From: Escherichia coli | GTDB taxonomy: Bacteria; Pseudomonadota; Gammaproteobacteria; Enterobacterales; Enterobacteriaceae | Length of the DNA: 64,000 nucleotides | Assembly: GCF_003018235.1 (NCBI RefSeq) | Contig: NZ_CP027437.1 | Reading direction: 5' to 3' (one strand) | Shown: positions 1 through 64,000 of the stretch, piece after piece | Numbering within the stretch: the stretch's first letter is position 1 | Layout: each line of letters begins with the position of its first letter | Made by a program: the position numbers and the translations under genes | Notes under the pieces: generated by a model | The model's database searches: none | What the model saw: only the letters and a program-made list of their open reading frames with translations | Told to the model about the DNA's origin: nothing

Positions 1-1053
1 ACGCGAAAAACCCTGCTGTGTCAGGCGCTGATGTCGGAGCCTGACTTGTTGATTCTTGATGAGCCGTTCGATGGCCTGGATGTTGCCTCACGTCAGCAGC
101 TGGCTGAGCTACTCGCCTCGTTACATCAGTCCGGTATTACTCTGGTACTGGTGCTCAATCGCTTCGATGAGATCCCGGAATTTGTCCAGTTTGCTGGCGT
201 GCTGGCGGATTGTACGTTAGCGGAAACGGGCGCTAAAGAGGAACTGCTCCAACAAGCACTCGTTGCGCAACTGGCGCATAGCGAACAGCTTGAAGGTGTA
301 CAACTGCCGGAGCCGGATGAACCTTCAGCACGTCACGCCTTACCCGCCAACGAACCGCGCATTGTGCTGAACAACGGCGTGGTTTCTTATAATGATCGCC
401 CCATTCTTAATAACCTTAGCTGGCAGGTGAATCCAGGTGAACACTGGCAAATTGTCGGGCCAAATGGCGCGGGAAAATCGACGTTATTAAGCCTGATTAC
501 TGGCGATCATCCGCAAGGTTACAGCAACGATTTGACGCTTTTCGGACGACGTCGCGGCAGCGGCGAAACCATCTGGGATATCAAAAAGCATATCGGTTAC
601 GTCAGCAGTAGTTTGCATCTGGATTACCGGGTCAGTACTACTGTGCGTAATGTGATTCTTTCTGGCTATTTTGATTCGATTGGCATTTATCAGGCCGTTT
701 CGGATCGCCAGCAAAAACTGGTGCAGCAGTGGCTGGATATTCTCGGCATTGATAAACGCACGGCTGACGCTCCGTTCCATAGTCTTTCCTGGGGGCAACA
801 ACGCCTGGCGCTGATCGTCCGCGCGCTGGTGAAACATCCGACGTTGCTTATTCTCGATGAACCACTACAGGGGCTTGATCCGCTCAATCGCCAGCTTATC
901 CGCCGGTTTGTTGATGTGCTGATTAGCGAAGGTGAAACGCAATTGTTGTTTGTTTCGCACCACGCTGAAGATGCGCCTGCCTGTATTACCCATCGTCTTG
1001 AGTTCGTGCCAGACGGCGGACTCTATCGCTATGTGCTGACAAAAATAAATTGA
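1..1053 (+). CDS. modF: ABC transporter ATP-binding protein ModF, 5'-truncated by window edge; second ABC domain complete
   Basis: Open frame from position 1; ABC motifs (LLILDEP Walker B, then GPNGAGKST Walker A of second domain); position just upstream of galE as in E. coli. Confidence 0.85.
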   Translation, partial: TRKTLLCQALMSEPDLLILDEPFDGLDVASRQQLAELLASLHQSGITLVLVLNRFDEIPEFVQFAGVLADCTLAETGAKEELLQQALVAQLAHSEQLEGVQLPEPDEPSARHALPANEPRIVLNNGVVSYNDRPILNNLSWQVNPGEHWQIVGPNGAGKSTLLSLITGDHPQGYSNDLTLFGRRRGSGETIWDIKKHIGYVSSSLHLDYRVSTTVRNVILSGYFDSIGIYQAVSDRQQKLVQQWLDILGIDKRTADAPFHSLSWGQQRLALIVRALVKHPTLLILDEPLQGLDPLNRQLIRRFVDVLISEGETQLLFVSHHAEDAPACITHRLEFVPDGGLYRYVLTKIN

Positions 1054-1221
1054 GTCGGTAGTGCTGACCGTGCCGGAGGCGGCCTAAGCGCCCTCTCCGG
1101 CCAACGGTTCGACGCATCCAGGCATGAAACCGCGTCTTTTTTTTCAGATAAAAAGCGCAATCATTCATAAACCCTCTGTTTTATAATCACTTAATCGCGC
1201 ATAAAAAACGGCTAAATTCTT

Positions 1222-1237
1222 GTGTAAACGATTCCAC
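1222..1237 (+). promoter_or_regulatory. gal operator OE (GalR/GalS site)
   Basis: Exact match to classical OE sequence GTGTAAACGATTCCAC upstream of galE. Confidence 0.85.
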
Positions 1238-1259
1238 TAATTTATTCCATGTCACACTT
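1238..1259 (+). promoter_or_regulatory. CRP site of galP1/P2 promoter region
   Basis: Sequence TTTATTCCATGTCACACTTTTCG is the textbook gal promoter CRP/-35 region; followed by TATGCTATGGTTATTTCATACC (P2/P1 -10 elements). Confidence 0.7.
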
Positions 1260-1315
1260 TTCGCATCTTTGTTATGCTATGGTTATTTCATACCATAAGC
1301 CTAATGGAGCGAATT

Positions 1316-2332
1316 ATGAGAGTTCTGGTTACCGGTGGTAGCGGTTACATTGGAAGTCATACCTGTGTGCAATTACTGCAAAACGGTCATGATGTCATCA
1401 TTCTTGATAACCTCTGTAACAGTAAGCGCAGCGTACTGCCCGTTATCGAGCGTTTAGGCGGCAAACATCCAACGTTTGTTGAAGGCGATATTCGTAACGA
1501 AGCGTTGATGACCGAGATCCTGCACGATCACGCTATCGACACCGTGATCCACTTCGCCGGGCTGAAAGCCGTTGGCGAATCGGTACAAAAACCGCTGGAA
1601 TATTACGACAACAATGTCAACGGTACTCTCCGCCTGATTAGCGCCATGCGCGCCGCGAACGTCAAAAACTTTATTTTTAGCTCCTCCGCCACCGTCTATG
1701 GCGATCAGCCCAAAATTCCATACGTTGAAAGCTTCCCGACCGGCACACCGCAAAGCCCTTACGGCAAAAGCAAGCTAATGGTGGAACAGATCCTCACCGA
1801 TCTGCAAAAAGCCCAGCCGGACTGGAGCATTGCCCTGCTGCGCTACTTCAACCCGGTTGGCGCGCATCCGTCGGGCGATATGGGCGAAGATCCGCAAGGC
1901 ATTCCAAATAACCTGATGCCATACATCGCCCAGGTTGCTGTAGGCCGTCGCGACTCGCTGGCGATTTTTGGTAACGATTATCCGACCGAAGACGGTACTG
2001 GCGTACGCGATTACATCCACGTAATGGATCTGGCGGACGGTCACGTCGTGGCGATGGAGAAACTGGCGAACAAGCCAGGCGTACACATCTACAACCTCGG
2101 CGCTGGCGTAGGCAGCAGCGTGCTGGACGTGGTTAATGCCTTCAGCAAAGCCTGCGGCAAACCAGTTAACTATCATTTTGCACCGCGTCGCGAGGGCGAC
2201 CTTCCGGCCTACTGGGCGGACGCCAGCAAAGCCGACCGTGAACTGAACTGGCGCGTGACGCGCACACTCGATGAAATGGCGCAGGACACCTGGCACTGGC
2301 AGTCACGCCATCCACAGGGATATCCCGATTAA
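1316..2332 (+). CDS. galE: UDP-glucose 4-epimerase (338 aa); start at MRVLVTGG, internal to ORF-track start
   Basis: NAD Rossmann motif GGSGYIGSH, YxxxK; RBS-like GGAG before ATG at 1316; operon context. Confidence 0.95.
   Translation: MRVLVTGGSGYIGSHTCVQLLQNGHDVIILDNLCNSKRSVLPVIERLGGKHPTFVEGDIRNEALMTEILHDHAIDTVIHFAGLKAVGESVQKPLEYYDNNVNGTLRLISAMRAANVKNFIFSSSATVYGDQPKIPYVESFPTGTPQSPYGKSKLMVEQILTDLQKAQPDWSIALLRYFNPVGAHPSGDMGEDPQGIPNNLMPYIAQVAVGRRDSLAIFGNDYPTEDGTGVRDYIHVMDLADGHVVAMEKLANKPGVHIYNLGAGVGSSVLDVVNAFSKACGKPVNYHFAPRREGDLPAYWADASKADRELNWRVTRTLDEMAQDTWHWQSRHPQGYPD
1335..1350 (+). promoter_or_regulatory. gal operator OI (internal, within galE codons)
   Basis: Exact match GTGGTAGCGGTTACAT. 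Confidence 0.85.
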
Positions 2333-2341
2333 GGAACGACC

Positions 2342-3388
2342 ATGACGCAATTTAATCCCGTTGATCATCCACATCGCCGCTACAACCCGCTCACCGGGCA
2401 ATGGATTCTGGTTTCACCGCACCGCGCTAAGCGCCCCTGGCAGGGGGCGCAGGAAACGCCAGCCAAACAGGTGTTACCTGCGCACGATCCAGATTGCTTC
2501 CTCTGCGCAGGTAATGTGCGGGTGACAGGCGATAAAAACCCCGATTACACCGGGACTTACGTTTTCACTAATGACTTTGCGGCCTTGATGTCTGACACGC
2601 CAGATGCGCCAGAAAGCAACGATCCGCTGATGCGTTGCCAGAGCGCGCGCGGTACCAGCCGGGTGATCTGCTTTTCACCGGATCACAGTAAAACGTTGCC
2701 AGAACTCAGCGTTGCGGCATTGACGGAAATCGTCAAAACCTGGCAGGAGCAAACCGCAGAACTGGGGAAAACATACCCATGGGTGCAGGTCTTTGAAAAC
2801 AAAGGTGCGGCGATGGGCTGCTCTAACCCGCATCCGCACGGACAGATTTGGGCAAATAGCTTCCTGCCTAACGAAGCTGAGCGCGAAGACCGCCTGCAAA
2901 AAGAATATTTTGCCGAACAGAAATCACCAATGCTGGTGGATTATGTTCAGCGCGAGCTGGCAGACGGTAGCCGTACCGTTGTCGAAACCGAACACTGGTT
3001 AGCCGTCGTGCCTTACTGGGCTGCCTGGCCGTTCGAAACGCTACTGCTGCCCAAAGCCCACGTTTTACGGATCACCGATTTGACCGACGCCCAGCGCAGC
3101 GATTTGGCACTGGCGTTGAAAAAGCTGACCAGTCGTTATGACAACCTCTTCCAGTGCTCCTTCCCCTACTCTATGGGCTGGCACGGCGCGCCATTTAATG
3201 GCGAAGAGAATCAACACTGGCAGCTGCACGCGCACTTTTATCCGCCTCTGTTGCGCTCCGCCACCGTACGTAAATTTATGGTTGGTTATGAAATGCTGGC
3301 AGAGACCCAGCGAGACCTGACCGCAGAACAGGCAGCAGAGCGTTTGCGCGCAGTCAGCGATATCCATTTTCGCGAATCCGGAGTGTAA
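2342..3388 (+). CDS. galT: galactose-1-phosphate uridylyltransferase
   Basis: 348 aa, HPH motif (SNPHPHGQ), operon position. Confidence 0.95.
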
Positions 3389-3391
3389 GAA

Positions 3392-4540
3392 ATGAGTCTG
3401 AAAGAAAAAACACAATCTCTGTTTGCCAACGCATTTGGCTACCCTGCCACTCACACCATTCAGGCGCCTGGCCGCGTGAATTTGATTGGTGAACACACCG
3501 ACTACAACGACGGTTTCGTTCTGCCCTGCGCGATTGATTATCAAACCGTGATCAGTTGTGCACCACGCGATGACCGTAAAGTTCGCGTGATGGCAGCCGA
3601 TTATGAAAATCAGCTCGACGAGTTTTCCCTCGATGCGCCCATTGTCGCGCATGAAAGCTATCAATGGGCTAACTACGTTCGTGGCGTGGTGAAACATCTG
3701 CAACTGCGTAACAACAGCTTCGGCGGCGTGGACATGGTGATCAGCGGCAATGTGCCGCAGGGTGCCGGGTTAAGTTCTTCCGCTTCACTGGAAGTCGCGG
3801 TCGGAACCGTATTGCAGCAGCTTTATCATTTGCCGCTGGACGGCGCACAAATCGCGCTTAACGGTCAGGAAGCAGAAAACCAGTTTGTTGGCTGTAACTG
3901 CGGGATCATGGATCAGCTAATTTCCGCACTCGGCAAGAAAGATCATGCCTTGCTGATTGACTGCCGCTCACTGGGGACCAAAGCAGTTTCCATGCCGAAA
4001 GGTGTGGCTGTCGTCATCATCAACAGTAACTTCAAACGTACCCTGGTTGGCAGCGAATACAACACCCGTCGTGAACAGTGCGAAACCGGTGCGCGTTTCT
4101 TCCAGCAGCCAGCCCTGCGCGATGTCACCATTGAAGAGTTCAACGCTGTTGCGCATGAACTGGACCCGATCGTGGCAAAACGCGTGCGTCATATACTGAC
4201 TGAAAACGCCCGCACCGTTGAAGCTGCCAGTGCGCTGGAGCAAGGCGACCTGAAACGTATGGGCGAGTTGATGGCGGAGTCTCATGCCTCTATGCGCGAT
4301 GATTTCGAAATCACCGTGCCGCAAATTGACACTCTGGTAGAAATCGTCAAAGCTGTGATTGGCGACAAAGGTGGCGTACGCATGACCGGCGGCGGATTTG
4401 GCGGCTGTATCGTCGCGCTGATCCCGGAAGAGCTGGTGCCTGCCGTACAGCAAGCTGTCGCTGAACAATATGAAGCAAAAACAGGTATTAAAGAGACTTT
4501 TTACGTTTGTAAACCATCACAAGGAGCAGGACAGTGCTGA
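3392..4540 (+). CDS. galK: galactokinase
   Basis: 382 aa, GHMP kinase motifs ([23 protein letters not shown]). Confidence 0.95.
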
Positions 4541-5574
4541 ACGAAACTCCCGCACTGGCACCCGATGGTCAGCCGTACCGACTGTTAACTTTGCGTAACA
4601 ACGCAGGGATGGTAGTCACGCTGATGGACTGGGGTGCGACTTTACTTTCAGCCCGTATTCCGCTTTCCGATGGCAGCGTCCGCGAGGCGCTGCTCGGCTG
4701 TGCCAGCCCGGAATGCTATCAGGATCAGGCCGCGTTTCTGGGGGCCTCTATTGGTCGTTATGCCAACCGCATCGCCAATAGCCGTTATACCTTTGACGGT
4801 GAAACCGTGACGCTTTCGCCAAGTCAGGGCGTTAACCAGCTGCACGGCGGCCCGGAAGGGTTCGACAAACGTCGCTGGCAGATTGTGAACCAGAATGATC
4901 GTCAGGTGCTGTTTGCCCTGAGTTCAGATGATGGCGATCAGGGCTTCCCGGGTAATCTCGGCGCGACGGTGCAATATCGTCTGACCGACGATAACCGTAT
5001 CTCCATTACTTATCGCGCCACAGTTGATAAACCTTGCCCGGTGAATATGACTAATCACGTCTATTTCAATCTTGACGGCGAGCAGTCTGACGTGCGCAAT
5101 CACAAGTTGCAGATTCTGGCGGACGAATATCTGCCGGTTGATGAAGGCAGCATTCCGCTCGACGGCCTGAAATCTGTCGCCGGAACGTCTTTTGATTTCC
5201 GCAGCGCCAAAATCATCGCCAGTGAGTTTCTTGCCGACGACGATCAGCGCAAAGTGAAAGGTTACGATCACGCGTTCTTGTTACAGGCCAAAGGCGATGG
5301 CAAGAAAGTGGCGGCGCATGTCTGGTCAGCAGATGAAAAATTGCAGCTGAAGGTCTACACCACCGCTCCGGCTCTGCAATTCTACTCCGGCAACTTCCTC
5401 GGCGGCACACCGTCGCGGGGAACCGAACCTTACGCCGACTGGCAAGGACTGGCTCTGGAAAGCGAGTTTCTGCCGGACAGCCCGAACCACCCTGAATGGC
5501 CGCAACCTGACTGCTTCCTGCGTCCTGGCGAAGAGTATTCCAGCCTGACGGAATATCAGTTTATTGCTGAGTAA
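4534..5574 (+). CDS. galM: galactose mutarotase (aldose 1-epimerase), GTG start overlapping galK stop
   Basis: 346 aa; operon position. Confidence 0.93.
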
Positions 5575-5580
5575 TGTTAA

Positions 5581-5606
5581 GCCCTCGTCATGAGGGCTTT
5601 ATCTTC
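5581..5606 (+). terminator. intrinsic terminator after galM
   Basis: Hairpin GCCCTCGTCATGAGGGC followed by T-rich tract. Confidence 0.7.
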
Positions 5607-5776
5607 ATATTGTTCAAATCACCAGCAAACACCGACATATTTGCAACTCAATATTCACAACAACCTTACACTGCGACACTATTTTCGCTATGGTTATGCG
5701 TAAGCATTGCTGTTGCTTCGTCACGGCAATATAATGAGAATTATTATCATTAAAAGATGATTTGAGGAGTAAGTAT

Positions 5777-6529
5777 ATGGCTGTAACTAAGCTGGTTCTG
5801 GTTCGTCATGGCGAAAGTCAGTGGAACAAAGAAAACCGTTTCACCGGTTGGTACGACGTGGATCTGTCTGAGAAAGGCGTAAGCGAAGCAAAAGCAGCAG
5901 GTAAGCTGCTGAAAGAGGAAGGTTACAGCTTTGACTTTGCTTACACCTCTGTGCTGAAACGCGCTATCCATACCCTGTGGAATGTGCTGGACGAACTGGA
6001 TCAGGCATGGCTGCCCGTTGAGAAATCCTGGAAACTGAACGAACGTCACTACGGTGCGTTGCAGGGTCTGAACAAAGCGGAAACTGCTGAAAAGTATGGC
6101 GACGAGCAGGTGAAACAGTGGCGTCGTGGTTTTGCAGTGACTCCGCCGGAACTGACTAAAGATGATGAGCGTTATCCGGGTCACGATCCGCGTTACGCGA
6201 AACTGAGCGAGAAAGAACTGCCGCTGACGGAAAGCCTGGCGCTGACCATTGACCGCGTGATCCCTTACTGGAATGAAACTATTCTACCGCGTATGAAGAG
6301 CGGTGAGCGCGTAATCATCGCTGCACACGGTAACTCGTTACGTGCGCTGGTGAAATATCTTGATAACATGAGCGAAGAAGAGATTCTTGAGCTGAATATC
6401 CCGACCGGCGTGCCGCTGGTTTATGAGTTTGACGAGAACTTCAAACCGCTGAAACGCTATTATCTGGGTAATGCTGACGAGATCGCGGCGAAAGCAGCAG
6501 CCGTTGCGAACCAGGGTAAAGCGAAGTAA
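5777..6529 (+). CDS. gpmA: 2,3-bisphosphoglycerate-dependent phosphoglycerate mutase
   Basis: 250 aa; RHGESQWN catalytic His motif; RBS GAGGAG upstream of ATG at 5777. Confidence 0.95.
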
Positions 6530-6552
6530 ACGTCATTCGCTTAAAAATGAGA

Positions 6553-6582
6553 AAGCCGACTGCAAGTGAGTCGGCTTTTTAG
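6553..6582 (+). terminator. intrinsic terminator after gpmA
   Basis: Hairpin GCCGACT...AGTCGGC followed by TTTTT. Confidence 0.7.
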
Positions 6583-6610
6583 TTTGTCGTTGCTAACAAT
6601 GGAGCACATT

Positions 6611-6690
6611 GCCTGATGCGACGCTGCGCGTCTTGTCAGGGCTACGGTGATTCATCGGATACGCCACTCTGACGGCGCATCCGACAATTA
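6611..6690. repeat. REP-like palindromic elements in gpmA–aroG convergent intergenic region
   Basis: Imperfect inverted repeats GCCTGATGCGACGC/GCGTCTTGTCAGG and CGGATACGCC/GGCGCATCCG typical of REP units. Confidence 0.5.
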
Positions 6691-6694
6691 AACC

Positions 6695-7747
6695 TTACCC
6701 GCGACGCGCTTTTACTGCATTCGCCAGTTGACGTAACAGAGCATCGGTATCTTCCCAGCCGATGCAGGCATCAGTGATGCTCTTACCGTAGGCCAGCGGC
6801 TCCCCGCTCTCGAGGCTCTGATTGCCTTCCACCAGATTGCTTTCCACCATCACGCCAATAATGGCCTTTTCGCCACCGGCAATCTGCTGGCAAACGTCAG
6901 CACAAACATCCATCTGCTTTTTGAATTGTTTTGACGAGTTAGCATGGCTGAAATCGATCATCACCTGTGCTGGCAGGCCTGCTTTGTTCAGCCCTTCTTT
7001 CACTTCAGCAACGTGCTTCGCGCTGTAGTTAGGCTCTTTACCACCGCGCAGAATGATATGGCAATCGCCGTTACCGCTGGTATTCACAATCGCCGAATGC
7101 CCCCATTTCGTTACGGACAGGAAGCAGTGCGGCGCACCGGCGGCATTAATGGCATCGATAGCCACTTTAATCGTACCGTCGGTGCCATTTTTGAAGCCGA
7201 CCGGACAAGAAAGACCAGACGCCAGTTCGCGGTGCACCTGCGATTCCGTGGTACGTGCGCCAATTGCGCCCCAGCTCATCAGGTCAGCGAGATACTGCGG
7301 GGTGATCATATCGAGAAATTCACCCGCTGCTGGCAAACCGCTGTCGTTAATATCAAGCAGCAATTTACGGGCGATTCGCAAACCGTCGTTGATCTGGAAG
7401 CTGTTATCCATATGTGGATCGTTAATCAGCCCTTTCCAGCCCACCGTGGTACGCGGCTTTTCAAAATAGACGCGCATCACAATTTCCAGCTCATCTTGCA
7501 GCTCTTCACGCAGCGCCAGCAAGCGAGTGGCATACTCTTTAGCCGCGACAGGATCATGAATTGAGCACGGGCCAATCACCACCAACAGGCGATCATCATT
7601 ACCTTTCAGGATCTTATGGATCGCTTTTCGGGCATGGGCAACCGTATTCGCGGCATTTTCAGTAGCGGGGAATTTTTCCAGCAATGCGACAGGAGGAAGT
7701 AACTCTTTGATTTCTTTGATGCGTAAATCGTCGTTCTGATAATTCAT
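6695..7747 (-). CDS. aroG: DAHP synthase, Phe-sensitive
   Basis: 350 aa; MNYQNDDLRIKEIKELLPP N-terminus, class I DAHP synthase. Confidence 0.95.
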   Translation of the reverse strand: MNYQNDDLRIKEIKELLPPVALLEKFPATENAANTVAHARKAIHKILKGNDDRLLVVIGPCSIHDPVAAKEYATRLLALREELQDELEIVMRVYFEKPRTTVGWKGLINDPHMDNSFQINDGLRIARKLLLDINDSGLPAAGEFLDMITPQYLADLMSWGAIGARTTESQVHRELASGLSCPVGFKNGTDGTIKVAIDAINAAGAPHCFLSVTKWGHSAIVNTSGNGDCHIILRGGKEPNYSAKHVAEVKEGLNKAGLPAQVMIDFSHANSSKQFKKQMDVCADVCQQIAGGEKAIIGVMVESNLVEGNQSLESGEPLAYGKSITDACIGWEDTDALLRQLANAVKARRG

Positions 7748-7817
7748 GTCTGTTCCAGTGTTGCCATACTTATCTTAGTGAATGCAATACTTCCAATCTA
7801 TATCTTCCGTCAGAATG

Positions 7818-7835
7818 TGTAAACGGGGTTTTACA
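7818..7835. promoter_or_regulatory. TyrR box upstream of aroG
   Basis: TGTAAACGGGGTTTTACA matches TGTAAA-N6-TTTACA consensus. Confidence 0.7.
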
Positions 7836-8062
7836 CTATGAACGGATTAATCCTGGAATTAGCAAGAAAAACGCCAGATTGTCGCGAAAAACGAGATCTC
7901 TCCTACAATTTCTAACTGTAACTCCTTTGTTTGTTAATTATTTCAAGATTCTCTGCTGCGTTTCATAACCTGGCTGAAATCTTAAACCAATGCCTTATAT
8001 TCACCTGCAAATGCACTGTTGGAAGAGGTTATCCGACATAACGACCATAACAGGAGCATCCT

Positions 8063-8443
8063 ATGAAAATGACAAAACTGGCCACACTATTTCTGACTGC
8101 CACTCTAAGCCTTGCCAGCGGTTCCGCACTGGCTGCCGATAGCGGAGCGCAAACTAATAACGGCCAGGCAAACGCCGCAGCTGATGCGGGCCAGGTAGCC
8201 CCTGACGCCCGTGAAAATATCGCGCCAAATAACGTCGACAATAACGGGGTAAATACCGGTTCTGGCGGCACAATGCTGCATTCGGATGGTTCTTCAATGA
8301 ACAATGACGGAATGACCAAAGATGAAGAGCACAAGAACACCATGTGCAAAGATGGTCGCTGTCCGGATATCAATAAAAAGGTACAAACCGGTGATGGCAT
8401 CAATAATGATGTCGATACCAAAACCGACGGTACCACGCAGTAA
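8063..8443 (+). CDS. ybgS: secreted low-complexity protein YbgS
   Basis: 126 aa with signal peptide and Asn/Gly/Asp-rich body; synteny. Confidence 0.8.
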
Positions 8444-8464
8444 CCCTGCAAAATAGCCAATAAT

Positions 8465-8495
8465 GGGAGAGCGGAGTCTCTCCCTTTTAATTTTT
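8465..8495 (+). terminator. intrinsic terminator after ybgS
   Basis: Hairpin GGGAGAGCGGAGTCTCTCCC followed by T-run. Confidence 0.7.
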
Positions 8496-8556
8496 CCCTT
8501 CTAAAAGCAGTATGATGTCATAAAGTTAAGTGAGAATAATTAAGGGATGACTCGTC

Positions 8557-9498
8557 ATGGCGCACTCACACTCACACACTTCCTCACACCTGCCAGAAGA
8601 TAATAATGCTCGTCGCTTGTTGTATGCTTTCGGCGTGACTGCCGGGTTTATGCTCGTAGAAGTCATTGGTGGTTTTCTTTCCGGTTCTCTGGCATTGCTG
8701 GCCGATGCGGGTCATATGTTGACCGATACTGCCGCCCTGCTTTTCGCCCTACTCGCAGTGCAATTTTCCCGTCGTCCTCCCACCATTCGCCACACTTTCG
8801 GTTGGCTAAGATTGACCACGCTCGCGGCGTTTGTGAATGCCATCGCCCTGGTGGTGATTACTATTTTGATTGTCTGGGAGGCGATAGAACGCTTCCGCAC
8901 TCCGCGTCCGGTCGAGGGCGGCATGATGATGGCAATTGCCGTGGCTGGGCTGCTGGCAAATATACTTTCTTTCTGGTTACTTCATCACGGCAGCGAAGAG
9001 AAAAACCTCAACGTGCGAGCAGCGGCACTGCATGTGCTCGGGGACCTGCTGGGTTCGGTTGGGGCTATTATTGCCGCGTTGATTATTATCTGGACCGGCT
9101 GGACACCTGCTGACCCCATTCTCTCAATACTGGTGTCGCTTCTGGTTCTGCGTAGCGCGTGGCGACTGTTGAAAGATAGCGTGAATGAATTACTTGAAGG
9201 TGCACCGGTATCGCTGGATATCGCCGAACTGAAGCGTCGTATGTGCCGGGAAATCCCGGAAGTCCGCAATGTGCACCATGTACATGTATGGATGGTAGGC
9301 GAGAAGCCGGTGATGACGCTGCATGTGCAGGTGATCCCGCCACACGATCACGATGCCTTGTTAGATCAGATCCAACACTACCTGATGGATCACTATCAGA
9401 TTGAGCACGCCACTATTCAGATGGAATATCAACCTTGTCATGGGCCAGACTGCCACCTGAATGAAGGGGTGTCTGGCCATTCACATCATCACCATTAA
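8557..9498 (+). CDS. zitB: Zn(II)/H+ cation diffusion facilitator efflux transporter
   Basis: 313 aa, His-rich N and C termini, six TM helices, CDF motifs. Confidence 0.92.
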
Positions 9499-10214
9499 TG
9501 GGACAGCGCGCGTGAACCTCTTTCGCGTGCGCTGTTGATCCACATCCGGCTGCCGTTGAGGGCAATAAAGGTCAGGATGATGTACTCCAGAGACATGGCG
9601 TAAACGCCCTGAAGTGCAAAAATAACGACGCTAATCACGTTAATAATCACCCACAACAGCCAGTTTTCCACATACTTACGCGTCATCAGAATCATTGCCA
9701 CGATAGATAACACCATCATGCAGGAATCCCAGAACGGGAAAGCGTCCGGTTGCAGTTCAGGCATCGCAACCTGTAATCCTAATGCTTGCATGATCATGAC
9801 TGCCACGCGGGTCAAAAATGCAAATACCGGATTGATAAATACCGTCATCAGACCAATCGAAACAACGCAAACCGCTAACCAGTTTAGCGCCTTCGGCAAT
9901 GGCAACCAGCGAATTTTCAACTCCGCCTCGTTCTGACTGGTTTGTCGCGACCACGCATACCAACCGTAAATATTCGCGGCAAAGAAAAACACCTGTAATA
10001 GCAGGCTGGCATACAGCTGAATCTGAAAGAAAATAATGCCAAACAAGGTGACGTTGATCAGGCCAAAGAAGTAGTTGCTGATCTTCTCCAGACTGGCAAG
10101 GCCAATACACAGCAACCCGGCGATCGTGCCTACCGCTTCGATCCATGAGAGATCATAACCGCCTGCTCCTATTGGTATATGTACCAGGATATTCTGCACA
10201 CTAAAAAAATCCAT
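9495..10214 (-). CDS. pnuC: nicotinamide riboside/NMN transporter
   Basis: 239 aa integral membrane protein; downstream of nadA in same orientation. Confidence 0.9.
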
Positions 10215-10251
10215 CTTTCCCCCAAAGCGTAACGTTACGCCTTATTATTCG

Positions 10252-11295
10252 TTATCCACGTAGTGTAGCCGCAAAATCCAGCATACGATTGAGCGGCACC
10301 AGCGCCCTCTCTCGCAGCCTTTCATCAACATGAACCTCGTGATTGCTTCCTTCCTGTTCTAATGCCTCTGCGATGGCCTGAAGGCCATTCATGGCCATCC
10401 ACGGACAATGCGCGCAGCTGCGGCAGGTTGCACCCTCACCTGCGGTTGGTGCTTCCAGTAACTCTTTATCTGGCACCGCCTGCTGCATTTTGTAGAAAAT
10501 ACCCCGATCGGTTGCCACAATAAGCCTCTGATGTGGCAATGTTTTCGCAGCAGCGATCAGTTGACTGGTGGAACCGACCGCATCCGCCATCTCTACAATA
10601 GCTTGTGGTGATTCTGGATGCACCAGTATGGCAGCATCCGGGTATTCTTCTTGCAAGCGGGTTAACGCCTGAGTCTTAAATTCATCATGCACAATGCAGG
10701 CACCCTGCCAGCATAAAATGTCTGCGCCCGTCTGTTTTTGCACGTAACGCCCCAGATGTTTGTCGGGTGCCCAGATGATTTTTTCACCCAAACTATCCAG
10801 ATGATCAATAAGTTCGACGGCAATGCTTGAAGTTACCACCCAATCTGCCCGCGCTTTTACCGCAGCAGAAGTGTTGGCGTAGACGACGACAGTATGATCG
10901 GGATGGGCATCGCAAAATGCGTTAAATTCTTCAACAGGGCAGCCGAGATCCAGTGAACATTCAGCCTGAAGTGTCGGCATCAGAATTGTTTTTTCCGGAC
11001 TGAGAATTTTGGCGGTTTCTCCCATAAATCTCACCCCAGCGACTAACAACGTAGAAGCGGGATGCTTTGCACCGAAGCGCGCCATTTCCAGAGAATCAGA
11101 AATACAGCCACCGGTTTCTTCTGCCAGTTGTTGAATTTCGGGATCGGTATAGTAATGGGCAACCATCACCGCATTACGTTCTTTTAGCAGACGTTTTATC
11201 TTCTCGCGGTAATACGCTTTTTCATCAATGCTTAACGGCGTCGGCTTCGGGGGGAAAGGATAAATCGCCGTGTCTGGATCAAACATCACGCTCAT
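10252..11295 (-). CDS. nadA: quinolinate synthase A
   Basis: 347 aa; conserved Cys residues for 4Fe-4S cluster. Confidence 0.95.
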
Positions 11296-11367
11296 CTTAC
11301 CATCTCGTTTTACAGGCTTAACGTTAAAACCGACATGAGCGTAATATTCGCTGTTATCGGTGAAATT

Positions 11368-11385
11368 TGTTTTATATGCTAAACA
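11368..11385. promoter_or_regulatory. NadR operator candidate upstream of nadA
   Basis: Palindrome TGTTTtatatgcTAAACA in nadA 5' region. Confidence 0.6.
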
Positions 11386-11572
11386 AGATAGTCGAATGGT
11401 GGGGAAAAGTCACTCGAATTACGTATGAGATGACGAATGCCACACTTTGCGTCTTATTCCTCCGACGTAGAGTTGTTTACGCAGCAAGCGCGGAGTAAGT
11501 CATCTGGGTTAAGAATTGAAATTGAGAGATGCCTGAATAGCAAAAAAGCGCCTTTAGGGCTCTTTTTTACAC

Positions 11573-11618
11573 TGGTGGGTCGTGCAGGATGACTCGCTTC
11601 GCTCGCCCTTCGGGCCGT
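11573..11618 (-). repeat. tRNA-Lys 3'-end-derived fragment repeat, copy A
   Basis: Begins with the 16-nt tRNA-Lys 3' end (incl. CCA) then GATGACTCGCTTCGCTCGCCCTTCGGGCCG; three near-identical copies in the array. Confidence 0.6.
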
Positions 11619-11697
11619 CGCCGCGAGCGGCTCCGTTGTTTCGCTGCGCTCAATTCGAACCTGCTGCAGGTTCGAATCTTTGAGTATCGCAGATAGC

Positions 11698-11724
11698 AAA
11701 AAAGCGCCTTTAGGGCGCTTTTTT
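11698..11724 (-). terminator. intrinsic terminator at 3' end of Lys/Val tRNA operon
   Basis: GCGCC/GGCGC hairpin flanked by A-run and T-run; a second near-identical hairpin at about 11544–11567. Confidence 0.65.
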
Positions 11725-11728
11725 ACAT

Positions 11729-11804
11729 TGGTGGGTCGTGCAGGATTCGAACCTGCGACCAATTGATTAAAAGTCAACTGCTCTACCAACTGAGCTAACG
11801 ACCC
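11729..11804 (-). tRNA. tRNA-Lys (anticodon UUU), distal tandem copy
   Basis: 76-nt exact reverse complement of E. coli tRNA-Lys, ending CCA. Confidence 0.92.
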
Positions 11805-11837
11805 CTTGCGGGATTATGCTGCTTTAATCATTCAGGA

Positions 11838-11913
11838 TGGTGGGTCGTGCAGGATTCGAACCTGCGACCAATTGATTAAAAGTCAACTGCTCTACCAACT
11901 GAGCTAACGACCC
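11838..11913 (-). tRNA. lysQ: tRNA-Lys (UUU)
   Basis: Exact tRNA-Lys sequence; part of perfect 109-bp tandem unit. Confidence 0.9.
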
Positions 11914-11946
11914 CTTGCGGGATTATGCTGCTTTAATCATTCAGGA

Positions 11947-12022
11947 TGGTGGGTCGTGCAGGATTCGAACCTGCGACCAATTGATTAAAAGTCAACTGCT
12001 CTACCAACTGAGCTAACGACCC
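11947..12022 (-). tRNA. lysZ: tRNA-Lys (UUU)
   Basis: Exact tRNA-Lys sequence. Confidence 0.9.
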
Positions 12023-12070
12023 ATACGGGTGTTACCTGAAAGATTTCTACTCGGAACCAATCTTTAAAAT

Positions 12071-12141
12071 TGGTGGGTCGTGCAGGATGACTCGCTTCGC
12101 TCGCCCTTCGGGCCGTTGCTGGCGCAACGTTATCCTTCACG
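12071..12141 (-). repeat. tRNA-Lys 3'-end-derived fragment repeat, copy B
   Basis: Shares tRNA 3' end plus about 55 nt with copies A and C. Confidence 0.6.
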
Positions 12142-12168
12142 CTTAACATCTGAGTTTGATGTTAAAAT

Positions 12169-12244
12169 TGGTGGGTCGTGCAGGATTCGAACCTGCGACC
12201 AATTGATTAAAAGTCAACTGCTCTACCAACTGAGCTAACGACCC
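12169..12244 (-). tRNA. lysY: tRNA-Lys (UUU)
   Basis: Exact tRNA-Lys sequence. Confidence 0.9.
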
Positions 12245-12247
12245 GAG

Positions 12248-12323
12248 TGGTGGGTGATGACGGGATCGAACCGCCGACCCCCTCCTTGTAAGGGAGGTGC
12301 TCTCCCAGCTGAGCTAATCACCC
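12248..12323 (-). tRNA. valZ: tRNA-Val (UAC)
   Basis: Reverse complement of GGGTGATTAGCTCAGCTGGGAGAGCACCTCCCTTACAAGGAGGGGGTCGGCGGTTCGATCCCGTCATCACCCACCA. Confidence 0.92.
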
Positions 12324-12374
12324 GATACTGCGCTGGATACTACAAACTACTTCCACCGAACCCACCGTAATTAG

Positions 12375-12450
12375 TGGTGGGTCGTGCAGGATTCGAACCT
12401 GCGACCAATTGATTAAAAGTCAACTGCTCTACCAACTGAGCTAACGACCC
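12375..12450 (-). tRNA. lysW: tRNA-Lys (UUU)
   Basis: Exact tRNA-Lys sequence. Confidence 0.9.
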
Positions 12451-12452
12451 GG

Positions 12453-12528
12453 TGGTGGGTGATGACGGGATCGAACCGCCGACCCCCTCCTTGTAAGGGA
12501 GGTGCTCTCCCAGCTGAGCTAATCACCC
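12453..12528 (-). tRNA. valT: tRNA-Val (UAC)
   Basis: Exact tRNA-Val sequence. Confidence 0.92.
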
Positions 12529-12563
12529 GATACTACGCTGGATACTACAACTAACTATGTTAG

Positions 12564-12636
12564 TGGTGGGTCGTGCAGGATGACTCGACTTCGTCTCGCC
12601 CTTCGGACCGTTGCTGACGCAACGTTATCCTTCACG
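12564..12636 (-). repeat. tRNA-Lys 3'-end-derived fragment repeat, copy C
   Basis: As copies A/B with a few substitutions. Confidence 0.6.
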
Positions 12637-12663
12637 TTTTACTACCGCTTCCACCTTAGCGAT

Positions 12664-12739
12664 TGGTGGGTCGTGCAGGATTCGAACCTGCGACCAATTG
12701 ATTAAAAGTCAACTGCTCTACCAACTGAGCTAACGACCC
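12664..12739 (-). tRNA. lysT: tRNA-Lys (UUU), promoter-proximal
   Basis: Exact tRNA-Lys sequence; first gene of array. Confidence 0.92.
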
Positions 12740-12903
12740 ACTTTTTCGTTGCTTTCGGTTTGTTTGATATCCCGTGGCAACGGCGGCATATATTACTGAT
12801 TTCAGACTTGAGCGCAACAAAAATTTCGATGTAGATCACTCAACTGCTTATGATTCGCACGACACGACCAGAAATAATGCGACTTCTGGTCGTGTGTTAT
12901 GCA

Positions 12904-13695
12904 TTACATCGCGTTCAGACGTTTTTGCGCCTGTTTAGCGCCATCAGTACCAGGGTATTTACTGATAACCTGCTGGTATACGGCTTTCGCTTTTGCGGTA
13001 TCACCTTTGTCCTGCATGATGACGCCGACTTTAAACATCGCATCTGCAGCCTTTGGTGACTTCGGATAGTTTTTCACTACCGAAGCAAAATAATACGCCG
13101 CATCATCTTTTTTACCCTTGTTGTAGTTTAACTGACCCAGCCAATAATTGGCGTTTGGCAGGTAAGTTGAATCAGGGTAATTTTTGATGAAATTCTGAAA
13201 TGCCACCATTGCGTCATCCTGGCGGGATTTATCCTGCACCAGCGCAATAGCTGCATTGTAATCCGTGTTTGCATCACCGCTTTTCACCGGCGCGCCAGCA
13301 TTCGCAGTACCAGCATCAGCTGTCGGCGTCGTTGATGCCGCCGCACCGCTTTGATCGCCGCTGGTTGATTGCGCCGCTGCACCACCGCTGCTGAGGCTAT
13401 CGATCTGCAACAGGATCTGCTTTTGCCGCTCCACGACCTGATTCAGTTGATACTGATTTTCCTGAATCTGACCACGCAGGGAATCAATATCGGATTGATT
13501 ATCAGAGAGTTGTTGCTGGAGTTGGGTTAAAAGCTGGCTGTGAGCATTTGAAATACGCTCAAGTTGAGTGACGCGGTCTTCGACCGAGCCTGAGCCGACA
13601 CTACTGATTGGTGCCTGAGCAAAAGCGGCCCAGGGGGCCGCTATACCAACCAGTAACGACAGACTCAATAGTTGATGTCTGAAGTTACTGCTCAT
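12904..13695 (-). CDS. cpoB: cell division coordinator CpoB (YbgF), TPR protein of Tol-Pal system
   Basis: 263 aa; signal peptide, coiled-coil Gln-rich region, C-terminal TPR-like repeats; synteny after pal. Confidence 0.9.
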   Translation of the reverse strand: MSSNFRHQLLSLSLLVGIAAPWAAFAQAPISSVGSGSVEDRVTQLERISNAHSQLLTQLQQQLSDNQSDIDSLRGQIQENQYQLNQVVERQKQILLQIDSLSSGGAAAQSTSGDQSGAAASTTPTADAGTANAGAPVKSGDANTDYNAAIALVQDKSRQDDAMVAFQNFIKNYPDSTYLPNANYWLGQLNYNKGKKDDAAYYFASVVKNYPKSPKAADAMFKVGVIMQDKGDTAKAKAVYQQVISKYPGTDGAKQAQKRLNAM

Positions 13696-13704
13696 GCAAT
13701 TCTC

Positions 13705-14250
<546 letters not shown>

Positions 14251-14260
14251 TTAATTATTA

Positions 14261-15553
14261 TCACAGATACGGCGACCAGGCAGGGAATTTGACCTGTCCA
14301 TCAGTTGCCGGAAGACGCGCTTTGAAACGCCCATCTGTAGAAACCAAATTCAGCACGGATCCCATCCCCTGAGAAGAGCTGTAGATTACCATAGTGCCGT
14401 TAGGTGCCAGACTTGGCGTTTCATCCAGGAACGTGGACGACAGAACTTGTACGCCTCCCGTTGCCAGATCTTGTTTGGCAATGTGCTGCTGCCCACCATT
14501 GGAGCTGACCATTACCATAAATTTACCGTCGCTGCTGACATCCGCATCCTGGTTCTGCGAACCTTCCCAGGTAATACGTTGTGGCGCACCGCCGTTGATA
14601 TTCACTTTATAAACCTGTGGACGACCGGCCTGGTCAGAAGTAAATGCCAGGTTCTGGCTGTCCGGGAACCAGGTCGGTTCGGTATTGTTACTGCGACCAT
14701 CCGTCACCTGGCGGATCTGACCAGAAGCCAAATCCATTACGTACAGGTTCAGACTACCGGTTTTCGACAAGGCGAATGCCAGTTTGCTGCCGTCTGGCGA
14801 GAATGCAGGTGCACCGTTGTGACGCGGGAATGAAGCCACCTGACGTACAGCGCCATTTGCCAGCGTTTGGATGACCAGCGCGGAACGACCGCTTTCGAAG
14901 GTCACATAAGCCAGTTTAGAACCGTCTGGTGACCACGCCGGAGACATCAGCGGCTGCGGTGAACGGTGAACGACAAACTGGTTGTAACCGTCATAGTCAG
15001 ATACGCGCAGTTCATACGGGAACTGACCGCCGTTGGTCTGAACAACGTAGGCAATACGGGTACGGAACGCACCTTTAATGCCGGTCAGTTTTTCAAACAC
15101 TTCATCACTGGCGGTATGACCAGCATAACGCAGCCACTGCTTGTTCACTTTGTACGAGTTCTGAGCAAGTACAGTACCCGGTGCGCCGCCAGTGTCAACA
15201 AGTTGATAAGCAACATTGTAAGAACCATCCGGATTCGGAGTGACCTGACCGACAACTACAGCGTCAATGCCCAGTGCGGACCATGCAGCTGGTTGTACTT
15301 CCTGCGCACTACCCGGCTGCTGTGGCAGACGAGCGCGATCTAACGGATTAAATTTACCGCTGTTACGCAAGTCAGCAGCAACGATGCCGCCAATATCTTC
15401 AGGTGCCGCACCAGGACCCGCCCACTGGAAAGGAACAACACCAATAGGACGACCGGAATCTACACCGCTGTCGATCACAATGCGGACTTCAGCATGCAGA
15501 ACTGATGCCCACAGTATGAGAAAACCAAATGCTACTCGTAATGCCTGCTTCAT
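14261..15553 (-). CDS. tolB: Tol-Pal system periplasmic beta-propeller protein TolB
   Basis: 430 aa; signal peptide; repeated WSPDG/FSPDG propeller motifs. Confidence 0.95.
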
Positions 15554-15685
15554 CATATCTCCCTTATCTGGACCGATGGCCCACGATAATTTAGCAGAAT
15601 GTTAACAAACTAAAATACACAAAACTACCAGAACCCCGTGGCAACCGGTGCCTGATGTTGACCGTCGGAACAGTCAACATCGCGA

Positions 15686-16951
15686 TTACGGTTTGAAGTC
15701 CAATGGCGCGTTTTTGAACACTTCATATACTGCCTGGCTTGGTGGTTTCGGGATCTTCGCAAGTTTAGCTGCTGCCAACGCAGCCTGACAAAGTGCGGGA
15801 TCGCCACCTTCAGGTTTGATATCCAGTAACATACCATCGGGTGCCAGTTTTATGCGCAGCGTACAGGTTTTGCCTGCATAGGACGATGCGTCATAGAACT
15901 TACTTTCGATAGCAGATTTAATCTGCCCGGCATAGTTATTGATATCGGCCCCTGATGCGCCATTGTTTTTAGTATTACCACTCCCGGCTGGCGAAGCATT
16001 GTTCCCTTTCGCCCCTCCCCCCGTTTTCGGTGCATTCTTACCAGAGCTTAGCTCACCGAAAATATCATCTGCCTCTGCGGCAGCTTTTGCTGCAGCGGCT
16101 TTTTCAGCTGCCGCTTTTGCAGCTGCCGCTTTTTTGTCTGCGGCGGCTTTTTCTGCCGCTGCTTTCTTATCAGCTGCTGCCTTTTCAGCAGCCGCTTTTT
16201 CTGCTGCTTTTTTGTCGGCTGCAGCTTTCTCTGCTGCCGCTTTCTTATCAGCTGCAGCCTTTTCAGCAGCCGCTTTCTTCTCAGCTTCTGCTTTGGCTTT
16301 TTCAGCAGCTTCAGTTGCCGCTTTCTTTCTTGCTTCAGCTGCAGCTGCTTCTGCCTCTTCCGCTTTCTTCTTCAGTGCCGCCGCGGCTGCCTCGGCTTTT
16401 TTCTGCGCTTCGGCTGCGGCTTTGGCGGCTTCTGCTTCTGCTTTTTTCTTCGCGTCTGCAGCCGCTTTCTTCGCAGCTTCTTCCGCAGCTTTAGCATCCG
16501 CTTCGGCCTTCGCTTTAGCATCTGCCGCCGCTTTCGCTGCCGCTTCTTCCGCTTGCTTCTGCTTTAACTCGGCCTGTTTTGCGGCTTCTTCAGCCTGCTT
16601 TTTCTGTTCCTGAGCAGCTAACCGCTCTTTCTCAAGTTGCTTCAGGCGTTCCTGTTCAGCCGCTTGTTTCTCACGCAGTTCTTCAGCAGCCTGCGGTTCC
16701 TTCATCTTGCGCTGCTCATCAGAACGCTTCGCGCTTGATTCCTGGCTTTGCATGCGTTTGTACTGCTCAACTACCGCACCTGAATCAACCATGACAGCGT
16801 CGATGGATGAACCACCGCCGCCTCCGGCTGAAGCTTCTATATTCTCATCGAACGAACTCCAGATCAGCGCCGCAAATAAGATGACATGCAGCACTGCTGA
16901 AATAATTATCGCCCGCTTGAGCTTGTCGTTTTGTTCGGTTGCCTTTGACAC
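15686..16951 (-). CDS. tolA: Tol-Pal system protein TolA
   Basis: 421 aa; N-terminal TM anchor, long Ala/Lys/Glu-rich helical domain, C-terminal globular domain. Confidence 0.95.
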   Translation of the reverse strand: MSKATEQNDKLKRAIIISAVLHVILFAALIWSSFDENIEASAGGGGGSSIDAVMVDSGAVVEQYKRMQSQESSAKRSDEQRKMKEPQAAEELREKQAAEQERLKQLEKERLAAQEQKKQAEEAAKQAELKQKQAEEAAAKAAADAKAKAEADAKAAEEAAKKAAADAKKKAEAEAAKAAAEAQKKAEAAAAALKKKAEEAEAAAAEARKKAATEAAEKAKAEAEKKAAAEKAAADKKAAAEKAAADKKAAEKAAAEKAAADKKAAAEKAAADKKAAAAKAAAEKAAAAKAAAEADDIFGELSSGKNAPKTGGGAKGNNASPAGSGNTKNNGASGADINNYAGQIKSAIESKFYDASSYAGKTCTLRIKLAPDGMLLDIKPEGGDPALCQAALAAAKLAKIPKPPSQAVYEVFKNAPLDFKP

Positions 16952-17015
16952 TCTCGGTTTCCAAAAACTGTTCGCCTGTTACCCGCTCTCTTTCAAGCAA
17001 GGGAAACGCAGATGT

Positions 17016-17444
17016 TTAGATAGGCTGCGTCATTAAACCAACCGATTTCACACCCGCACTATGTAACAAGTTCAGTGCTTTAATTATTTCATCGTAAGGC
17101 ACATCTTTTGCGCCACCGATCAGAAAGACCGTTTTCGGGTTGGCCTTGAAACGGCTGGACACTTCCGCCACCACCTGCTCTGGTGGCAAACGCTCCAGGC
17201 GATCTTTCTCAACCACCACGGTGTACTGACCAATACCAGACACTTCAACAATCACTGGCGGATTATCGTTACTGCTCACCGCCTGTGATTCAGTAGCGTC
17301 TGGCAGATCGACCTCCACGCTCTGGGTGATGATGGGCGCTGTCGCCATAAAGATCAGCAACAGCACCAGCAGTACGTCCAGCAACGGTACAATGTTGATT
17401 TCGGACTTGAGATCGCGACGACCTCGTCCACGCGCTCTGGCCAT
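17016..17444 (-). CDS. tolR: Tol-Pal system protein TolR (ExbD family)
   Basis: 142 aa; single TM helix; operon context. Confidence 0.95.
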   Translation of the reverse strand: MARARGRGRRDLKSEINIVPLLDVLLVLLLIFMATAPIITQSVEVDLPDATESQAVSSNDNPPVIVEVSGIGQYTVVVEKDRLERLPPEQVVAEVSSRFKANPKTVFLIGGAKDVPYDEIIKALNLLHSAGVKSVGLMTQPI

Positions 17445-17447
17445 GGC

Positions 17448-18541
<1,094 letters not shown>

Positions 18542-18690
18542 TTTACATCCCGGTAATGCAACAAAAGTTAGAGCTTTTAAACGCTGCTACTATACGCGCG
18601 CGATTGAGGTTTGGGAATGAGGGCAAGTTAAGGGAGCGTAAAAATTTATGGGCCTGGAGCGGCCCATAATTTTTTAAAGAGAATTCTGAT

Positions 18691-18984
18691 TTAAAAGAAG
18701 AAGAAAATCAGCCCGACAATGAGAACAATATCGGCAAGCAATGGGCAAAAAATCCCTTGCCAAAGAACCTTCTGCGGACGAAAGCCCACGCCGTGAATCA
18801 CACCAGCACAGACGGCCCACATCAGCAATAAACCATGCCAGATTTCCAGTTCACTGGTCTTCGCGGCGAAACGTGATGGGTCCCAAAACATACATCCTGC
18901 TAACAGAAGCGCCATCACGAAGGAAAGCGCCCGCAGGGGGCGCTTGTCCATTACCGCATACAAGGTTGCGATAATCTTACTCAT
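18691..18984 (-). CDS. ybgE: cyd operon membrane protein YbgE
   Basis: 97 aa hydrophobic protein downstream of cydX. Confidence 0.85.
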   Translation of the reverse strand: MSKIIATLYAVMDKRPLRALSFVMALLLAGCMFWDPSRFAAKTSELEIWHGLLLMWAVCAGVIHGVGFRPQKVLWQGIFCPLLADIVLIVGLIFFFF

Positions 18985-19097
18985 CAGATGTCTTCTTGAC
19001 CGGCTTTGCCTGATTCGACGTGCTCAAGCGCCAGCGCGGTGATTACCCCAAACGAACAGGCAAGAAGCGTTCCCAGAATCCATGCGAAATACCACAT
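18984..19097 (-). CDS. cydX: cytochrome bd-I oxidase accessory small subunit CydX (37 aa), not in ORF track
   Basis: Minus-strand translation MWYFAWILGTLLACSFGVITALALEHVESGKAGQEDI between cydB stop and ybgE start. Confidence 0.85.
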   Translation of the reverse strand: MWYFAWILGTLLACSFGVITALALEHVESGKAGQEDI

Positions 19098-19111
19098 TTT
19101 TAGCTCCTTAC

Positions 19112-20251
19112 TTAGTACAGAGAGTGGGTGTTACGTTCAATATCTTCTTTGGTGATACGACCGAACATTTTCCAGTAACACCAGGCGGTGTAGAGCAGAA
19201 TGATCGGTACCAGAACCACCGCAACCCAGGTCATGACGTTAAGCGTCAGCTGGCTGGATGTTGCATCCCACATTGTCAGACTTGCGTTCATCATGGTGCT
19301 GGACGGCATCACAAACGGGAACATTGCGATACCGGCAGTCAGGATGATGCAGGCCAGCGTCAGGGAGGAGAACACAAACGCCCACGCGGCTTTATCCATA
19401 CGTGCAGTCAGGATGGTCAGCAGCGGCAGAACCACACCCAGTGCCGGAATAGCCCACAGAATTGGCGTGTTGTTGAAGTTAACCAGCCATGCGCCAGCTT
19501 CACGAACCACTTCTTTATTCAGCGGGTTAGAGGCTGCGTAATGGTCCATTGTCGATTTCACGACATAACCATCGATACCGTACATCACCCATACGCCAGC
19601 CAGTGCGAAACAGACCAGTGTCACCAGTGCCGCCACCTGAGCCGTTGCACGGGTACGCAGGTGCAGTTCGCCCACGGTACGCATTTGCAGGTAAGTCGCG
19701 CCCTGAGTAATGATCATCCCTACGCTCACCACGCCAGCCAGCAGGCCGAACGGGTTAAGCAGCTGGAAGAAGTTACCGGTGTAGTACAGACGCAGATATT
19801 CATCAACGTTGAACGGTACGCCCTGCAACAGGTTACCGAACGCCACACCAATCACCAGCGGCGGAACGAAGCTACCAATGAAGATGCCCCAGTCCCACAT
19901 GTTACGCCAGCGGGTTTCTTCAATCTTGGAGCGGTAGTCAAAACCGACCGGACGGAAGAACAAAGATGCCAGCACGAGGATCATCGCCACATAGAAGCCG
20001 GAGAACGCAGCGGCATAGACCATCGGCCAGGCAGCAAAGAGTGCGCCGCCCGCGGTGATCAGCCAAACCTGGTTACCGTCCCAGTGTGGTGCAATGGAGT
20101 TAATCATAATTCGACGCTCGGTGTCGTTACGACCGAGGAAACGGGTGAGCATGCCCACCCCCATGTCGAAACCGTCAGTGACTGCAAAACCAATCAGCAG
20201 AACGCCAACCAGCAGCCACCAGATAAAACGCAATACTTCATAATCGATCAT
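19112..20251 (-). CDS. cydB: cytochrome bd-I ubiquinol oxidase subunit II
   Basis: 379 aa polytopic membrane protein; synteny. Confidence 0.95.
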   Translation of the reverse strand: MIDYEVLRFIWWLLVGVLLIGFAVTDGFDMGVGMLTRFLGRNDTERRIMINSIAPHWDGNQVWLITAGGALFAAWPMVYAAAFSGFYVAMILVLASLFFRPVGFDYRSKIEETRWRNMWDWGIFIGSFVPPLVIGVAFGNLLQGVPFNVDEYLRLYYTGNFFQLLNPFGLLAGVVSVGMIITQGATYLQMRTVGELHLRTRATAQVAALVTLVCFALAGVWVMYGIDGYVVKSTMDHYAASNPLNKEVVREAGAWLVNFNNTPILWAIPALGVVLPLLTILTARMDKAAWAFVFSSLTLACIILTAGIAMFPFVMPSSTMMNASLTMWDATSSQLTLNVMTWVAVVLVPIILLYTAWCYWKMFGRITKEDIERNTHSLY

Positions 20252-20266
20252 TTGACGACTCCTGTC

Positions 20267-21835
20267 TTAGCGTGCCGGCTGAGTAGTCGTGGAAGACTGC
20301 TCAAAGTGATAGCGACCGGTTTTCAGGCTGCTTGGGCCGAGGCGTGCAAACTTGAACATTAAGAACAATTCTGCCACCAGGAACAGGGTATACAGGCCGC
20401 AAATCAGCACCATTGAGAAGATGAGATCGCCTGCGGTCAGTGACGAGTTCGCCACAGCTGTCGGCAGCACTTCACCGATAGCCCACGGTTGGCGGCCATA
20501 TTCAGCCACGAACCAGCCCGCTTCTACAGCAATCCACGGCAGCGGAATACCGTACAGCGCGGCGCGCAGCAGCCATTTTTTCTCGCCAATGCGGTTGCGG
20601 ATGACACTCCAGAAAGAGAGCGCGATGATTGCCAGCAGCAGGAAGCCACACGCAACCATGATACGGAACGCGAAGTACAGCGGCGCTACACGCGGAATGG
20701 AGTCTTTGGTTGCCTGTTGAATCTGCGCTTCAGTCGCATCAGCCACGTTTGGCGTATAGCGTTTCAGCAGCAGACCGTAACCGAGGTCTTTCTTCATGCT
20801 ATTGAACTGGTCACGAACCGCCTGGTCGGTAGAACCAGAACGCAGTTGCTCGAGCAGAGAGTACGCCTTCATCCCGTTACGAATGCGTTCTTCATGCTGC
20901 ACCATCAGTTCTTTCAGGCCGATAACTGGAGTATCCACGGAACGCGTTGCAATGATGCCCAGCGCGTAAGGGATCTGGATCGCAAATTTGTTCGTCTCCT
21001 CTTCCTGATCAGGAATGCCGAACAGAGTAAAGGCAGCAGGCGCAGGTTGCGTTTCCCACTCGGCTTCAATAGCAGCCAGTTTGGTTTTCTGCACGTCGCC
21101 CATTTCGTAACCAGATTCATCACCCAGAACAATAACAGACAGAACGGCAGCCATACCGAAGCTGGCAGCGATAGCAAAGGAGCGTTTAGCGAAGGCGAAG
21201 TCACGACCTTTCAGCATATACCATGCGCTGATACCGAGGATGAACATCGCGCCAGTCACATAACCAGACGCTACAGTGTGAACGAATTTCACCTGAGCAA
21301 CCGGGTTAAGCACCAGCTCGGAGAAGCTCACCATCTCCATACGCATAGTTTCAAAGTTGAAATCGGACGCGATTGGGTTTTGCATCCAGCCGTTCGCAAC
21401 CAGAATCCACAGTGCGGACAGGTTTGAACCGAGCGCCACCAGCCAGGTGACACACATATGCTGAACTTTACCCAGACGATCCCAACCGAAGAAGAACAGA
21501 CCTACAAAGGTGGATTCGAGGAAGAAGGCCATTAGACCTTCGATTGCCAGCGGCGCACCGAAGATATCCCCTACATAGTGGGAATAGTAAGACCAGTTAG
21601 TCCCGAACTGGAACTCCATGGTCAGACCGGTAGCCACACCCAGAGCGAAGTTGATACCAAACAACTTGCCCCAGAACTTGGTCATATCTTTATAAATCTG
21701 TTTGCCGGAAAGGACGTAGACCGTTTCCATAATGGCCAGCAGGAACGCCATACCGAGCGTCAGTGGCACAAAAAGGAAGTGGTACATCGCGGTCAAGGCA
21801 AACTGTAAGCGCGACAGTTCGACTATATCTAACAT
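20267..21835 (-). CDS. cydA: cytochrome bd-I ubiquinol oxidase subunit I
   Basis: 522 aa (start at second Met, [14 protein letters not shown]); synteny. Confidence 0.95.
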
Positions 21836-22172
21836 CATGACTCCTTGCTCATCGCATGAAGACTCCGAGAGTGAACCCCGTTAGAAAGGGTCACACGCAT
21901 GCCCCAATACAAAATTATTTGCTCGCCTCTATCGTTGCCATTTCATCAAAAGAGGAAAAGACAATGATAAAAAAGTTACAAATATGTTAATGAATAAACC
22001 AAATTGATCCCGTAATTATATTACGCCGCAAAATCCTTACAATAAACAGGTTTTTATTGAGCAAATTTGCATTTTTCGACAGTGATCAATTTATAGCGAA
22101 ATTGTCACGATCTCACCAATTTGATCTACGACAATTTATCGTGTTTTGCAGATTTTTTTCAAGAATTAAAAA

Positions 22173-22186
22173 TTGATTTATATCAA
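22173..22186. promoter_or_regulatory. FNR box in cydA upstream regulatory region
   Basis: TTGATTTATATCAA fits TTGAT-N4-ATCAA consensus about 340 bp upstream of cydA ATG; weaker TTGATctacGACAA at 22119–22132. Confidence 0.6.
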
Positions 22187-22640
22187 AACCAACCAAATAT
22201 GTTAATTATGTATAAACCATAGATCATTGGTGATTTTATTGTTAATTTATTGTGAAATATTTATGCAACACAATTATTACAATGAAAAGGTATAGATAAA
22301 AAACCAGTGTTTTATTTAACAGAACCGCCCTATCCACTTTTTATAATACCAATTGATTAGATTAGCCAATTTGTTGCTATTTTACATAACATATTTTTAT
22401 CAAAGTTAATTGATTGTTGCCTTTATGAGCACCGGCCGTAAGCCCGTTATGTTATTGTTTCATTAGTAATAATCACTTAAATGTATCGATGAAACAGGTA
22501 TGACTTAGCGGGAGTGATTGTTTCTGAGTGAACAGAGACCACTTTCGCCTGATAAATGAAAAATGAGCGATTTTTGCAAGTTAGTTTTTCTATAGCCGAG
22601 TACGCTCAGCGCCTCGCTTGATTACAATGAGGTTGCTGCT

Positions 22641-23585
22641 ATGAGTCCTGATAATATCAGTTCTGCTGTCAATCGCTTCTCAGGTTGGCCATCTAATGAT
22701 CCTCTAAAAACAGATAAAGAATCAATGACATCACCCATGACTGTGCAGGTAATAAAGATGATTGCCGCCATCCTTGATCCACATCGGATAGTCGTTGGAA
22801 TCGATACACTTTATACAACGCAGCGCGAAACATTTACCTCAGAGAGTCAACAGCTCATTGAATCAGCATTGCAAACACTTCATGTGATGAATTTAAATAA
22901 CCTGGAAACAAATCTCGATGAGGAAGGTCACTATCTGGCTTTTGGATATAACGTTGACACTCCTGACAGAATAACCGTTTCTGCTTATAATGAAAAAAAG
23001 CCTGGCTGCTATGGTCAATGTCTTTTAATACAGGATGACGAAACAGACTTATTTAACCTGATAAAAGTTAAAATTTTTGAAGCCAGGCATAATTATGTCG
23101 CTCAATTGATGAGCGATCCGGAATTTATGTTCAAATTTAGTTATAGCGCTCAACAAAATAGATTAGAACCTCATCTTCTGGTTCCCACTTATTTCCCTCT
23201 AAAAACAAACGAACCGGTTACGCAAGAGGATGTACTGTTACTTTATCGTTTCTTTAAAATGGATGGTGATTTTAATATATTAACATCAGATGAATACATG
23301 AGTATCATGACACCTCTGATGAAGTGTGAGCGCAGCATCCACGACCACAACAGGTATGTGACGGGCAAAGATACCCTTCTTCTGGACTATCCTCCTTCTG
23401 GTAACCAGATATATTTCCATATTTTTCCTGACGAATCAGCAACACTAGTCCTTTATTTTTCAAACAATGACATTGAATGTTTCGTCTTTGAAAGAGATAT
23501 TCCGAGCCAGTATCGCTTTTTCAAAATGTTTACCAATCTGGCACTGGTTATTGATCAGTTAACCGATGCCAATCAAATACTTTAA
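22641..23585 (+). CDS. hypothetical protein (314 aa), AT-rich, no recognisable motif
   Basis: Long ORF with low GC (about 35–39% by eye) relative to flanks; acidic; no similarity I can recall. Confidence 0.6.
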   Translation: MSPDNISSAVNRFSGWPSNDPLKTDKESMTSPMTVQVIKMIAAILDPHRIVVGIDTLYTTQRETFTSESQQLIESALQTLHVMNLNNLETNLDEEGHYLAFGYNVDTPDRITVSAYNEKKPGCYGQCLLIQDDETDLFNLIKVKIFEARHNYVAQLMSDPEFMFKFSYSAQQNRLEPHLLVPTYFPLKTNEPVTQEDVLLLYRFFKMDGDFNILTSDEYMSIMTPLMKCERSIHDHNRYVTGKDTLLLDYPPSGNQIYFHIFPDESATLVLYFSNNDIECFVFERDIPSQYRFFKMFTNLALVIDQLTDANQIL

Positions 23586-23665
23586 TTTTTATATATTCCC
23601 TGTGGCAAATATTGCCAAACAATGCCCGGGGATTAATTTTTATTACTCACGGAAAGATTTAAATA

Positions 23666-24088
23666 ATGATCCCATCTCAAATCTCTTTCAACACCCTTCC
23701 TGTCAATGCAACATACGCTTCAGAGACAACAGTTGACACACAAAAATTCTCTGACATCCTCTACTCAGCGGGGTGTTCCCTAAAGGATCTGGCTTATCTG
23801 AGCAGATGTCTGGCATCAATACATCCGACTATCGCCAAAAACATTTATGAAACAGAAAATCTCAGCGATCAAAAATTACTGCATATTGATTGCCGTAGTA
23901 CAAATGAAATCAAGATAAATATCTTTTTTGGTCAACAACGAGAAGGATTAATTGAAATTAATTCTGACACTGTCATTTTTCCGATATTGTCTTCATTAAT
24001 TGACTCCGCCATTTCTAAATTTCAACACCAAATCCCCGTTAACGGTTCAGTAAATCCTGACCTATTGTATGAGGATTATACTGATTAA
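23666..24088 (+). CDS. hypothetical protein (140 aa), AT-rich, acidic C-terminus
   Basis: ORF immediately downstream of the 314-aa ORF in same orientation and composition. Confidence 0.5.
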   Translation: MIPSQISFNTLPVNATYASETTVDTQKFSDILYSAGCSLKDLAYLSRCLASIHPTIAKNIYETENLSDQKLLHIDCRSTNEIKINIFFGQQREGLIEINSDTVIFPILSSLIDSAISKFQHQIPVNGSVNPDLLYEDYTD

Positions 24089-24634
24089 ATCCACCCAGTC
24101 GCGAAAATGGCCTGCGTTATTGCCAGACGTAATAAAACTTTTGATTAACGTTACTCGTACTGGTAGCACCTTCATGTACTTTTCTTTTTTACGAAAAATC
24201 AAAAGAGCTAACAAAGGTCATAATTCGCATGAATCATTAATTATTTGTTATTTTCAACATTATTTTTACATTAAGCAGAGATGAATTGCAGTGAAATTCG
24301 ACTTAACTTTTATGAAATGCATTTACTCATGGCTAAAGCCACGTCACAAAAATGCAAATTAGAAGTTGATCACAATTATCTCAATACATCAAATCAAGTT
24401 AATTTTAAAAATTTAACATTCATGACATTAGTTGACATAACACACTGAATTAAAATGAGAATTTGAAAACACACTTTAAACAATCATTTCCCGAAAGACA
24501 TTTTGAAAATAGATCAATTGCAACATTACGGTCAGATAAAGACACTCCTGTGATATTAAACCTGTGCCGTTATGAGCGGCCATAAATACGACGTGTGTAA
24601 CTTATTTTACTCTCTGTCTTACAAAGGATTACCC

Positions 24635-25084
24635 ATGAAGAAAGCAACACTTGTGATTGGCGTTATTGGCGCGGACTGCCATGCAGTAGGCAATAAAGTT
24701 CTGGACCGCGTTTTTAGCAACCATGACTTCAGAGTTATTAATCTGGGCGTAATGGTCAGCCAGGACGAATATATTGATGCTGCCATTGAAACTGGTGCTG
24801 ACGCGATTGTCGTCTCCTCTATCTATGGGCATGGCGATATCGATTGTCTGGGCATGCGCGAACGCTGCATCGAGCGTGGGCTGGGTAACATCCTGCTCTA
24901 TGTGGGCGGTAACCTGGTGGTCGGAAAACATGACTTCGCTGACGTGGAAACCAAGTTCAAAGAGATGGGATTTGATCGCGTCTTTTCCCCAAGTCATGAC
25001 TTAGAAGATGTTTGTCAGCTGATGGCCCACGATATCAACCAACGTCATAACGTTGATACTCGCATTCTTGAAGAGGCAATCTGA
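24635..25084 (+). CDS. glmS: glutamate mutase sigma (B12-binding) subunit
   Basis: 149 aa from [21 protein letters not shown]: canonical DxHxxG cobalamin-binding motif and strong similarity to clostridial MutS/GlmS; RBS AAAGGA. Confidence 0.88.
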
Positions 25085-26472
25085 TGCAAATCGTCTCTGT
25101 CGATATTGGTTCGACGTGGACCAAAGCAGCCCTCTTCACCCGGGAGGGGGACGCGTTAACGTTGGTTAACCACGTTCTGACCCCAACCACCACCCATCAT
25201 CTGGCGAAGGGGTTTTTCTCCAGCCTGGACCAGGTGTTAAACGTAGATGATGCCCTCCCCCTGTTAAACAGTGGTGAGGTTGCATTGAAGTATTCCTCCT
25301 CTGCCAAAGGTGGGCTGGCGGTTGCCGCAATGGGATTGGTGCCTTCTATCACCCTGGAAACCGCGAAAGTAACCGCTCACTCTGCGGGTGCTAAAATTGC
25401 GCAATATTACGCCTACAAGCTGAACCGCCGTGATATCCAGGCACTGGAAGAAACGCAGCCCGATATTCTCTTATTCACCGGCGGCACCGATGGCGGAGAA
25501 GAAAGCTACGGACTGAATAACGCCCGTGTGTTGGCAGAATCCAAACTCGACTGCGCCATTATTTATGCCGGAAACCGGGATATTCAGGACGAGGTGCAGG
25601 AGATCCTCGGGCATAAAGACCTGACCATCGTCGACAACATTCTGCCCGATCTTGACCATCCGAACCCTTTAGCCGCACGCCAGGCTATCTGCGACATATT
25701 CCTTAAACGCATCGTTAAAGGGAAAGGGATGGATGTCGTTGTTGATAAAACAGGCGAAGAACCAATGCCGACACCATGGACGGTCTTTGAACTGGTTAAG
25801 GCAATCAGTAACGTCGATCACAGCTGGAAAGAGTTCATGCTGATCGACATGGGCGGCGCAACCACCGATGTCTATTCCGCCTGTGCCAACACGCTCTCGC
25901 CCGACACTGTTTTACATGGCGTACCGGAACCCTTCGTGAAACGGACGGTGGAAGGCGATCTGGGAATGCGCGTCTCGGCAATGGTGGTTGGTGAAAGTGC
26001 GAAAGAGTTAGTCAATGTGAATTTTGCTCAGCAACCCGCACAGCTGGACGCTTTTTATCATTACCTCCGTCATCTAGTCGCTCATCCCGACTACTTACCC
26101 GCGAATGCAGAAGAAAAATATTTCGATACCATCCTGGCCGGACTGTGTGTGGGTTATGCCACCGAAAGACATGCGGGCACCAAAAAAGAGGTCTGCACCT
26201 GCGTCGGCAATGTCGATTTACAGATGGGACGTGACCTGACAACCGTGCGTAAAGTCGTGGGTTCCGGCGGATGGCTCTCGCGTGCCAGTCAGTTCGATAT
26301 GCATCACTGGTTGAAATACCGCGAGTTAAACGACGACGGTAAACGCATTCTCTTACCGACCGAATTTGAATATTACCGCGATTCCCGGGGGCTATTACCA
26401 CTGCTGGCAAACGTCGCCAGAGTCGATCCACTGGCCGCCGCGCGCACCAGTATTCAATGCTTAACCCTATAA
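25084..26472 (+). CDS. glmL: glutamate mutase accessory protein GlmL/MutL (actin/Hsp70-fold ATPase-like, putative reactivase)
   Basis: 462 aa, translationally coupled (ATG overlaps glmS stop); sits between S and E subunit genes as in Clostridium. Confidence 0.75.
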   Translation: MQIVSVDIGSTWTKAALFTREGDALTLVNHVLTPTTTHHLAKGFFSSLDQVLNVDDALPLLNSGEVALKYSSSAKGGLAVAAMGLVPSITLETAKVTAHSAGAKIAQYYAYKLNRRDIQALEETQPDILLFTGGTDGGEESYGLNNARVLAESKLDCAIIYAGNRDIQDEVQEILGHKDLTIVDNILPDLDHPNPLAARQAICDIFLKRIVKGKGMDVVVDKTGEEPMPTPWTVFELVKAISNVDHSWKEFMLIDMGGATTDVYSACANTLSPDTVLHGVPEPFVKRTVEGDLGMRVSAMVVGESAKELVNVNFAQQPAQLDAFYHYLRHLVAHPDYLPANAEEKYFDTILAGLCVGYATERHAGTKKEVCTCVGNVDLQMGRDLTTVRKVVGSGGWLSRASQFDMHHWLKYRELNDDGKRILLPTEFEYYRDSRGLLPLLANVARVDPLAAARTSIQCLTL

Positions 26473-26490
26473 CAATTAAGGCTGCAATCA

Positions 26491-27936
26491 ATGGAACTTC
26501 GAAATAAGAAATTAACCCATAACGAATTCATGACCGAGCGGCAACAGGTATTGAAAACCTGGGAAACCGGCAAGGATGTTGAAAACTTTGAAGATGGCGT
26601 TAAATACCAACAAACCATTCCTGAGCATAAACGCTTCTCTCTTGCCCTGCTGAAAGCAGACAAGGAAGGTAAAACTCTTAGCCAACCGCGCGCAGGCGTG
26701 GCGCTGATGGACGAACACATCGAACTACTGAAAACACTACAAGAAGAGTGCGATCTGCTGCCGAGCACCATCGATGCATATACCCGTCTGAATCGGTACG
26801 AAGAAGCTGCTGTAGGGATTAAAAAATCCATCGAAGCCGGAACCTCTAAACTGAACGGTTTACCGGTCGTTAACCACGGCGTCGCAGCTTGCCGTCGCCT
26901 CACCGAAACTCTGCAAAAACCGCTACAGATCCGCCACGGCACGCCAGATGCGCGTCTGCTGGCTGAAATCTCGATGGCCAGCGGCTTTACCAGTTATGAA
27001 GGCGGCGGCATTTCCTACAATATTCCGTATGCCAAGCGCGTAACGCTGGAAAAATCGATCCGCGACTGGCAGTACTGCGACCGTTTAATGGGGATGTATG
27101 AAGAACACGGGATCCGCATCAACCGCGAACCATTTGGCCCACTAACGGGTACGCTGATCCCGCCGTTTATCTCGCACTCTATCGCGATAATCGAAGGATT
27201 ACTGGCGCTGGAACAGGGTGTGAAATCTATCACCGTTGGTTATGGACAGGTCGGCAGCCTGACGCAGGATGTCGCGGCGATCCAGTCTCTGCGTGAACTT
27301 GCACACGAATACTTTCAGAACTATGGCTATACCGACTATGAATTAAGTACCGTATTTCACCAGTGGATGGGCGGCTTTCCGGAAGACGAATCGAAAGCGT
27401 TCGCCATTATCTCCTGGGGTGCAGCCGTCGCGGGGATGTCTGGTGCCACCAAAGTCATCACCAAAAGCCCTCACGAAGCCTGGGGAATCCCGACTGCCGC
27501 TGCCAACATTCAGGGGCTGAAAGCCTCCCGCCAGATGCTCAACATGGTCAATGAGCAGAAATTCCCGCCGTGCCCTGCGGTTGAACTGGAAATTGAACTG
27601 ATTAAGAGCGAGGTTCGCGCGGTACTGAATAAAGTGTTCGAACTGGGTAATGGTGATATTGCGCGCGGTACGGTGCTGGCATTTGAAGCGGGCGTACTGG
27701 ATGTGCCATTTGCACCAGCCGCGTGTAACGCGGGCAAAATTCTTCCGGTCCGTGACAACACCGGCGCGATACGCGTACTGGAAGCCGGAGCCGTTCCATT
27801 GCCAAAAGATATTCTCGACCTCCACCACGATTACGTTGCTGAACGCGCACGCTTTGAAGGACGCCAACCGACATTCCAGATGGTTGTAGATGACATCAAT
27901 GCTGTATCCCACAGTAAATTAATAGGAAGACCATAA
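26491..27936 (+). CDS. glmE: glutamate mutase epsilon (catalytic) subunit, methylaspartate mutase E chain
   Basis: 481 aa; N-terminus MELRNKKLTHNEF...QVLKTWETGKDV closely resembles clostridial GlmE/MutE. Confidence 0.88.
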   Translation: MELRNKKLTHNEFMTERQQVLKTWETGKDVENFEDGVKYQQTIPEHKRFSLALLKADKEGKTLSQPRAGVALMDEHIELLKTLQEECDLLPSTIDAYTRLNRYEEAAVGIKKSIEAGTSKLNGLPVVNHGVAACRRLTETLQKPLQIRHGTPDARLLAEISMASGFTSYEGGGISYNIPYAKRVTLEKSIRDWQYCDRLMGMYEEHGIRINREPFGPLTGTLIPPFISHSIAIIEGLLALEQGVKSITVGYGQVGSLTQDVAAIQSLRELAHEYFQNYGYTDYELSTVFHQWMGGFPEDESKAFAIISWGAAVAGMSGATKVITKSPHEAWGIPTAAANIQGLKASRQMLNMVNEQKFPPCPAVELEIELIKSEVRAVLNKVFELGNGDIARGTVLAFEAGVLDVPFAPAACNAGKILPVRDNTGAIRVLEAGAVPLPKDILDLHHDYVAERARFEGRQPTFQMVVDDINAVSHSKLIGRP

Positions 27937-29177
27937 TGAAAATAAAACAGGCCCTTTTTACCGCTGGCTACTCCTCATTCTATTTCGATGACCAGCAGGC
28001 GATAAAAAACGGAGCGGGTCACGACGGTTTTTTTTATACCGGGGAGCCAGTAACACAGGGGTTTAACGCCGTACGTCAGGCCGGGGAGTGCGTATCGGTA
28101 CAGTTGATTCTGGAAAACGGCGCGGTCGCCGTAGGTGACTGTGCTGCCGTACAGTATTCCGGGGCAGGTGGTCGCGATCCACTGTTCCTCGCGGAGCACT
28201 TTATTCCGTTCCTCAACGACCATATCAAGCCATTACTGGTAGGCCGCGATGTGGATACTTTCCTGCCGAATGCCCGTTTCTTCGACAAATTGCGTATTGA
28301 CGGCAACTTGCTGCATACCGCCGTGCGCTACGGATTATCACAGGCGCTGCTTGATGCTACCGCGCTGGCAACCGGCCGTCTGAAAACTGAAGTGGTCTGT
28401 GATGAATGGCAGTTGCCACGCGTGGCGGAATCCATTCCATTATTTGGTCAGAGCGGCGACGATCGATATATCGCCGTCGATAAGATGATCCTTAAGGGCA
28501 TCGACGTGCAGCCCCATGCACTGATTAATAACGTCGAAGAGAAACTGGGCTTTAAAGGTGAAAAACTGCGCGAATATGTCCGCTGGCTGTCGGATCGTAT
28601 TCTGAGCAAGCGCACCAGCGCACGCTACCACCCTACCCTGCACATCGATGTATACGGCACTATCGGTCTGATCTTCGATATGGATCCGCTTCGCTGTGCG
28701 CAATACATCGCCAGCCTGGAAAAAGAAGCGCAAGGCCTGCCGCTCTACATTGAAGGTCCGGTCGATGCCGGTAACAAGCCCGATCAAATTCGCCTGCTGA
28801 CCGCGATTACCAAAGAGCTGACGCGCCTCGGTTCCGGCGTGAAACTAGTGGCCGATGAATGGTGTAACACCTACCAGGATATTGTTGATTTCACCGATGC
28901 CGCCAGTTGCCACATGGTGCAAATCAAAACCCCGGATCTGGGCAGTATTCACAACATCGTCAATGCAGTTCTTTATTGCAACAGCCACAGCATGGAAGCG
29001 TACCAGGGCGGCACCTGCAATGAAACTGATGTCAGTGCCCGCACCTGTGTCCACGTCGCCCTTGCCGCTCGCCCCATGCGTATGCTGGTAAAACCAGGGA
29101 TGGGCTTTGACGAAGGCCTCGATATCGTCTTCAACGAAATGAATCGTACTATCGCGCTGTTGCAGGCTAAGGATTAA
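27936..29177 (+). CDS. mal: 3-methylaspartate ammonia-lyase (methylaspartase)
   Basis: 413 aa; enolase-superfamily motifs (FYFDDQ, AVQYSGAGGRDPLFLA) matching clostridial/Citrobacter MAL. Confidence 0.9.
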   Translation: MKIKQALFTAGYSSFYFDDQQAIKNGAGHDGFFYTGEPVTQGFNAVRQAGECVSVQLILENGAVAVGDCAAVQYSGAGGRDPLFLAEHFIPFLNDHIKPLLVGRDVDTFLPNARFFDKLRIDGNLLHTAVRYGLSQALLDATALATGRLKTEVVCDEWQLPRVAESIPLFGQSGDDRYIAVDKMILKGIDVQPHALINNVEEKLGFKGEKLREYVRWLSDRILSKRTSARYHPTLHIDVYGTIGLIFDMDPLRCAQYIASLEKEAQGLPLYIEGPVDAGNKPDQIRLLTAITKELTRLGSGVKLVADEWCNTYQDIVDFTDAASCHMVQIKTPDLGSIHNIVNAVLYCNSHSMEAYQGGTCNETDVSARTCVHVALAARPMRMLVKPGMGFDEGLDIVFNEMNRTIALLQAKD

Positions 29178-29180
29178 CAA

Positions 29181-30551
29181 ATGGCTCGTTCTTTTAAAGT
29201 CTTATCGCCAACGGCAATCCTCGGGTATGGATTCCCGGAGGAGAGCTTCCGCAAAGCGATGGCAGAATCGCCCGATCTGATCGCCGTTGATGCTGGCTCT
29301 TCCGATCCTGGCCCCCACTACCTCGGGGCGGGCAAACCGTTTACCGCTCGCGCAGGGGTCAAGCGCGATCTGCGCTATATGATCACCGCAGGCGTGCAAA
29401 ATAATATACCGGTGGTGATCGGAACGGCCGGCGGTTCTGGTGCCGCTCCACATCTGGAGTGGTGCCGAGAAATAATTCATGAGATTGCCCGGGAAGAGCA
29501 CCTCTCGTTCTCGATGGCGCTGATCCCGGCAGACGTTGACAAAGCTATCGTCCACCAGGCGCTGGATAACGGCAAAATCACGGCGCTGGATTTTGTCCCG
29601 CCGTTAACCCACGACGCGATTGACGAAAGTACGTATATCGTCGCGCAAATGGGCATCGAACCCTTCCAGCGGGCGCTGAAAGAAGGCGCGCAAGTGGTGC
29701 TGGGCGGGCGCGCTTACGACCCGGCCTGCTTTGCTGCGCTTCCGATCATGCAAGGCTTTGATGAAGGTCTGGCGCTGCATTGTGGGAAAATCCTTGAATG
29801 CGCGGCAATCGCCGCAACGCCCGGCTCAGGCTCTGACTGTGCGATGGGCATCATTGATGACAACGGCTTTACGCTGAAGACATTTAATCCGAAGCGTAAA
29901 TTTACCGAAACGTCAGCGGCTGCACACACACTGTATGAGAAATCCGATCCCTACTTCCTGCCTGGACCTGGCGGCGTGTTGAACCTGAAAGGCTGCACAT
30001 TTAAAGCGGTCAATGACAGCGAAGTGTACGTCAGCGGTTCTAAGCATGAAGAAACGCCGTATTCCCTGAAACTGGAAGGTGCGCGACGGGTGGGCTTCCG
30101 CTGTCTGACCATCGCCGGAACGCGCGACCCGATCATGATCGCCGGGATCGATAAAATCATCGATGAAGTCAAAACCAGCGTTTCGCGTAACCTGTCGCTC
30201 GACGATGACAGCATTCACATCAATTTCCACCTGTACGGCAAAAACGGGGTGATGGGCGACCATGAACCGATGCAAACTGCCGGGCATGAGCTGGGGATTG
30301 TCCTAGATGTAGTTGCGCCGACCCAGGAGATTGCCAACAGCGTTTGCTCGCTGGTGCGCTCTACTATGCTGCACTACGGCTATGAAAACCGCATCGCTAC
30401 CGCAGGCAACCTGGCGTTCCCGTTCTCCCCTTCTGATATCCAGGGCGGGCCAGTATACGAATTTTCCATATATCACCTGATTGAAGCCAACGACGCTCTG
30501 CGTTTTGATTTCCATATTGAACAGGTGACGCCAGAAGGAGTTCAGGCATGA
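29181..30551 (+). CDS. conserved protein of unknown function, AtuA-like N-terminal part (DUF1446-type)
   Basis: 456 aa soluble protein; domain assignment from memory, not verified. Confidence 0.55.
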   Translation: MARSFKVLSPTAILGYGFPEESFRKAMAESPDLIAVDAGSSDPGPHYLGAGKPFTARAGVKRDLRYMITAGVQNNIPVVIGTAGGSGAAPHLEWCREIIHEIAREEHLSFSMALIPADVDKAIVHQALDNGKITALDFVPPLTHDAIDESTYIVAQMGIEPFQRALKEGAQVVLGGRAYDPACFAALPIMQGFDEGLALHCGKILECAAIAATPGSGSDCAMGIIDDNGFTLKTFNPKRKFTETSAAAHTLYEKSDPYFLPGPGGVLNLKGCTFKAVNDSEVYVSGSKHEETPYSLKLEGARRVGFRCLTIAGTRDPIMIAGIDKIIDEVKTSVSRNLSLDDDSIHINFHLYGKNGVMGDHEPMQTAGHELGIVLDVVAPTQEIANSVCSLVRSTMLHYGYENRIATAGNLAFPFSPSDIQGGPVYEFSIYHLIEANDALRFDFHIEQVTPEGVQA

Positions 30552-30865
30552 AACAGTCAATTGTCTCACTGGCGCAAGTCATTCGTTCGAAAAATGCCGG
30601 ACCTTACGAACTGGTTTTAGATATTTTATTTAAAACGAAAGAAAACTATGAGCGAGTTAAATCATCAGGGCAATTAACCCCAGAACTGATCGCGCGCTTA
30701 TATCATGTTGAACCTGACTTTATTCATCGTATTGTCTGGTTTGATCCTTCTAACGCAGTAAAAATCGTCATGCCACGAGATATTATCTCCGGGAATGTAG
30801 GTGACAATGATGTCTATGGCGCACAGCAACATGCACCTTTATTAAATATGAGTTTCGATTTGTAA
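30548..30865 (+). CDS. small conserved protein, AtuA-like C-terminal part (DUF4387-type)
   Basis: 105 aa; start overlaps upstream stop (ATGA), suggesting a two-subunit pair. Confidence 0.5.
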   Translation: MKQSIVSLAQVIRSKNAGPYELVLDILFKTKENYERVKSSGQLTPELIARLYHVEPDFIHRIVWFDPSNAVKIVMPRDIISGNVGDNDVYGAQQHAPLLNMSFDL

Positions 30866-30948
30866 AAATCCGAACACTTTTAGCCAACTGACATCCCGTC
30901 ACTTATTGCAGTTCAACACTTCAGCTATTTGTAAGGTTGTAATAGCAG

Positions 30949-30980
30949 GTAGATGCCTGAATCTCTATTCGGGCATCTAC
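30949..30980 (+). other. stable hairpin between AtuA-like pair and transporter gene
   Basis: Perfect 9-bp stem GTAGATGCC/GGCATCTAC followed by T-rich stretch. Confidence 0.45.
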
Positions 30981-31025
30981 TTCTCCTGATTCTGATTTAT
31001 CGCGGTGCACCTGATGGAGGAAAAA

Positions 31026-32306
31026 ATGAAGAAAATAAGTTTAACCACGATGATTCTTTTGGCGCTCGTACTTGGAATGATTATCGGCGTAGTGCTCAAT
31101 AACACTGCTTCACCGGAAACCGCAAAACTCTATGCGCAAGAAATATCGATATTCACGACGATTTTCTTACGACTGATAAAAATGATTATCGCTCCGTTAG
31201 TGGTCTCTACCCTGGTGGTAGGTATAGCTAAAATGGGAGATGCCAAAGCCCTTGGTCGTATTTTTTCTAAAACACTCTTTTTATTTATTTGCGCCTCATT
31301 GCTGTCAATTGCCTTAGGCTTGATAACAGTAAATTTCTTCATGCCAGGCACAGGAATTAATTTTGTTGCACACGGAGCCGAAACCACCGGAGTGGTCGCA
31401 TCAGAACCCTTTACGCTAAAAGTATTTATTTCGCATGCTTTCCCCACCAGCATTGTCGATGCCATGGCGCACAATGAAATTTTGCAAATCGTAGTGTTCT
31501 CAATTTTCCTCGGCTGTAGCCTGACGGCGATTGGCGAGAAAGGCAGCGCCATCGTTCACGCCTTAGATTCGCTGGCACATGCCATGTTAAAGCTCACTGG
31601 CTACGTCATGCTCTTCGCTCCCCTGACCGTATTCGCTGCTATTTCAGCATTGATTGCTGAACGAGGACTGGCAGTTATGGTGAGCGCCGGGATCTTTATG
31701 GGTGAATTTTATTTCACCATGTTATTACTTTGGGTGCTGCTTATCGGTCTGGCCATCGTTTATGTCGGCCCCTGCATCAGACGCCTGACCCGCGCCCTTT
31801 CGGAACCCGCTCTGCTGGCATTTACCACATCCAGTTCTGAAGCGGCTTTTCCGGGAACGCTTGAAAAACTGGAGCAATTTGGCGTTTCCCCCAAAATTGC
31901 CAGCTTTGTCTTACCCATTGGCTACTCATTTAATCTCGTTGGATCAATGGCCTACTGCTCCTTCGCCACAGTTTTCATCGCCCAGGCCTGCAATATCCAT
32001 TTATCCATCGGTGAGCAAATCACCATGCTGTTGATCCTGATGTTGACCTCGAAAGGAATGGCTGGCGTACCACGCGCCTCAATGGTGGTTATCGCCGCCA
32101 CGCTCAACCAGTTCAATATTCCGGAAGCGGGGCTGATCTTGCTGATGGGCGTTGATCCGTTCCTTGATATGGGGCGTTCCGCGACAAACGTCATGAGCAA
32201 CGCAATGGGCGCTGCGATGGTGAGTCGGTGGGAAGGCGAACATTTCGGCGAGGGTTGTCGGGGTAAAGCATTAAAACCCAATGAATCGAACGTTGCTCTG
32301 CCCTGA
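31026..32306 (+). CDS. dicarboxylate/amino acid:cation symporter (DAACS family, GltP/DctA-like)
   Basis: About 426 aa polytopic protein with GltP/DctA-type motifs; RBS GGAGG before ATG at 31026. Confidence 0.8.
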   Translation: MKKISLTTMILLALVLGMIIGVVLNNTASPETAKLYAQEISIFTTIFLRLIKMIIAPLVVSTLVVGIAKMGDAKALGRIFSKTLFLFICASLLSIALGLITVNFFMPGTGINFVAHGAETTGVVASEPFTLKVFISHAFPTSIVDAMAHNEILQIVVFSIFLGCSLTAIGEKGSAIVHALDSLAHAMLKLTGYVMLFAPLTVFAAISALIAERGLAVMVSAGIFMGEFYFTMLLLWVLLIGLAIVYVGPCIRRLTRALSEPALLAFTTSSSEAAFPGTLEKLEQFGVSPKIASFVLPIGYSFNLVGSMAYCSFATVFIAQACNIHLSIGEQITMLLILMLTSKGMAGVPRASMVVIAATLNQFNIPEAGLILLMGVDPFLDMGRSATNVMSNAMGAAMVSRWEGEHFGEGCRGKALKPNESNVALP

Positions 32307-32413
32307 GGGGGATCTTAAGCAATCAGAAGCCAATGACTACGCATTTTTATAAGCCGGATCATGAAGTTAGACGGCAATTAAGTAACACTAACGTTTAAGG
32401 TGAAAAGTGAAAT

Positions 32414-34065
32414 ATGTCCAAACCATTTATCTGGCAAGAACCGTTTCTACAAAATAAAGACGGTACAGAATATACATTAATTAGCGATCAACATATTACA
32501 GTAACGGAATTAGACGGCGAAGAAGTGATAAAAATCGCTCCTGAAGCATTAACGCTGCTTGCCCGGCAGGCATTTTATGAAGCCTCTTTTTTCTTACGTT
32601 CCGCTCATTTGCAACAGGTCGCCAGCATTCTTAACGATCCGCAGGCCAGTAGTAATGATAAATACGTTGCGTTGCAGTTATTACGTAATGCTGAAGTCTC
32701 AGCAAAAGGGGTATTACCCAACTGTCAGGATACCGGCACCGCAACTATTGTTGCCAGTAAAGGGCAACAGATATGGACGGGAGGTAACGACGCTGAAGCC
32801 TTAAGCAAAGGCATTTACAGTACTTTCCAGGAAAATAATCTGCGCTTTTCACAAAATGCGCCGCTGGATATGTATACCGAAGTCAATACGCAAACCAATC
32901 TCCCGGCGCAGATTGATATCAGCGCTGTCGCTGGTAATGAGTACCATTTTCTCTGTGTTAATAAAGGGGGCGGCTCCGCCAATAAAGCCGCACTTTATCA
33001 GGAAACCAAATCCTTATTGCAACCAGAAAAACTGACCGCATTTTTAATCGAAAAAATGAAATCGCTGGGCACCGCTGCCTGCCCGCCTTACCACATCGCC
33101 TTTGTCGTCGGAGGGCTTTCAGCCGATCAAACCTTAAAAGTTGCCAAGCTGGCCTCTACGAAATATTACGACAATTTGCCCACCAGCGGAAACGAGCAGG
33201 GACAAGCATTCCGTGATATTGAGCTGGAAAAAGTGTTGCTCGAGGTCAGTCAGCAATTTGGTATTGGTGCGCAATTTGGGGGTAAATATTTCGCTCATGA
33301 TATTCGCGTCATTCGTCTGCCGCGTCACGGTGGCTCTTGCCCGATAGCTATGGCGCTCTCCTGTTCTGCCGATCGCAATATCAAAGCAAAAATTAACAAG
33401 CACGGTATCTGGCTGGAAAAACTCGAACACAATCCGGGGCAATATATTCCAGCCTCACTGCGGGAAGAAAATCACGCGCAACATGTACAACTGGATCTAA
33501 ACCGTCCGTTGCGTGACGTGATGCAGGATCTCGCCAGATTACCGGTAGGCACCCGCGTGTCGTTAAGTGGTCCCATCGTAGTGGCACGCGATATCGCCAC
33601 GCCAAAATAAAAGCGCGGCTGGATAACGCCGAACCGATGCCGGATTACCTGAAGCATCATATTGTCTATTACGCTGGCTCGGCGAAAACACCGGAGAACA
33701 TGGCCTGCGGTTCACTGGGTCCAACCACGGGCGGTCGAATGGACGGTTATGTCGATACCTTCCAGGCGGCTGGCGGCAGTCTGGTGATGTTATCGAAAGG
33801 TAACCGCAGCCAGCAGGTCACCGATGCCTGTCACAAACATGGTGGCTTCAATCTGGGTAGTATTGGCGGTGCAGCTGCGTTACTGGCGCAAGAATATGTC
33901 AAAAGTCTGCGTTGCCTGGAATACCCGGAGCTGGGTATGGAAGCGGTGTGGATGATGGAAGTGGAAAATCTGCCCGCATTCATCCTGGTAGATGATAAAG
34001 GCAATAATTTCTTTAGTCAGTTTGAGCAGCAACACCGCTGCGCCAGTTGCCCTGCGGGACATTAA
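32414..34065 (+). pseudogene. fumD: class I fumarate hydratase family (FumD-type mesaconase), interrupted by apparent 1-bp deletion near 33595
   Basis: ORFs 32414..33610 and 33637..34065 are N- and C-terminal parts of one FumA-like protein; C-part frame reads ...[20 protein letters not shown] continuously upstream, offset one base from ...[11 protein letters not shown]. Confidence 0.75.
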
Positions 34066-34074
34066 GGAAAATGA

Positions 34075-34677
34075 ATGGAAGCGCGAATTTCAACTGAACG
34101 GCATGTGCAGCGCCAGCAGAAATTGAAGGAACAGGTCGATACGCGCATCGCGGCGGCGATAGAGAAAAAAGGGATTTTGATTGTTTTCACCGGCAATGGC
34201 AAAGGGAAATCCACTGCCGCGTTTGGTACTGTGACGCGCGCGGTGGGTCATGGCAAAACGGTGGGGGTTGCGCAGTACATCAAGGGGCAATGGGACAACG
34301 GCGAATACAACCTTCTCCAGCCGCTGGGGGTTGAGTTTCATATTATGGGAACCGGTTTTACCTGGGAGACACAGAACCGGCAAGCGGATATCGACGCGGC
34401 GAAAGAGGTCTGGTCGGAAAGCAAACGGATGCTGGCTGACAAGCGTTACGACTTAGTGGTGCTTGATGAGCTGACCTATATGCTGGCTTACCATTATCTG
34501 GATACCGAAGAAGTGATCGCTTCTCTGCAAAACCGCCCGGCACAACAAAGTGTCATTGTCACCGGACGCGGTTGCCACAGTCAGATATTAAAAATGGCGG
34601 ATACGGTCAGCGAAATCCGCCCCGTCAAACATGCTTTTGATAACGGCATTCAGGCCCAGCCGGGTATCGACTGGTAA
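34075..34677 (+). CDS. cob(I)alamin/cob(I)yrinic acid a,c-diamide adenosyltransferase (BtuR/CobA paralog)
   Basis: 200 aa; P-loop GNGKGKSTAAFG and strong similarity to E. coli BtuR. Confidence 0.85.
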   Translation: MEARISTERHVQRQQKLKEQVDTRIAAAIEKKGILIVFTGNGKGKSTAAFGTVTRAVGHGKTVGVAQYIKGQWDNGEYNLLQPLGVEFHIMGTGFTWETQNRQADIDAAKEVWSESKRMLADKRYDLVVLDELTYMLAYHYLDTEEVIASLQNRPAQQSVIVTGRGCHSQILKMADTVSEIRPVKHAFDNGIQAQPGIDW

Positions 34678-34680
34678 TAA

Positions 34681-34712
34681 CTGCGCCTGGCATCCCGCCA
34701 GGCGCAGGTTTT
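34681..34712. terminator. bidirectional terminator between adenosyltransferase gene and LysR gene
   Basis: Hairpin CTGCGCCTGG(catcccg)CCAGGCGCAG followed by TTTT. Confidence 0.6.
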
Positions 34713-35616
34713 ACATCTCCTGCGGTACAACCGATTTCGCCAGCAACCATTCACGAAATTGCTGCAAGTGCGGTGAGTCAGACTTCTCTTCCTGCCACGT
34801 CATAATAAAACGATTACCGGTACGAATAGGCACATCACAGGGGATCACCATATCGCCACTATCCAAATCATGTTGAATAGCGAAACGTGGTAACAGCGCC
34901 ACGCCGAGATTAGAGCGCACGGCGGCAATCAGCATTGAAAGCAAATCGAAACGTGGTCCGTTGTTGACCAGCGGACTGCTAACGCCAGATAAGGCAAACC
35001 ACTCTTCCCAGCCAGTAATACGGGTACTTTGATGCAGAAGTGGTAACTCTGTAAGCAGTTCTGCCACTGACAGTTTTTGATCGGACATTGCAAGCAAACT
35101 GCCGCTGCATACCGGCAAAATCTCCTCATCAAAGAGATATTCTACTTCCGCCCAGGGCGCGCAAAAATTTTCGCGCATAATGACAGCATCGTACTCCCGA
35201 TTAAGAAAATCGCCGTTATTAGCTAAAGAGTGAATATTAACAATAATATCGGGATGTAACTTTGTGAATTCATGTAAATTTGGGATTAACCAGTGGGTAC
35301 TAAACGTAGGATTCACGGCAAGTTCAATAACCTGAACCGTAGGCTGCCAGGTCATAATGGTATTGGTATCGCGTTCCAGCTTATTTAATGTTTCTTTTAC
35401 TATCCCCAGGTAATACTTCCCTGCATCATTAAGAAAAATACGTTTTTTAGAGTGTGAAAATAACGGAGTATGTAAAAATTCCTCCAGCGCACTCACTTGT
35501 CTGAATACTGCACTTTGGGTCAACGCTAACTCCTCTGCCGCTTTGGTATAACTTTCATGACGTGCGACGACCTCAAAAGTCACCAGCAGCTCCGTTTTAG
35601 GTATTTTTCCTCGCAT
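34711..35616 (-). CDS. LysR-family transcriptional regulator
   Basis: 301 aa; N-terminal HTH (TKAAEELALTQSAVFRQVSALE) and LysR substrate-binding domain. Confidence 0.85.
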   Translation of the reverse strand: MRGKIPKTELLVTFEVVARHESYTKAAEELALTQSAVFRQVSALEEFLHTPLFSHSKKRIFLNDAGKYYLGIVKETLNKLERDTNTIMTWQPTVQVIELAVNPTFSTHWLIPNLHEFTKLHPDIIVNIHSLANNGDFLNREYDAVIMRENFCAPWAEVEYLFDEEILPVCSGSLLAMSDQKLSVAELLTELPLLHQSTRITGWEEWFALSGVSSPLVNNGPRFDLLSMLIAAVRSNLGVALLPRFAIQHDLDSGDMVIPCDVPIRTGNRFIMTWQEEKSDSPHLQQFREWLLAKSVVPQEM

Positions 35617-36182
35617 AATGCCGTCCCTTAAAAATAGTTTAAACCATCAAAAATACATTACTTATTACGAAGTAATGGTAACCAAAGCAGCAATAAATAA
35701 TTTATAAGAATCATGATTGACATTTATAACCCAGTAAGCCTGGCGTGACAAATATCTTAATCAGATAATAATAATCCGAAAAGCACAGCGCCTTTCGAAT
35801 TATCCGGAATCACATTAAGTGAAAATTATTAAATTGATATCATTTATCATATCTGTGGATATTATGATAAACAATCAACAAAGATTTTATTTTTGATTTA
35901 TAGCATATCCCTCTAAGAATTTTTGCGATGCTGCAATATCCGGGGTAAAGACCCGATCCTGGCTGACAAATGGCACGACTTGACGATAAGCGGTGAACAT
36001 CGCTTTTGTTGATTTACTTAACGCTACGGTCAAACGCTGGGAAGCCAGTGCATCAGGTAACGATTCGAAATTCGCCGTCGTTCTTATTCGTGGCTTGCGG
36101 TCGGTTGCGGCAATCCACAGTGGCTGTGGTCATGCAGTCAAGCCAGCGGTCAGATTTCGACCGTGGTTAACATTTAAGGCAT

Positions 36183-36281
36183 AAAAAAGGCCATCATACG
36201 ATGGCCAACCATGTCGAAACCGACAGCCCTTCGCCATTCCTGTAGAGGGAAGCGGCGAGGGCTATTTCTTATTACAGATAT
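36183..36281 (-). ncRNA. sdhX: probable 3'-UTR-derived sRNA SdhX (RybD) with intrinsic terminator
   Basis: Region directly after sucD stop ends in hairpin GGCCATCGTATGATGGCC plus U-run on minus strand; identity by position, not sequence match. Confidence 0.45.
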
Positions 36282-37151
36282 TTATTTCAGAACAGTTTTC
36301 AGTGCTTCACCGATATCCGCCAGGCTGCGAACGGTTTTCACGCCTGCGGCTTCCAGAGCAGCGAATTTCTCATCCGCAGTCCCTTTACCACCGGCAATGA
36401 TGGCACCCGCGTGGCCCATACGTTTGCCTTTCGGCGCAGTCACACCAGCGATGTAACCCACAACAGGCTTGGTAACGTGCTCTTTGATGTACGCAGCCGC
36501 TTCTTCTTCAGCGCTACCGCCGATCTCACCGATCATCACGATCGCTTCGGTCTGCGGATCTTTTTCGAACATTTCGAGGATGTCGATAAAGTTAGAGCCA
36601 GGGATCGGGTCGCCGCCGATACCGACACAGGTCGACTGACCGAAACCGTAATCCGTGGTCTGTTTAACCGCTTCATAGGTCAGTGTACCGGAACGGGAAA
36701 CGATACCCACTTTACCCGGTTTGTGAATGTGACCAGGCTGGATACCGATTTTGCATTCACCCGGAGTGATAACGCCTGGGCAGTTCGGGCCGATCATACG
36801 AACGCCAGCTTCGTCCAGTTTCACTTTCACAGTCAGCATATCCAGCGTCGGGATGCCTTCAGTGATGGTGATAATCAGTTTGATGCCTGCATCAATAGCT
36901 TCCAGAATGGAGTCTTTGCAGAACGGTGCTGGTACGTAGATAACAGAAGCGGTAGCGCCAGTAGCAGCAACAGCTTCACGCACGGTGTTGAACACCGGCA
37001 GGCCGAGGTGGGTGGTGCCGCCTTTACCTGGGGTTACGCCGCCAACCATTTTAGTGCCGTATGCAATGGCCTGTTCTGAGTGGAAAGTCCCCTGGCTACC
37101 GGTAAAGCCCTGGCAGATAACCTTGGTGTTTTTATCAATTAAAATGGACAT
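36282..37151 (-). CDS. sucD: succinyl-CoA synthetase alpha subunit
   Basis: 289 aa; CoA-binding motifs. Confidence 0.95.
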
Positions 37152-38317
37152 TATTTCCCCTCCACTGCGGCAACAACCTGCTGAGCTGCATCCGTCAGAC
37201 CTTTTGCTGCAATAATATTCAGGCCGCTGTCAGCCAGTTTCTTCGCGCCGAGTTCGGCGTTGTTACCTTCCAGACGTACCACGACCGGTACGTTAACACC
37301 CACTTCCGCTACCGCGCCGATGATACCGTCAGCGATCAGGTCGCAACGAACGATACCGCCGAAGATGTTAACCAGAACGGCTTTCACTTTGTCGTCAGAG
37401 AGGATGATTTTGAACGCTTCGGTTACACGTTCTTTGGTTGCGCCGCCGCCAACGTCAAGGAAGTTAGCTGGTTCGCCGCCGTGCAGTTTAACGATGTCCA
37501 TCGTACCCATCGCCAGACCTGCGCCGTTAACCATACAACCGATGTTACCGTCCAGCGCAACGTAGTTCAGTTCCCACTGTGCAGCCTGTGCTTCACGTGG
37601 ATCTTCCTGCGACTGGTCACGCATTTCGCGCAGATCAGGCTGGCGGAACAGTGCGTTGCCATCAGCGCCCAGTTTGCCGTCGAGGCAAATCAGATCGCCC
37701 TGTTTGGTGATGACCAGCGGGTTGATTTCGATCAGCGCCAGGTCGCGCTCCAGGAAAATGGTCGCCAGGCCCATGAAGATTTTGGTGAACTGCTGAACCA
37801 GTTTACCTTCCAGACCCAGTTTGAACGCCAGCTCGCGTCCCTGATACGGCATCGGGCCAGTCAGCGGATCAAGCGCAACTTTGTGGATCAGGTGCGGAGT
37901 TTCTTCCGCCACTTTTTCGATTTCCACGCCGCCTTCGGTGGAGGCCATAAAGACCACACGACGGGAACTACGGTCAACAACGGCACCGAGATACAGCTCT
38001 TTAGCGATATCGGTCGCTGCTTCAACCAGAATCTGGTTAACCGGTTGGCCATTGGCATCTGTTTGATACGTTACCAGACGCTTGCCCAGCCAGTTTTCTG
38101 CAAAAGCACGGATGTCTTCTTTGCTGTTTACAACTTTCACACCGCCCGCTTTACCGCGGCCACCAGCGTGAACCTGACATTTCACTACCCACGGACCGGC
38201 ACCGATTTTTGAAGCGGCTTCTTCTGCTTCGCGCGGAGTAGTACAGGCATAACCCACCGGTGCTGGTAAGCCATAGCGGGCAAAAAGTTGTTTTGCCTGA
38301 TATTCATGTAAGTTCAT
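37151..38317 (-). CDS. sucC: succinyl-CoA synthetase beta subunit
   Basis: 388 aa; ATP-grasp. Confidence 0.95.
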
Positions 38318-38410
38318 GTGTTCTGTCCATCCTTCAGTAATCGTTATCTTTTAAACCGTAGACCGACACCCTATCCACGTCGGTCTACAGTGCAGGTGAA
38401 GCTTAAACTA

Positions 38411-39628
38411 CTACACGTCCAGCAGCAGACGCGTCGGATCTTCCAGCAACTCTTTGATCGTTACCAGGAAGCCCACGGATTCGCGACCATCGATCAGACG
38501 GTGATCGTAGGACAGCGCCAGGTACATCATCGGCAGGATCTCAACCTGACCATTCACCGCCATCGGACGATCTTTGATAGCGTGCATACCCAGAATTGCG
38601 CTCTGCGGCGGGTTGATGATCGGCGTAGACATCAGGGAACCGAACACACCACCGTTGGTGATGGTGAAGTTACCACCGGTCAGATCTTCAACCGTCAGCT
38701 TGCCGTCACGGCCTTTAACTGCCAGCTCTTTGATTTTCTTCTCGATGTCTGCCATGCCTAGGGTATCGACATCACGCAGTACCGGCGTCACCAGGCCGCG
38801 CGGCGTAGAAACCGCCATGCTGACGTCGAAATAGTTGTGGTAAACCACATCATCGCCGTCGATAGACGCGTTCACTTCCGGGTAACGTTTCAGGGCTTCA
38901 ACCACCGCTTTCACGTAGAAGGACATAAAGCCCAGACGAATACCGTGACGTTTTTCAAACGCTTCACCGTACTGCTTACGCAGATCCATAATCGGCTTCA
39001 TGTTGACTTCGTTGAACGTGGTCAGCATAGCGGTGGAGTTTTTCGCTTCCAGCAGACGCTCTGCCACACGCTTACGCAGGCGAGTCATCGGCACACGTTT
39101 TTCGCTACGTGCAGCCAGAGCCGGTTGCGCCGCCGGAGCAGCCGCTGCCGGAGCAGACTCTTTCGCCGGGGCTTTCGCCAGATGTTTTTCCACATCTTCA
39201 CGAGTCAGACGACCACCCACACCGGTGCCTTTAATGGCGCTGGCGTCGAGGTTGTGTTCAGCCAGCAGGCGACGGATCGCCGGGCTTAACGCATCGTTGT
39301 TTTGCTCTTCCAGAGACGCCTGCTGGCGTTGCGCCGGAGTGGACGCTTTCTCTTCAGATTTGGCGCTGGTTTCTTTACCGGCGCTGTTGCCTTCACGCAG
39401 GCGACCAAGGATCTGACGAGACGTTACCGTTGTACCTTCATCTTCCAGAACCGCATCCAGAATGCCGTCTGCTGATGCCGGTACTTCCAGTACCACTTTG
39501 TCAGTTTCGATTTCTACCAGCACTTCATCACGTACGACTGCGTCGCCGGGTTTTTTATGCCAGGTTGCGACGGTGGCATCGGCTACGGATTCAGGCAGGT
39601 CAGGGACCAGAATATCTACGCTACTCAT
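38411..39628 (-). CDS. sucB: 2-oxoglutarate dehydrogenase E2 (dihydrolipoyl succinyltransferase)
   Basis: 405 aa; lipoyl domain, Ala/Pro linker, catalytic DHRLIDG motif. Confidence 0.95.
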
Positions 39629-39642
39629 TGTGTATCCTTTAT

Positions 39643-42444
39643 TTATTCGACGTTCAGCGCGTCATTAACCAGATCTTGTTGCTGTTTCTGGTGAACGGAC
39701 ATATACCCTACCGCCGGAGAGGCGGAGGCCGGGCGGCCTGCATAACGCAGAGAAGCCCCAAACGGAATCACTTCACGGAAATGATGCTGGCTGCAGTACC
39801 ATGCGCCCTGGTTGAGCGGCTCTTCCTGGCACCAGACAAAATCCTTGACGTGAGCAAACTGCTGCAACACTTCCTGCATCGCTTTATGCGGGAACGGGTA
39901 GAGTTGCTCGATACGCACAATGGCGACATCGTGTTGATTGTTCTTACGACGCTGTTCCAGCAGGTCGTAATAAACCTTACCAGAACACATCACTACACGC
40001 TTAACGCCCTTCGGATCAAGCTCGTCGATTTCACCGATGGCTGGCAGGAAGGTGCCGTTCGCCAGTTCTTCGAGGCTGGAAACCGCCAGCGGATGACGCA
40101 GCAGGGATTTCGGCGACATCACGACCAGCGGACGACGCATCCCGCGCAGCGCCTGACGACGCAGCATGTGGTAAACCTGTGCCGGGGTAGAAGGTACGCA
40201 AACCTGCATGTTTTGCTCAGCACAAAGTTGCAGATAACGTTCCAGACGCGCGGAGGAGTGCTCCGGCCCCTGCCCTTCGTAACCGTGCGGCAGCAACATC
40301 ACCAGACCACACATCCGGCCCCATTTCTGTTCGCCAGAGGAGATGAACTGGTCGATAACCACCTGAGCACCGTTAGCGAAGTCACCGAACTGCGCTTCCC
40401 AGATAGTCAGAGTGCGTGGTTCTGCGGTGGCATAACCATATTCAAACGCCAGCACTGCTTCTTCAGACAGTACGGAGTCCCAGACACGGAACGCGCCCTG
40501 GCCGTTATGGATGTGTTGCAGCGGCGTGTAAGTGGAACCGTTAGACTGGTTGTGGATCACCGCGTGGCGGTGGAAGAAGGTACCGCGACCGGAGTCTTCA
40601 CCCGACAGGCGAACCGGAATGCCTTCGTCAACCAGCGTGGCGTAAGCGAGGTTTTCCGCGCCGCCCCAGTCGAACAGTTTCTCACCAGCTGCCATCGCCT
40701 GGCGATCGCCATAAATCTTGGCAACGCGAGACTGCATTTCAACTGCTTCCGGCACCGTGCTGATGCGTTTAGCCAGTTCCTGCAGGCGCTTCATCTCAAC
40801 TTTGTTCGGGTACTCTTCGTCCCATTCGTGGTTGAGGTACGGCGACCAGGTGAAAGAGTGCATGTTCATCGGACGCCACTCTGCTACCACGCAATCGCCA
40901 GCATCCAGCGCATCGCGGTACAGGTTAACCATCTCGGTGGCATCTTCCAGCGTCGCGACTTTTTCCTGCTCCAGCTTGTCAGCGTAGATTTTGCGCGGCG
41001 TCGGATGTTTTTTGATTTTCTGATACATCAGCGGCTGGGTTGCGCTCGGCTCGTCGGCTTCGTTGTGGCCGTGACGGCGGTAGCATACCAGGTCGATAAA
41101 GACATCACGTTTAAAGGTGTTACGGAAATCGAGCGCCAGACGGGTCACAAAGGCAACGGCTTCCGGATCGTCCGCGTTAACGTGGAAAATCGGGGCCTGA
41201 ACCATCTTACCGATATCAGTACAGTACGGTGTAGAACGAGCATCCAGCGGATTAGAGGTGGTGAAGCCAACCTGGTTGTTGATAACGATACGTACCGTAC
41301 CGCCAACTTCATAACCACGCGCTTTCGACATGTTCAGGGTTTCCTGAACCACGCCCTGCCCGGTCACTGCGGCGTCACCGTGGATGGTAATTGGCAGCAC
41401 TTTGTTGCTGCTCGGCTCATCAAGTCTGTCCAGACGGGCACGAACAGAACCGATAACTACCGGGCTGACAATCTCAAGGTGAGACGGGTTAAACGCCAGC
41501 GCCAGGTGCACCAGGCCGCCATCGGTCTGGAAGTCAGACGAGAAGCCCATGTGGTATTTCACGTCGCCTGTGCCAAGGTGTTCTTTATGTTTACCGGCGA
41601 ACTCGTCGAACAAGTCTTGCGGTTTTTTACCCAGCACGTTCACCAACACGTTCAGACGACCACGGTGCGCCATTCCGAGAACCACTTCGCGGGTGCCGCT
41701 GTTGCCAGCGTGGCGGATCATCTCTTTAAGCATCGGGATTAACGCGTCACCGCCTTCCAGCGAGAAGCGTTTTGCGCCAGGGAATTTTGCGCCGAGGTAA
41801 CGTTCAAGGCCTTCAGCGGCGGTCAGTTCGCTTAAGAAGCGTTTTTTCTCTTCGCTATTGAAAGTCGCGCGACCAGACTCGATACGCTGTTGGATCCAGC
41901 GTTTTTCTTCAGTGCTGGTAATGTGCATATACTCGGCACCAATCGGGCCGCAGTAGGTTTGCTTGAGGGCTTCCAGCAGCTCGCCGAGTTTCATGGTTTC
42001 TTTGCCGCTGGCAAATGAACCGACGTTGAAGGTCTCCTGGAAGTCTGCTTCGGTCAGATCGTGGAAAGACGGATCCAGATCGGCCACTTTATCTTGCTGC
42101 CACAGTCCCAGCGGATCGAGATTCGCATGCTGGTGACCACGGAAGCGGTATGCGTTAATGAGCTGCAGGACTTTAACCTGCTTCACATTGGTGTCAGGGT
42201 CGGAGATCGTTGAAGAGTAACGTGAAGCGTCTTTCGCCAGGCGGCGGAAATATTCACGCGTTTGAGAGTGGAATTGATCCGGTTTGACTCCCGTACCAGG
42301 TAACTGCTGGAACGTCGAACGCCAGTTAGCGTCAACCGAGTCAGGATCGGTTAAGAAGTCTTCATAGAGCTGTTCTATCCAGCTCTGGTTTGCGCCAGAG
42401 AGGTAAGAAGAGTCCAACCAGGCTTTCAAAGCGCTGTTCTGCAT
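39643..42444 (-). CDS. sucA: 2-oxoglutarate dehydrogenase E1 component
   Basis: 933 aa. Confidence 0.95.
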
Positions 42445-42562
42445 CGTGATCCCTTAAGCATCTTTTTTATGCTTACTTCGCCGTGGATACTACCACGCAC
42501 AGTGATGTGCGTGCCGGGGTTCACTTGCGAGCTCTTGTCTACGTAGTGGCTCGCGAAGGAAC

Positions 42563-42632
42563 CTTTAAAAACTGTCTTAGTGTCAGGGGCAGTTTTTAAA
42601 GATTTCCTGAATAGCCGGGGGATTTCCCCGGC
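42563..42632. other. two perfect palindromes in sdhB–sucA intergenic region
   Basis: CTTTAAAAACTG...CAGTTTTTAAAG (12-bp arms) and GCCGGGG(gattt)CCCCGGC. Confidence 0.5.
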
Positions 42633-42644
42633 ATCAACATTTAA

Positions 42645-43361
42645 TTACGCATTACGTTGCAACAACATCGACTTGATATGGCCGATGGCGCGCGTCGGGT
42701 TCAGTCCCTTCGGACATACACTGACGCAGTTCATGATGCTGTGACAGCGGAATACGCTGAATGCATCGCTCAAACCGTCGAGGCGGCTGTCAGTCTCGGT
42801 ATCACGGCTATCGATCAGGAAACGATATGCCGCTAACAAGCCTGCCGGGCCGATAAACTTATCGGGATTCCACCAGAAAGACGGACAAGAGGTTGAACAA
42901 CATGCGCAGAGAATACATTCATACAGCCCGTCGAGTTTTTCGCGCTGCTCTGGCATCTGTAAATGCTCGCGAGCTGGCGGATTTTGTCCATTATTCAACA
43001 GGTAAGGCTTAATTTTCTCATATTGCGCATAGAATTGTCCCATGTCTACCACCAAATCGCGGATCACCGGTAAACCTGGCAGCGGGCGAATCACAATCTT
43101 CTTGCCCGGCTGGTTGAGTGCCGAAATCGGGGTAATACAGGCCAGACCATTCTTGCCGTTCATGTTCAGACCGTCGGAACCGCACACACCTTCACGGCAG
43201 GAGCGACGGAACGACAGGCTGGGATCTTTCTCTTTCAGCTGGATAAGCGCATCCAGCAGCATCATGTCACGACCTTCTTCCGCTTCCAGGGTGTAATCCT
43301 GCATACGCGGAGCATCATCAACATCCGGGTTATAGCGATAAATTGAAAACTCGAGTCTCAT
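42645..43361 (-). CDS. sdhB: succinate dehydrogenase iron-sulfur subunit
   Basis: 238 aa; Cys clusters. Confidence 0.95.
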   Translation of the reverse strand: MRLEFSIYRYNPDVDDAPRMQDYTLEAEEGRDMMLLDALIQLKEKDPSLSFRRSCREGVCGSDGLNMNGKNGLACITPISALNQPGKKIVIRPLPGLPVIRDLVVDMGQFYAQYEKIKPYLLNNGQNPPAREHLQMPEQREKLDGLYECILCACCSTSCPSFWWNPDKFIGPAGLLAAYRFLIDSRDTETDSRLDGLSDAFSVFRCHSIMNCVSVCPKGLNPTRAIGHIKSMLLQRNA

Positions 43362-43376
43362 TTTCCTGTCTCCGCA

Positions 43377-64000: not shown

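Follow-up and report, generated by a model that had tools for sequence, protein, structure and literature searches.

The fumD gene is carried by a part of Escherichia coli genomes, and in the chromosome analyzed here its place is taken by two consecutive open reading frames (ORFs). Such a pair raises the question of whether it is a dead gene, a gene which is still read to some extent, an enzyme of two subunits or an error in the sequence. Here we analyzed the locus within a stretch of 64,000 nucleotides (the window, numbered from its first letter) by comparison with orthologous genes, protein family models, solved structures and independent assemblies of public sequencing runs.

Gene identity and the frameshift

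The window is a piece of E. coli chromosome which runs from modF and the gal operon to tol-pal and cydAB, then to the methylaspartate island, and from there through sucDCBA-sdh-gltA to the ybg fimbrial genes. The genes around fumD are arranged in the order glmS-glmL-glmE-mal-AtuA-DUF4387-transporter-fumD-cobO-lysR. Those upstream (glmS, glmL, glmE, methylaspartate ammonia-lyase, the AtuA-like gene, the DUF4387 gene and an SDF-family transporter) occupy 24635–32306 on the plus strand and are all of full length; glmS, glmL, glmE and mal, at 24635–29177, are on the same strand as fumD. Downstream, cobO (cob(I)yrinic acid a,c-diamide adenosyltransferase; 34075–34677, plus strand) is intact and begins 10 bases past the native fumD stop, and the LysR-family regulator of the island (34711–35616, minus strand) is also intact. 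The nine genes of the island other than fumD are therefore intact or of full length in the window.

Some differences from strain O17_K12a were seen away from the island. Downstream of nadA (11423–12743) the tRNA array has six tRNA-Lys(UUU) and two tRNA-Val(UAC), against five and two in O17_K12a. The alignment of the whole window is interrupted within this repeat, an indication that the copy number varies through unequal recombination. The region 61985–64000, beyond ybgA, has no match to O17_K12a, which carries CDI immunity and orphan genes there. Adjacent ORFs in this region (62458–62856 and 62149–62454), which we take to resemble a split transposase of ISAs1/H-repeat type, are followed by two small ORFs at 63057–63747.

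When one C is restored at the break in fumD, a single ORF of 550 amino acids results, whose protein departs from FumD of strain O17_K12a at P423S only. This repaired protein matched the NCBIfam model NF011921 with 1278 bits (cut-off 1060) over residues 1–550 of 550, and it fell below the cut-offs of the models for FumA (921 bits against 1105) and the FumB type (917 bits against 1094). It is identical at 541 of 550 positions (98%) to WP_000042485.1 of the O157:H7 strain PV15-279, a comparator which has the same serotype as the characterised ECs0757 and is not ECs0757 itself. FumD was defined by Kronen and Berg as the mesaconase/fumarase found in this gene arrangement (PMC4682846). The family model, the identity to the O157:H7 protein and the position adjoining glmS-glmL-glmE-mal thus agree with the sequence-only reading, which had called the gene FumD-type.

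The gene is present in 1121 of 5426 complete E. coli genomes, and all 1121 align across the full 1.9 kb. Like FumD of E. coli O157:H7 (ECs0757; Kronen and Berg 2015, PLoS One 10:e0145098) in sequence, family model match and island, the gene of the window differs from it in the 1-bp deletion which cuts it in codon 396 and in P423S, and no intact 60-kDa enzyme is encoded. In place of the uninterrupted ORF of about 550 amino acids which marks the family there are ORFs of 398 and 142 amino acids. As judged from its sequence, the split gene is a pseudogene of a FumD-type class I fumarate hydratase (NF011921/PRK15392) and not a working member of this family.

The first ORF (32414–33610, plus strand) has native codons 1–395 followed by the out-of-frame residues Thr-Pro-Lys and a TAA stop at 33608–33610. 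It contains the whole N-terminal Fumerase domain and the first ~65 residues of Fumerase_C, Arg392 included. The second (33637–34065, plus strand), whose product of 142 amino acids starts with MPDYLKHH, covers native residues 409–550 and holds Thr438, Thr439, Arg442 and Lys462. Between them, 33599–33636 on the plus strand is left without native protein, and residues 396–408 are absent from both products. No Shine-Dalgarno-like sequence was found at the usual distance upstream of the ATG at 33637 (GGATAACGCCGAACCGATG). When the frame of the second ORF is followed upstream, it takes up the protein of the first, and so the ORF calls and this translation uphold the earlier description of two ORFs which become continuous on restoring one base.

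The cause of the split is a single missing base. Intact genomes have GCC CAC GCC at codon 396 (His396), and one C is missing from the CCC run in the window, where CC is found at 33597–33598 (plus strand) against CCC in all intact orthologues compared. In the alignment with E. coli GF60 exactly one base is lost (GF60 GATATCGCCCACGCC, window GATATCGCCACGCC), as had been proposed. The deletion had been placed near 33593–33597; the remaining CC reaches one base beyond this interval, though it lies within the wider span of 33560–33660 reported with it.

A substitution accompanies the deletion. Codon 423 is TCG (Ser) at 33679–33681 on the plus strand, with C>T at 33679, and every orthologue inspected has CCG (Pro) there, within the motif YYAGPAKTP. 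A 61-base stretch around the codon was identical to the window in none of the 1121 complete genomes with fumD. Conservation was measured on 81 cluster representatives of diverse class I fumarases which cover the region and are 31–71% identical to FumD; Pro occupies position 423 in 74 of them and Ser in none. In a further haplotype, from run SRR22548703, fumD has GGA (Gly351) at 33465 where GAA (Glu) is found elsewhere, and outgroups indicate that Glu is ancestral. P423S and E351G would fit relaxed selection on a dead gene, weakly, as they are one or two substitutions in a small sample.

Position of the break and fate of the two products

The break falls within the C-terminal domain of the enzyme. 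Pfam domains of the repaired protein are Fumerase at residues 50–325 and Fumerase_C at 331–536. The alpha subunit 7xky_A aligns to FumD residues 54–325, and the solved beta subunits (7xky_B, 5dni_A, 2isb_A) align from residues 352–370 onward. From these domain limits and alignments the natural alpha/beta boundary is placed at about 326–370, so the break at 396–409 lies well inside the beta-type domain. The statement that the gene is broken in its C-terminal catalytic domain, and away from the subunit boundary, holds on both measures.

The break also separates residues of the active site. The residue mutated to Ala in PDB 6uq8 lies opposite Arg392 of FumD in the alignment, and that mutated in PDB 6up9 opposite Thr438, both structures being of Leishmania major FH-2 (LmFH). 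With a constant offset of 29, Arg392, Thr438, Thr439, Arg442 and Lys462 of FumD correspond to R421, T467, T468, R471 and K491 of LmFH, the counterpart of T468 being assigned by alignment alone. Active-site roles are described for R421, T467, R471 and K491, of which T467 is the catalytic base, and R32 of the beta subunit of MjFH is equivalent to R421 (bioRxiv 10.1101/2022.09.03.506457). Arg392 is thus left on the first fragment, and Thr438, Thr439, Arg442 and Lys462 are on the second.

On these observations we hold with high confidence that fumD is here a genuine, vertically inherited and lineage-specific frameshift pseudogene. The CCC run in codon 396 has lost one C, for which replication slippage would be the simplest cause; the reading frame is shifted by it, and translation would end three codons on at the out-of-frame TAA. 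The predicted product of 398 amino acids would retain the N-terminal Fe-S domain and Arg392 and would be without the rest of the C-terminal domain, having no counterparts of Leishmania Thr467, Thr468, Arg471 and Lys491. Because the part lost includes the counterpart of the catalytic base, this product is expected to be inactive. Pro423Ser, at a nearly invariant position, was fixed after or alongside the frameshift, and a sister isolate has gained Glu351Gly in addition. The lesion most likely inactivates FumD, judging from the sequence; loss of mesaconase activity, which had been offered as one outcome, is a likely consequence given the division of the active-site residues and the missing residues 396–408.

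The gene has the marks of a frameshift pseudogene, namely an indel against intact orthologues which is reproduced in independent data, and further degenerative changes (P423S, and E351G in the SRR22548703 haplotype), the latter being supportive only in so small a sample. Compared with the ordinary frameshift pseudogenes of E. coli accessory islands, which PGAP annotates as "frameshifted", no notable difference was found. Both have an indel of one base in a short homopolymer, run into a premature stop, are confined to one lineage and carry further substitutions, and ybgQ is a second example in the window. The lesion is an ordinary pseudogene of an already known accessory gene and not a new two-part enzyme.

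It is also conceivable, though highly unlikely, that the frameshifted allele is not fully dead and that a trickle of FumD activity is given either by -1 slippage on tRNA-Lys or by re-initiation at the ATG at 33637 with complementation between the fragments. If that were true, the lineage would have a down-tuned mesaconase and not a lost one. In a weaker variant, the loss of fumD itself could have been selected; other 1-bp deletions, 7 bp away, do occur in two further backgrounds, though the look-up which revealed them favours frameshifts close to this site. For the slippage route, tRNA-Lys on AAA (33605–33607), with UAA in the A site, would re-pair on A-AA (33604–33606), and a full-length protein changed only at His396Thr and Ala397Pro (besides the P423S of the lineage) would result. 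Stop codons beside slippery runs promote shifting. The sequence CCA AAA UAA does permit perfect -1 re-pairing of tRNA-Lys, and it is in the -1 frame that the native protein continues downstream; there is, however, no X XXY YYZ heptamer, since in ACG CCA AAA UAA only the Lys codon re-pairs in the -1 frame and CCA would need to re-pair on GCC. A stimulatory RNA structure was sought over 83 nt from 33598, which take in the stop and the sequence following it, and the fold was no better than that of shuffled sequence (MFE -18.6 kcal/mol against a shuffle mean of -17.1, z = -0.49). Upstream there is no stimulator of the Shine-Dalgarno type, and the frameshift is not conserved, being found in one clone and in none of 1068 complete genomes. 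His396 is present in 76 and Ala397 in 69 of the 81 representatives, so even a rescued product, which would have P423S as well, is probably impaired. We consider this leaky rescue very improbable.

Assembly of the two products into an enzyme resembling the alpha/beta pairs of heterodimeric class I fumarases was considered as well. Enzymes of two subunits do exist among class I fumarases and mesaconases, for example the clostridial MesAB (PMC4682846) and chains A and B of PDB 7xky, and both ORFs of the window are still open, the second starting with ATG. Heterodimeric class I fumarases, mesaconases and tartrate dehydratases (the Methanocaldococcus jannaschii FH of 7xky; MesAB) are likewise encoded by two consecutive ORFs which span Fumerase and Fumerase_C. 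Their boundary, however, corresponds to FumD residues ~326–370, between the two domains, whereas the window is cut at 396–409, which is 26–70 residues inside the beta-type domain and past the Arg of the beta subunit. The second piece, which would have to supply all the active-site residues of the C-terminal domain, is deprived of Arg392, which stays on the first. Thirteen conserved residues (396–408) are in neither piece and three foreign residues are added; a ribosome-binding site is missing at the normal spacing from the ATG at 33637, P423S is on the second piece, and the arrangement occurs in one clone only, the split being shared by none of the 1068 complete genomes. The chance that the two ORFs form a working split enzyme is accordingly very remote, and the frameshift pseudogene is retained as the reading of the locus.

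Inheritance of the deletion

A 61-base query across the deletion matched 1068 of the 1121 complete RefSeq E. coli genomes with fumD, none of them identically, and this absence, taken alone, would fit a private mutation or an error equally. The exact products of 398 and 142 amino acids are recorded from NCBI assemblies and from Logan assemblies of public runs, on 15–20 contigs. The Logan contig of SRR8930575 is an exact substring of 13,371 bases of the window (23181–36551), deletion included, and the contigs of SRR2102939 and SRR22548703, which also have the deletion, are 1 and 2 SNPs from the window over 15 and 20 kb. The deletion is therefore present in three or more haplotypes of a single clone. 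As the same deletion is shared by independent Logan assemblies of several runs and by three haplotypes, it is, on this evidence, a real and inherited mutation. The runs which share it could come from near relatives kept in the laboratory and sequenced several times, not from wild isolates, and the mutation would then still be real. An exact 45-base scan for the deletion allele gave no matches in genome contigs (one genome per species) and none in metagenome contigs, and by these scans the allele is rare outside isolate sequencing runs.

The three haplotypes differ from each other only at 29347 and 33465, and both changes are nonsynonymous. The one at 29347 lies in the AtuA-like gene; the codon there is GCT (Ala56) in the window and GAT (Asp) in sister isolates and outgroups.

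A sequencing or assembly error, which the sequence-only reading had kept as its alternative and by which the true genome would have CCC and an intact fumD of 550 amino acids, is scarcely credible, for although the missing base sits in a short homopolymer, no complete RefSeq genome shares the deletion, and ybgQ, the sole other broken CDS in the window, is likewise broken in a homopolymer (C7 against C8), the identical deletion recurs in independent assemblies of at least three runs and three haplotypes, it travels with the lineage-specific P423S, and the ybgQ C7 allele is also present in another complete genome, where it is annotated as frameshifted. A homopolymer of three bases is also not error-prone on short-read platforms. 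In comparison with O17_K12a only 2 of ~60 CDS in the window (fumD and ybgQ) are broken, so indel errors are not widespread in the sequence of the window.

The fimbrial usher gene ybgQ (48872–51327) is frameshifted at a poly-C tract (51130–51136), which was compared across genomes with a 501-base query. The tract is C7 in the window, C8 in the intact gene of ST2747 and CCCTCCCC in O17_K12a; the genome in which the C7 allele is annotated "frameshifted" is that of E. coli E686. The tract may be slippage-prone, and ybgQ would in that case be recurrently inactivated or possibly phase-variable.

Other broken alleles of fumD were also seen. One lacks a single A of an AAAA run (AAAA to AAA) 7 bp downstream of the deletion in the window and ends at the same TAA; it is present in Logan SRR16777146 (contig L006, 2904–3024) and in the ENA metagenome ERZ504593 (contig L007, 2301–2421), which are of divergent backgrounds; a 39-base query for this allele found it in none of the complete E. 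coli genomes. No more follows from these alleles than that E. coli occasionally loses fumD. In the ERZ504593 contig the called fumD fragment is of 246 amino acids, a DUF6387 gene is found upstream of it, and similarity to the window sets in within fumD. The deletions were not taken as a mutational hot spot, as the look-up which revealed them, through the 142-aa product, finds only frameshifts just upstream of Met409. Among other contigs with the Pro version of this product, most start 2 bases before the ATG and are therefore contig ends, not frameshifts. A metagenome contig labelled scaffold (L008, ENA ERZ28648103) gave no sign of an insertion; its upstream part still consists of unremarkable fumD and transporter sequence, which matches in two parts. 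In this contig and in L009 (Logan SRR28785993) the LysR regulator is called as 135 and 162 amino acids against one protein of 301, which may reflect a further lesion of the island that arose independently in other E. coli.

Meaning for the pathway and the island

It had been proposed that inactivation of the mesaconase would leave the pathway blocked at mesaconate. We take fumA and fumB to be present in this strain, as in E. coli generally; both genes lie outside the window. For the hydration of mesaconate, kcat/Km values of 2.5e5, 5.8e5 and 2e6 M-1 s-1 are reported for FumA, FumB and FumD respectively (PMC4682846). In the O157:H7 strain ATCC 700728, expression of the cluster was undetectable under any condition tried (Kronen and Berg 2015, PMC4682846). 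Growth on glutamate was not detected in the O157:H7 strain tested, and no citramalate-cleaving enzyme was found, the fate of citramalate being unknown (PMC4682846). Since mesaconate is a substrate of FumA and FumB as well, and since no expression of the cluster was seen in the conditions tried, a block at mesaconate does not follow from the loss of fumD. The premature stop may also act in a polar manner on cobO, whose start is at 34075.

In annotations, one frameshifted pseudogene should take the place of the two ORFs, which are not to be called as two hydratase subunits. The CC at 33597–33598 together with the T at 33679 could be used as a marker allele for the clone. The finding means that, in one E. 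coli clone, the mesaconase dedicated to a cryptic accessory glutamate-to-citramalate island is gone and the nine other genes have been kept, which fits the published non-expression of the island in the laboratory and the ability of FumA and FumB to substitute.

Follow-up and report, generated by a model that had tools for sequence, protein, structure and literature searches.

Two adenosyltransferases, PduO and EutT, are encoded within operons and regenerate adenosylcobalamin (AdoCbl) (PMC7242693). For the glutamate mutase pathway, Kronen and Berg (2015, PLoS One 10:e0145098; PMC4682846) described a cluster that encodes GlmS, MutL, GlmE, Mal, DUF1446, GltP, FumD, CobA, and LTTR, and their Fig. 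5 draws the gene that we consider here as "CobA, cob(I)alamin adenosyltransferase." FumD of O157:H7 is ECs0757, and the cluster was present in 26.5% of Escherichia coli and in 90.6% of O157:H7 (PMC4682846). O157:H7 ATCC 700728 had no methylaspartase activity and showed no glutamate-dependent growth, with or without three forms of cobalamin (PMC4682846). When we searched the literature, including transcriptome studies, for the Sakai locus tags ECs0756-0763, we found only this paper. The arrangement of CobA in this island is already known: it is published (PMC4682846) and the gene is annotated in RefSeq (as cobO), so our analysis adds little beyond Kronen and Berg and RefSeq. The only new lead that the sequences suggest is a consistent loss of Arg165 in the lineage of island CobA proteins.

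The window that we analyzed is a 64,000-nucleotide stretch of E. coli DNA. Within it, the island cobA is an intact reading frame that runs from ATG to TAA, fills the interval in Table 1 exactly, and encodes 200 amino acids. RefSeq has a gene with identical boundaries in E. coli strain 7/2, which is 100% identical at the nucleotide level and is annotated as cobO, "cob(I)yrinic acid a,c-diamide adenosyltransferase"; the protein accession (WP_000388202.1) recurs across unrelated strains. The protein matches the entire Pfam profile CobA_CobO_BtuR (PF02572, profile positions 1-172 of 172, E 4.7e-64, 216 bits; the cut-off is 25.7 bits), and it also scores above the cut-offs of TIGR00708 (cobA, 246.6 versus 167.75 bits) and NF004637 (296 versus 185 bits). 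Residues 6-200 align to residues 2-196 of the structure of Salmonella CobA (1G5R_A) without any gaps (E 3.4e-88). Judging from these profiles and alignments, we consider it confirmed that the frame encodes a genuine, intact adenosyltransferase of the CobA/BtuR type, as the preliminary description of this DNA had proposed. That description named alignment to BtuR as a check and loss of the P-loop or of the BtuR fold as an outcome that would speak against the proposal; both the P-loop and the fold are retained.

Table 1. Features in and around the glutamate mutase operon of the window
Feature	Coordinates	Strand	Basis or remarks
Two hypothetical ORFs (314 and 140 aa) between cydA and glmS	22641..24088		RefSeq label: hypothetical proteins
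Region upstream of glmS	24089..24634		545 bp, very AT-rich
glmS, glutamate (methylaspartate) mutase subunit S, cobalamin-binding	24635..25084	+	NF002612 (E 2e-75), PF02310
glmL/mutL, glutamate mutase accessory protein, putative reactivating chaperone	25084..26472	+	TIGR01319 (889 bits); NF040745 (509 bits, cut-off 475)
glmE, glutamate mutase subunit E	26491..27936	+	TIGR01503 (864 bits)
mal, 3-methylaspartate ammonia-lyase	27936..29177	+	TIGR01502 (539 bits)
atuA, AtuA/DUF1446-family protein	29181..30551	+	PF07287 (E 2.5e-20)
DUF4387 protein	30548..30865	+	PF14330 (E 2.6e-39); 4-nt overlap between its start and the atuA stop
gltP-like, GltP/DctA-like dicarboxylate/amino acid:cation symporter, presumed glutamate transporter	31026..32306	+	PF00375 (E 2.3e-102)
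fumD, class I fumarase/mesaconase, frameshifted	32414..34065	+	NF011921, in two ORFs
Shine-Dalgarno-like AAGGA	34064..34068	+	Overlaps the fumD stop; 6 nt 5' of the cobA ATG
Island cobA, CobA/CobO/BtuR-type ATP:corrinoid adenosyltransferase	34075..34677	+	Profiles and alignments
Hairpin, 11-bp stem (9 G-C pairs), then GTTTTA	34681..34707		3 nt after the cobA stop
LysR-family regulator	34711..35616	-	Convergent with the operon; followed by sucD
Spacer between the LysR gene and sucD	35617..36281		Only short fragments that match the 3' end of rtcB of strain 7/2

Island cobA is the last gene in the order glmS-glmL-glmE-mal-atuA-DUF4387-gltP-fumD-cobA, all on the plus strand (Table 1). The starts of glmS and gltP were taken from RefSeq, by offset from locus L001; a longer open reading frame for glmS begins at 24572. 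Most junctions in the operon are overlapping or short, and the exceptions are two gaps of 139 and 107 nt. The strong hairpin between the convergent cobA and LysR genes is likely the terminator of the operon. An adenosyltransferase shares an operon with an AdoCbl enzyme here: cobA is on the same strand as the other genes, it starts 9 nt 3' of the fumD stop codon, the terminator comes after it, and the linkage is kept across genera (see below). The preliminary description placed the gene directly after a hydratase gene, and this is right except that the hydratase gene (fumD) is split in the window. The same description stated that glutamate mutase needs AdoCbl, which is borne out by the translation of GlmS: it contains DCHAVG, which fits the DxHxxG motif for base-off/His-on binding of cobalamin, and therefore the pathway needs AdoCbl. 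The operon also encodes a partner of the reactivase type, the GlmL/MutL family protein, whose function is putative (the role is given this way in the legend to Fig. 4 of PMC4682846). We looked for a dedicated corrin reductase, and none of the nine operon genes matched a flavin or Fe-S reductase in Pfam or NCBIfam.

Between mal and gltP lies a pair of genes, for AtuA/DUF1446 and DUF4387 proteins (29181..30865), that is kept in every island locus that we checked. In the literature that we searched, we found no characterization of DUF1446 or DUF4387. The pair might be involved in the fate of citramalate in these bacteria.

The AT-rich stretch 5' of glmS may represent a promoter region that is silenced; this would agree with the unsuccessful search for inducing conditions in O157:H7. 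No cobalamin riboswitch or other RNA element that might control the operon was found, either in the whole window at the Rfam gathering threshold or in 23500..36300 at E<=5. On the other side of the island, strain 7/2 has rtcB, mngB, mngA, and mngR between the island and sucD, and all four are missing from the window. Elsewhere, the window contains an eight-tRNA array and its three RtT elements, along with a CpoB/ybgF thermometer RNA (11573..12739 and 13666..13804 (-)), which are ordinary features of E. coli and are unrelated to the cobA finding.

Alignment to intact genes shows that a CCC run near 33596 in the window's fumD is one C short. This leaves open reading frames of 398 and 142 amino acids (32414..33610 and 33637..34065), which match positions 1-396 and 409-550 of NF011921. 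The break lies inside the Fumerase_C domain and not at the natural alpha/beta boundary. None of the 1068 complete E. coli genomes that carry this segment has the 1-bp deletion, which rules it out as a lineage marker and leaves a private mutation or a sequencing error as the explanation. If real, the frameshift would interrupt the pathway beyond mesaconate in the source strain, and the pathway may therefore be inactive there.

We found a match to cobA/btuR in 5422 of the 5426 complete genomes of E. coli that we searched, and housekeeping BtuR is in essentially every one. If we define the island copy by at least 95% nucleotide identity, then it is found in 1122 records, or about 21% of the complete genomes, and 1120 E. 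coli records have the whole fumD-cobA-LysR block. Both the gene and its cluster are those that Kronen and Berg described, at a prevalence here of about 21% as compared to their 26.5%. The window differs from their cluster in that fumD is frameshifted and mngRAB and rtcB are absent between the island and sucD. Overall, roughly one in five E. coli, most O157:H7 among them, carries the island, as do many other enterobacterial pathogens.

We examined the genomic context of 84 loci (17 island-type and 67 housekeeping) with tblastn. The 17 island-type copies are 80-100% identical and come from four E. coli loci and from Citrobacter, Raoultella, Lelliottia, Buttiauxella, and Klebsiella. Every one of them lies directly 3' of fumD, with glmL, glmE, mal, atuA, DUF4387, and gltP upstream and the LysR gene downstream; in fact, the LysR gene adjoins cobA in every island locus that we examined. 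All 67 housekeeping copies lie between yciK and rluB. None of the island-type copies that we examined in context stood apart from fumD. Two contigs from Salmonella enterica have the same island order, beside sucD. The earlier assignment of this gene to a glutamate mutase (methylaspartase) operon is thus upheld by all 17 island-type copies, from six genera, and by the two Salmonella loci, where cobA also follows fumD.

The island CobA is 67% identical to E. coli BtuR (83% positives) without any gaps, and the two genes are about 68% identical at the nucleotide level. When we scanned one genome per species, 13 loci from outside E. coli were 80-85% identical to island CobA and all others were at or below 71%. 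Some genomes have one locus of each class, such as those from Citrobacter youngae, C. werkmanii, Lelliottia nimipressuralis, and Klebsiella michiganensis. In a neighbor-joining tree (rooted with more distant CobA/CobO proteins and run without bootstrap), the island copies group together as a single long-branched clade that arises close to the base of the Enterobacterales BtuR radiation. Also, island CobA is roughly equidistant (65-71% identity) from all of the housekeeping copies. We recognized housekeeping BtuR proteins by the yciK-btuR-rluB context, over 72% identity to E. coli BtuR, and Arg at position 165; the island protein has the fumD-cobA-LysR context, 67% identity, and Ser at that position. 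These comparisons of sequence and context mark island CobA as a paralog or xenolog of long standing and not as the ortholog of housekeeping BtuR. A recent origin by duplication of E. coli btuR is ruled out by the moderate identity, the deep separate clade in the unbootstrapped tree, and the equidistance. The preliminary description called the gene a close paralog of the housekeeping enzyme. The paralogy stands, as the listed island-bearing genomes show two matching places per record; the closeness is only moderate, given the 67% identity and the deep lineage in the neighbor-joining tree. The island copies are all intact, at 200 amino acids, and with dN of about 0.1 and saturated dS, we estimate dN/dS at no more than 0.06.

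Compared to Salmonella CobA and E. coli BtuR (PDB 1G5R and 4HUT), the island protein belongs to the same family and length class and aligns without gaps. Like them, it keeps the P-loop, Phe91/Trp93, Arg9, and the other active-site residues. Unlike them, it has four additional residues at the N terminus, Ser, Ala, or Thr in place of Arg165, and several fixed lineage-specific substitutions; and unlike E. coli btuR, which lies between yciK and rluB, its gene closes the glm-mal-fumD operon. The P-loop of island CobA, G40-N-G-K-G-K-S-T47, matches the modified motif GNGKGK(T/S)T and is invariant in all 17 island copies and in 117 cluster representatives of the island type. The position of T42 in CobA is Ser in island CobA, as in most outgroups. 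The equivalents of Phe91 and Trp93 are F95 and W97, and they are present and invariant in the island lineage; the work of Moore et al. in 2012 (linked to PDB 4HUT) is said to have found that this pair gives four-coordinate cob(II)alamin. More broadly, the equivalents of R51, F91, W93, E128, Y131, R161, H182, and D195 (CobA numbering) are invariant in the 17 island copies. The subset of these that we re-examined in the 117 representatives is conserved there too, with the sole exception of one Asp at H182. Arg9 (CobA numbering) is retained in all of the island copies.

Position 165 is different. In island CobA, it is S169 (codon 34579..34581). Arg is found there in 67 of 67 housekeeping BtuR proteins from Enterobacterales and in the two nearest outgroups, while the island copies have S, A, or T (17 of 17) and the island-type cluster representatives have A, S, T, N, or V (117 of 117) and never Arg. 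Among distant CobA/CobO homologs, the position is variable. The other fixed changes in the island lineage are of surface type: R74Y, H111E, D136H, and P70D. We take Arg9 and Arg165 of CobA/BtuR to be flavodoxin-docking residues. In the 2005 work of Buan and Escalante-Semerena, FldA-dependent adenosylation reportedly required both residues, whereas catalysis did not.

We think that island cobA probably encodes a functional CobA, that the gene is transcribed together with the rest of the operon, at its end, and that the enzyme raises the local AdoCbl capacity for GlmS/GlmE. When the operon is on, island CobA would turn imported or damaged cobalamin into AdoCbl, the cofactor of GlmS/GlmE: the Phe95/Trp97 pair would hold cob(II)alamin in a four-coordinate state, the cob(II)alamin would then be reduced to cob(I)alamin, and island CobA would adenosylate the cob(I)alamin with ATP. 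GlmL, the putative reactivase, would release the inactive cofactor, and together with island CobA it would form a cofactor repair cycle, analogous to PduO and PduGH from the pdu operon or to EutT and EutA from the eut operon. As with PduO and EutT, the operon of an AdoCbl-dependent enzyme carries an adenosyltransferase gene along with one for a reactivase-like protein, which here is GlmL. Unlike PduO and EutT, the island enzyme is of the CobA type, which is an unrelated protein family; and unlike pdu and eut, the glutamate mutase cluster lacks microcompartment genes and a corrin reductase like PduS. An operon-linked supply of AdoCbl for glutamate mutase is well supported by synteny. Judged from synteny only, island CobA may be "dedicated" to glutamate mutase, and enzyme activity, co-expression, and a repair role with GlmL would be expected as well.

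The gene might instead be a redundant passenger: a working CobA, brought along by the island, that adds nothing beyond BtuR and has no specific link to glutamate mutase. BtuR, which is in virtually all E. coli (5422 of 5426), could supply AdoCbl, which may make the island copy dispensable, and the two proteins do not differ at any catalytic residue. Also, CobA-, PduO-, and EutT-type enzymes are interchangeable (PMC7242693), and clostridial clusters for glutamate fermentation have been described without an adenosyltransferase (PMC4682846), which implies that an adenosyltransferase in cis is not a requirement of glutamate mutase. However, a useless gene should decay, yet in the 17 island copies and the two Salmonella loci the gene remains whole and keeps its position; dN/dS is at most 0.06, against saturated dS; and every island-type copy that we examined lies next to fumD. 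So we give the passenger explanation little credence. A different concern is that the locus could be silent or decaying: if the island is unexpressed or is being lost, then cobA would have no current function in the source organism. The gene directly upstream is frameshifted, the 545 bp 5' of glmS are very AT-rich and have no recognizable riboswitch, and Kronen and Berg found no expression in O157:H7 (PMC4682846). However, the island cobA in the window is 100% identical to the copy in strains with an intact operon, the frameshift is private (0 of 1068 genomes) and may be a sequencing error, and Kato and Asano, as cited in PMC4682846, measured methylaspartase activity in other enterobacteria. 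On balance, a silent locus seems somewhat doubtful. Because BtuR is ever-present, the clostridial clusters have no adenosyltransferase, and the results for O157:H7 were null, we treat "dedicated" and "required" as candidate descriptions of this enzyme only.

A functional, operon-linked CobA might also be a specialized variant with a changed partner surface, which would use a source of electrons other than FldA or would hand AdoCbl directly over to GlmS. This would account for the Arg that is found in 67 of 67 housekeeping proteins and never in the 117 island-type representatives and for the fixed surface-type changes (R74Y, H111E, D136H, and P70D), and it fits the reported need for Arg165 in FldA-dependent adenosylation. 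But Arg9 is kept in all of the island copies, the variation at position 165 in distant CobA/CobO homologs argues that there is no universal requirement for Arg, and the cluster encodes no alternative reductase. We consider a specialized variant to be unlikely. In its strongest form, island CobA would have diverged so as to abandon docking with flavodoxin A and would rely on another electron donor or act as a chaperone that delivers AdoCbl to GlmS, much as human ATR is an AdoCbl-delivering chaperone for methylmalonyl-CoA mutase; we view this as a long shot. If flavodoxin-A docking has indeed been lost, then island CobA would be the CobA-type counterpart of PduO and EutT and not a spare BtuR.

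The preliminary description took it that E. coli cannot make corrinoids de novo; this is established and is restated in PMC2982820, and it implies that the corrinoid must be salvaged. By co-encoding an adenosyltransferase, the island would bring its own step for activating the cofactor, and in E. coli this step would act on salvaged corrinoids only. The description went on to argue that the island would be confined to corrinoid-rich niches such as the gut. This is overstated: the argument is not specific to the island, and the same cluster is found in Salmonella and Citrobacter, which make B12 anaerobically. Therefore, the island is not tied to B12 auxotrophy. The point about corrinoids is still useful as context for switching the pathway on, for instance with cobalamin or cobinamide supplied in an anaerobic, gut-like setting.

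In the Salmonella enterica islands (L085 and L086; 7244..14845), there is an extra gene, for a glutaminase, between gltP and fumD, and beyond the LysR gene lie genes for a uroporphyrinogen methyltransferase (SumT), an AraC-family regulator with a PocR domain, and an Asp/Glu racemase. Using tblastn, we found no remnants of these four extras in the window. A more distant gltP-fumD-cobA-LysR block is present in Morganella morganii (L062, 6573..19627), where it adjoins cobT-cobC-cobS-cobU-cbiP-cbiO-cbiQ-cbiM. There are no glm or mal genes within 10 kb of the Morganella block, so the pairing of fumD with cobA also exists outside of the glutamate mutase operon, beside genes for the synthesis of B12.

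Follow-up and report, generated by a model that had tools for sequence, protein, structure and literature searches.

The interval between the LysR-type regulator gene and sucD (35617-36184 of the window, which is the whole 64,000-nucleotide stretch of Escherichia coli DNA analyzed) is, with a probability of about 0.93, a non-functional deletion scar that consists of hutH and rtcB relics inside a composite accessory region. The relics have neither a native start nor a catalytic region and, as judged from the DNA sequence, no function. The coordinates of the features and of the alignment with the intact locus of strain AH50 (L005) are collected in the table.

Features of the interval and its flanks, with the blocks that align to the intact AH50 locus (positions are those of the window unless stated otherwise)
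Feature	Position	Strand	AH50 (L005) position	Evidence or remark
LysR-type transcriptional regulator gene	34711..35616	-		ORF; Pfam PF00126 (HTH_1) and PF03466 (LysR_substrate)
AT-rich spacer, hutH stop codon to LysR start codon	35617..35886			28.9% G+C
hutH relic, piece A: codons 511-556 and stop codon	35887..36024 (138 nt)	-		tblastn 42/47 identical, E 6e-25
hutH relic, piece B: codons about 378-397	36025..36080 (56 nt)	-		tblastn 18/20 identical, E 8e-8
Junction of the 9.09-kb deletion	36081..36083			TTC, 3 nt matching neither side
rtcB relic, piece C: codons 376-394	36084..36140 (57 nt)	+		tblastn 18/23 identical (RtcB 376-398), E 3e-13
rtcB relic, piece D: codons 452-465 and TAA stop at 36182-36184	36143..36184 (42 nt)	+		tblastn 14/16 identical (RtcB 451-465)
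Right boundary of the variable region	36175..36179			Start of K-12 homology; position of the mngR stop codon in K-12
sucD 3' UTR (SdhX small RNA), intact	36183..36281	-		99.1% identity to K-12; terminator scan
sucD	36282..37151	-		ORF and annotation
Block: LysR 5' end, spacer, hutH 3' end	35500-36024		13621-14145	blastn
Block: hutH internal	36020-36080		14489-14549	blastn
Block: rtcB internal	36084-36140		23643-23699	blastn
Block: rtcB 3' end, SdhX, sucD	36143-36400		23875-24132	blastn

Between the LysR start (35616) and the end of sucD (36282), an AT-rich part is followed by short open frames on both strands. Among the genes of the glutamate-fermentation (methylaspartate) island, the LysR gene, which is annotated as such in identical and near-identical strains, is the last one that is intact. 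The G+C content of the spacer is well below that of the island (47%) and of the flanks (51-52%); 35887-36184 is of ordinary composition (47%). On the minus strand, a frame that ends at 35887 contains a 48-aa ORF (35887..36033) and is open up to 36129. A plus-strand frame ends at 36184 (ORF 35993..36184). Both lack a native start. The initial annotation had reported an AT-rich stretch and start-less short frames on both strands, and both observations hold, the first for 35617-35886 and the second within 35887-36184.

The minus-strand frame derives from hutH. Two pieces, A and B, match HutH in one common frame (tblastn). Piece A is colinear with the 3' end of hutH in two intact loci (AH50 and L008), and 36020-36080 aligns further inside the AH50 gene (blastn). 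With 35880-36180 as the query, annotated hutH and RtcB genes of other E. coli were matched with E values down to 7e-41 (blastn). Only 66 of the 556 hutH codons survive. The intact AH50 HutH is a full-length member of PF00221 (profile positions 1-466), whereas in the relic the catalytic aromatic amino-acid lyase domain is incomplete, with only residues about 378-397 and 511-556 left. The 63-aa relic translation matched no Pfam family, which, together with the few codons left, argues that the relic could not be an enzyme. Intact hutH adjoins the LysR gene across a 270-bp spacer in AH50, in RM14723 and in a metagenome-assembled genome (MAG) labeled 'Citrobacter sp.' (L012). Some GenBank entries for E. 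coli and Shigella dysenteriae already name short ORFs of the scar "histidine ammonia-lyase".

The plus-strand matches are to an RtcB-family gene (tblastn E values 3e-13 and 4e-7). Piece C is 91-96% identical to the gene in four other loci (L005, L008, L006 and L013; blastn), and from 36143 the window aligns to AH50 at 97.7% (blastn). The frame of piece D differs from that of piece C. About 33 of the 465 rtcB codons survive, as pieces of 19 and 14 codons; the start and the first approximately 375 codons are gone. A complete single-frame RtcB domain (PF01139) is absent from the window, whereas the intact AH50 protein is a full-length member of the family. In AH50, TCM3e1 and L012, intact rtcB ends at the same TAA and at the same distance from the terminator. 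This stop codon (36182-36184) overlaps the U tract of SdhX on the opposite strand, which reads as an A-run on the rtcB strand.

The steps from an intact locus to the scar were delimited by pairwise alignment (blastn) of the window to the AH50 locus, in which the order is cobO, LysR, hutH-hutG-hutI-hutD-permease-hutU (all on the minus strand), rtcB (plus strand) and sucD. The same four blocks are recovered against RM14723, which has the AH50 layout with mngB-mngA-mngR between rtcB and sucD. Three deletions separate the blocks. The first removed 342 nt of hutH in frame; about 5 nt of imperfect microhomology mark its junction (36020-36024). The second, of 9.09 kb, extends from about codon 377 of hutH to about codon 375 of rtcB (junction 36080/36084), and its gene content (L005 14550-23642) comprises the 5' two-thirds of hutH, hutG, hutI, hutD, the permease gene, hutU and rtcB codons 1 to about 375. 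The third removed 175 nt of rtcB and shifts the frame (junction 36140/36143). A repeat search and the junction alignments identified no repeats at the junctions long enough for homologous deletion (homology 0-5 nt). Thus, we infer that the deletions probably arose by illegitimate recombination. No haplotype was found that carries just one or two of these deletions; hutH is intact across the first in 145 genomes, the whole segment is present in 144, and these near-equal numbers give no sign of intermediates. The three deletions could even be one complex event.

In the mechanism that we propose, the progenitor haplotype would have carried the LysR gene, a minus-strand hut operon (hutH, hutG, hutI, hutD, the permease gene and hutU) and a plus-strand RtcB-family gene that ran into the U tract at the tail of the sdhCDAB-sucABCD/SdhX terminator. 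Three deletions of 342 nt, 9.09 kb and 175 nt, with 0-5 nt of homology, would have removed most of the hut-rtcB module. Left over are two pieces of hutH, two pieces of rtcB and the whole 270-bp spacer.

In K-12 the neighbor of sucD is mngR, and the relics had first been taken as possible remnants of this gene, displaced by the island. The position is suggestive, as mngR of K-12 ends exactly where island-type and K-12-type sequence start to align, and the gene occupies the equivalent position in 3867 of the 5426 complete E. coli genomes compared. The sequence itself speaks against it: MngR gave a best E value of only 1.1 when searched by tblastn against six frames of 35617-36290, and the blastn alignment to K-12 does not begin before the mngR stop codon (36175-36179). 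In a megablast of 35617-36290 against the 5426 genomes, K-12-like strains align only from 36175 onward; with sensitive blastn the K-12 alignment starts at 36179, the position at which homology to rtcB of mng-retaining strains ends. The candidate was rejected also because the same bases are fully explained by hutH and rtcB, and we consider an origin from mngR next to impossible.

The hutH and rtcB matches confirm that gene relics lie at the right edge of the island, as had been proposed in the initial annotation, and it is their assignment to mngR that fails. There is no K-12 similarity over 35617-36174, and with this the original proposal falls. Nor do the relics represent what the island replaced; instead, they record deletions inside the composite island. 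The suggestion that they could date and orient the insertion is justified to the extent that they inform the history of the locus, although they are not the remains of displaced sequence. The end coordinate first given for the junction, 36180, is essentially the true boundary with the K-12-like backbone.

Immediately beyond this boundary lies the 3' UTR of sucD, which forms the SdhX small RNA. Its seed, TTCGACATGGT, spans 36208-36218; the hairpin of the terminator follows at 36189-36206, with the U tract after it (36183-36188), and the SdhX terminator was the only credible one in a terminator scan. A permissive Rfam scan of 34500-37500 returned no family, SdhX included; apparently, the Rfam copy used has no model for SdhX.

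Instead, the interval could have been kept for a function of its own, as the gene of a true small protein, for example the 84-aa 'hypothetical protein' WP_001309348.1, or of a regulatory RNA. About 835 genomes from diverse sources carry it with at least 97.7% identity, and in some strains RefSeq has an annotated ORF that covers it. However, common descent alone would give high similarity among carriers. The 84-aa ORF is the hutH frame read over two deletion junctions into the antisense of the rtcB relic. A single base difference keeps it open in MSB1_7C, in which it is annotated as an 84-aa hypothetical protein, and a stop codon closes it in the window; thus, it is not a conserved ORF. The region has no Rfam match, and the counts of promoter-like and terminator-like sequences do not exceed those in shuffled sequence. 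Retention for function is thus very unlikely, and we read the interval as a scar.

The spacer aligns colinearly (85-91% identity) with the stretch between LysR and hutH in strains that carry hut; it is the native hutH-LysR intergenic region, kept whole. Most likely it still supplies the LysR promoter, and presumably it also holds the operator. In a consensus scan the number of promoter-like sequences equaled that in shuffled sequence, and none could be assigned to LysR. A dyad, ATTACTT-N6-AAGTAAT, occurs at 35657-35676, 41-60 nt upstream of the LysR start codon. Its arms are identical in the two spacer alleles, and two of the six central bases differ. The dyad is compatible with a protein-binding site and is a possible candidate operator for the LysR regulator. 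In the scar-bearing strain GN03139 (L011), the LysR gene and left half of the spacer are of the allele found in hut-bearing strains, and the window allele begins at about 35760-35790. This switch implies a recombination crossover inside the AT-rich spacer.

The distribution of the scar was determined by sensitive blastn of 35880-36180 against the collection of 5426 complete E. coli genomes. The whole query is present in 832 genomes at 97.7% identity or better, and the scar layout in 832-838. In about 150 genomes, query positions 1-201 match an annotated hutH in two pieces that span 549 bp, and in about 146, positions 205-300 match a gene annotated as 'RtcB family protein', again as two pieces, which span 269 bp. 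Besides the genomes with mngR next to sucD, the collection includes 145 in which hutH is intact across the first deletion, 144 with at least 80% of the 10.3-kb hut-rtcB segment and 134 in which rtcB is followed directly by mngB. All three junctions are identical base for base in O157:H7 ATCC 43888, MSB1_7C, GN03139 and the window. Thus, we infer a single origin of the scar. Literature searches on the locus found no paper that describes it.

The relics are far more distant from the intact hut-rtcB genes of E. coli than the neighboring sequences are. Relative to hut-bearing strains, divergence is about 2% through the island, 9-15% across 35617-36140 and about 2% again from 36141, with a sharp rise at about 35600 and a fall at about 36141. 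Across 79 relic codons, differences at positions 1, 2 and 3 number 7, 3 and 20, dS is about 0.51-0.53, dN about 0.055 and dN/dS about 0.11. By comparison, dS is 0.085-0.09 for the LysR gene, 0.05-0.11 for sucD and 0.045 for sucC. The third-position bias, and a dS of about 0.5 when set against the flanks, suggest that most of this divergence accrued while both copies were under purifying selection, and that the relics descend from deeply divergent, once-functional alleles. No intact allele that closely matches the relics was present in the collections searched, in which the best hutH has 87% identity at the DNA level. A protein database search with the relic peptide yielded only four short relic ORFs and no closer intact HutH, within the limit that the word index sets on short queries. 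A scan of a genome collection with RtcB found only two close loci, neither of which is a better match to the hutH relic.

The 9-15% divergence at the DNA level might simply be neutral decay since the deletion, with the relics and the intact hut-rtcB genes drawn from one ordinary allele pool. Relics are unconstrained, and there is some excess of replacement changes in the dN and dN/dS values above; the flanking dS of 0.05-0.11 is also within two- to threefold of the raw relic divergence. However, the distribution over codon positions and the relic dS, which is 5-10 times that of the flanking LysR, sucC and sucD genes, follow the pattern of divergence under purifying selection. The steps in divergence at about 35600 and 36141, and the recombinant between two spacer alleles in GN03139, point to mosaic ancestry. 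We therefore consider neutral decay from a single pool unlikely.

A more elaborate history, to which we would give a little under even odds, may also be read from this divergence. The scar may be the fossil of a second, deeply divergent hut-rtcB lineage: an early E. coli lineage would have owned and then lost the module, and the intact hut-rtcB of today (about 3% of strains) would be a later cross-species import at the same site, through recombination in the flanks. The 'Citrobacter sp.' MAG, in which the island is 96.7% identical to that of E. coli and the suc genes 90.9%, fits such an import. If true, this history would be a small worked example of how a catabolic module is lost and later regained at a single chromosomal site.

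The contig of this MAG (DXKH01000067.1, positions 1-17468) carries a cobO-LysR-hut-rtcB segment that is 96.7% identical to that of RM14723, and its sucD-sucA segment averages 90.9%. The first approximately 250 bp past the junction are 97.7% identical to the window. Unless this metagenomic contig is a chimera, the pattern suggests that the island was recently exchanged between species and that the crossover fell within sucD. Together with the recombinant spacer of GN03139, the contrast in identity indicates that the segment moves by recombination, also between species.

The scar lies at the right end of a larger variable locus. On the left side, K-12 homology ends at position 22211, upstream of cydA; with the right boundary, this places the island at about 22212-36178. 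Its genes include glmS, glmL, glmE, genes for methylaspartate ammonia-lyase, an AtuA-like protein, a DUF4387 protein and a transporter, fumD, cobO and the LysR regulator gene. The larger composite island consists of the glutamate-fermentation cluster, hut and rtcB, in this order. We identified no tRNA genes in 20000-38000 (tRNA scan), no direct repeats of at least 9 nt at the two island junctions and no recombinase in the gene annotations of strains that are identical or nearly so. The marks of an integrative mobile island (flanking repeats, a tRNA gene, an integrase or transposase) are thus absent. The gene for FumD, a class I fumarase/mesaconase, is split in the window (region 32414-34065; ORFs 32414..33610 and 33637..34065) by a 1-nt deletion in a run of C (GCCCAC to GCCAC) at about 33597. 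It is a single CDS of 1653 nt in N3, AH50 and RM14723, and the split reflects either a true frameshift pseudogene or an error in sequencing.

The modules of the locus occur in various combinations. RM14723 has every one (cydA, two hypothetical genes, the glutamate cluster, LysR, hut, rtcB, mngB-mngA-mngR and sucD). AH50 and the 'Citrobacter sp.' MAG have LysR, hut, rtcB and sucD without mng, as does TCM3e1 for hut, rtcB and sucD, of which only the right side is covered. In strain 50579417, hut is missing, and LysR is followed by 463 bp of unrelated sequence, intact rtcB and mngB. Escherichia sp. MOD1-EC7003 has LysR, a 54-nt hutH stub, rtcB and mngB. An O170:H18 strain has only a tetratricopeptide-repeat gene in the cydA-sucD interval, and K-12 has 470 bp with a REP-like element, then mngB-mngA-mngR. 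The differing layouts that lack hut imply at least three independent losses of it, each with its own endpoints.

Two of these layouts contain sequence of their own. The 463 bp of 50579417 (L006, NZ_CP033884.1, positions 1306-1768) replace the whole hut operon and the spacer upstream of LysR, and have no match in the strain with the complete layout. The 470 bp of K-12 (L020, positions 3998-4467) lie between the upstream region of cydA and the mngB stop codon. Nothing in island-bearing strains corresponds to them, and they include a 40-nt REP-like element that is also present in the sdhB-sucA spacer. Given this K-12-specific segment, K-12 is not a clean empty site for the island.

The RtcB C-terminus is TFKA-stop in the window and AH50 and TFKG-stop in mng-bearing strains. 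Deletion of the mngB-mngA-mngR block, with a change of the C-terminus from FKG-stop to FKA-stop, was considered and dropped, because distant RtcB homologues also end in FKA-stop. The ending of the distant homologues (TFKA-stop) favors adjacency of rtcB and the terminator as the older state, and this arrangement may predate the one that contains mng. Microhomology at the rtcB/mng/terminator junction is ambiguous and amounts to at most 1-4 nt.

For annotation, the interval should be treated as hutH and rtcB pseudogene fragments rather than as unexplained DNA, a small-protein gene or mngR debris. The cydA-sucD interval is a variable locus of several modules: the glutamate-fermentation cluster, hut, rtcB and mng. 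Of the E. coli genomes sequenced, about 15%, O157:H7 included, descend from a haplotype with histidine utilization at this site that has since been lost. The SdhX terminator is the fixed edge, so that a regulatory small RNA lies just outside the reach of the rearrangements. The scar is ordinary genome decay at a known variable locus, unsurprising to specialists in E. coli genome dynamics and of modest evolutionary interest.

A glutamate-fermentation (methylaspartate/mesaconate) cluster with FumD is known from E. coli O157:H7 (Kronen & Berg, 2015; PMC4682846). The island in the window is the same cluster, and O157:H7 has the same scar, which lies outside the cluster proper. The terms 'histidine', 'sucD' and 'island' are absent from the main text of that paper, so that the right flank and the hut module are apparently not discussed there.

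SdhX has been described as the processed 3' end of the sdh-suc operon, with a seed and a Rho-independent terminator (Miyakoshi et al., PMC6393394). Both are intact here, and the variable region starts a few bases past the U tract. SdhX itself is outside the relic and only marks the fixed edge of the variable locus.

Among gene families, the minus-strand relic matches residues 378-397 and 511-556 of HutH (PF00221) as encoded by the accessory hut cluster of E. coli. The plus-strand relic matches residues 376-394 and 452-465 of an RtcB-family RNA ligase paralogue (PF01139) located beside this cluster, and keeps the C-terminus typical of the family (PWLTFKA-stop). Unlike the intact gene, it has no start and is split by the frameshifting 175-nt deletion. 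The relics share with other enterobacterial pseudogene relics and deletion scars the truncation, the missing starts, the partial frameshifts, the colinearity with orthologues in sister strains and the 0-5 nt of junction homology. The scar differs from typical ones only in that three deletions fall within 160 bp and that all three are present in every carrier.

Follow-up and report, generated by a model that had tools for sequence, protein, structure and literature searches.

The window analysed here is a 64,000-nucleotide stretch of Escherichia coli DNA (contig NZ_CP027437.1) in which the sucD coding sequence occupies 36282..37151 on the minus strand (289 aa; stop codon TAA at 36284..36282 according to the list of open reading frames). 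It is the last gene of sdhCDAB-sucABCD, and the 3' end of its mRNA is the precursor of the small RNA SdhX. The operon is intact upstream of sdhX, in a region 98.3-99.2% identical to E. coli references, with reading frames of K-12 size for sucC (388 aa), sucB (405), sucA (933), sdhB (238), sdhA, sdhD (115) and sdhC (134). Identity to K-12 is 98.3-98.9% for sucD and its flanks, and sucD is annotated in the matching genomes. The sucB-sucC intergenic region is 93 nt long in the window (38318..38410) versus about 275 nt in K-12 (L001 1741..2014), where there are about 195 extra bases.

The 99 nt directly after the sucD stop codon (36281..36183, minus strand) read AUAUCUGUAAUAAGAAAUAGCCCUCGCCGCUUCCCUCUACAGGAAUGGCGAAGGGCUGUCGGUUUCGACAUGGUUGGCCAUCGUAUGAUGGCCUUUUUU. 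In K-12 MG1655, the annotation gives a ncRNA gene sdhX (b4764, "small regulatory RNA SdhX"), 101 nt in length, at NC_000913.3 765050..765150, its first base being the base next to the sucD stop. Window positions 36183..36281 align on the minus strand to NC_000913.3 765050..765148, which is sdhX nt 1-99, with identity at 99 of 99 positions and with the terminator present, so the proposal of the initial annotation that SdhX is made from the sucD 3' UTR at this site is supported. That annotation had marked nt 1-99; the full-length form, taken as 101 nt from K-12, spans 36181..36281 and is identical to K-12 at 100 of 101 positions; K-12 has G at nt 100 where the window has A, and both have U at nt 101. 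On sequence comparison it is very highly probable that 36181..36281 on the minus strand is the sdhX gene, coinciding with the sucD 3' UTR, and nothing in the sequence of the window counts against this identification. The RNA is one already characterised in E. coli, in a known accessory-gene context, and knowledge of SdhX itself is unchanged.

SdhX is an sRNA that depends on Hfq and is released by RNase E from the roughly 10-kb sdhCDAB-sucABCD mRNA (Miyakoshi et al., PMC6393394); in Salmonella, an RNase E ts mutant served to demonstrate its biogenesis by processing (PMC6393394). Our statements about function in E. coli rest on that work and on the K-12 annotation. A search for promoter-like sites near the 5' end of sdhX returned none, the nearest, some 420 nt upstream, being a weak match (9/12) in a scan whose total count was at chance level; the lack of a convincing promoter before sdhX fits biogenesis by processing.

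Of the 5,426 complete RefSeq E. coli genomes, 5,425 match a 1.2-kb query taken from around the site. The 99-nt segment is likewise found in 5,425 of 5,426, with identity of at least 99% in 4,069 genomes, 95-99% in 1,350 and lower in 7. RefSeq/PGAP shows no feature over sdhX in 23 of the 25 matches listed, all non-K-12 E. coli, and an overlapping rtcB gene in the other two. Rfam 15 returned no SdhX match, either for the whole window at gathering score or for 35800..36500 at E <= 10, where only chance-level matches appeared (isrD at 17 bits, the best overlap, covering the terminator only, and tmRNA at 7 bits). Because the accepted K-12 sRNA gene has the identical sequence and yet yields no Rfam match, Rfam probably contains no SdhX model, and the missing match is uninformative, supporting SdhX neither for nor against. 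With no PGAP annotation and apparently no Rfam model, sdhX can be labelled here only by homology to K-12, and the practical value of the result lies in annotation.

Terminator and RNA folding

The 99 nt end in a Rho-independent terminator whose coordinates and hairpin had been given exactly by the initial annotation. The hairpin, GGCCAUC-GUAU-GAUGGCC at 36206..36189 on the minus strand, was returned by the terminator scan as well as by folding, and has a 7-bp stem with five G-C pairs and a 4-nt loop. Its predicted fold of -12.7 kcal/mol (z = -5.1) was equalled by none of 200 shuffles. A run of six U (36188..36183) follows directly, and then A and U, so that the seven-U run first reported is one base too long. 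This U6 tract forms the terminator tail and, on the basis of PMC6393394, is presumed to be the Hfq-binding 3' end. The generic terminator scan of 35000..37500 found three sites where 2.6 were expected, which is chance level; as the scan does no better than chance, identification of the RNA rests on its identity to K-12.

The 99 nt as a whole fold at -40.8 kcal/mol (z = -4.4), and none of 200 shuffles did as well. A 5' stem-loop formed by nt 19-57 (36225..36263, minus strand), in the E. coli-specific variable part of the RNA, appears in both the minimum free energy and the centroid structures. The seed is predicted to be fully single-stranded in the 38-nt 3' form; in the full-length fold, a weak 4-bp hairpin takes in part of it. 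Termination efficiency and the exact 3' end in this strain are assumed to be as in K-12, and only assumed, because the base after U6 differs (A versus G) and the downstream DNA is unrelated to that of K-12.

Seed, targets and function

The published SdhX seed, UUCGACAUGGU, is located close to the terminator on its 5' side; the core of the seed, CGACAU, is complementary to codons 1-2 of ackA (PMC6393394). The seed is present in the window as published, at nt 64-74 (36218..36208, minus strand), where it pairs with the ackA start codon: positions -2 to +8 of ackA (CCAUGUCGAG) form ten contiguous pairs with SdhX nt 64-73, taking in the start codon and a UCG second codon. Repression of fdoG in E. 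coli needs G62, numbered from the end of the sucD coding sequence (PMC6393394). Within the seed region of the window (36208..36220, minus strand), G62 (36220) together with GUUUCGACAU pairs with fdoG; positions -22 to -13 (AUGUCGAAAC) form ten Watson-Crick base pairs with SdhX nt 62-71, with G62 opposite C-13. Repression of katG in E. coli needs C34, in the variable upstream part of the RNA, as validated by compensatory mutation (PMC6393394). The corresponding stretch GCUUCCCUCUACAG, nt 29-42 (36240..36253, minus strand, with C34 at 36248), forms 14 contiguous pairs, one of them G.U, with katG -20 to -7 (CUGUAGAGGGGAGC) in the Shine-Dalgarno region. These pairings were found by a search for contiguous complementarity against K-12 target leaders, which recovered the published duplexes. 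Folding of the 99-nt SdhX against 90-nt target regions with duplexfold was set aside, as it gave over-extended duplexes that 87 to 127 of 300 shuffled targets matched in quality.

Among matching E. coli genomes, the 60-nt target regions are at least 99% identical to K-12 in 5,421 of 5,424 for ackA, 5,405 of 5,424 for fdoG and 5,425 of 5,425 for katG, a threshold that over 60 nt allows at most a terminal mismatch. As these regions are nearly invariant in the species, the strain from which the window comes almost certainly carries all three. With all published elements and target sites kept, SdhX should work here as it does in K-12. An interruption is seen elsewhere in the species: in strain FDAARGOS_944 (L006 3073..3880), an IS1 lies inside the SdhX seed, at a point equivalent to 36209..36217 of the window, with a 9-bp duplication of UCGACAUGG-equivalent DNA. 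The element splits the sucD 3' UTR from its terminator and constitutes a natural disruption of sdhX.

The sequence, position, strand, terminator, seed and target complementarity observed here are the same as those of the K-12 gene. K-12 SdhX (RybD) shares with the window nt 1-99, the C34 stretch, G62, the seed, the hairpin and U6; it differs at nt 100 (A here, not G) and in what lies downstream, where K-12 has a convergent mngR and the window has a relic of rtcB, a LysR-type regulator and a gene cluster. Salmonella SdhX1 (87 nt) and SdhX2 (38 nt) resemble it in their origin from the sucD 3' UTR, the core seed CGACAU, the layout of terminator and U-tail, and the model of RNase E processing (PMC6393394). 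Salmonella SdhX, however, has U in place of E. coli G62 and is without the katG-pairing region, and it targets fumB and yfbV, whereas E. coli SdhX does not (PMC6393394). By its sequence, the window carries the E. coli version in every respect. CpxQ (from cpxP) and NarS (from narK) are alike in that an operon terminator serves as the Hfq module, the RNA is released by RNase E and the seed lies just upstream of the terminator, but their parent mRNAs, seeds and targets differ; the likeness is one of mechanism and implies no family membership.

Published work on the identical sequence leads us to expect RNase E processing, Hfq binding and repression of AckA in vivo in this strain. The roughly 10-kb sdhCDAB-sucABCD transcript would end at the hairpin-U6 terminator; a cut by RNase E near the sucD stop codon would release an RNA of about 100 nt, and a second cut within the 3' UTR a form of about 38 nt. 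Hfq would bind the terminator and U-tail, leaving the single-stranded seed to pair with the start and second codons of ackA and block translation, so that high expression of the TCA-cycle operon would bring acetate kinase down. In E. coli, G62 would lengthen the seed pairing and bring fdoG under repression, and the stretch around C34 would pair with the Shine-Dalgarno sequence of katG. Repression of this kind would tie expression of the TCA-cycle operon to acetate, formate and peroxide metabolism.

Could the region instead act only in cis, stabilising sucD mRNA and insulating the LysR-type gene downstream, with no role as a trans-acting RNA? A terminator would be needed here in any case, since that gene (35616..34711) runs in the direction of sucD, and Salmonella has less SucD protein when the entire 3' UTR is deleted (PMC6393394), which means that the UTR also has a cis role. 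Cis and trans roles are compatible, however, and the sequence is identical to that of an RNA for which experiments in E. coli have shown repression of ackA, fdoG and katG through base pairing; in this species the SdhX target sites are essentially invariant. Moreover, conservation of the region across enterobacteria is confined to the seed and the U-tract (PMC6393394), a pattern that a simple terminator would not need. We therefore judge a purely cis-acting region to be very improbable and retain the reading as SdhX.

Regulation of the neighbouring cluster by SdhX was considered and rejected, because gene starts in 22641..35616 offer at most eight pairs to nt 58-75, most of those G.U. In this cluster, fumD starts with AUGUCC, as against the AUGUCG that makes Salmonella fumB a target. 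Two further matches, each away from a translation start, are probably due to chance: a 14-nt same-sense copy of SdhX nt 61-74 in the cydB mRNA (20161..20174, minus strand) and a 12-nt perfect complement to nt 59-70 in the coding interior of galT (2980..2991, plus strand).

The variable segment beyond the terminator

Divergence from K-12 begins one base after the U-run, BLAST reaching on to 36175-36179 over a few scattered matches; on the far side the window becomes homologous to K-12 again at 22211, some 370 nt upstream of cydA. Between these points K-12 has 5.9 kb, comprising mngR, mngA and mngB, and the window has about 14 kb, the variable segment at 22212..36182 (delimited by BLAST against K-12 and strain Ch1, Ch1 RefSeq annotation and open reading frames). 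Since mngR-mngAB is absent and the 14-kb segment stands in its place, the event is a replacement and not an insertion into a K-12-like locus. The initial annotation had put an island junction just beyond the RNA; its position holds, but what it took for an insertion replaces mngR-mngAB and has about 100 nt of rtcB relic at its edge. Neither direct repeats nor att-like sites were found flanking 22212..36182. An 18-nt inverted match at 89% between the terminator (36193..36210) and 22683..22700 was dismissed as chance, there being about 30 other chance pairs of equal quality.

The segment contains a LysR-type regulator gene (34711..35616, minus strand), co-directional with sucD, and, convergent to it, a glutamate-fermentation cluster at 22641..34677 on the plus strand, read from open reading frames and the Ch1 annotation. 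Its genes are two hypothetical genes, glmS, glmL, and genes for the glutamate mutase E subunit, methylaspartate ammonia-lyase, AtuA/DUF1446 and DUF4387 proteins and a dicarboxylate symporter, followed by fumD (class I fumarase) and cobO. A glutamate-fermentation (fumD/methylaspartate) cluster has been described for O157:H7 and other pathogenic enterobacteria (Kronen and Berg 2015, PMC4682846). Glutamate mutase, methylaspartate ammonia-lyase and class I fumarase are found together here, accompanied by a dicarboxylate transporter, a cob(I)alamin adenosyltransferase and a LysR regulator. The cluster genes are annotated in Ch1, to which 18669..34680 of the window is 99.1% identical, and the start of FumD, MSKPFIWQ, agrees with the published cloning primer (PMC4682846). 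Relative to Ch1, fumD (32414..34065, plus strand) has a 1-nt deletion near 33597 (gene position 1184) that breaks it into reading frames of 398 and 142 aa; fumD is then a pseudogene, unless the frameshift arose as a sequencing error. The convergent cobO and LysR-type genes have between them an 18-nt inverted repeat (34674..34714; 89% complementary, 5-nt gap), probably a bidirectional terminator that both genes share.

Next to the SdhX terminator, positions 36084..36184 on the plus strand are what remains of a convergent RtcB-family gene at its 3' end, recognised by protein and DNA homology to strain IMT16316; the TAA stop codon of this relic (36182..36184) shares two bases with the SdhX U-run, the last two U. 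A 63-aa reading frame at 35993..36184 (plus strand) ends in PAVRFRPWLTFKA, its last 15 aa matching the C-terminus of the 465-aa IMT16316 RtcB-family protein at 13 of 15 positions. DNA homology to the rtcB arrangement covers 36143..36182 and 36084..36140, with about 175 nt of rtcB missing between the two blocks by comparison with IMT16316. The first 100 nt or so past the terminator are thus a decayed rtcB 3' end, and cluster-specific DNA starts only about 100 nt beyond the terminator. The relic suggests that the glutamate-fermentation cluster arrived in an rtcB-type locus and not in one of the K-12 type.

This bears on whether the region might be protein-coding, through the 63-aa frame, an 81-aa frame that runs antisense to sucD (36211..36456), or a "hypothetical protein" placed by RefSeq between sucD and the LysR-type gene in some genomes. 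Both frames do appear in the list of open reading frames, and strain 118UI, like many other genomes, has an 84-aa hypothetical coding sequence annotated about 40 nt past the terminator. The 63-aa frame, however, is a gene fragment, since only its last 15 aa resemble anything, namely an RtcB-family C-terminus, and the 81-aa frame is antisense to a highly conserved coding sequence. The hypothetical frame of the 118UI type lies outside 36183..36281; by manual reading about 26 codons of it are left in the window, and the list holds no minus-strand frame of at least 60 aa at that site. A coding role thus has next to no probability, and the region is best read as sdhX.

The sucD-cydA interval holds at least four alternative cassettes in E. 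coli. By queries spanning the junction, the mngR-mngAB arrangement occurs in 3,867 of 5,426 genomes, that of the window with its glutamate-fermentation cluster in 835, an arrangement with a TPR pseudogene, as in Nissle 1917, in 547, and one with an RtcB-family gene and hut genes in 297; there is a slight overlap among these counts, since a query can attain 80% coverage even with its sdhX part unmatched. Common to all four is sdhX, and divergence begins 1-3 nt after U6. All SdhX elements are untouched by the different downstream gene content of this strain, which, with very different DNA beside sucD, would keep the SdhX link from the TCA-cycle operon to acetate kinase, formate dehydrogenase O and catalase. 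That variable DNA sets in no more than 1-3 bases past the sRNA in the four arrangements compared would neatly illustrate how selection can keep a 3' UTR regulator intact down to its last functional nucleotide.

About 570 nt separate the SdhX terminator from the LysR-type regulator of the cluster, which lies downstream and is co-directional with sucD. The 3' end of sdhX might be the fixed left edge of a multi-allelic replacement hot spot, with read-through that could couple the LysR regulator to transcription of the TCA operon, a proposal we consider speculative and unlikely; such coupling is absent in K-12, where the neighbouring mngR is convergent. Mildly new would be the sdhX 3' end as the fixed edge of a four-way variable locus, with a co-directional regulator within reach of possible read-through.

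Other observations concern related strains and more distant parts of the window. Ch1 is identical to the window over 35400..36600, and it carries two IS200/IS605 copies (L002 22069..22527 and 38748..39206), one beside the LysR gene and one after ybgE, both of which the window lacks. Over positions 1..25000, the best complete-genome match to the window has 99.2% identity. In the same part, Rfam identified the CpoB/ybgF thermometer (142 bits; 13666..13804, minus strand) and a tRNA array with RtT elements (11573..12739, minus strand), the usual content of the tol-pal and lysT-valT region.

Follow-up and report, generated by a model that had tools for sequence, protein, structure and literature searches.

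RNase III leader helices, such as those of rnc, pnp, the adhE 5′ UTR, lambda cIII and T7 R1.1, are found in leaders or intercistronic regions of transcripts that are processed by RNase III. In adhE and cIII, cleavage opens an occluded ribosome-binding site. REPs are a second type of intercistronic element. These imperfect palindromes of ~35 nt are mobile and dispersed, form GC-rich stem-loops that lack a U-tract, and are present in intercistronic spacers such as malE-malF and, as a BIME, in the sdhB-sucA spacer of K-12. Newbury and colleagues are said to have found in 1987 that REP hairpins stabilize upstream mRNA against 3′ exonucleases. Leaky terminators located between the two halves of an operon constitute a third type. 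Finally, the Rfam sucA and sucA-II motifs are structured sucA leaders in Burkholderiales and Pseudomonas.

The sdhCDAB-sucABCD operon supplies three consecutive enzymes of the TCA cycle. The spacer between sdhB and sucA is where sdh and suc expression are uncoupled. An internal terminator, an internal promoter, RNase III, Hfq and the sRNA GlnZ all contribute to this. The K-12 operon contains an internal terminator with read-through together with a secondary promoter (PMC4161252). In the accounts of Cunningham & Guest 1998 that are given in passages of later papers, the ~10-kb read-through mRNA is cut at three RNase III sites in the spacer (via PMC5371410, PMC6393394 and PMC9731577), and the spacer regulates sucA (PMC5371410 and PMC9731577, citing Cunningham & Guest 1998). 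More recent work describes a "relatively long stem-loop" in the sucA 5′ UTR that is recognized by RNase III, places the RNase III sites upstream of the region targeted by GlnZ, and reports that SucA drops in an rnc14 mutant while SucB does not (PMC9731577). The sucA gene has been listed as positively regulated by RNase III through a mechanism that was not elucidated (PMC9032294).

The sdhB-sucA spacer described here lies in the window, the whole 64,000-nucleotide stretch of Escherichia coli DNA that was analyzed. It contains an AT-rich and a GC-rich palindrome, both of which form hairpins in the RNA, within the untranslated spacer of the polycistronic sdhCDAB-sucABCD mRNA. The palindromes are uncatalogued examples of already known element types, and they differ sharply from one another: the first is a covarying helix conserved across an entire order, whereas the second is a non-K-12 allele of a REP-prone slot. 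The overall picture is one of ordinary post-transcriptional operon architecture, which refines a known regulatory region and overturns nothing. An earlier note on this DNA, in which both palindromes were pointed out, was broadly right and is partly supported by these results, but missed that the two are very different things.

Layout of the sdhB-sucA spacer

The open reading frames of sdhB (42645–43361) and sucA (39643–42444), which are named after the annotation of 100%-identical E. coli genomes, are both on the minus strand of the window. Consequently, the 200-nt spacer between them (42445–42644) is read from right to left, and all of the features described below are on the minus strand. The order of elements in the mRNA is the UAA stop codon of sdhB (42645–42647, defined by the end of the open reading frame and the sdhB annotation in the identical genomes), 12 nt, the GC hairpin, 5 nt, the AT-rich helix designated P1, three further hairpins, the Shine-Dalgarno sequence, and the AUG codon of sucA. 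A 401-nt query across both palindromes matches 5425 of the 5426 complete E. coli genomes, with 100% identity in strains N3 and ST2747.

Both palindromes exceed what chance would give. Perfect inverted repeats of at least 12 bp with a spacer of 3–30 nt are found at 4 loci in the window, compared to 0.1 expected from dinucleotide shuffles, and all-GC 7-bp stems are found 4 times compared to 0.39 expected from shuffles. The 86-nt RNA containing both palindromes has a predicted folding energy of -34.4 kcal/mol (z = -5.1), a stability reached by none of 200 shuffles. The fold of the whole 200-nt spacer has a z of -5.5, while the corresponding value for the K-12 spacer is -7.6. The arms of the AT-rich repeat, CTTTAAAAACTG (42563–42574) and CAGTTTTTAAAG (42590–42601), are perfect over 12 bp and located where the earlier note had placed them; they are, however, separated by 15 nt and not by the 16 nt that had been claimed. 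The GC hairpin GCCGGGG/CCCCGGC was also found just after the sdhB stop, as described (42614–42632, with a 5-nt loop).

The description of both palindromes as lacking a U-run, and as such not being strong terminators, agrees with a scan of both strands of 42300–42800, in which there are 0 terminator-like and 0 sigma-70-like consensus sites. A covariance-model search of 35000–47000 against Rfam (cmscan) returned no match even at E ≤ 1, and assignment of the palindromes to a known Rfam RNA family was therefore rejected. Identification as dispersed repeats was also rejected, as the AT-rich helix and the GC hairpin are each single-copy.

Helix P1 and RNase III

The complementarity of the AT-rich repeat extends to 15 positions with one mismatch (42560–42574/42590–42604), and in RNA form the repeat is an 18-bp helix at 42557–42608 that contains one bulged A (18–19 bp overall). 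P1 is made up of a 5′ arm, AGGAAAUCUUUAAAAACUG (42608–42590), a 15-nt apical loop (42589–42575), and a 3′ arm, CAGUUUUUAAAGGUUCCU (42574–42557). The arms form 18 standard or wobble pairs around the single bulge, and 2 more pairs follow past an internal loop; the size quoted for RNase III is 22 nt. P1 is present in the minimum-energy folds of the E. coli spacer from both the window and K-12, and it is the sole helix of more than 8 bp in the window allele, and the only one there of a length that RNase III could use.

In 5425 of the 5426 complete E. coli genomes, P1 occurs as a single copy with almost no sequence variation, and identity is at least 99% in 4262 of them. Conservation was also probed using 29 further spacers; the sample was drawn from one contig scan and contains neither Salmonella nor Klebsiella pneumoniae. 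In the minimum-energy folds of almost all of these spacers (26 Enterobacterales species, K-12, and E. coli SA186), a 20-nt stretch that has GGUUCC at its end is paired with GGAAAYCUYUAAAAAC located farther upstream. The apical loop ranges from ~1 to 137 nt among species, the longer loops containing ERIC-like and other insertions, and the pairing holds despite this range; the loop itself is dispensable. In a MAFFT alignment of 26 distinct arm pairs, for which the arm windows were picked with the aid of the folds, 91.7% of cells form standard pairs and 10 of the 18 pairs exhibit compensatory double changes. Examples of arms related by compensatory change include those of Yersinia (CUCUAAAAAC/GUUUUUAGAG), Klebsiella sp. 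(UUUGAAAGCUG/CAGUUUUCAAA), and Erwinia (CCUGGCAAGAAA/UUUCUUGCCAGG). The observed value was reached by 0 of 500 shuffles on any of five measures, and pairing falls to 36–69% when the arms are slid to other registers. Furthermore, RNAalifold analysis of independently aligned whole leaders identifies the same 19-bp helix as the sole cross-family consensus.

As judged from these comparisons, the covariation shows that P1 has been kept by selection on base pairing across Enterobacterales. P1 is absent from the Vibrio, Aeromonas, and Alteromonadales spacers that were compared as outgroups, indicating that it is an Enterobacterales feature. The GGUUCC sequence in the 3′ arm is invariant in all 26 sequences; this invariance exceeds the needs of pairing and hints at an additional role.

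ERIC-like elements (core CCCAGGAGC...GTGACTGGGG) have inserted into the loop of P1 in Enterobacter, Phytobacter, and Pluralibacter, where the base of P1 is untouched. It appears that small palindromic repeats can land at the apex of the helix and be tolerated there. In Serratia, ERIC-like elements are found farther downstream, between P2 and the GAACC element described below.

The perfect 12-bp palindrome formed by the AT-rich sequence could in principle be a protein site at the DNA level, a type of role that the earlier note had also raised; the candidates are IHF and a dimeric transcription factor bound to AT-rich half-sites. Cunningham and Guest are said to have described, in 1998, an internal suc promoter that is repressed by IHF somewhere in the spacer. 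However, the distance between the half-sites varies across species over the full range of loop lengths given above, while complementarity is kept by compensatory changes such as those in Erwinia. The variable spacing and the turnover of arm sequence exclude a dimeric protein operator. Additionally, allowing at most 1 mismatch, the IHF consensus WATCAANNNNTTR has no match in 42445–42644, the nearest match being located inside sdhB (42666–42678), and the scan of 42300–42800 contains no sigma-70-like promoter consensus. Papers on Nac and on IHF in UPEC give no site positions. Taken together, a protein-binding role for the palindromes is considered very improbable.

It has also to be considered that the structures have no specific processing role, and that they instead fold the spacer against Rho loading and polarity on sucABCD and insulate the operon from insertions. 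Such a function would be consistent with the unusually high degree of structure reflected in the z values of the window and K-12 spacers, with the 200–660-nt spacers of relatives being filled with hairpins, REPs, and ERIC-like elements, and with the tolerance of the P1 loop for large insertions. A generic need for structure would not, however, fix one helix with an invariant GGUUCC and arms that hardly vary throughout the order amid turnover of the surrounding sequence, and it leaves the published RNase III dependence of SucA levels unexplained. This explanation is therefore regarded as unlikely.

P1 lies upstream of the GlnZ target (42480–42487), as do the RNase III sites according to PMC9731577. 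Based on this position, on P1 being the sole long helix in the allele, and on the literature on the spacer, P1 is assigned, with moderate confidence, as a probable RNase III processing helix. Similar to the known RNase III leader helices, P1 occupies a leader or intercistronic position in a transcript processed by RNase III; it is ~18–19 bp in length and largely AU, and the protein encoded downstream responds to rnc. RNase III substrates are usually quoted at roughly 20–22 bp, which places P1 (18 bp and a bulge) at the short end. Unlike the known helices, P1 is a candidate site, the Shine-Dalgarno sequence lies outside of the helix, and the apex tolerates insertions of more than 100 nt.

In the proposed mechanism, RNase III would cut P1 as a double-strand substrate. 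This cleavage would divide the ~10-kb mRNA into an sdh half and a suc half, and would give the sucABCD mRNA a defined, processed 5′ leader that tunes the output of SucA. The assignment narrows an RNase III-sized element to one covarying helix, which offers a precise mutational target for understanding how RNase III raises SucA.

RNase III cleavage of the spacer has also been probed transcriptome-wide in K-12, where the ratio of rnc to WT RNA-seq reads has a peak at 758515 (Gordon 2017, in which this one coordinate is given). This coordinate maps to the apex of REP3, 27–33 nt upstream of P1 and midway between the REP1/REP2 duplex and P1. In K-12 coordinates, P1 occupies 758544–758595 and the REPs 758411–758532. 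The peak itself is not within P1; it fits cuts on both sides and fits equally well a cut in REP3. In vitro, RNase III cleaves REP RNA. The RNase III sites were mapped in K-12, and the REP1/REP2 duplex and REP3 hairpin of that strain are alternative or additional RNase III substrates.

Downstream leader elements and sucA translation

The region between P1 and sucA contains several additional elements. Directly 3′ of P1 is the P2 hairpin (GCGAGC...GCUCGC; 42527–42554), which is supported by an inverted repeat and by folding. In E. albertii and in the E. coli strains SA186 and K56-43, it is replaced in a compensatory manner by GCGGAC/GUCCGC. P2 is followed by the conserved element GUGAACCCC (42516–42524), which is predicted to pair, without covariation, with either the sucA Shine-Dalgarno sequence or the GGUUCCUU portion of the P1 3′ arm. 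The P3 hairpin (42494–42513) is an inverted repeat composed of CACGCACA and UGUGCGUG with a 4-nt loop; the stem is kept in SA186 and E. albertii, where the loop is enlarged. Next is UCCACGGC (42480–42487), which is complementary to the seed of the GlnZ sRNA and is itself invariant in the Enterobacterales alignments. The GlnZ seed is UUGCCGUGGAAA, and its target site in the sucA 5′ UTR has been published (PMC9731577). The leader ends at 42442–42475 with P4 (UAAGCAU/AUGCUUA; 42455–42475), the Shine-Dalgarno sequence AAGGGA (42450–42455), and the sucA AUG (42442–42444), which are identified by the repeat, the open reading frame, and conservation. When whole leaders are compared across families by RNAalifold, only P1 is resolved and P2–P4 are misaligned between families; consequently, covariation for these hairpins is limited to the compensatory change in P2 within Escherichia.

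The leader resembles the Rfam sucA and sucA-II motifs in being a conserved structured RNA located immediately upstream of sucA, here in another proteobacterial lineage. The enterobacterial leader has no match with those motifs at E ≤ 1 and is not homologous to them, and it has known trans inputs in RNase III and GlnZ.

Two haplotypes of the sucA leader are present within E. coli, distinguished by the compensatory P2 swap and by the size of the P3 loop, which is enlarged in the divergent haplotype. This haplotype, a 93% identity class of 1117 genomes, was seen only with BIME alleles. A much reduced leader is that of Acerihabitans arboris, in which the spacer is only 68 nt and both the post-stop hairpin and P1–P3 have been lost. 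This species keeps only the GlnZ-site element CCACGGCGAA, P4, and the Shine-Dalgarno sequence, and provides a natural minimal leader.

The short invariant sequences GGUUCCUU, GUGAACCC, and AAGGGAUCAC (42557–42564, 42516–42524, and 42450–42457) are mutually complementary in alternative combinations. This complementarity is suggestive of a switch that works by refolding at the ribosome-binding site of sucA, with a predicted direction that varies by enterobacterial family. An alternative to be weighed is that P1 functions mainly as a translational switch at sucA, either instead of or besides serving as a cleavage site. In the off state of this model, intact P1 would lock GGUUCCUU and the conserved GUGAACCC would pair with the Shine-Dalgarno region GGGAUCAC. 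In the on state, the 5′ arm of P1 would be removed, through RNase III or an internal transcription start, GGUUCCUU would pair with AAG-UGAACC, and the Shine-Dalgarno sequence would open. Such a switch resembles adhE and cIII, where cleavage exposes the ribosome-binding site.

Folding calculations on the E. coli leader fit this model, as the mean unpaired probability of AGGGA is predicted to increase from 0.41 in the full-length RNA to 0.82 without the 5′ arm, and to return to 0.40 if GGUUCCUU is also removed. The predicted change is in the same direction in 11 of 11 Enterobacteriaceae spacers, and is strong in 6 of them. The switch would also match the rnc14 phenotype, in which SucA but not SucB falls (PMC9731577), as well as the positive regulation of sucA by RNase III (PMC9032294), and it would account for GGUUCC being unchanged in all 26 sequences. 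However, the evidence for the switch is entirely thermodynamic prediction, and covariation is not possible for it because all of the pairing partners are invariant. Opening is predicted in only 15 of 29 spacers and is reversed in Yersiniaceae, Pectobacteriaceae, and Morganellaceae (e.g., from 0.63 to 0.02 in Brenneria), while RNAalifold gives a different partner for the Shine-Dalgarno sequence, CCACGGC. A primarily translational role for P1 is thus possible but rather doubtful.

Direct pairing of GGUUCCUU with AAGGGAUC, the first idea for an anti-Shine-Dalgarno interaction, was rejected, with ~0 expected pairs in E. coli. The same pairing is predicted in Yersiniaceae and Pectobacteriaceae, indicating that the switch model is not uniform among families.

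In its most extended form, the model has P1 as the control helix of an uncatalogued, Enterobacterales-wide sucA leader composed of P1–P4 along with the invariant elements GGUUCCUU, GUGAACC, and CCACGGCGAA. Cleavage by RNase III would enable GGUUCCUU to capture the anti-Shine-Dalgarno sequence GUGAACC, and the translation of sucA would be turned on. This proposal, which is derived from predicted folds, is put forward tentatively and is not expected to be the most likely account. If true, the P1 switch would supply the mechanism so far missing for the published positive effect of RNase III that is specific to sucA, and the hairpin/BIME polymorphism located beside P1 could modulate the switch between strains.

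The GC hairpin and the polymorphic slot after sdhB

The GC hairpin (GCCGGGG-AAAUC-CCCCGGC) contains 7 G-C pairs between the arms at 42614–42620 and 42626–42632, and has a predicted stability of -14.8 to -16 kcal/mol. Compared to an intrinsic terminator, the GC-rich stem is present and the U-tract is absent; the stem is followed by the tail UAUUCAGG, and the hairpin fails the terminator scan of 42300–42800. Nearly all of the 29 Enterobacterales spacers possess a stable GC hairpin of unrelated sequence between the sdhB stop and P1, a few of which have a partial T-run. In Vibrio, Aeromonas, and Alteromonadales, a hairpin also follows the sdhB stop, often with a full T-run, and is then a canonical intrinsic terminator. 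Leaky terminators between operon halves have parallels in the outgroup hairpin with its T-run and in the internal terminator with read-through of K-12, from which the window hairpin differs in its tail and in failing the terminator scan. Based on these comparisons, the GC hairpin may be a degenerate descendant or an analogue of a terminator distal to sdhB.

The best reading of the GC hairpin is that it would serve as both a leaky attenuator and a 3′-exonuclease barrier for the sdhCDAB mRNA, which is consistent with the read-through terminator reported inside the K-12 operon (PMC4161252). Without a proper U-tract, the hairpin would act as a leaky attenuator. Its main function would be to block 3′-to-5′ exonucleases, shielding the sdhCDAB mRNA following a downstream end or cut. 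Similar to REPs, which stabilize upstream mRNA from intercistronic spacers, the hairpin is a GC-rich stem-loop that lies in such a spacer and lacks a U-tract. Unlike REPs, it is single-copy, has a stem of 7 bp as opposed to a ~35-nt imperfect palindrome, and is neither mobile nor dispersed.

The similarity to REPs extends to location, as the GC hairpin and the sdhB-sucA BIME of K-12 occupy exactly the same slot, bounded by the sdhB stop and by CAGGAAAUC, with which P1 starts. K-12 is identical to the window in alignment from CAGGAAAUC through the sucA AUG, while the 34 nt after the stop, which include the hairpin, are replaced in K-12 by ~130 nt with three REPs. The comparison with K-12 that the earlier note had recommended therefore has a divided outcome, with P1 conserved and nearly invariant, and the strain-polymorphic GC hairpin missing. 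The hairpin allele is found in 1760 of 5426 E. coli genomes (32%), in each of them as one copy located at the 3′ end of sdhB, and the 50-nt hairpin segment is single-copy, with no second copy in the window at ≤3 mismatches. Other alleles of the slot include four or six REPs in other E. coli and eight in E. albertii, and the sampled strains that lack the GC hairpin always carry REPs (3–8) in the same slot. In one strain, E. coli SK0832, the BIME slot of the sdhB-sucA spacer carries an inserted IS3-like element of the IS1397 family (locus 960–2308). IS1397 is specific for BIMEs, with which this insertion fits.

Membership of the GC hairpin in the REP/BIME family was considered and rejected, as the hairpin is single-copy and does not match K-12 REP sequence. 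Specifically, the 19-nt hairpin shows no alignment to the K-12 REPs GCCTGATAAGACGC...GCATCAGGC and GCCGGATGCGGCG...CTTATCCGGCCTAC. An orthologous hairpin, GUUGUUGCCGGGGAA-gcga-UUCCCCGGC, is found in the same place in Citrobacter sp. FP75, with a stem that is two bp longer and a different loop, and the GC hairpin is consequently taken to be the older, ancestral state. Two thirds of E. coli strains would then have exchanged the ancestral hairpin for BIME/REP arrays, which are known to do the job proposed for the hairpin. The same start, TAAACCCAG..CCTGATAAGACGC, is found in the BIME alleles of E. albertii and of two E. coli strains, SA186 and K56-43. Due to this shared start and to the Citrobacter-orthologous hairpin, both allele classes seem to be older than E. 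coli, and seem to have persisted or arrived via trans-species polymorphism or recombination.

The polymorphism of the slot also bears on whether the GC hairpin is a functionless, neutral filler that is palindromic by accident. The hairpin is missing from two thirds of E. coli strains, its stem is just 7 bp, and chance alone would give ~0.4 such stems per window, and one natural E. coli variant has a stem mismatch (a second variant has a 1-nt deletion in the loop). These observations, together with the lack of covariation within one lineage, are weak points for any assigned role. However, neutral filler would not be expected to be replaced consistently by REP hairpins in strains without it, nor to be accompanied by a stable post-sdhB hairpin of unrelated sequence in nearly every sampled relative, outgroups included. 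Additionally, the Citrobacter ortholog keeps the stem, extended by 2 bp, despite its different loop. The absence of any function for the hairpin is for these reasons thought to have little probability.

The function favored here for the GC hairpin is that of attenuator and exonuclease barrier. Together, P1 and the GC hairpin would determine how stable the sdh and suc halves of the mRNA are relative to each other, and hence the ratio in which they are expressed. The full explanation, in which P1 is an RNase III substrate and the GC hairpin is an attenuator and exonuclease barrier that jointly set the sdh/suc ratio, is considered reasonably likely. It is in keeping with the suggestion of the earlier note that the palindromes are RNA processing or stability elements affecting the balance of sdh and suc, for which the P1 covariation, the RNase III literature on the spacer, and the alternation of REPs, hairpins, and terminators in the slot provide comparative support. 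The hairpin allele is present in 32% of genomes, at the slot where the sampled genomes without it have REPs, and results obtained with K-12 on the 3′ end and stability of the sdh mRNA may thus not apply to a third of strains.

Additional features of the window were observed in the course of these searches. The IHF pattern search surfaced AATCAATTGGTCG as a repeated sequence, which belongs to an eight-tRNA cluster at 11729–12739 on the minus strand (six tRNA-Lys(UUU) and two tRNA-Val(UAC)). Three more perfect inverted repeats of at least 12 bp with short spacers are located at 12862–12895, 58377–58410, and 59996–60028, and the repeat at 59996 (GCCTGATAAAACGC...) looks REP-like.
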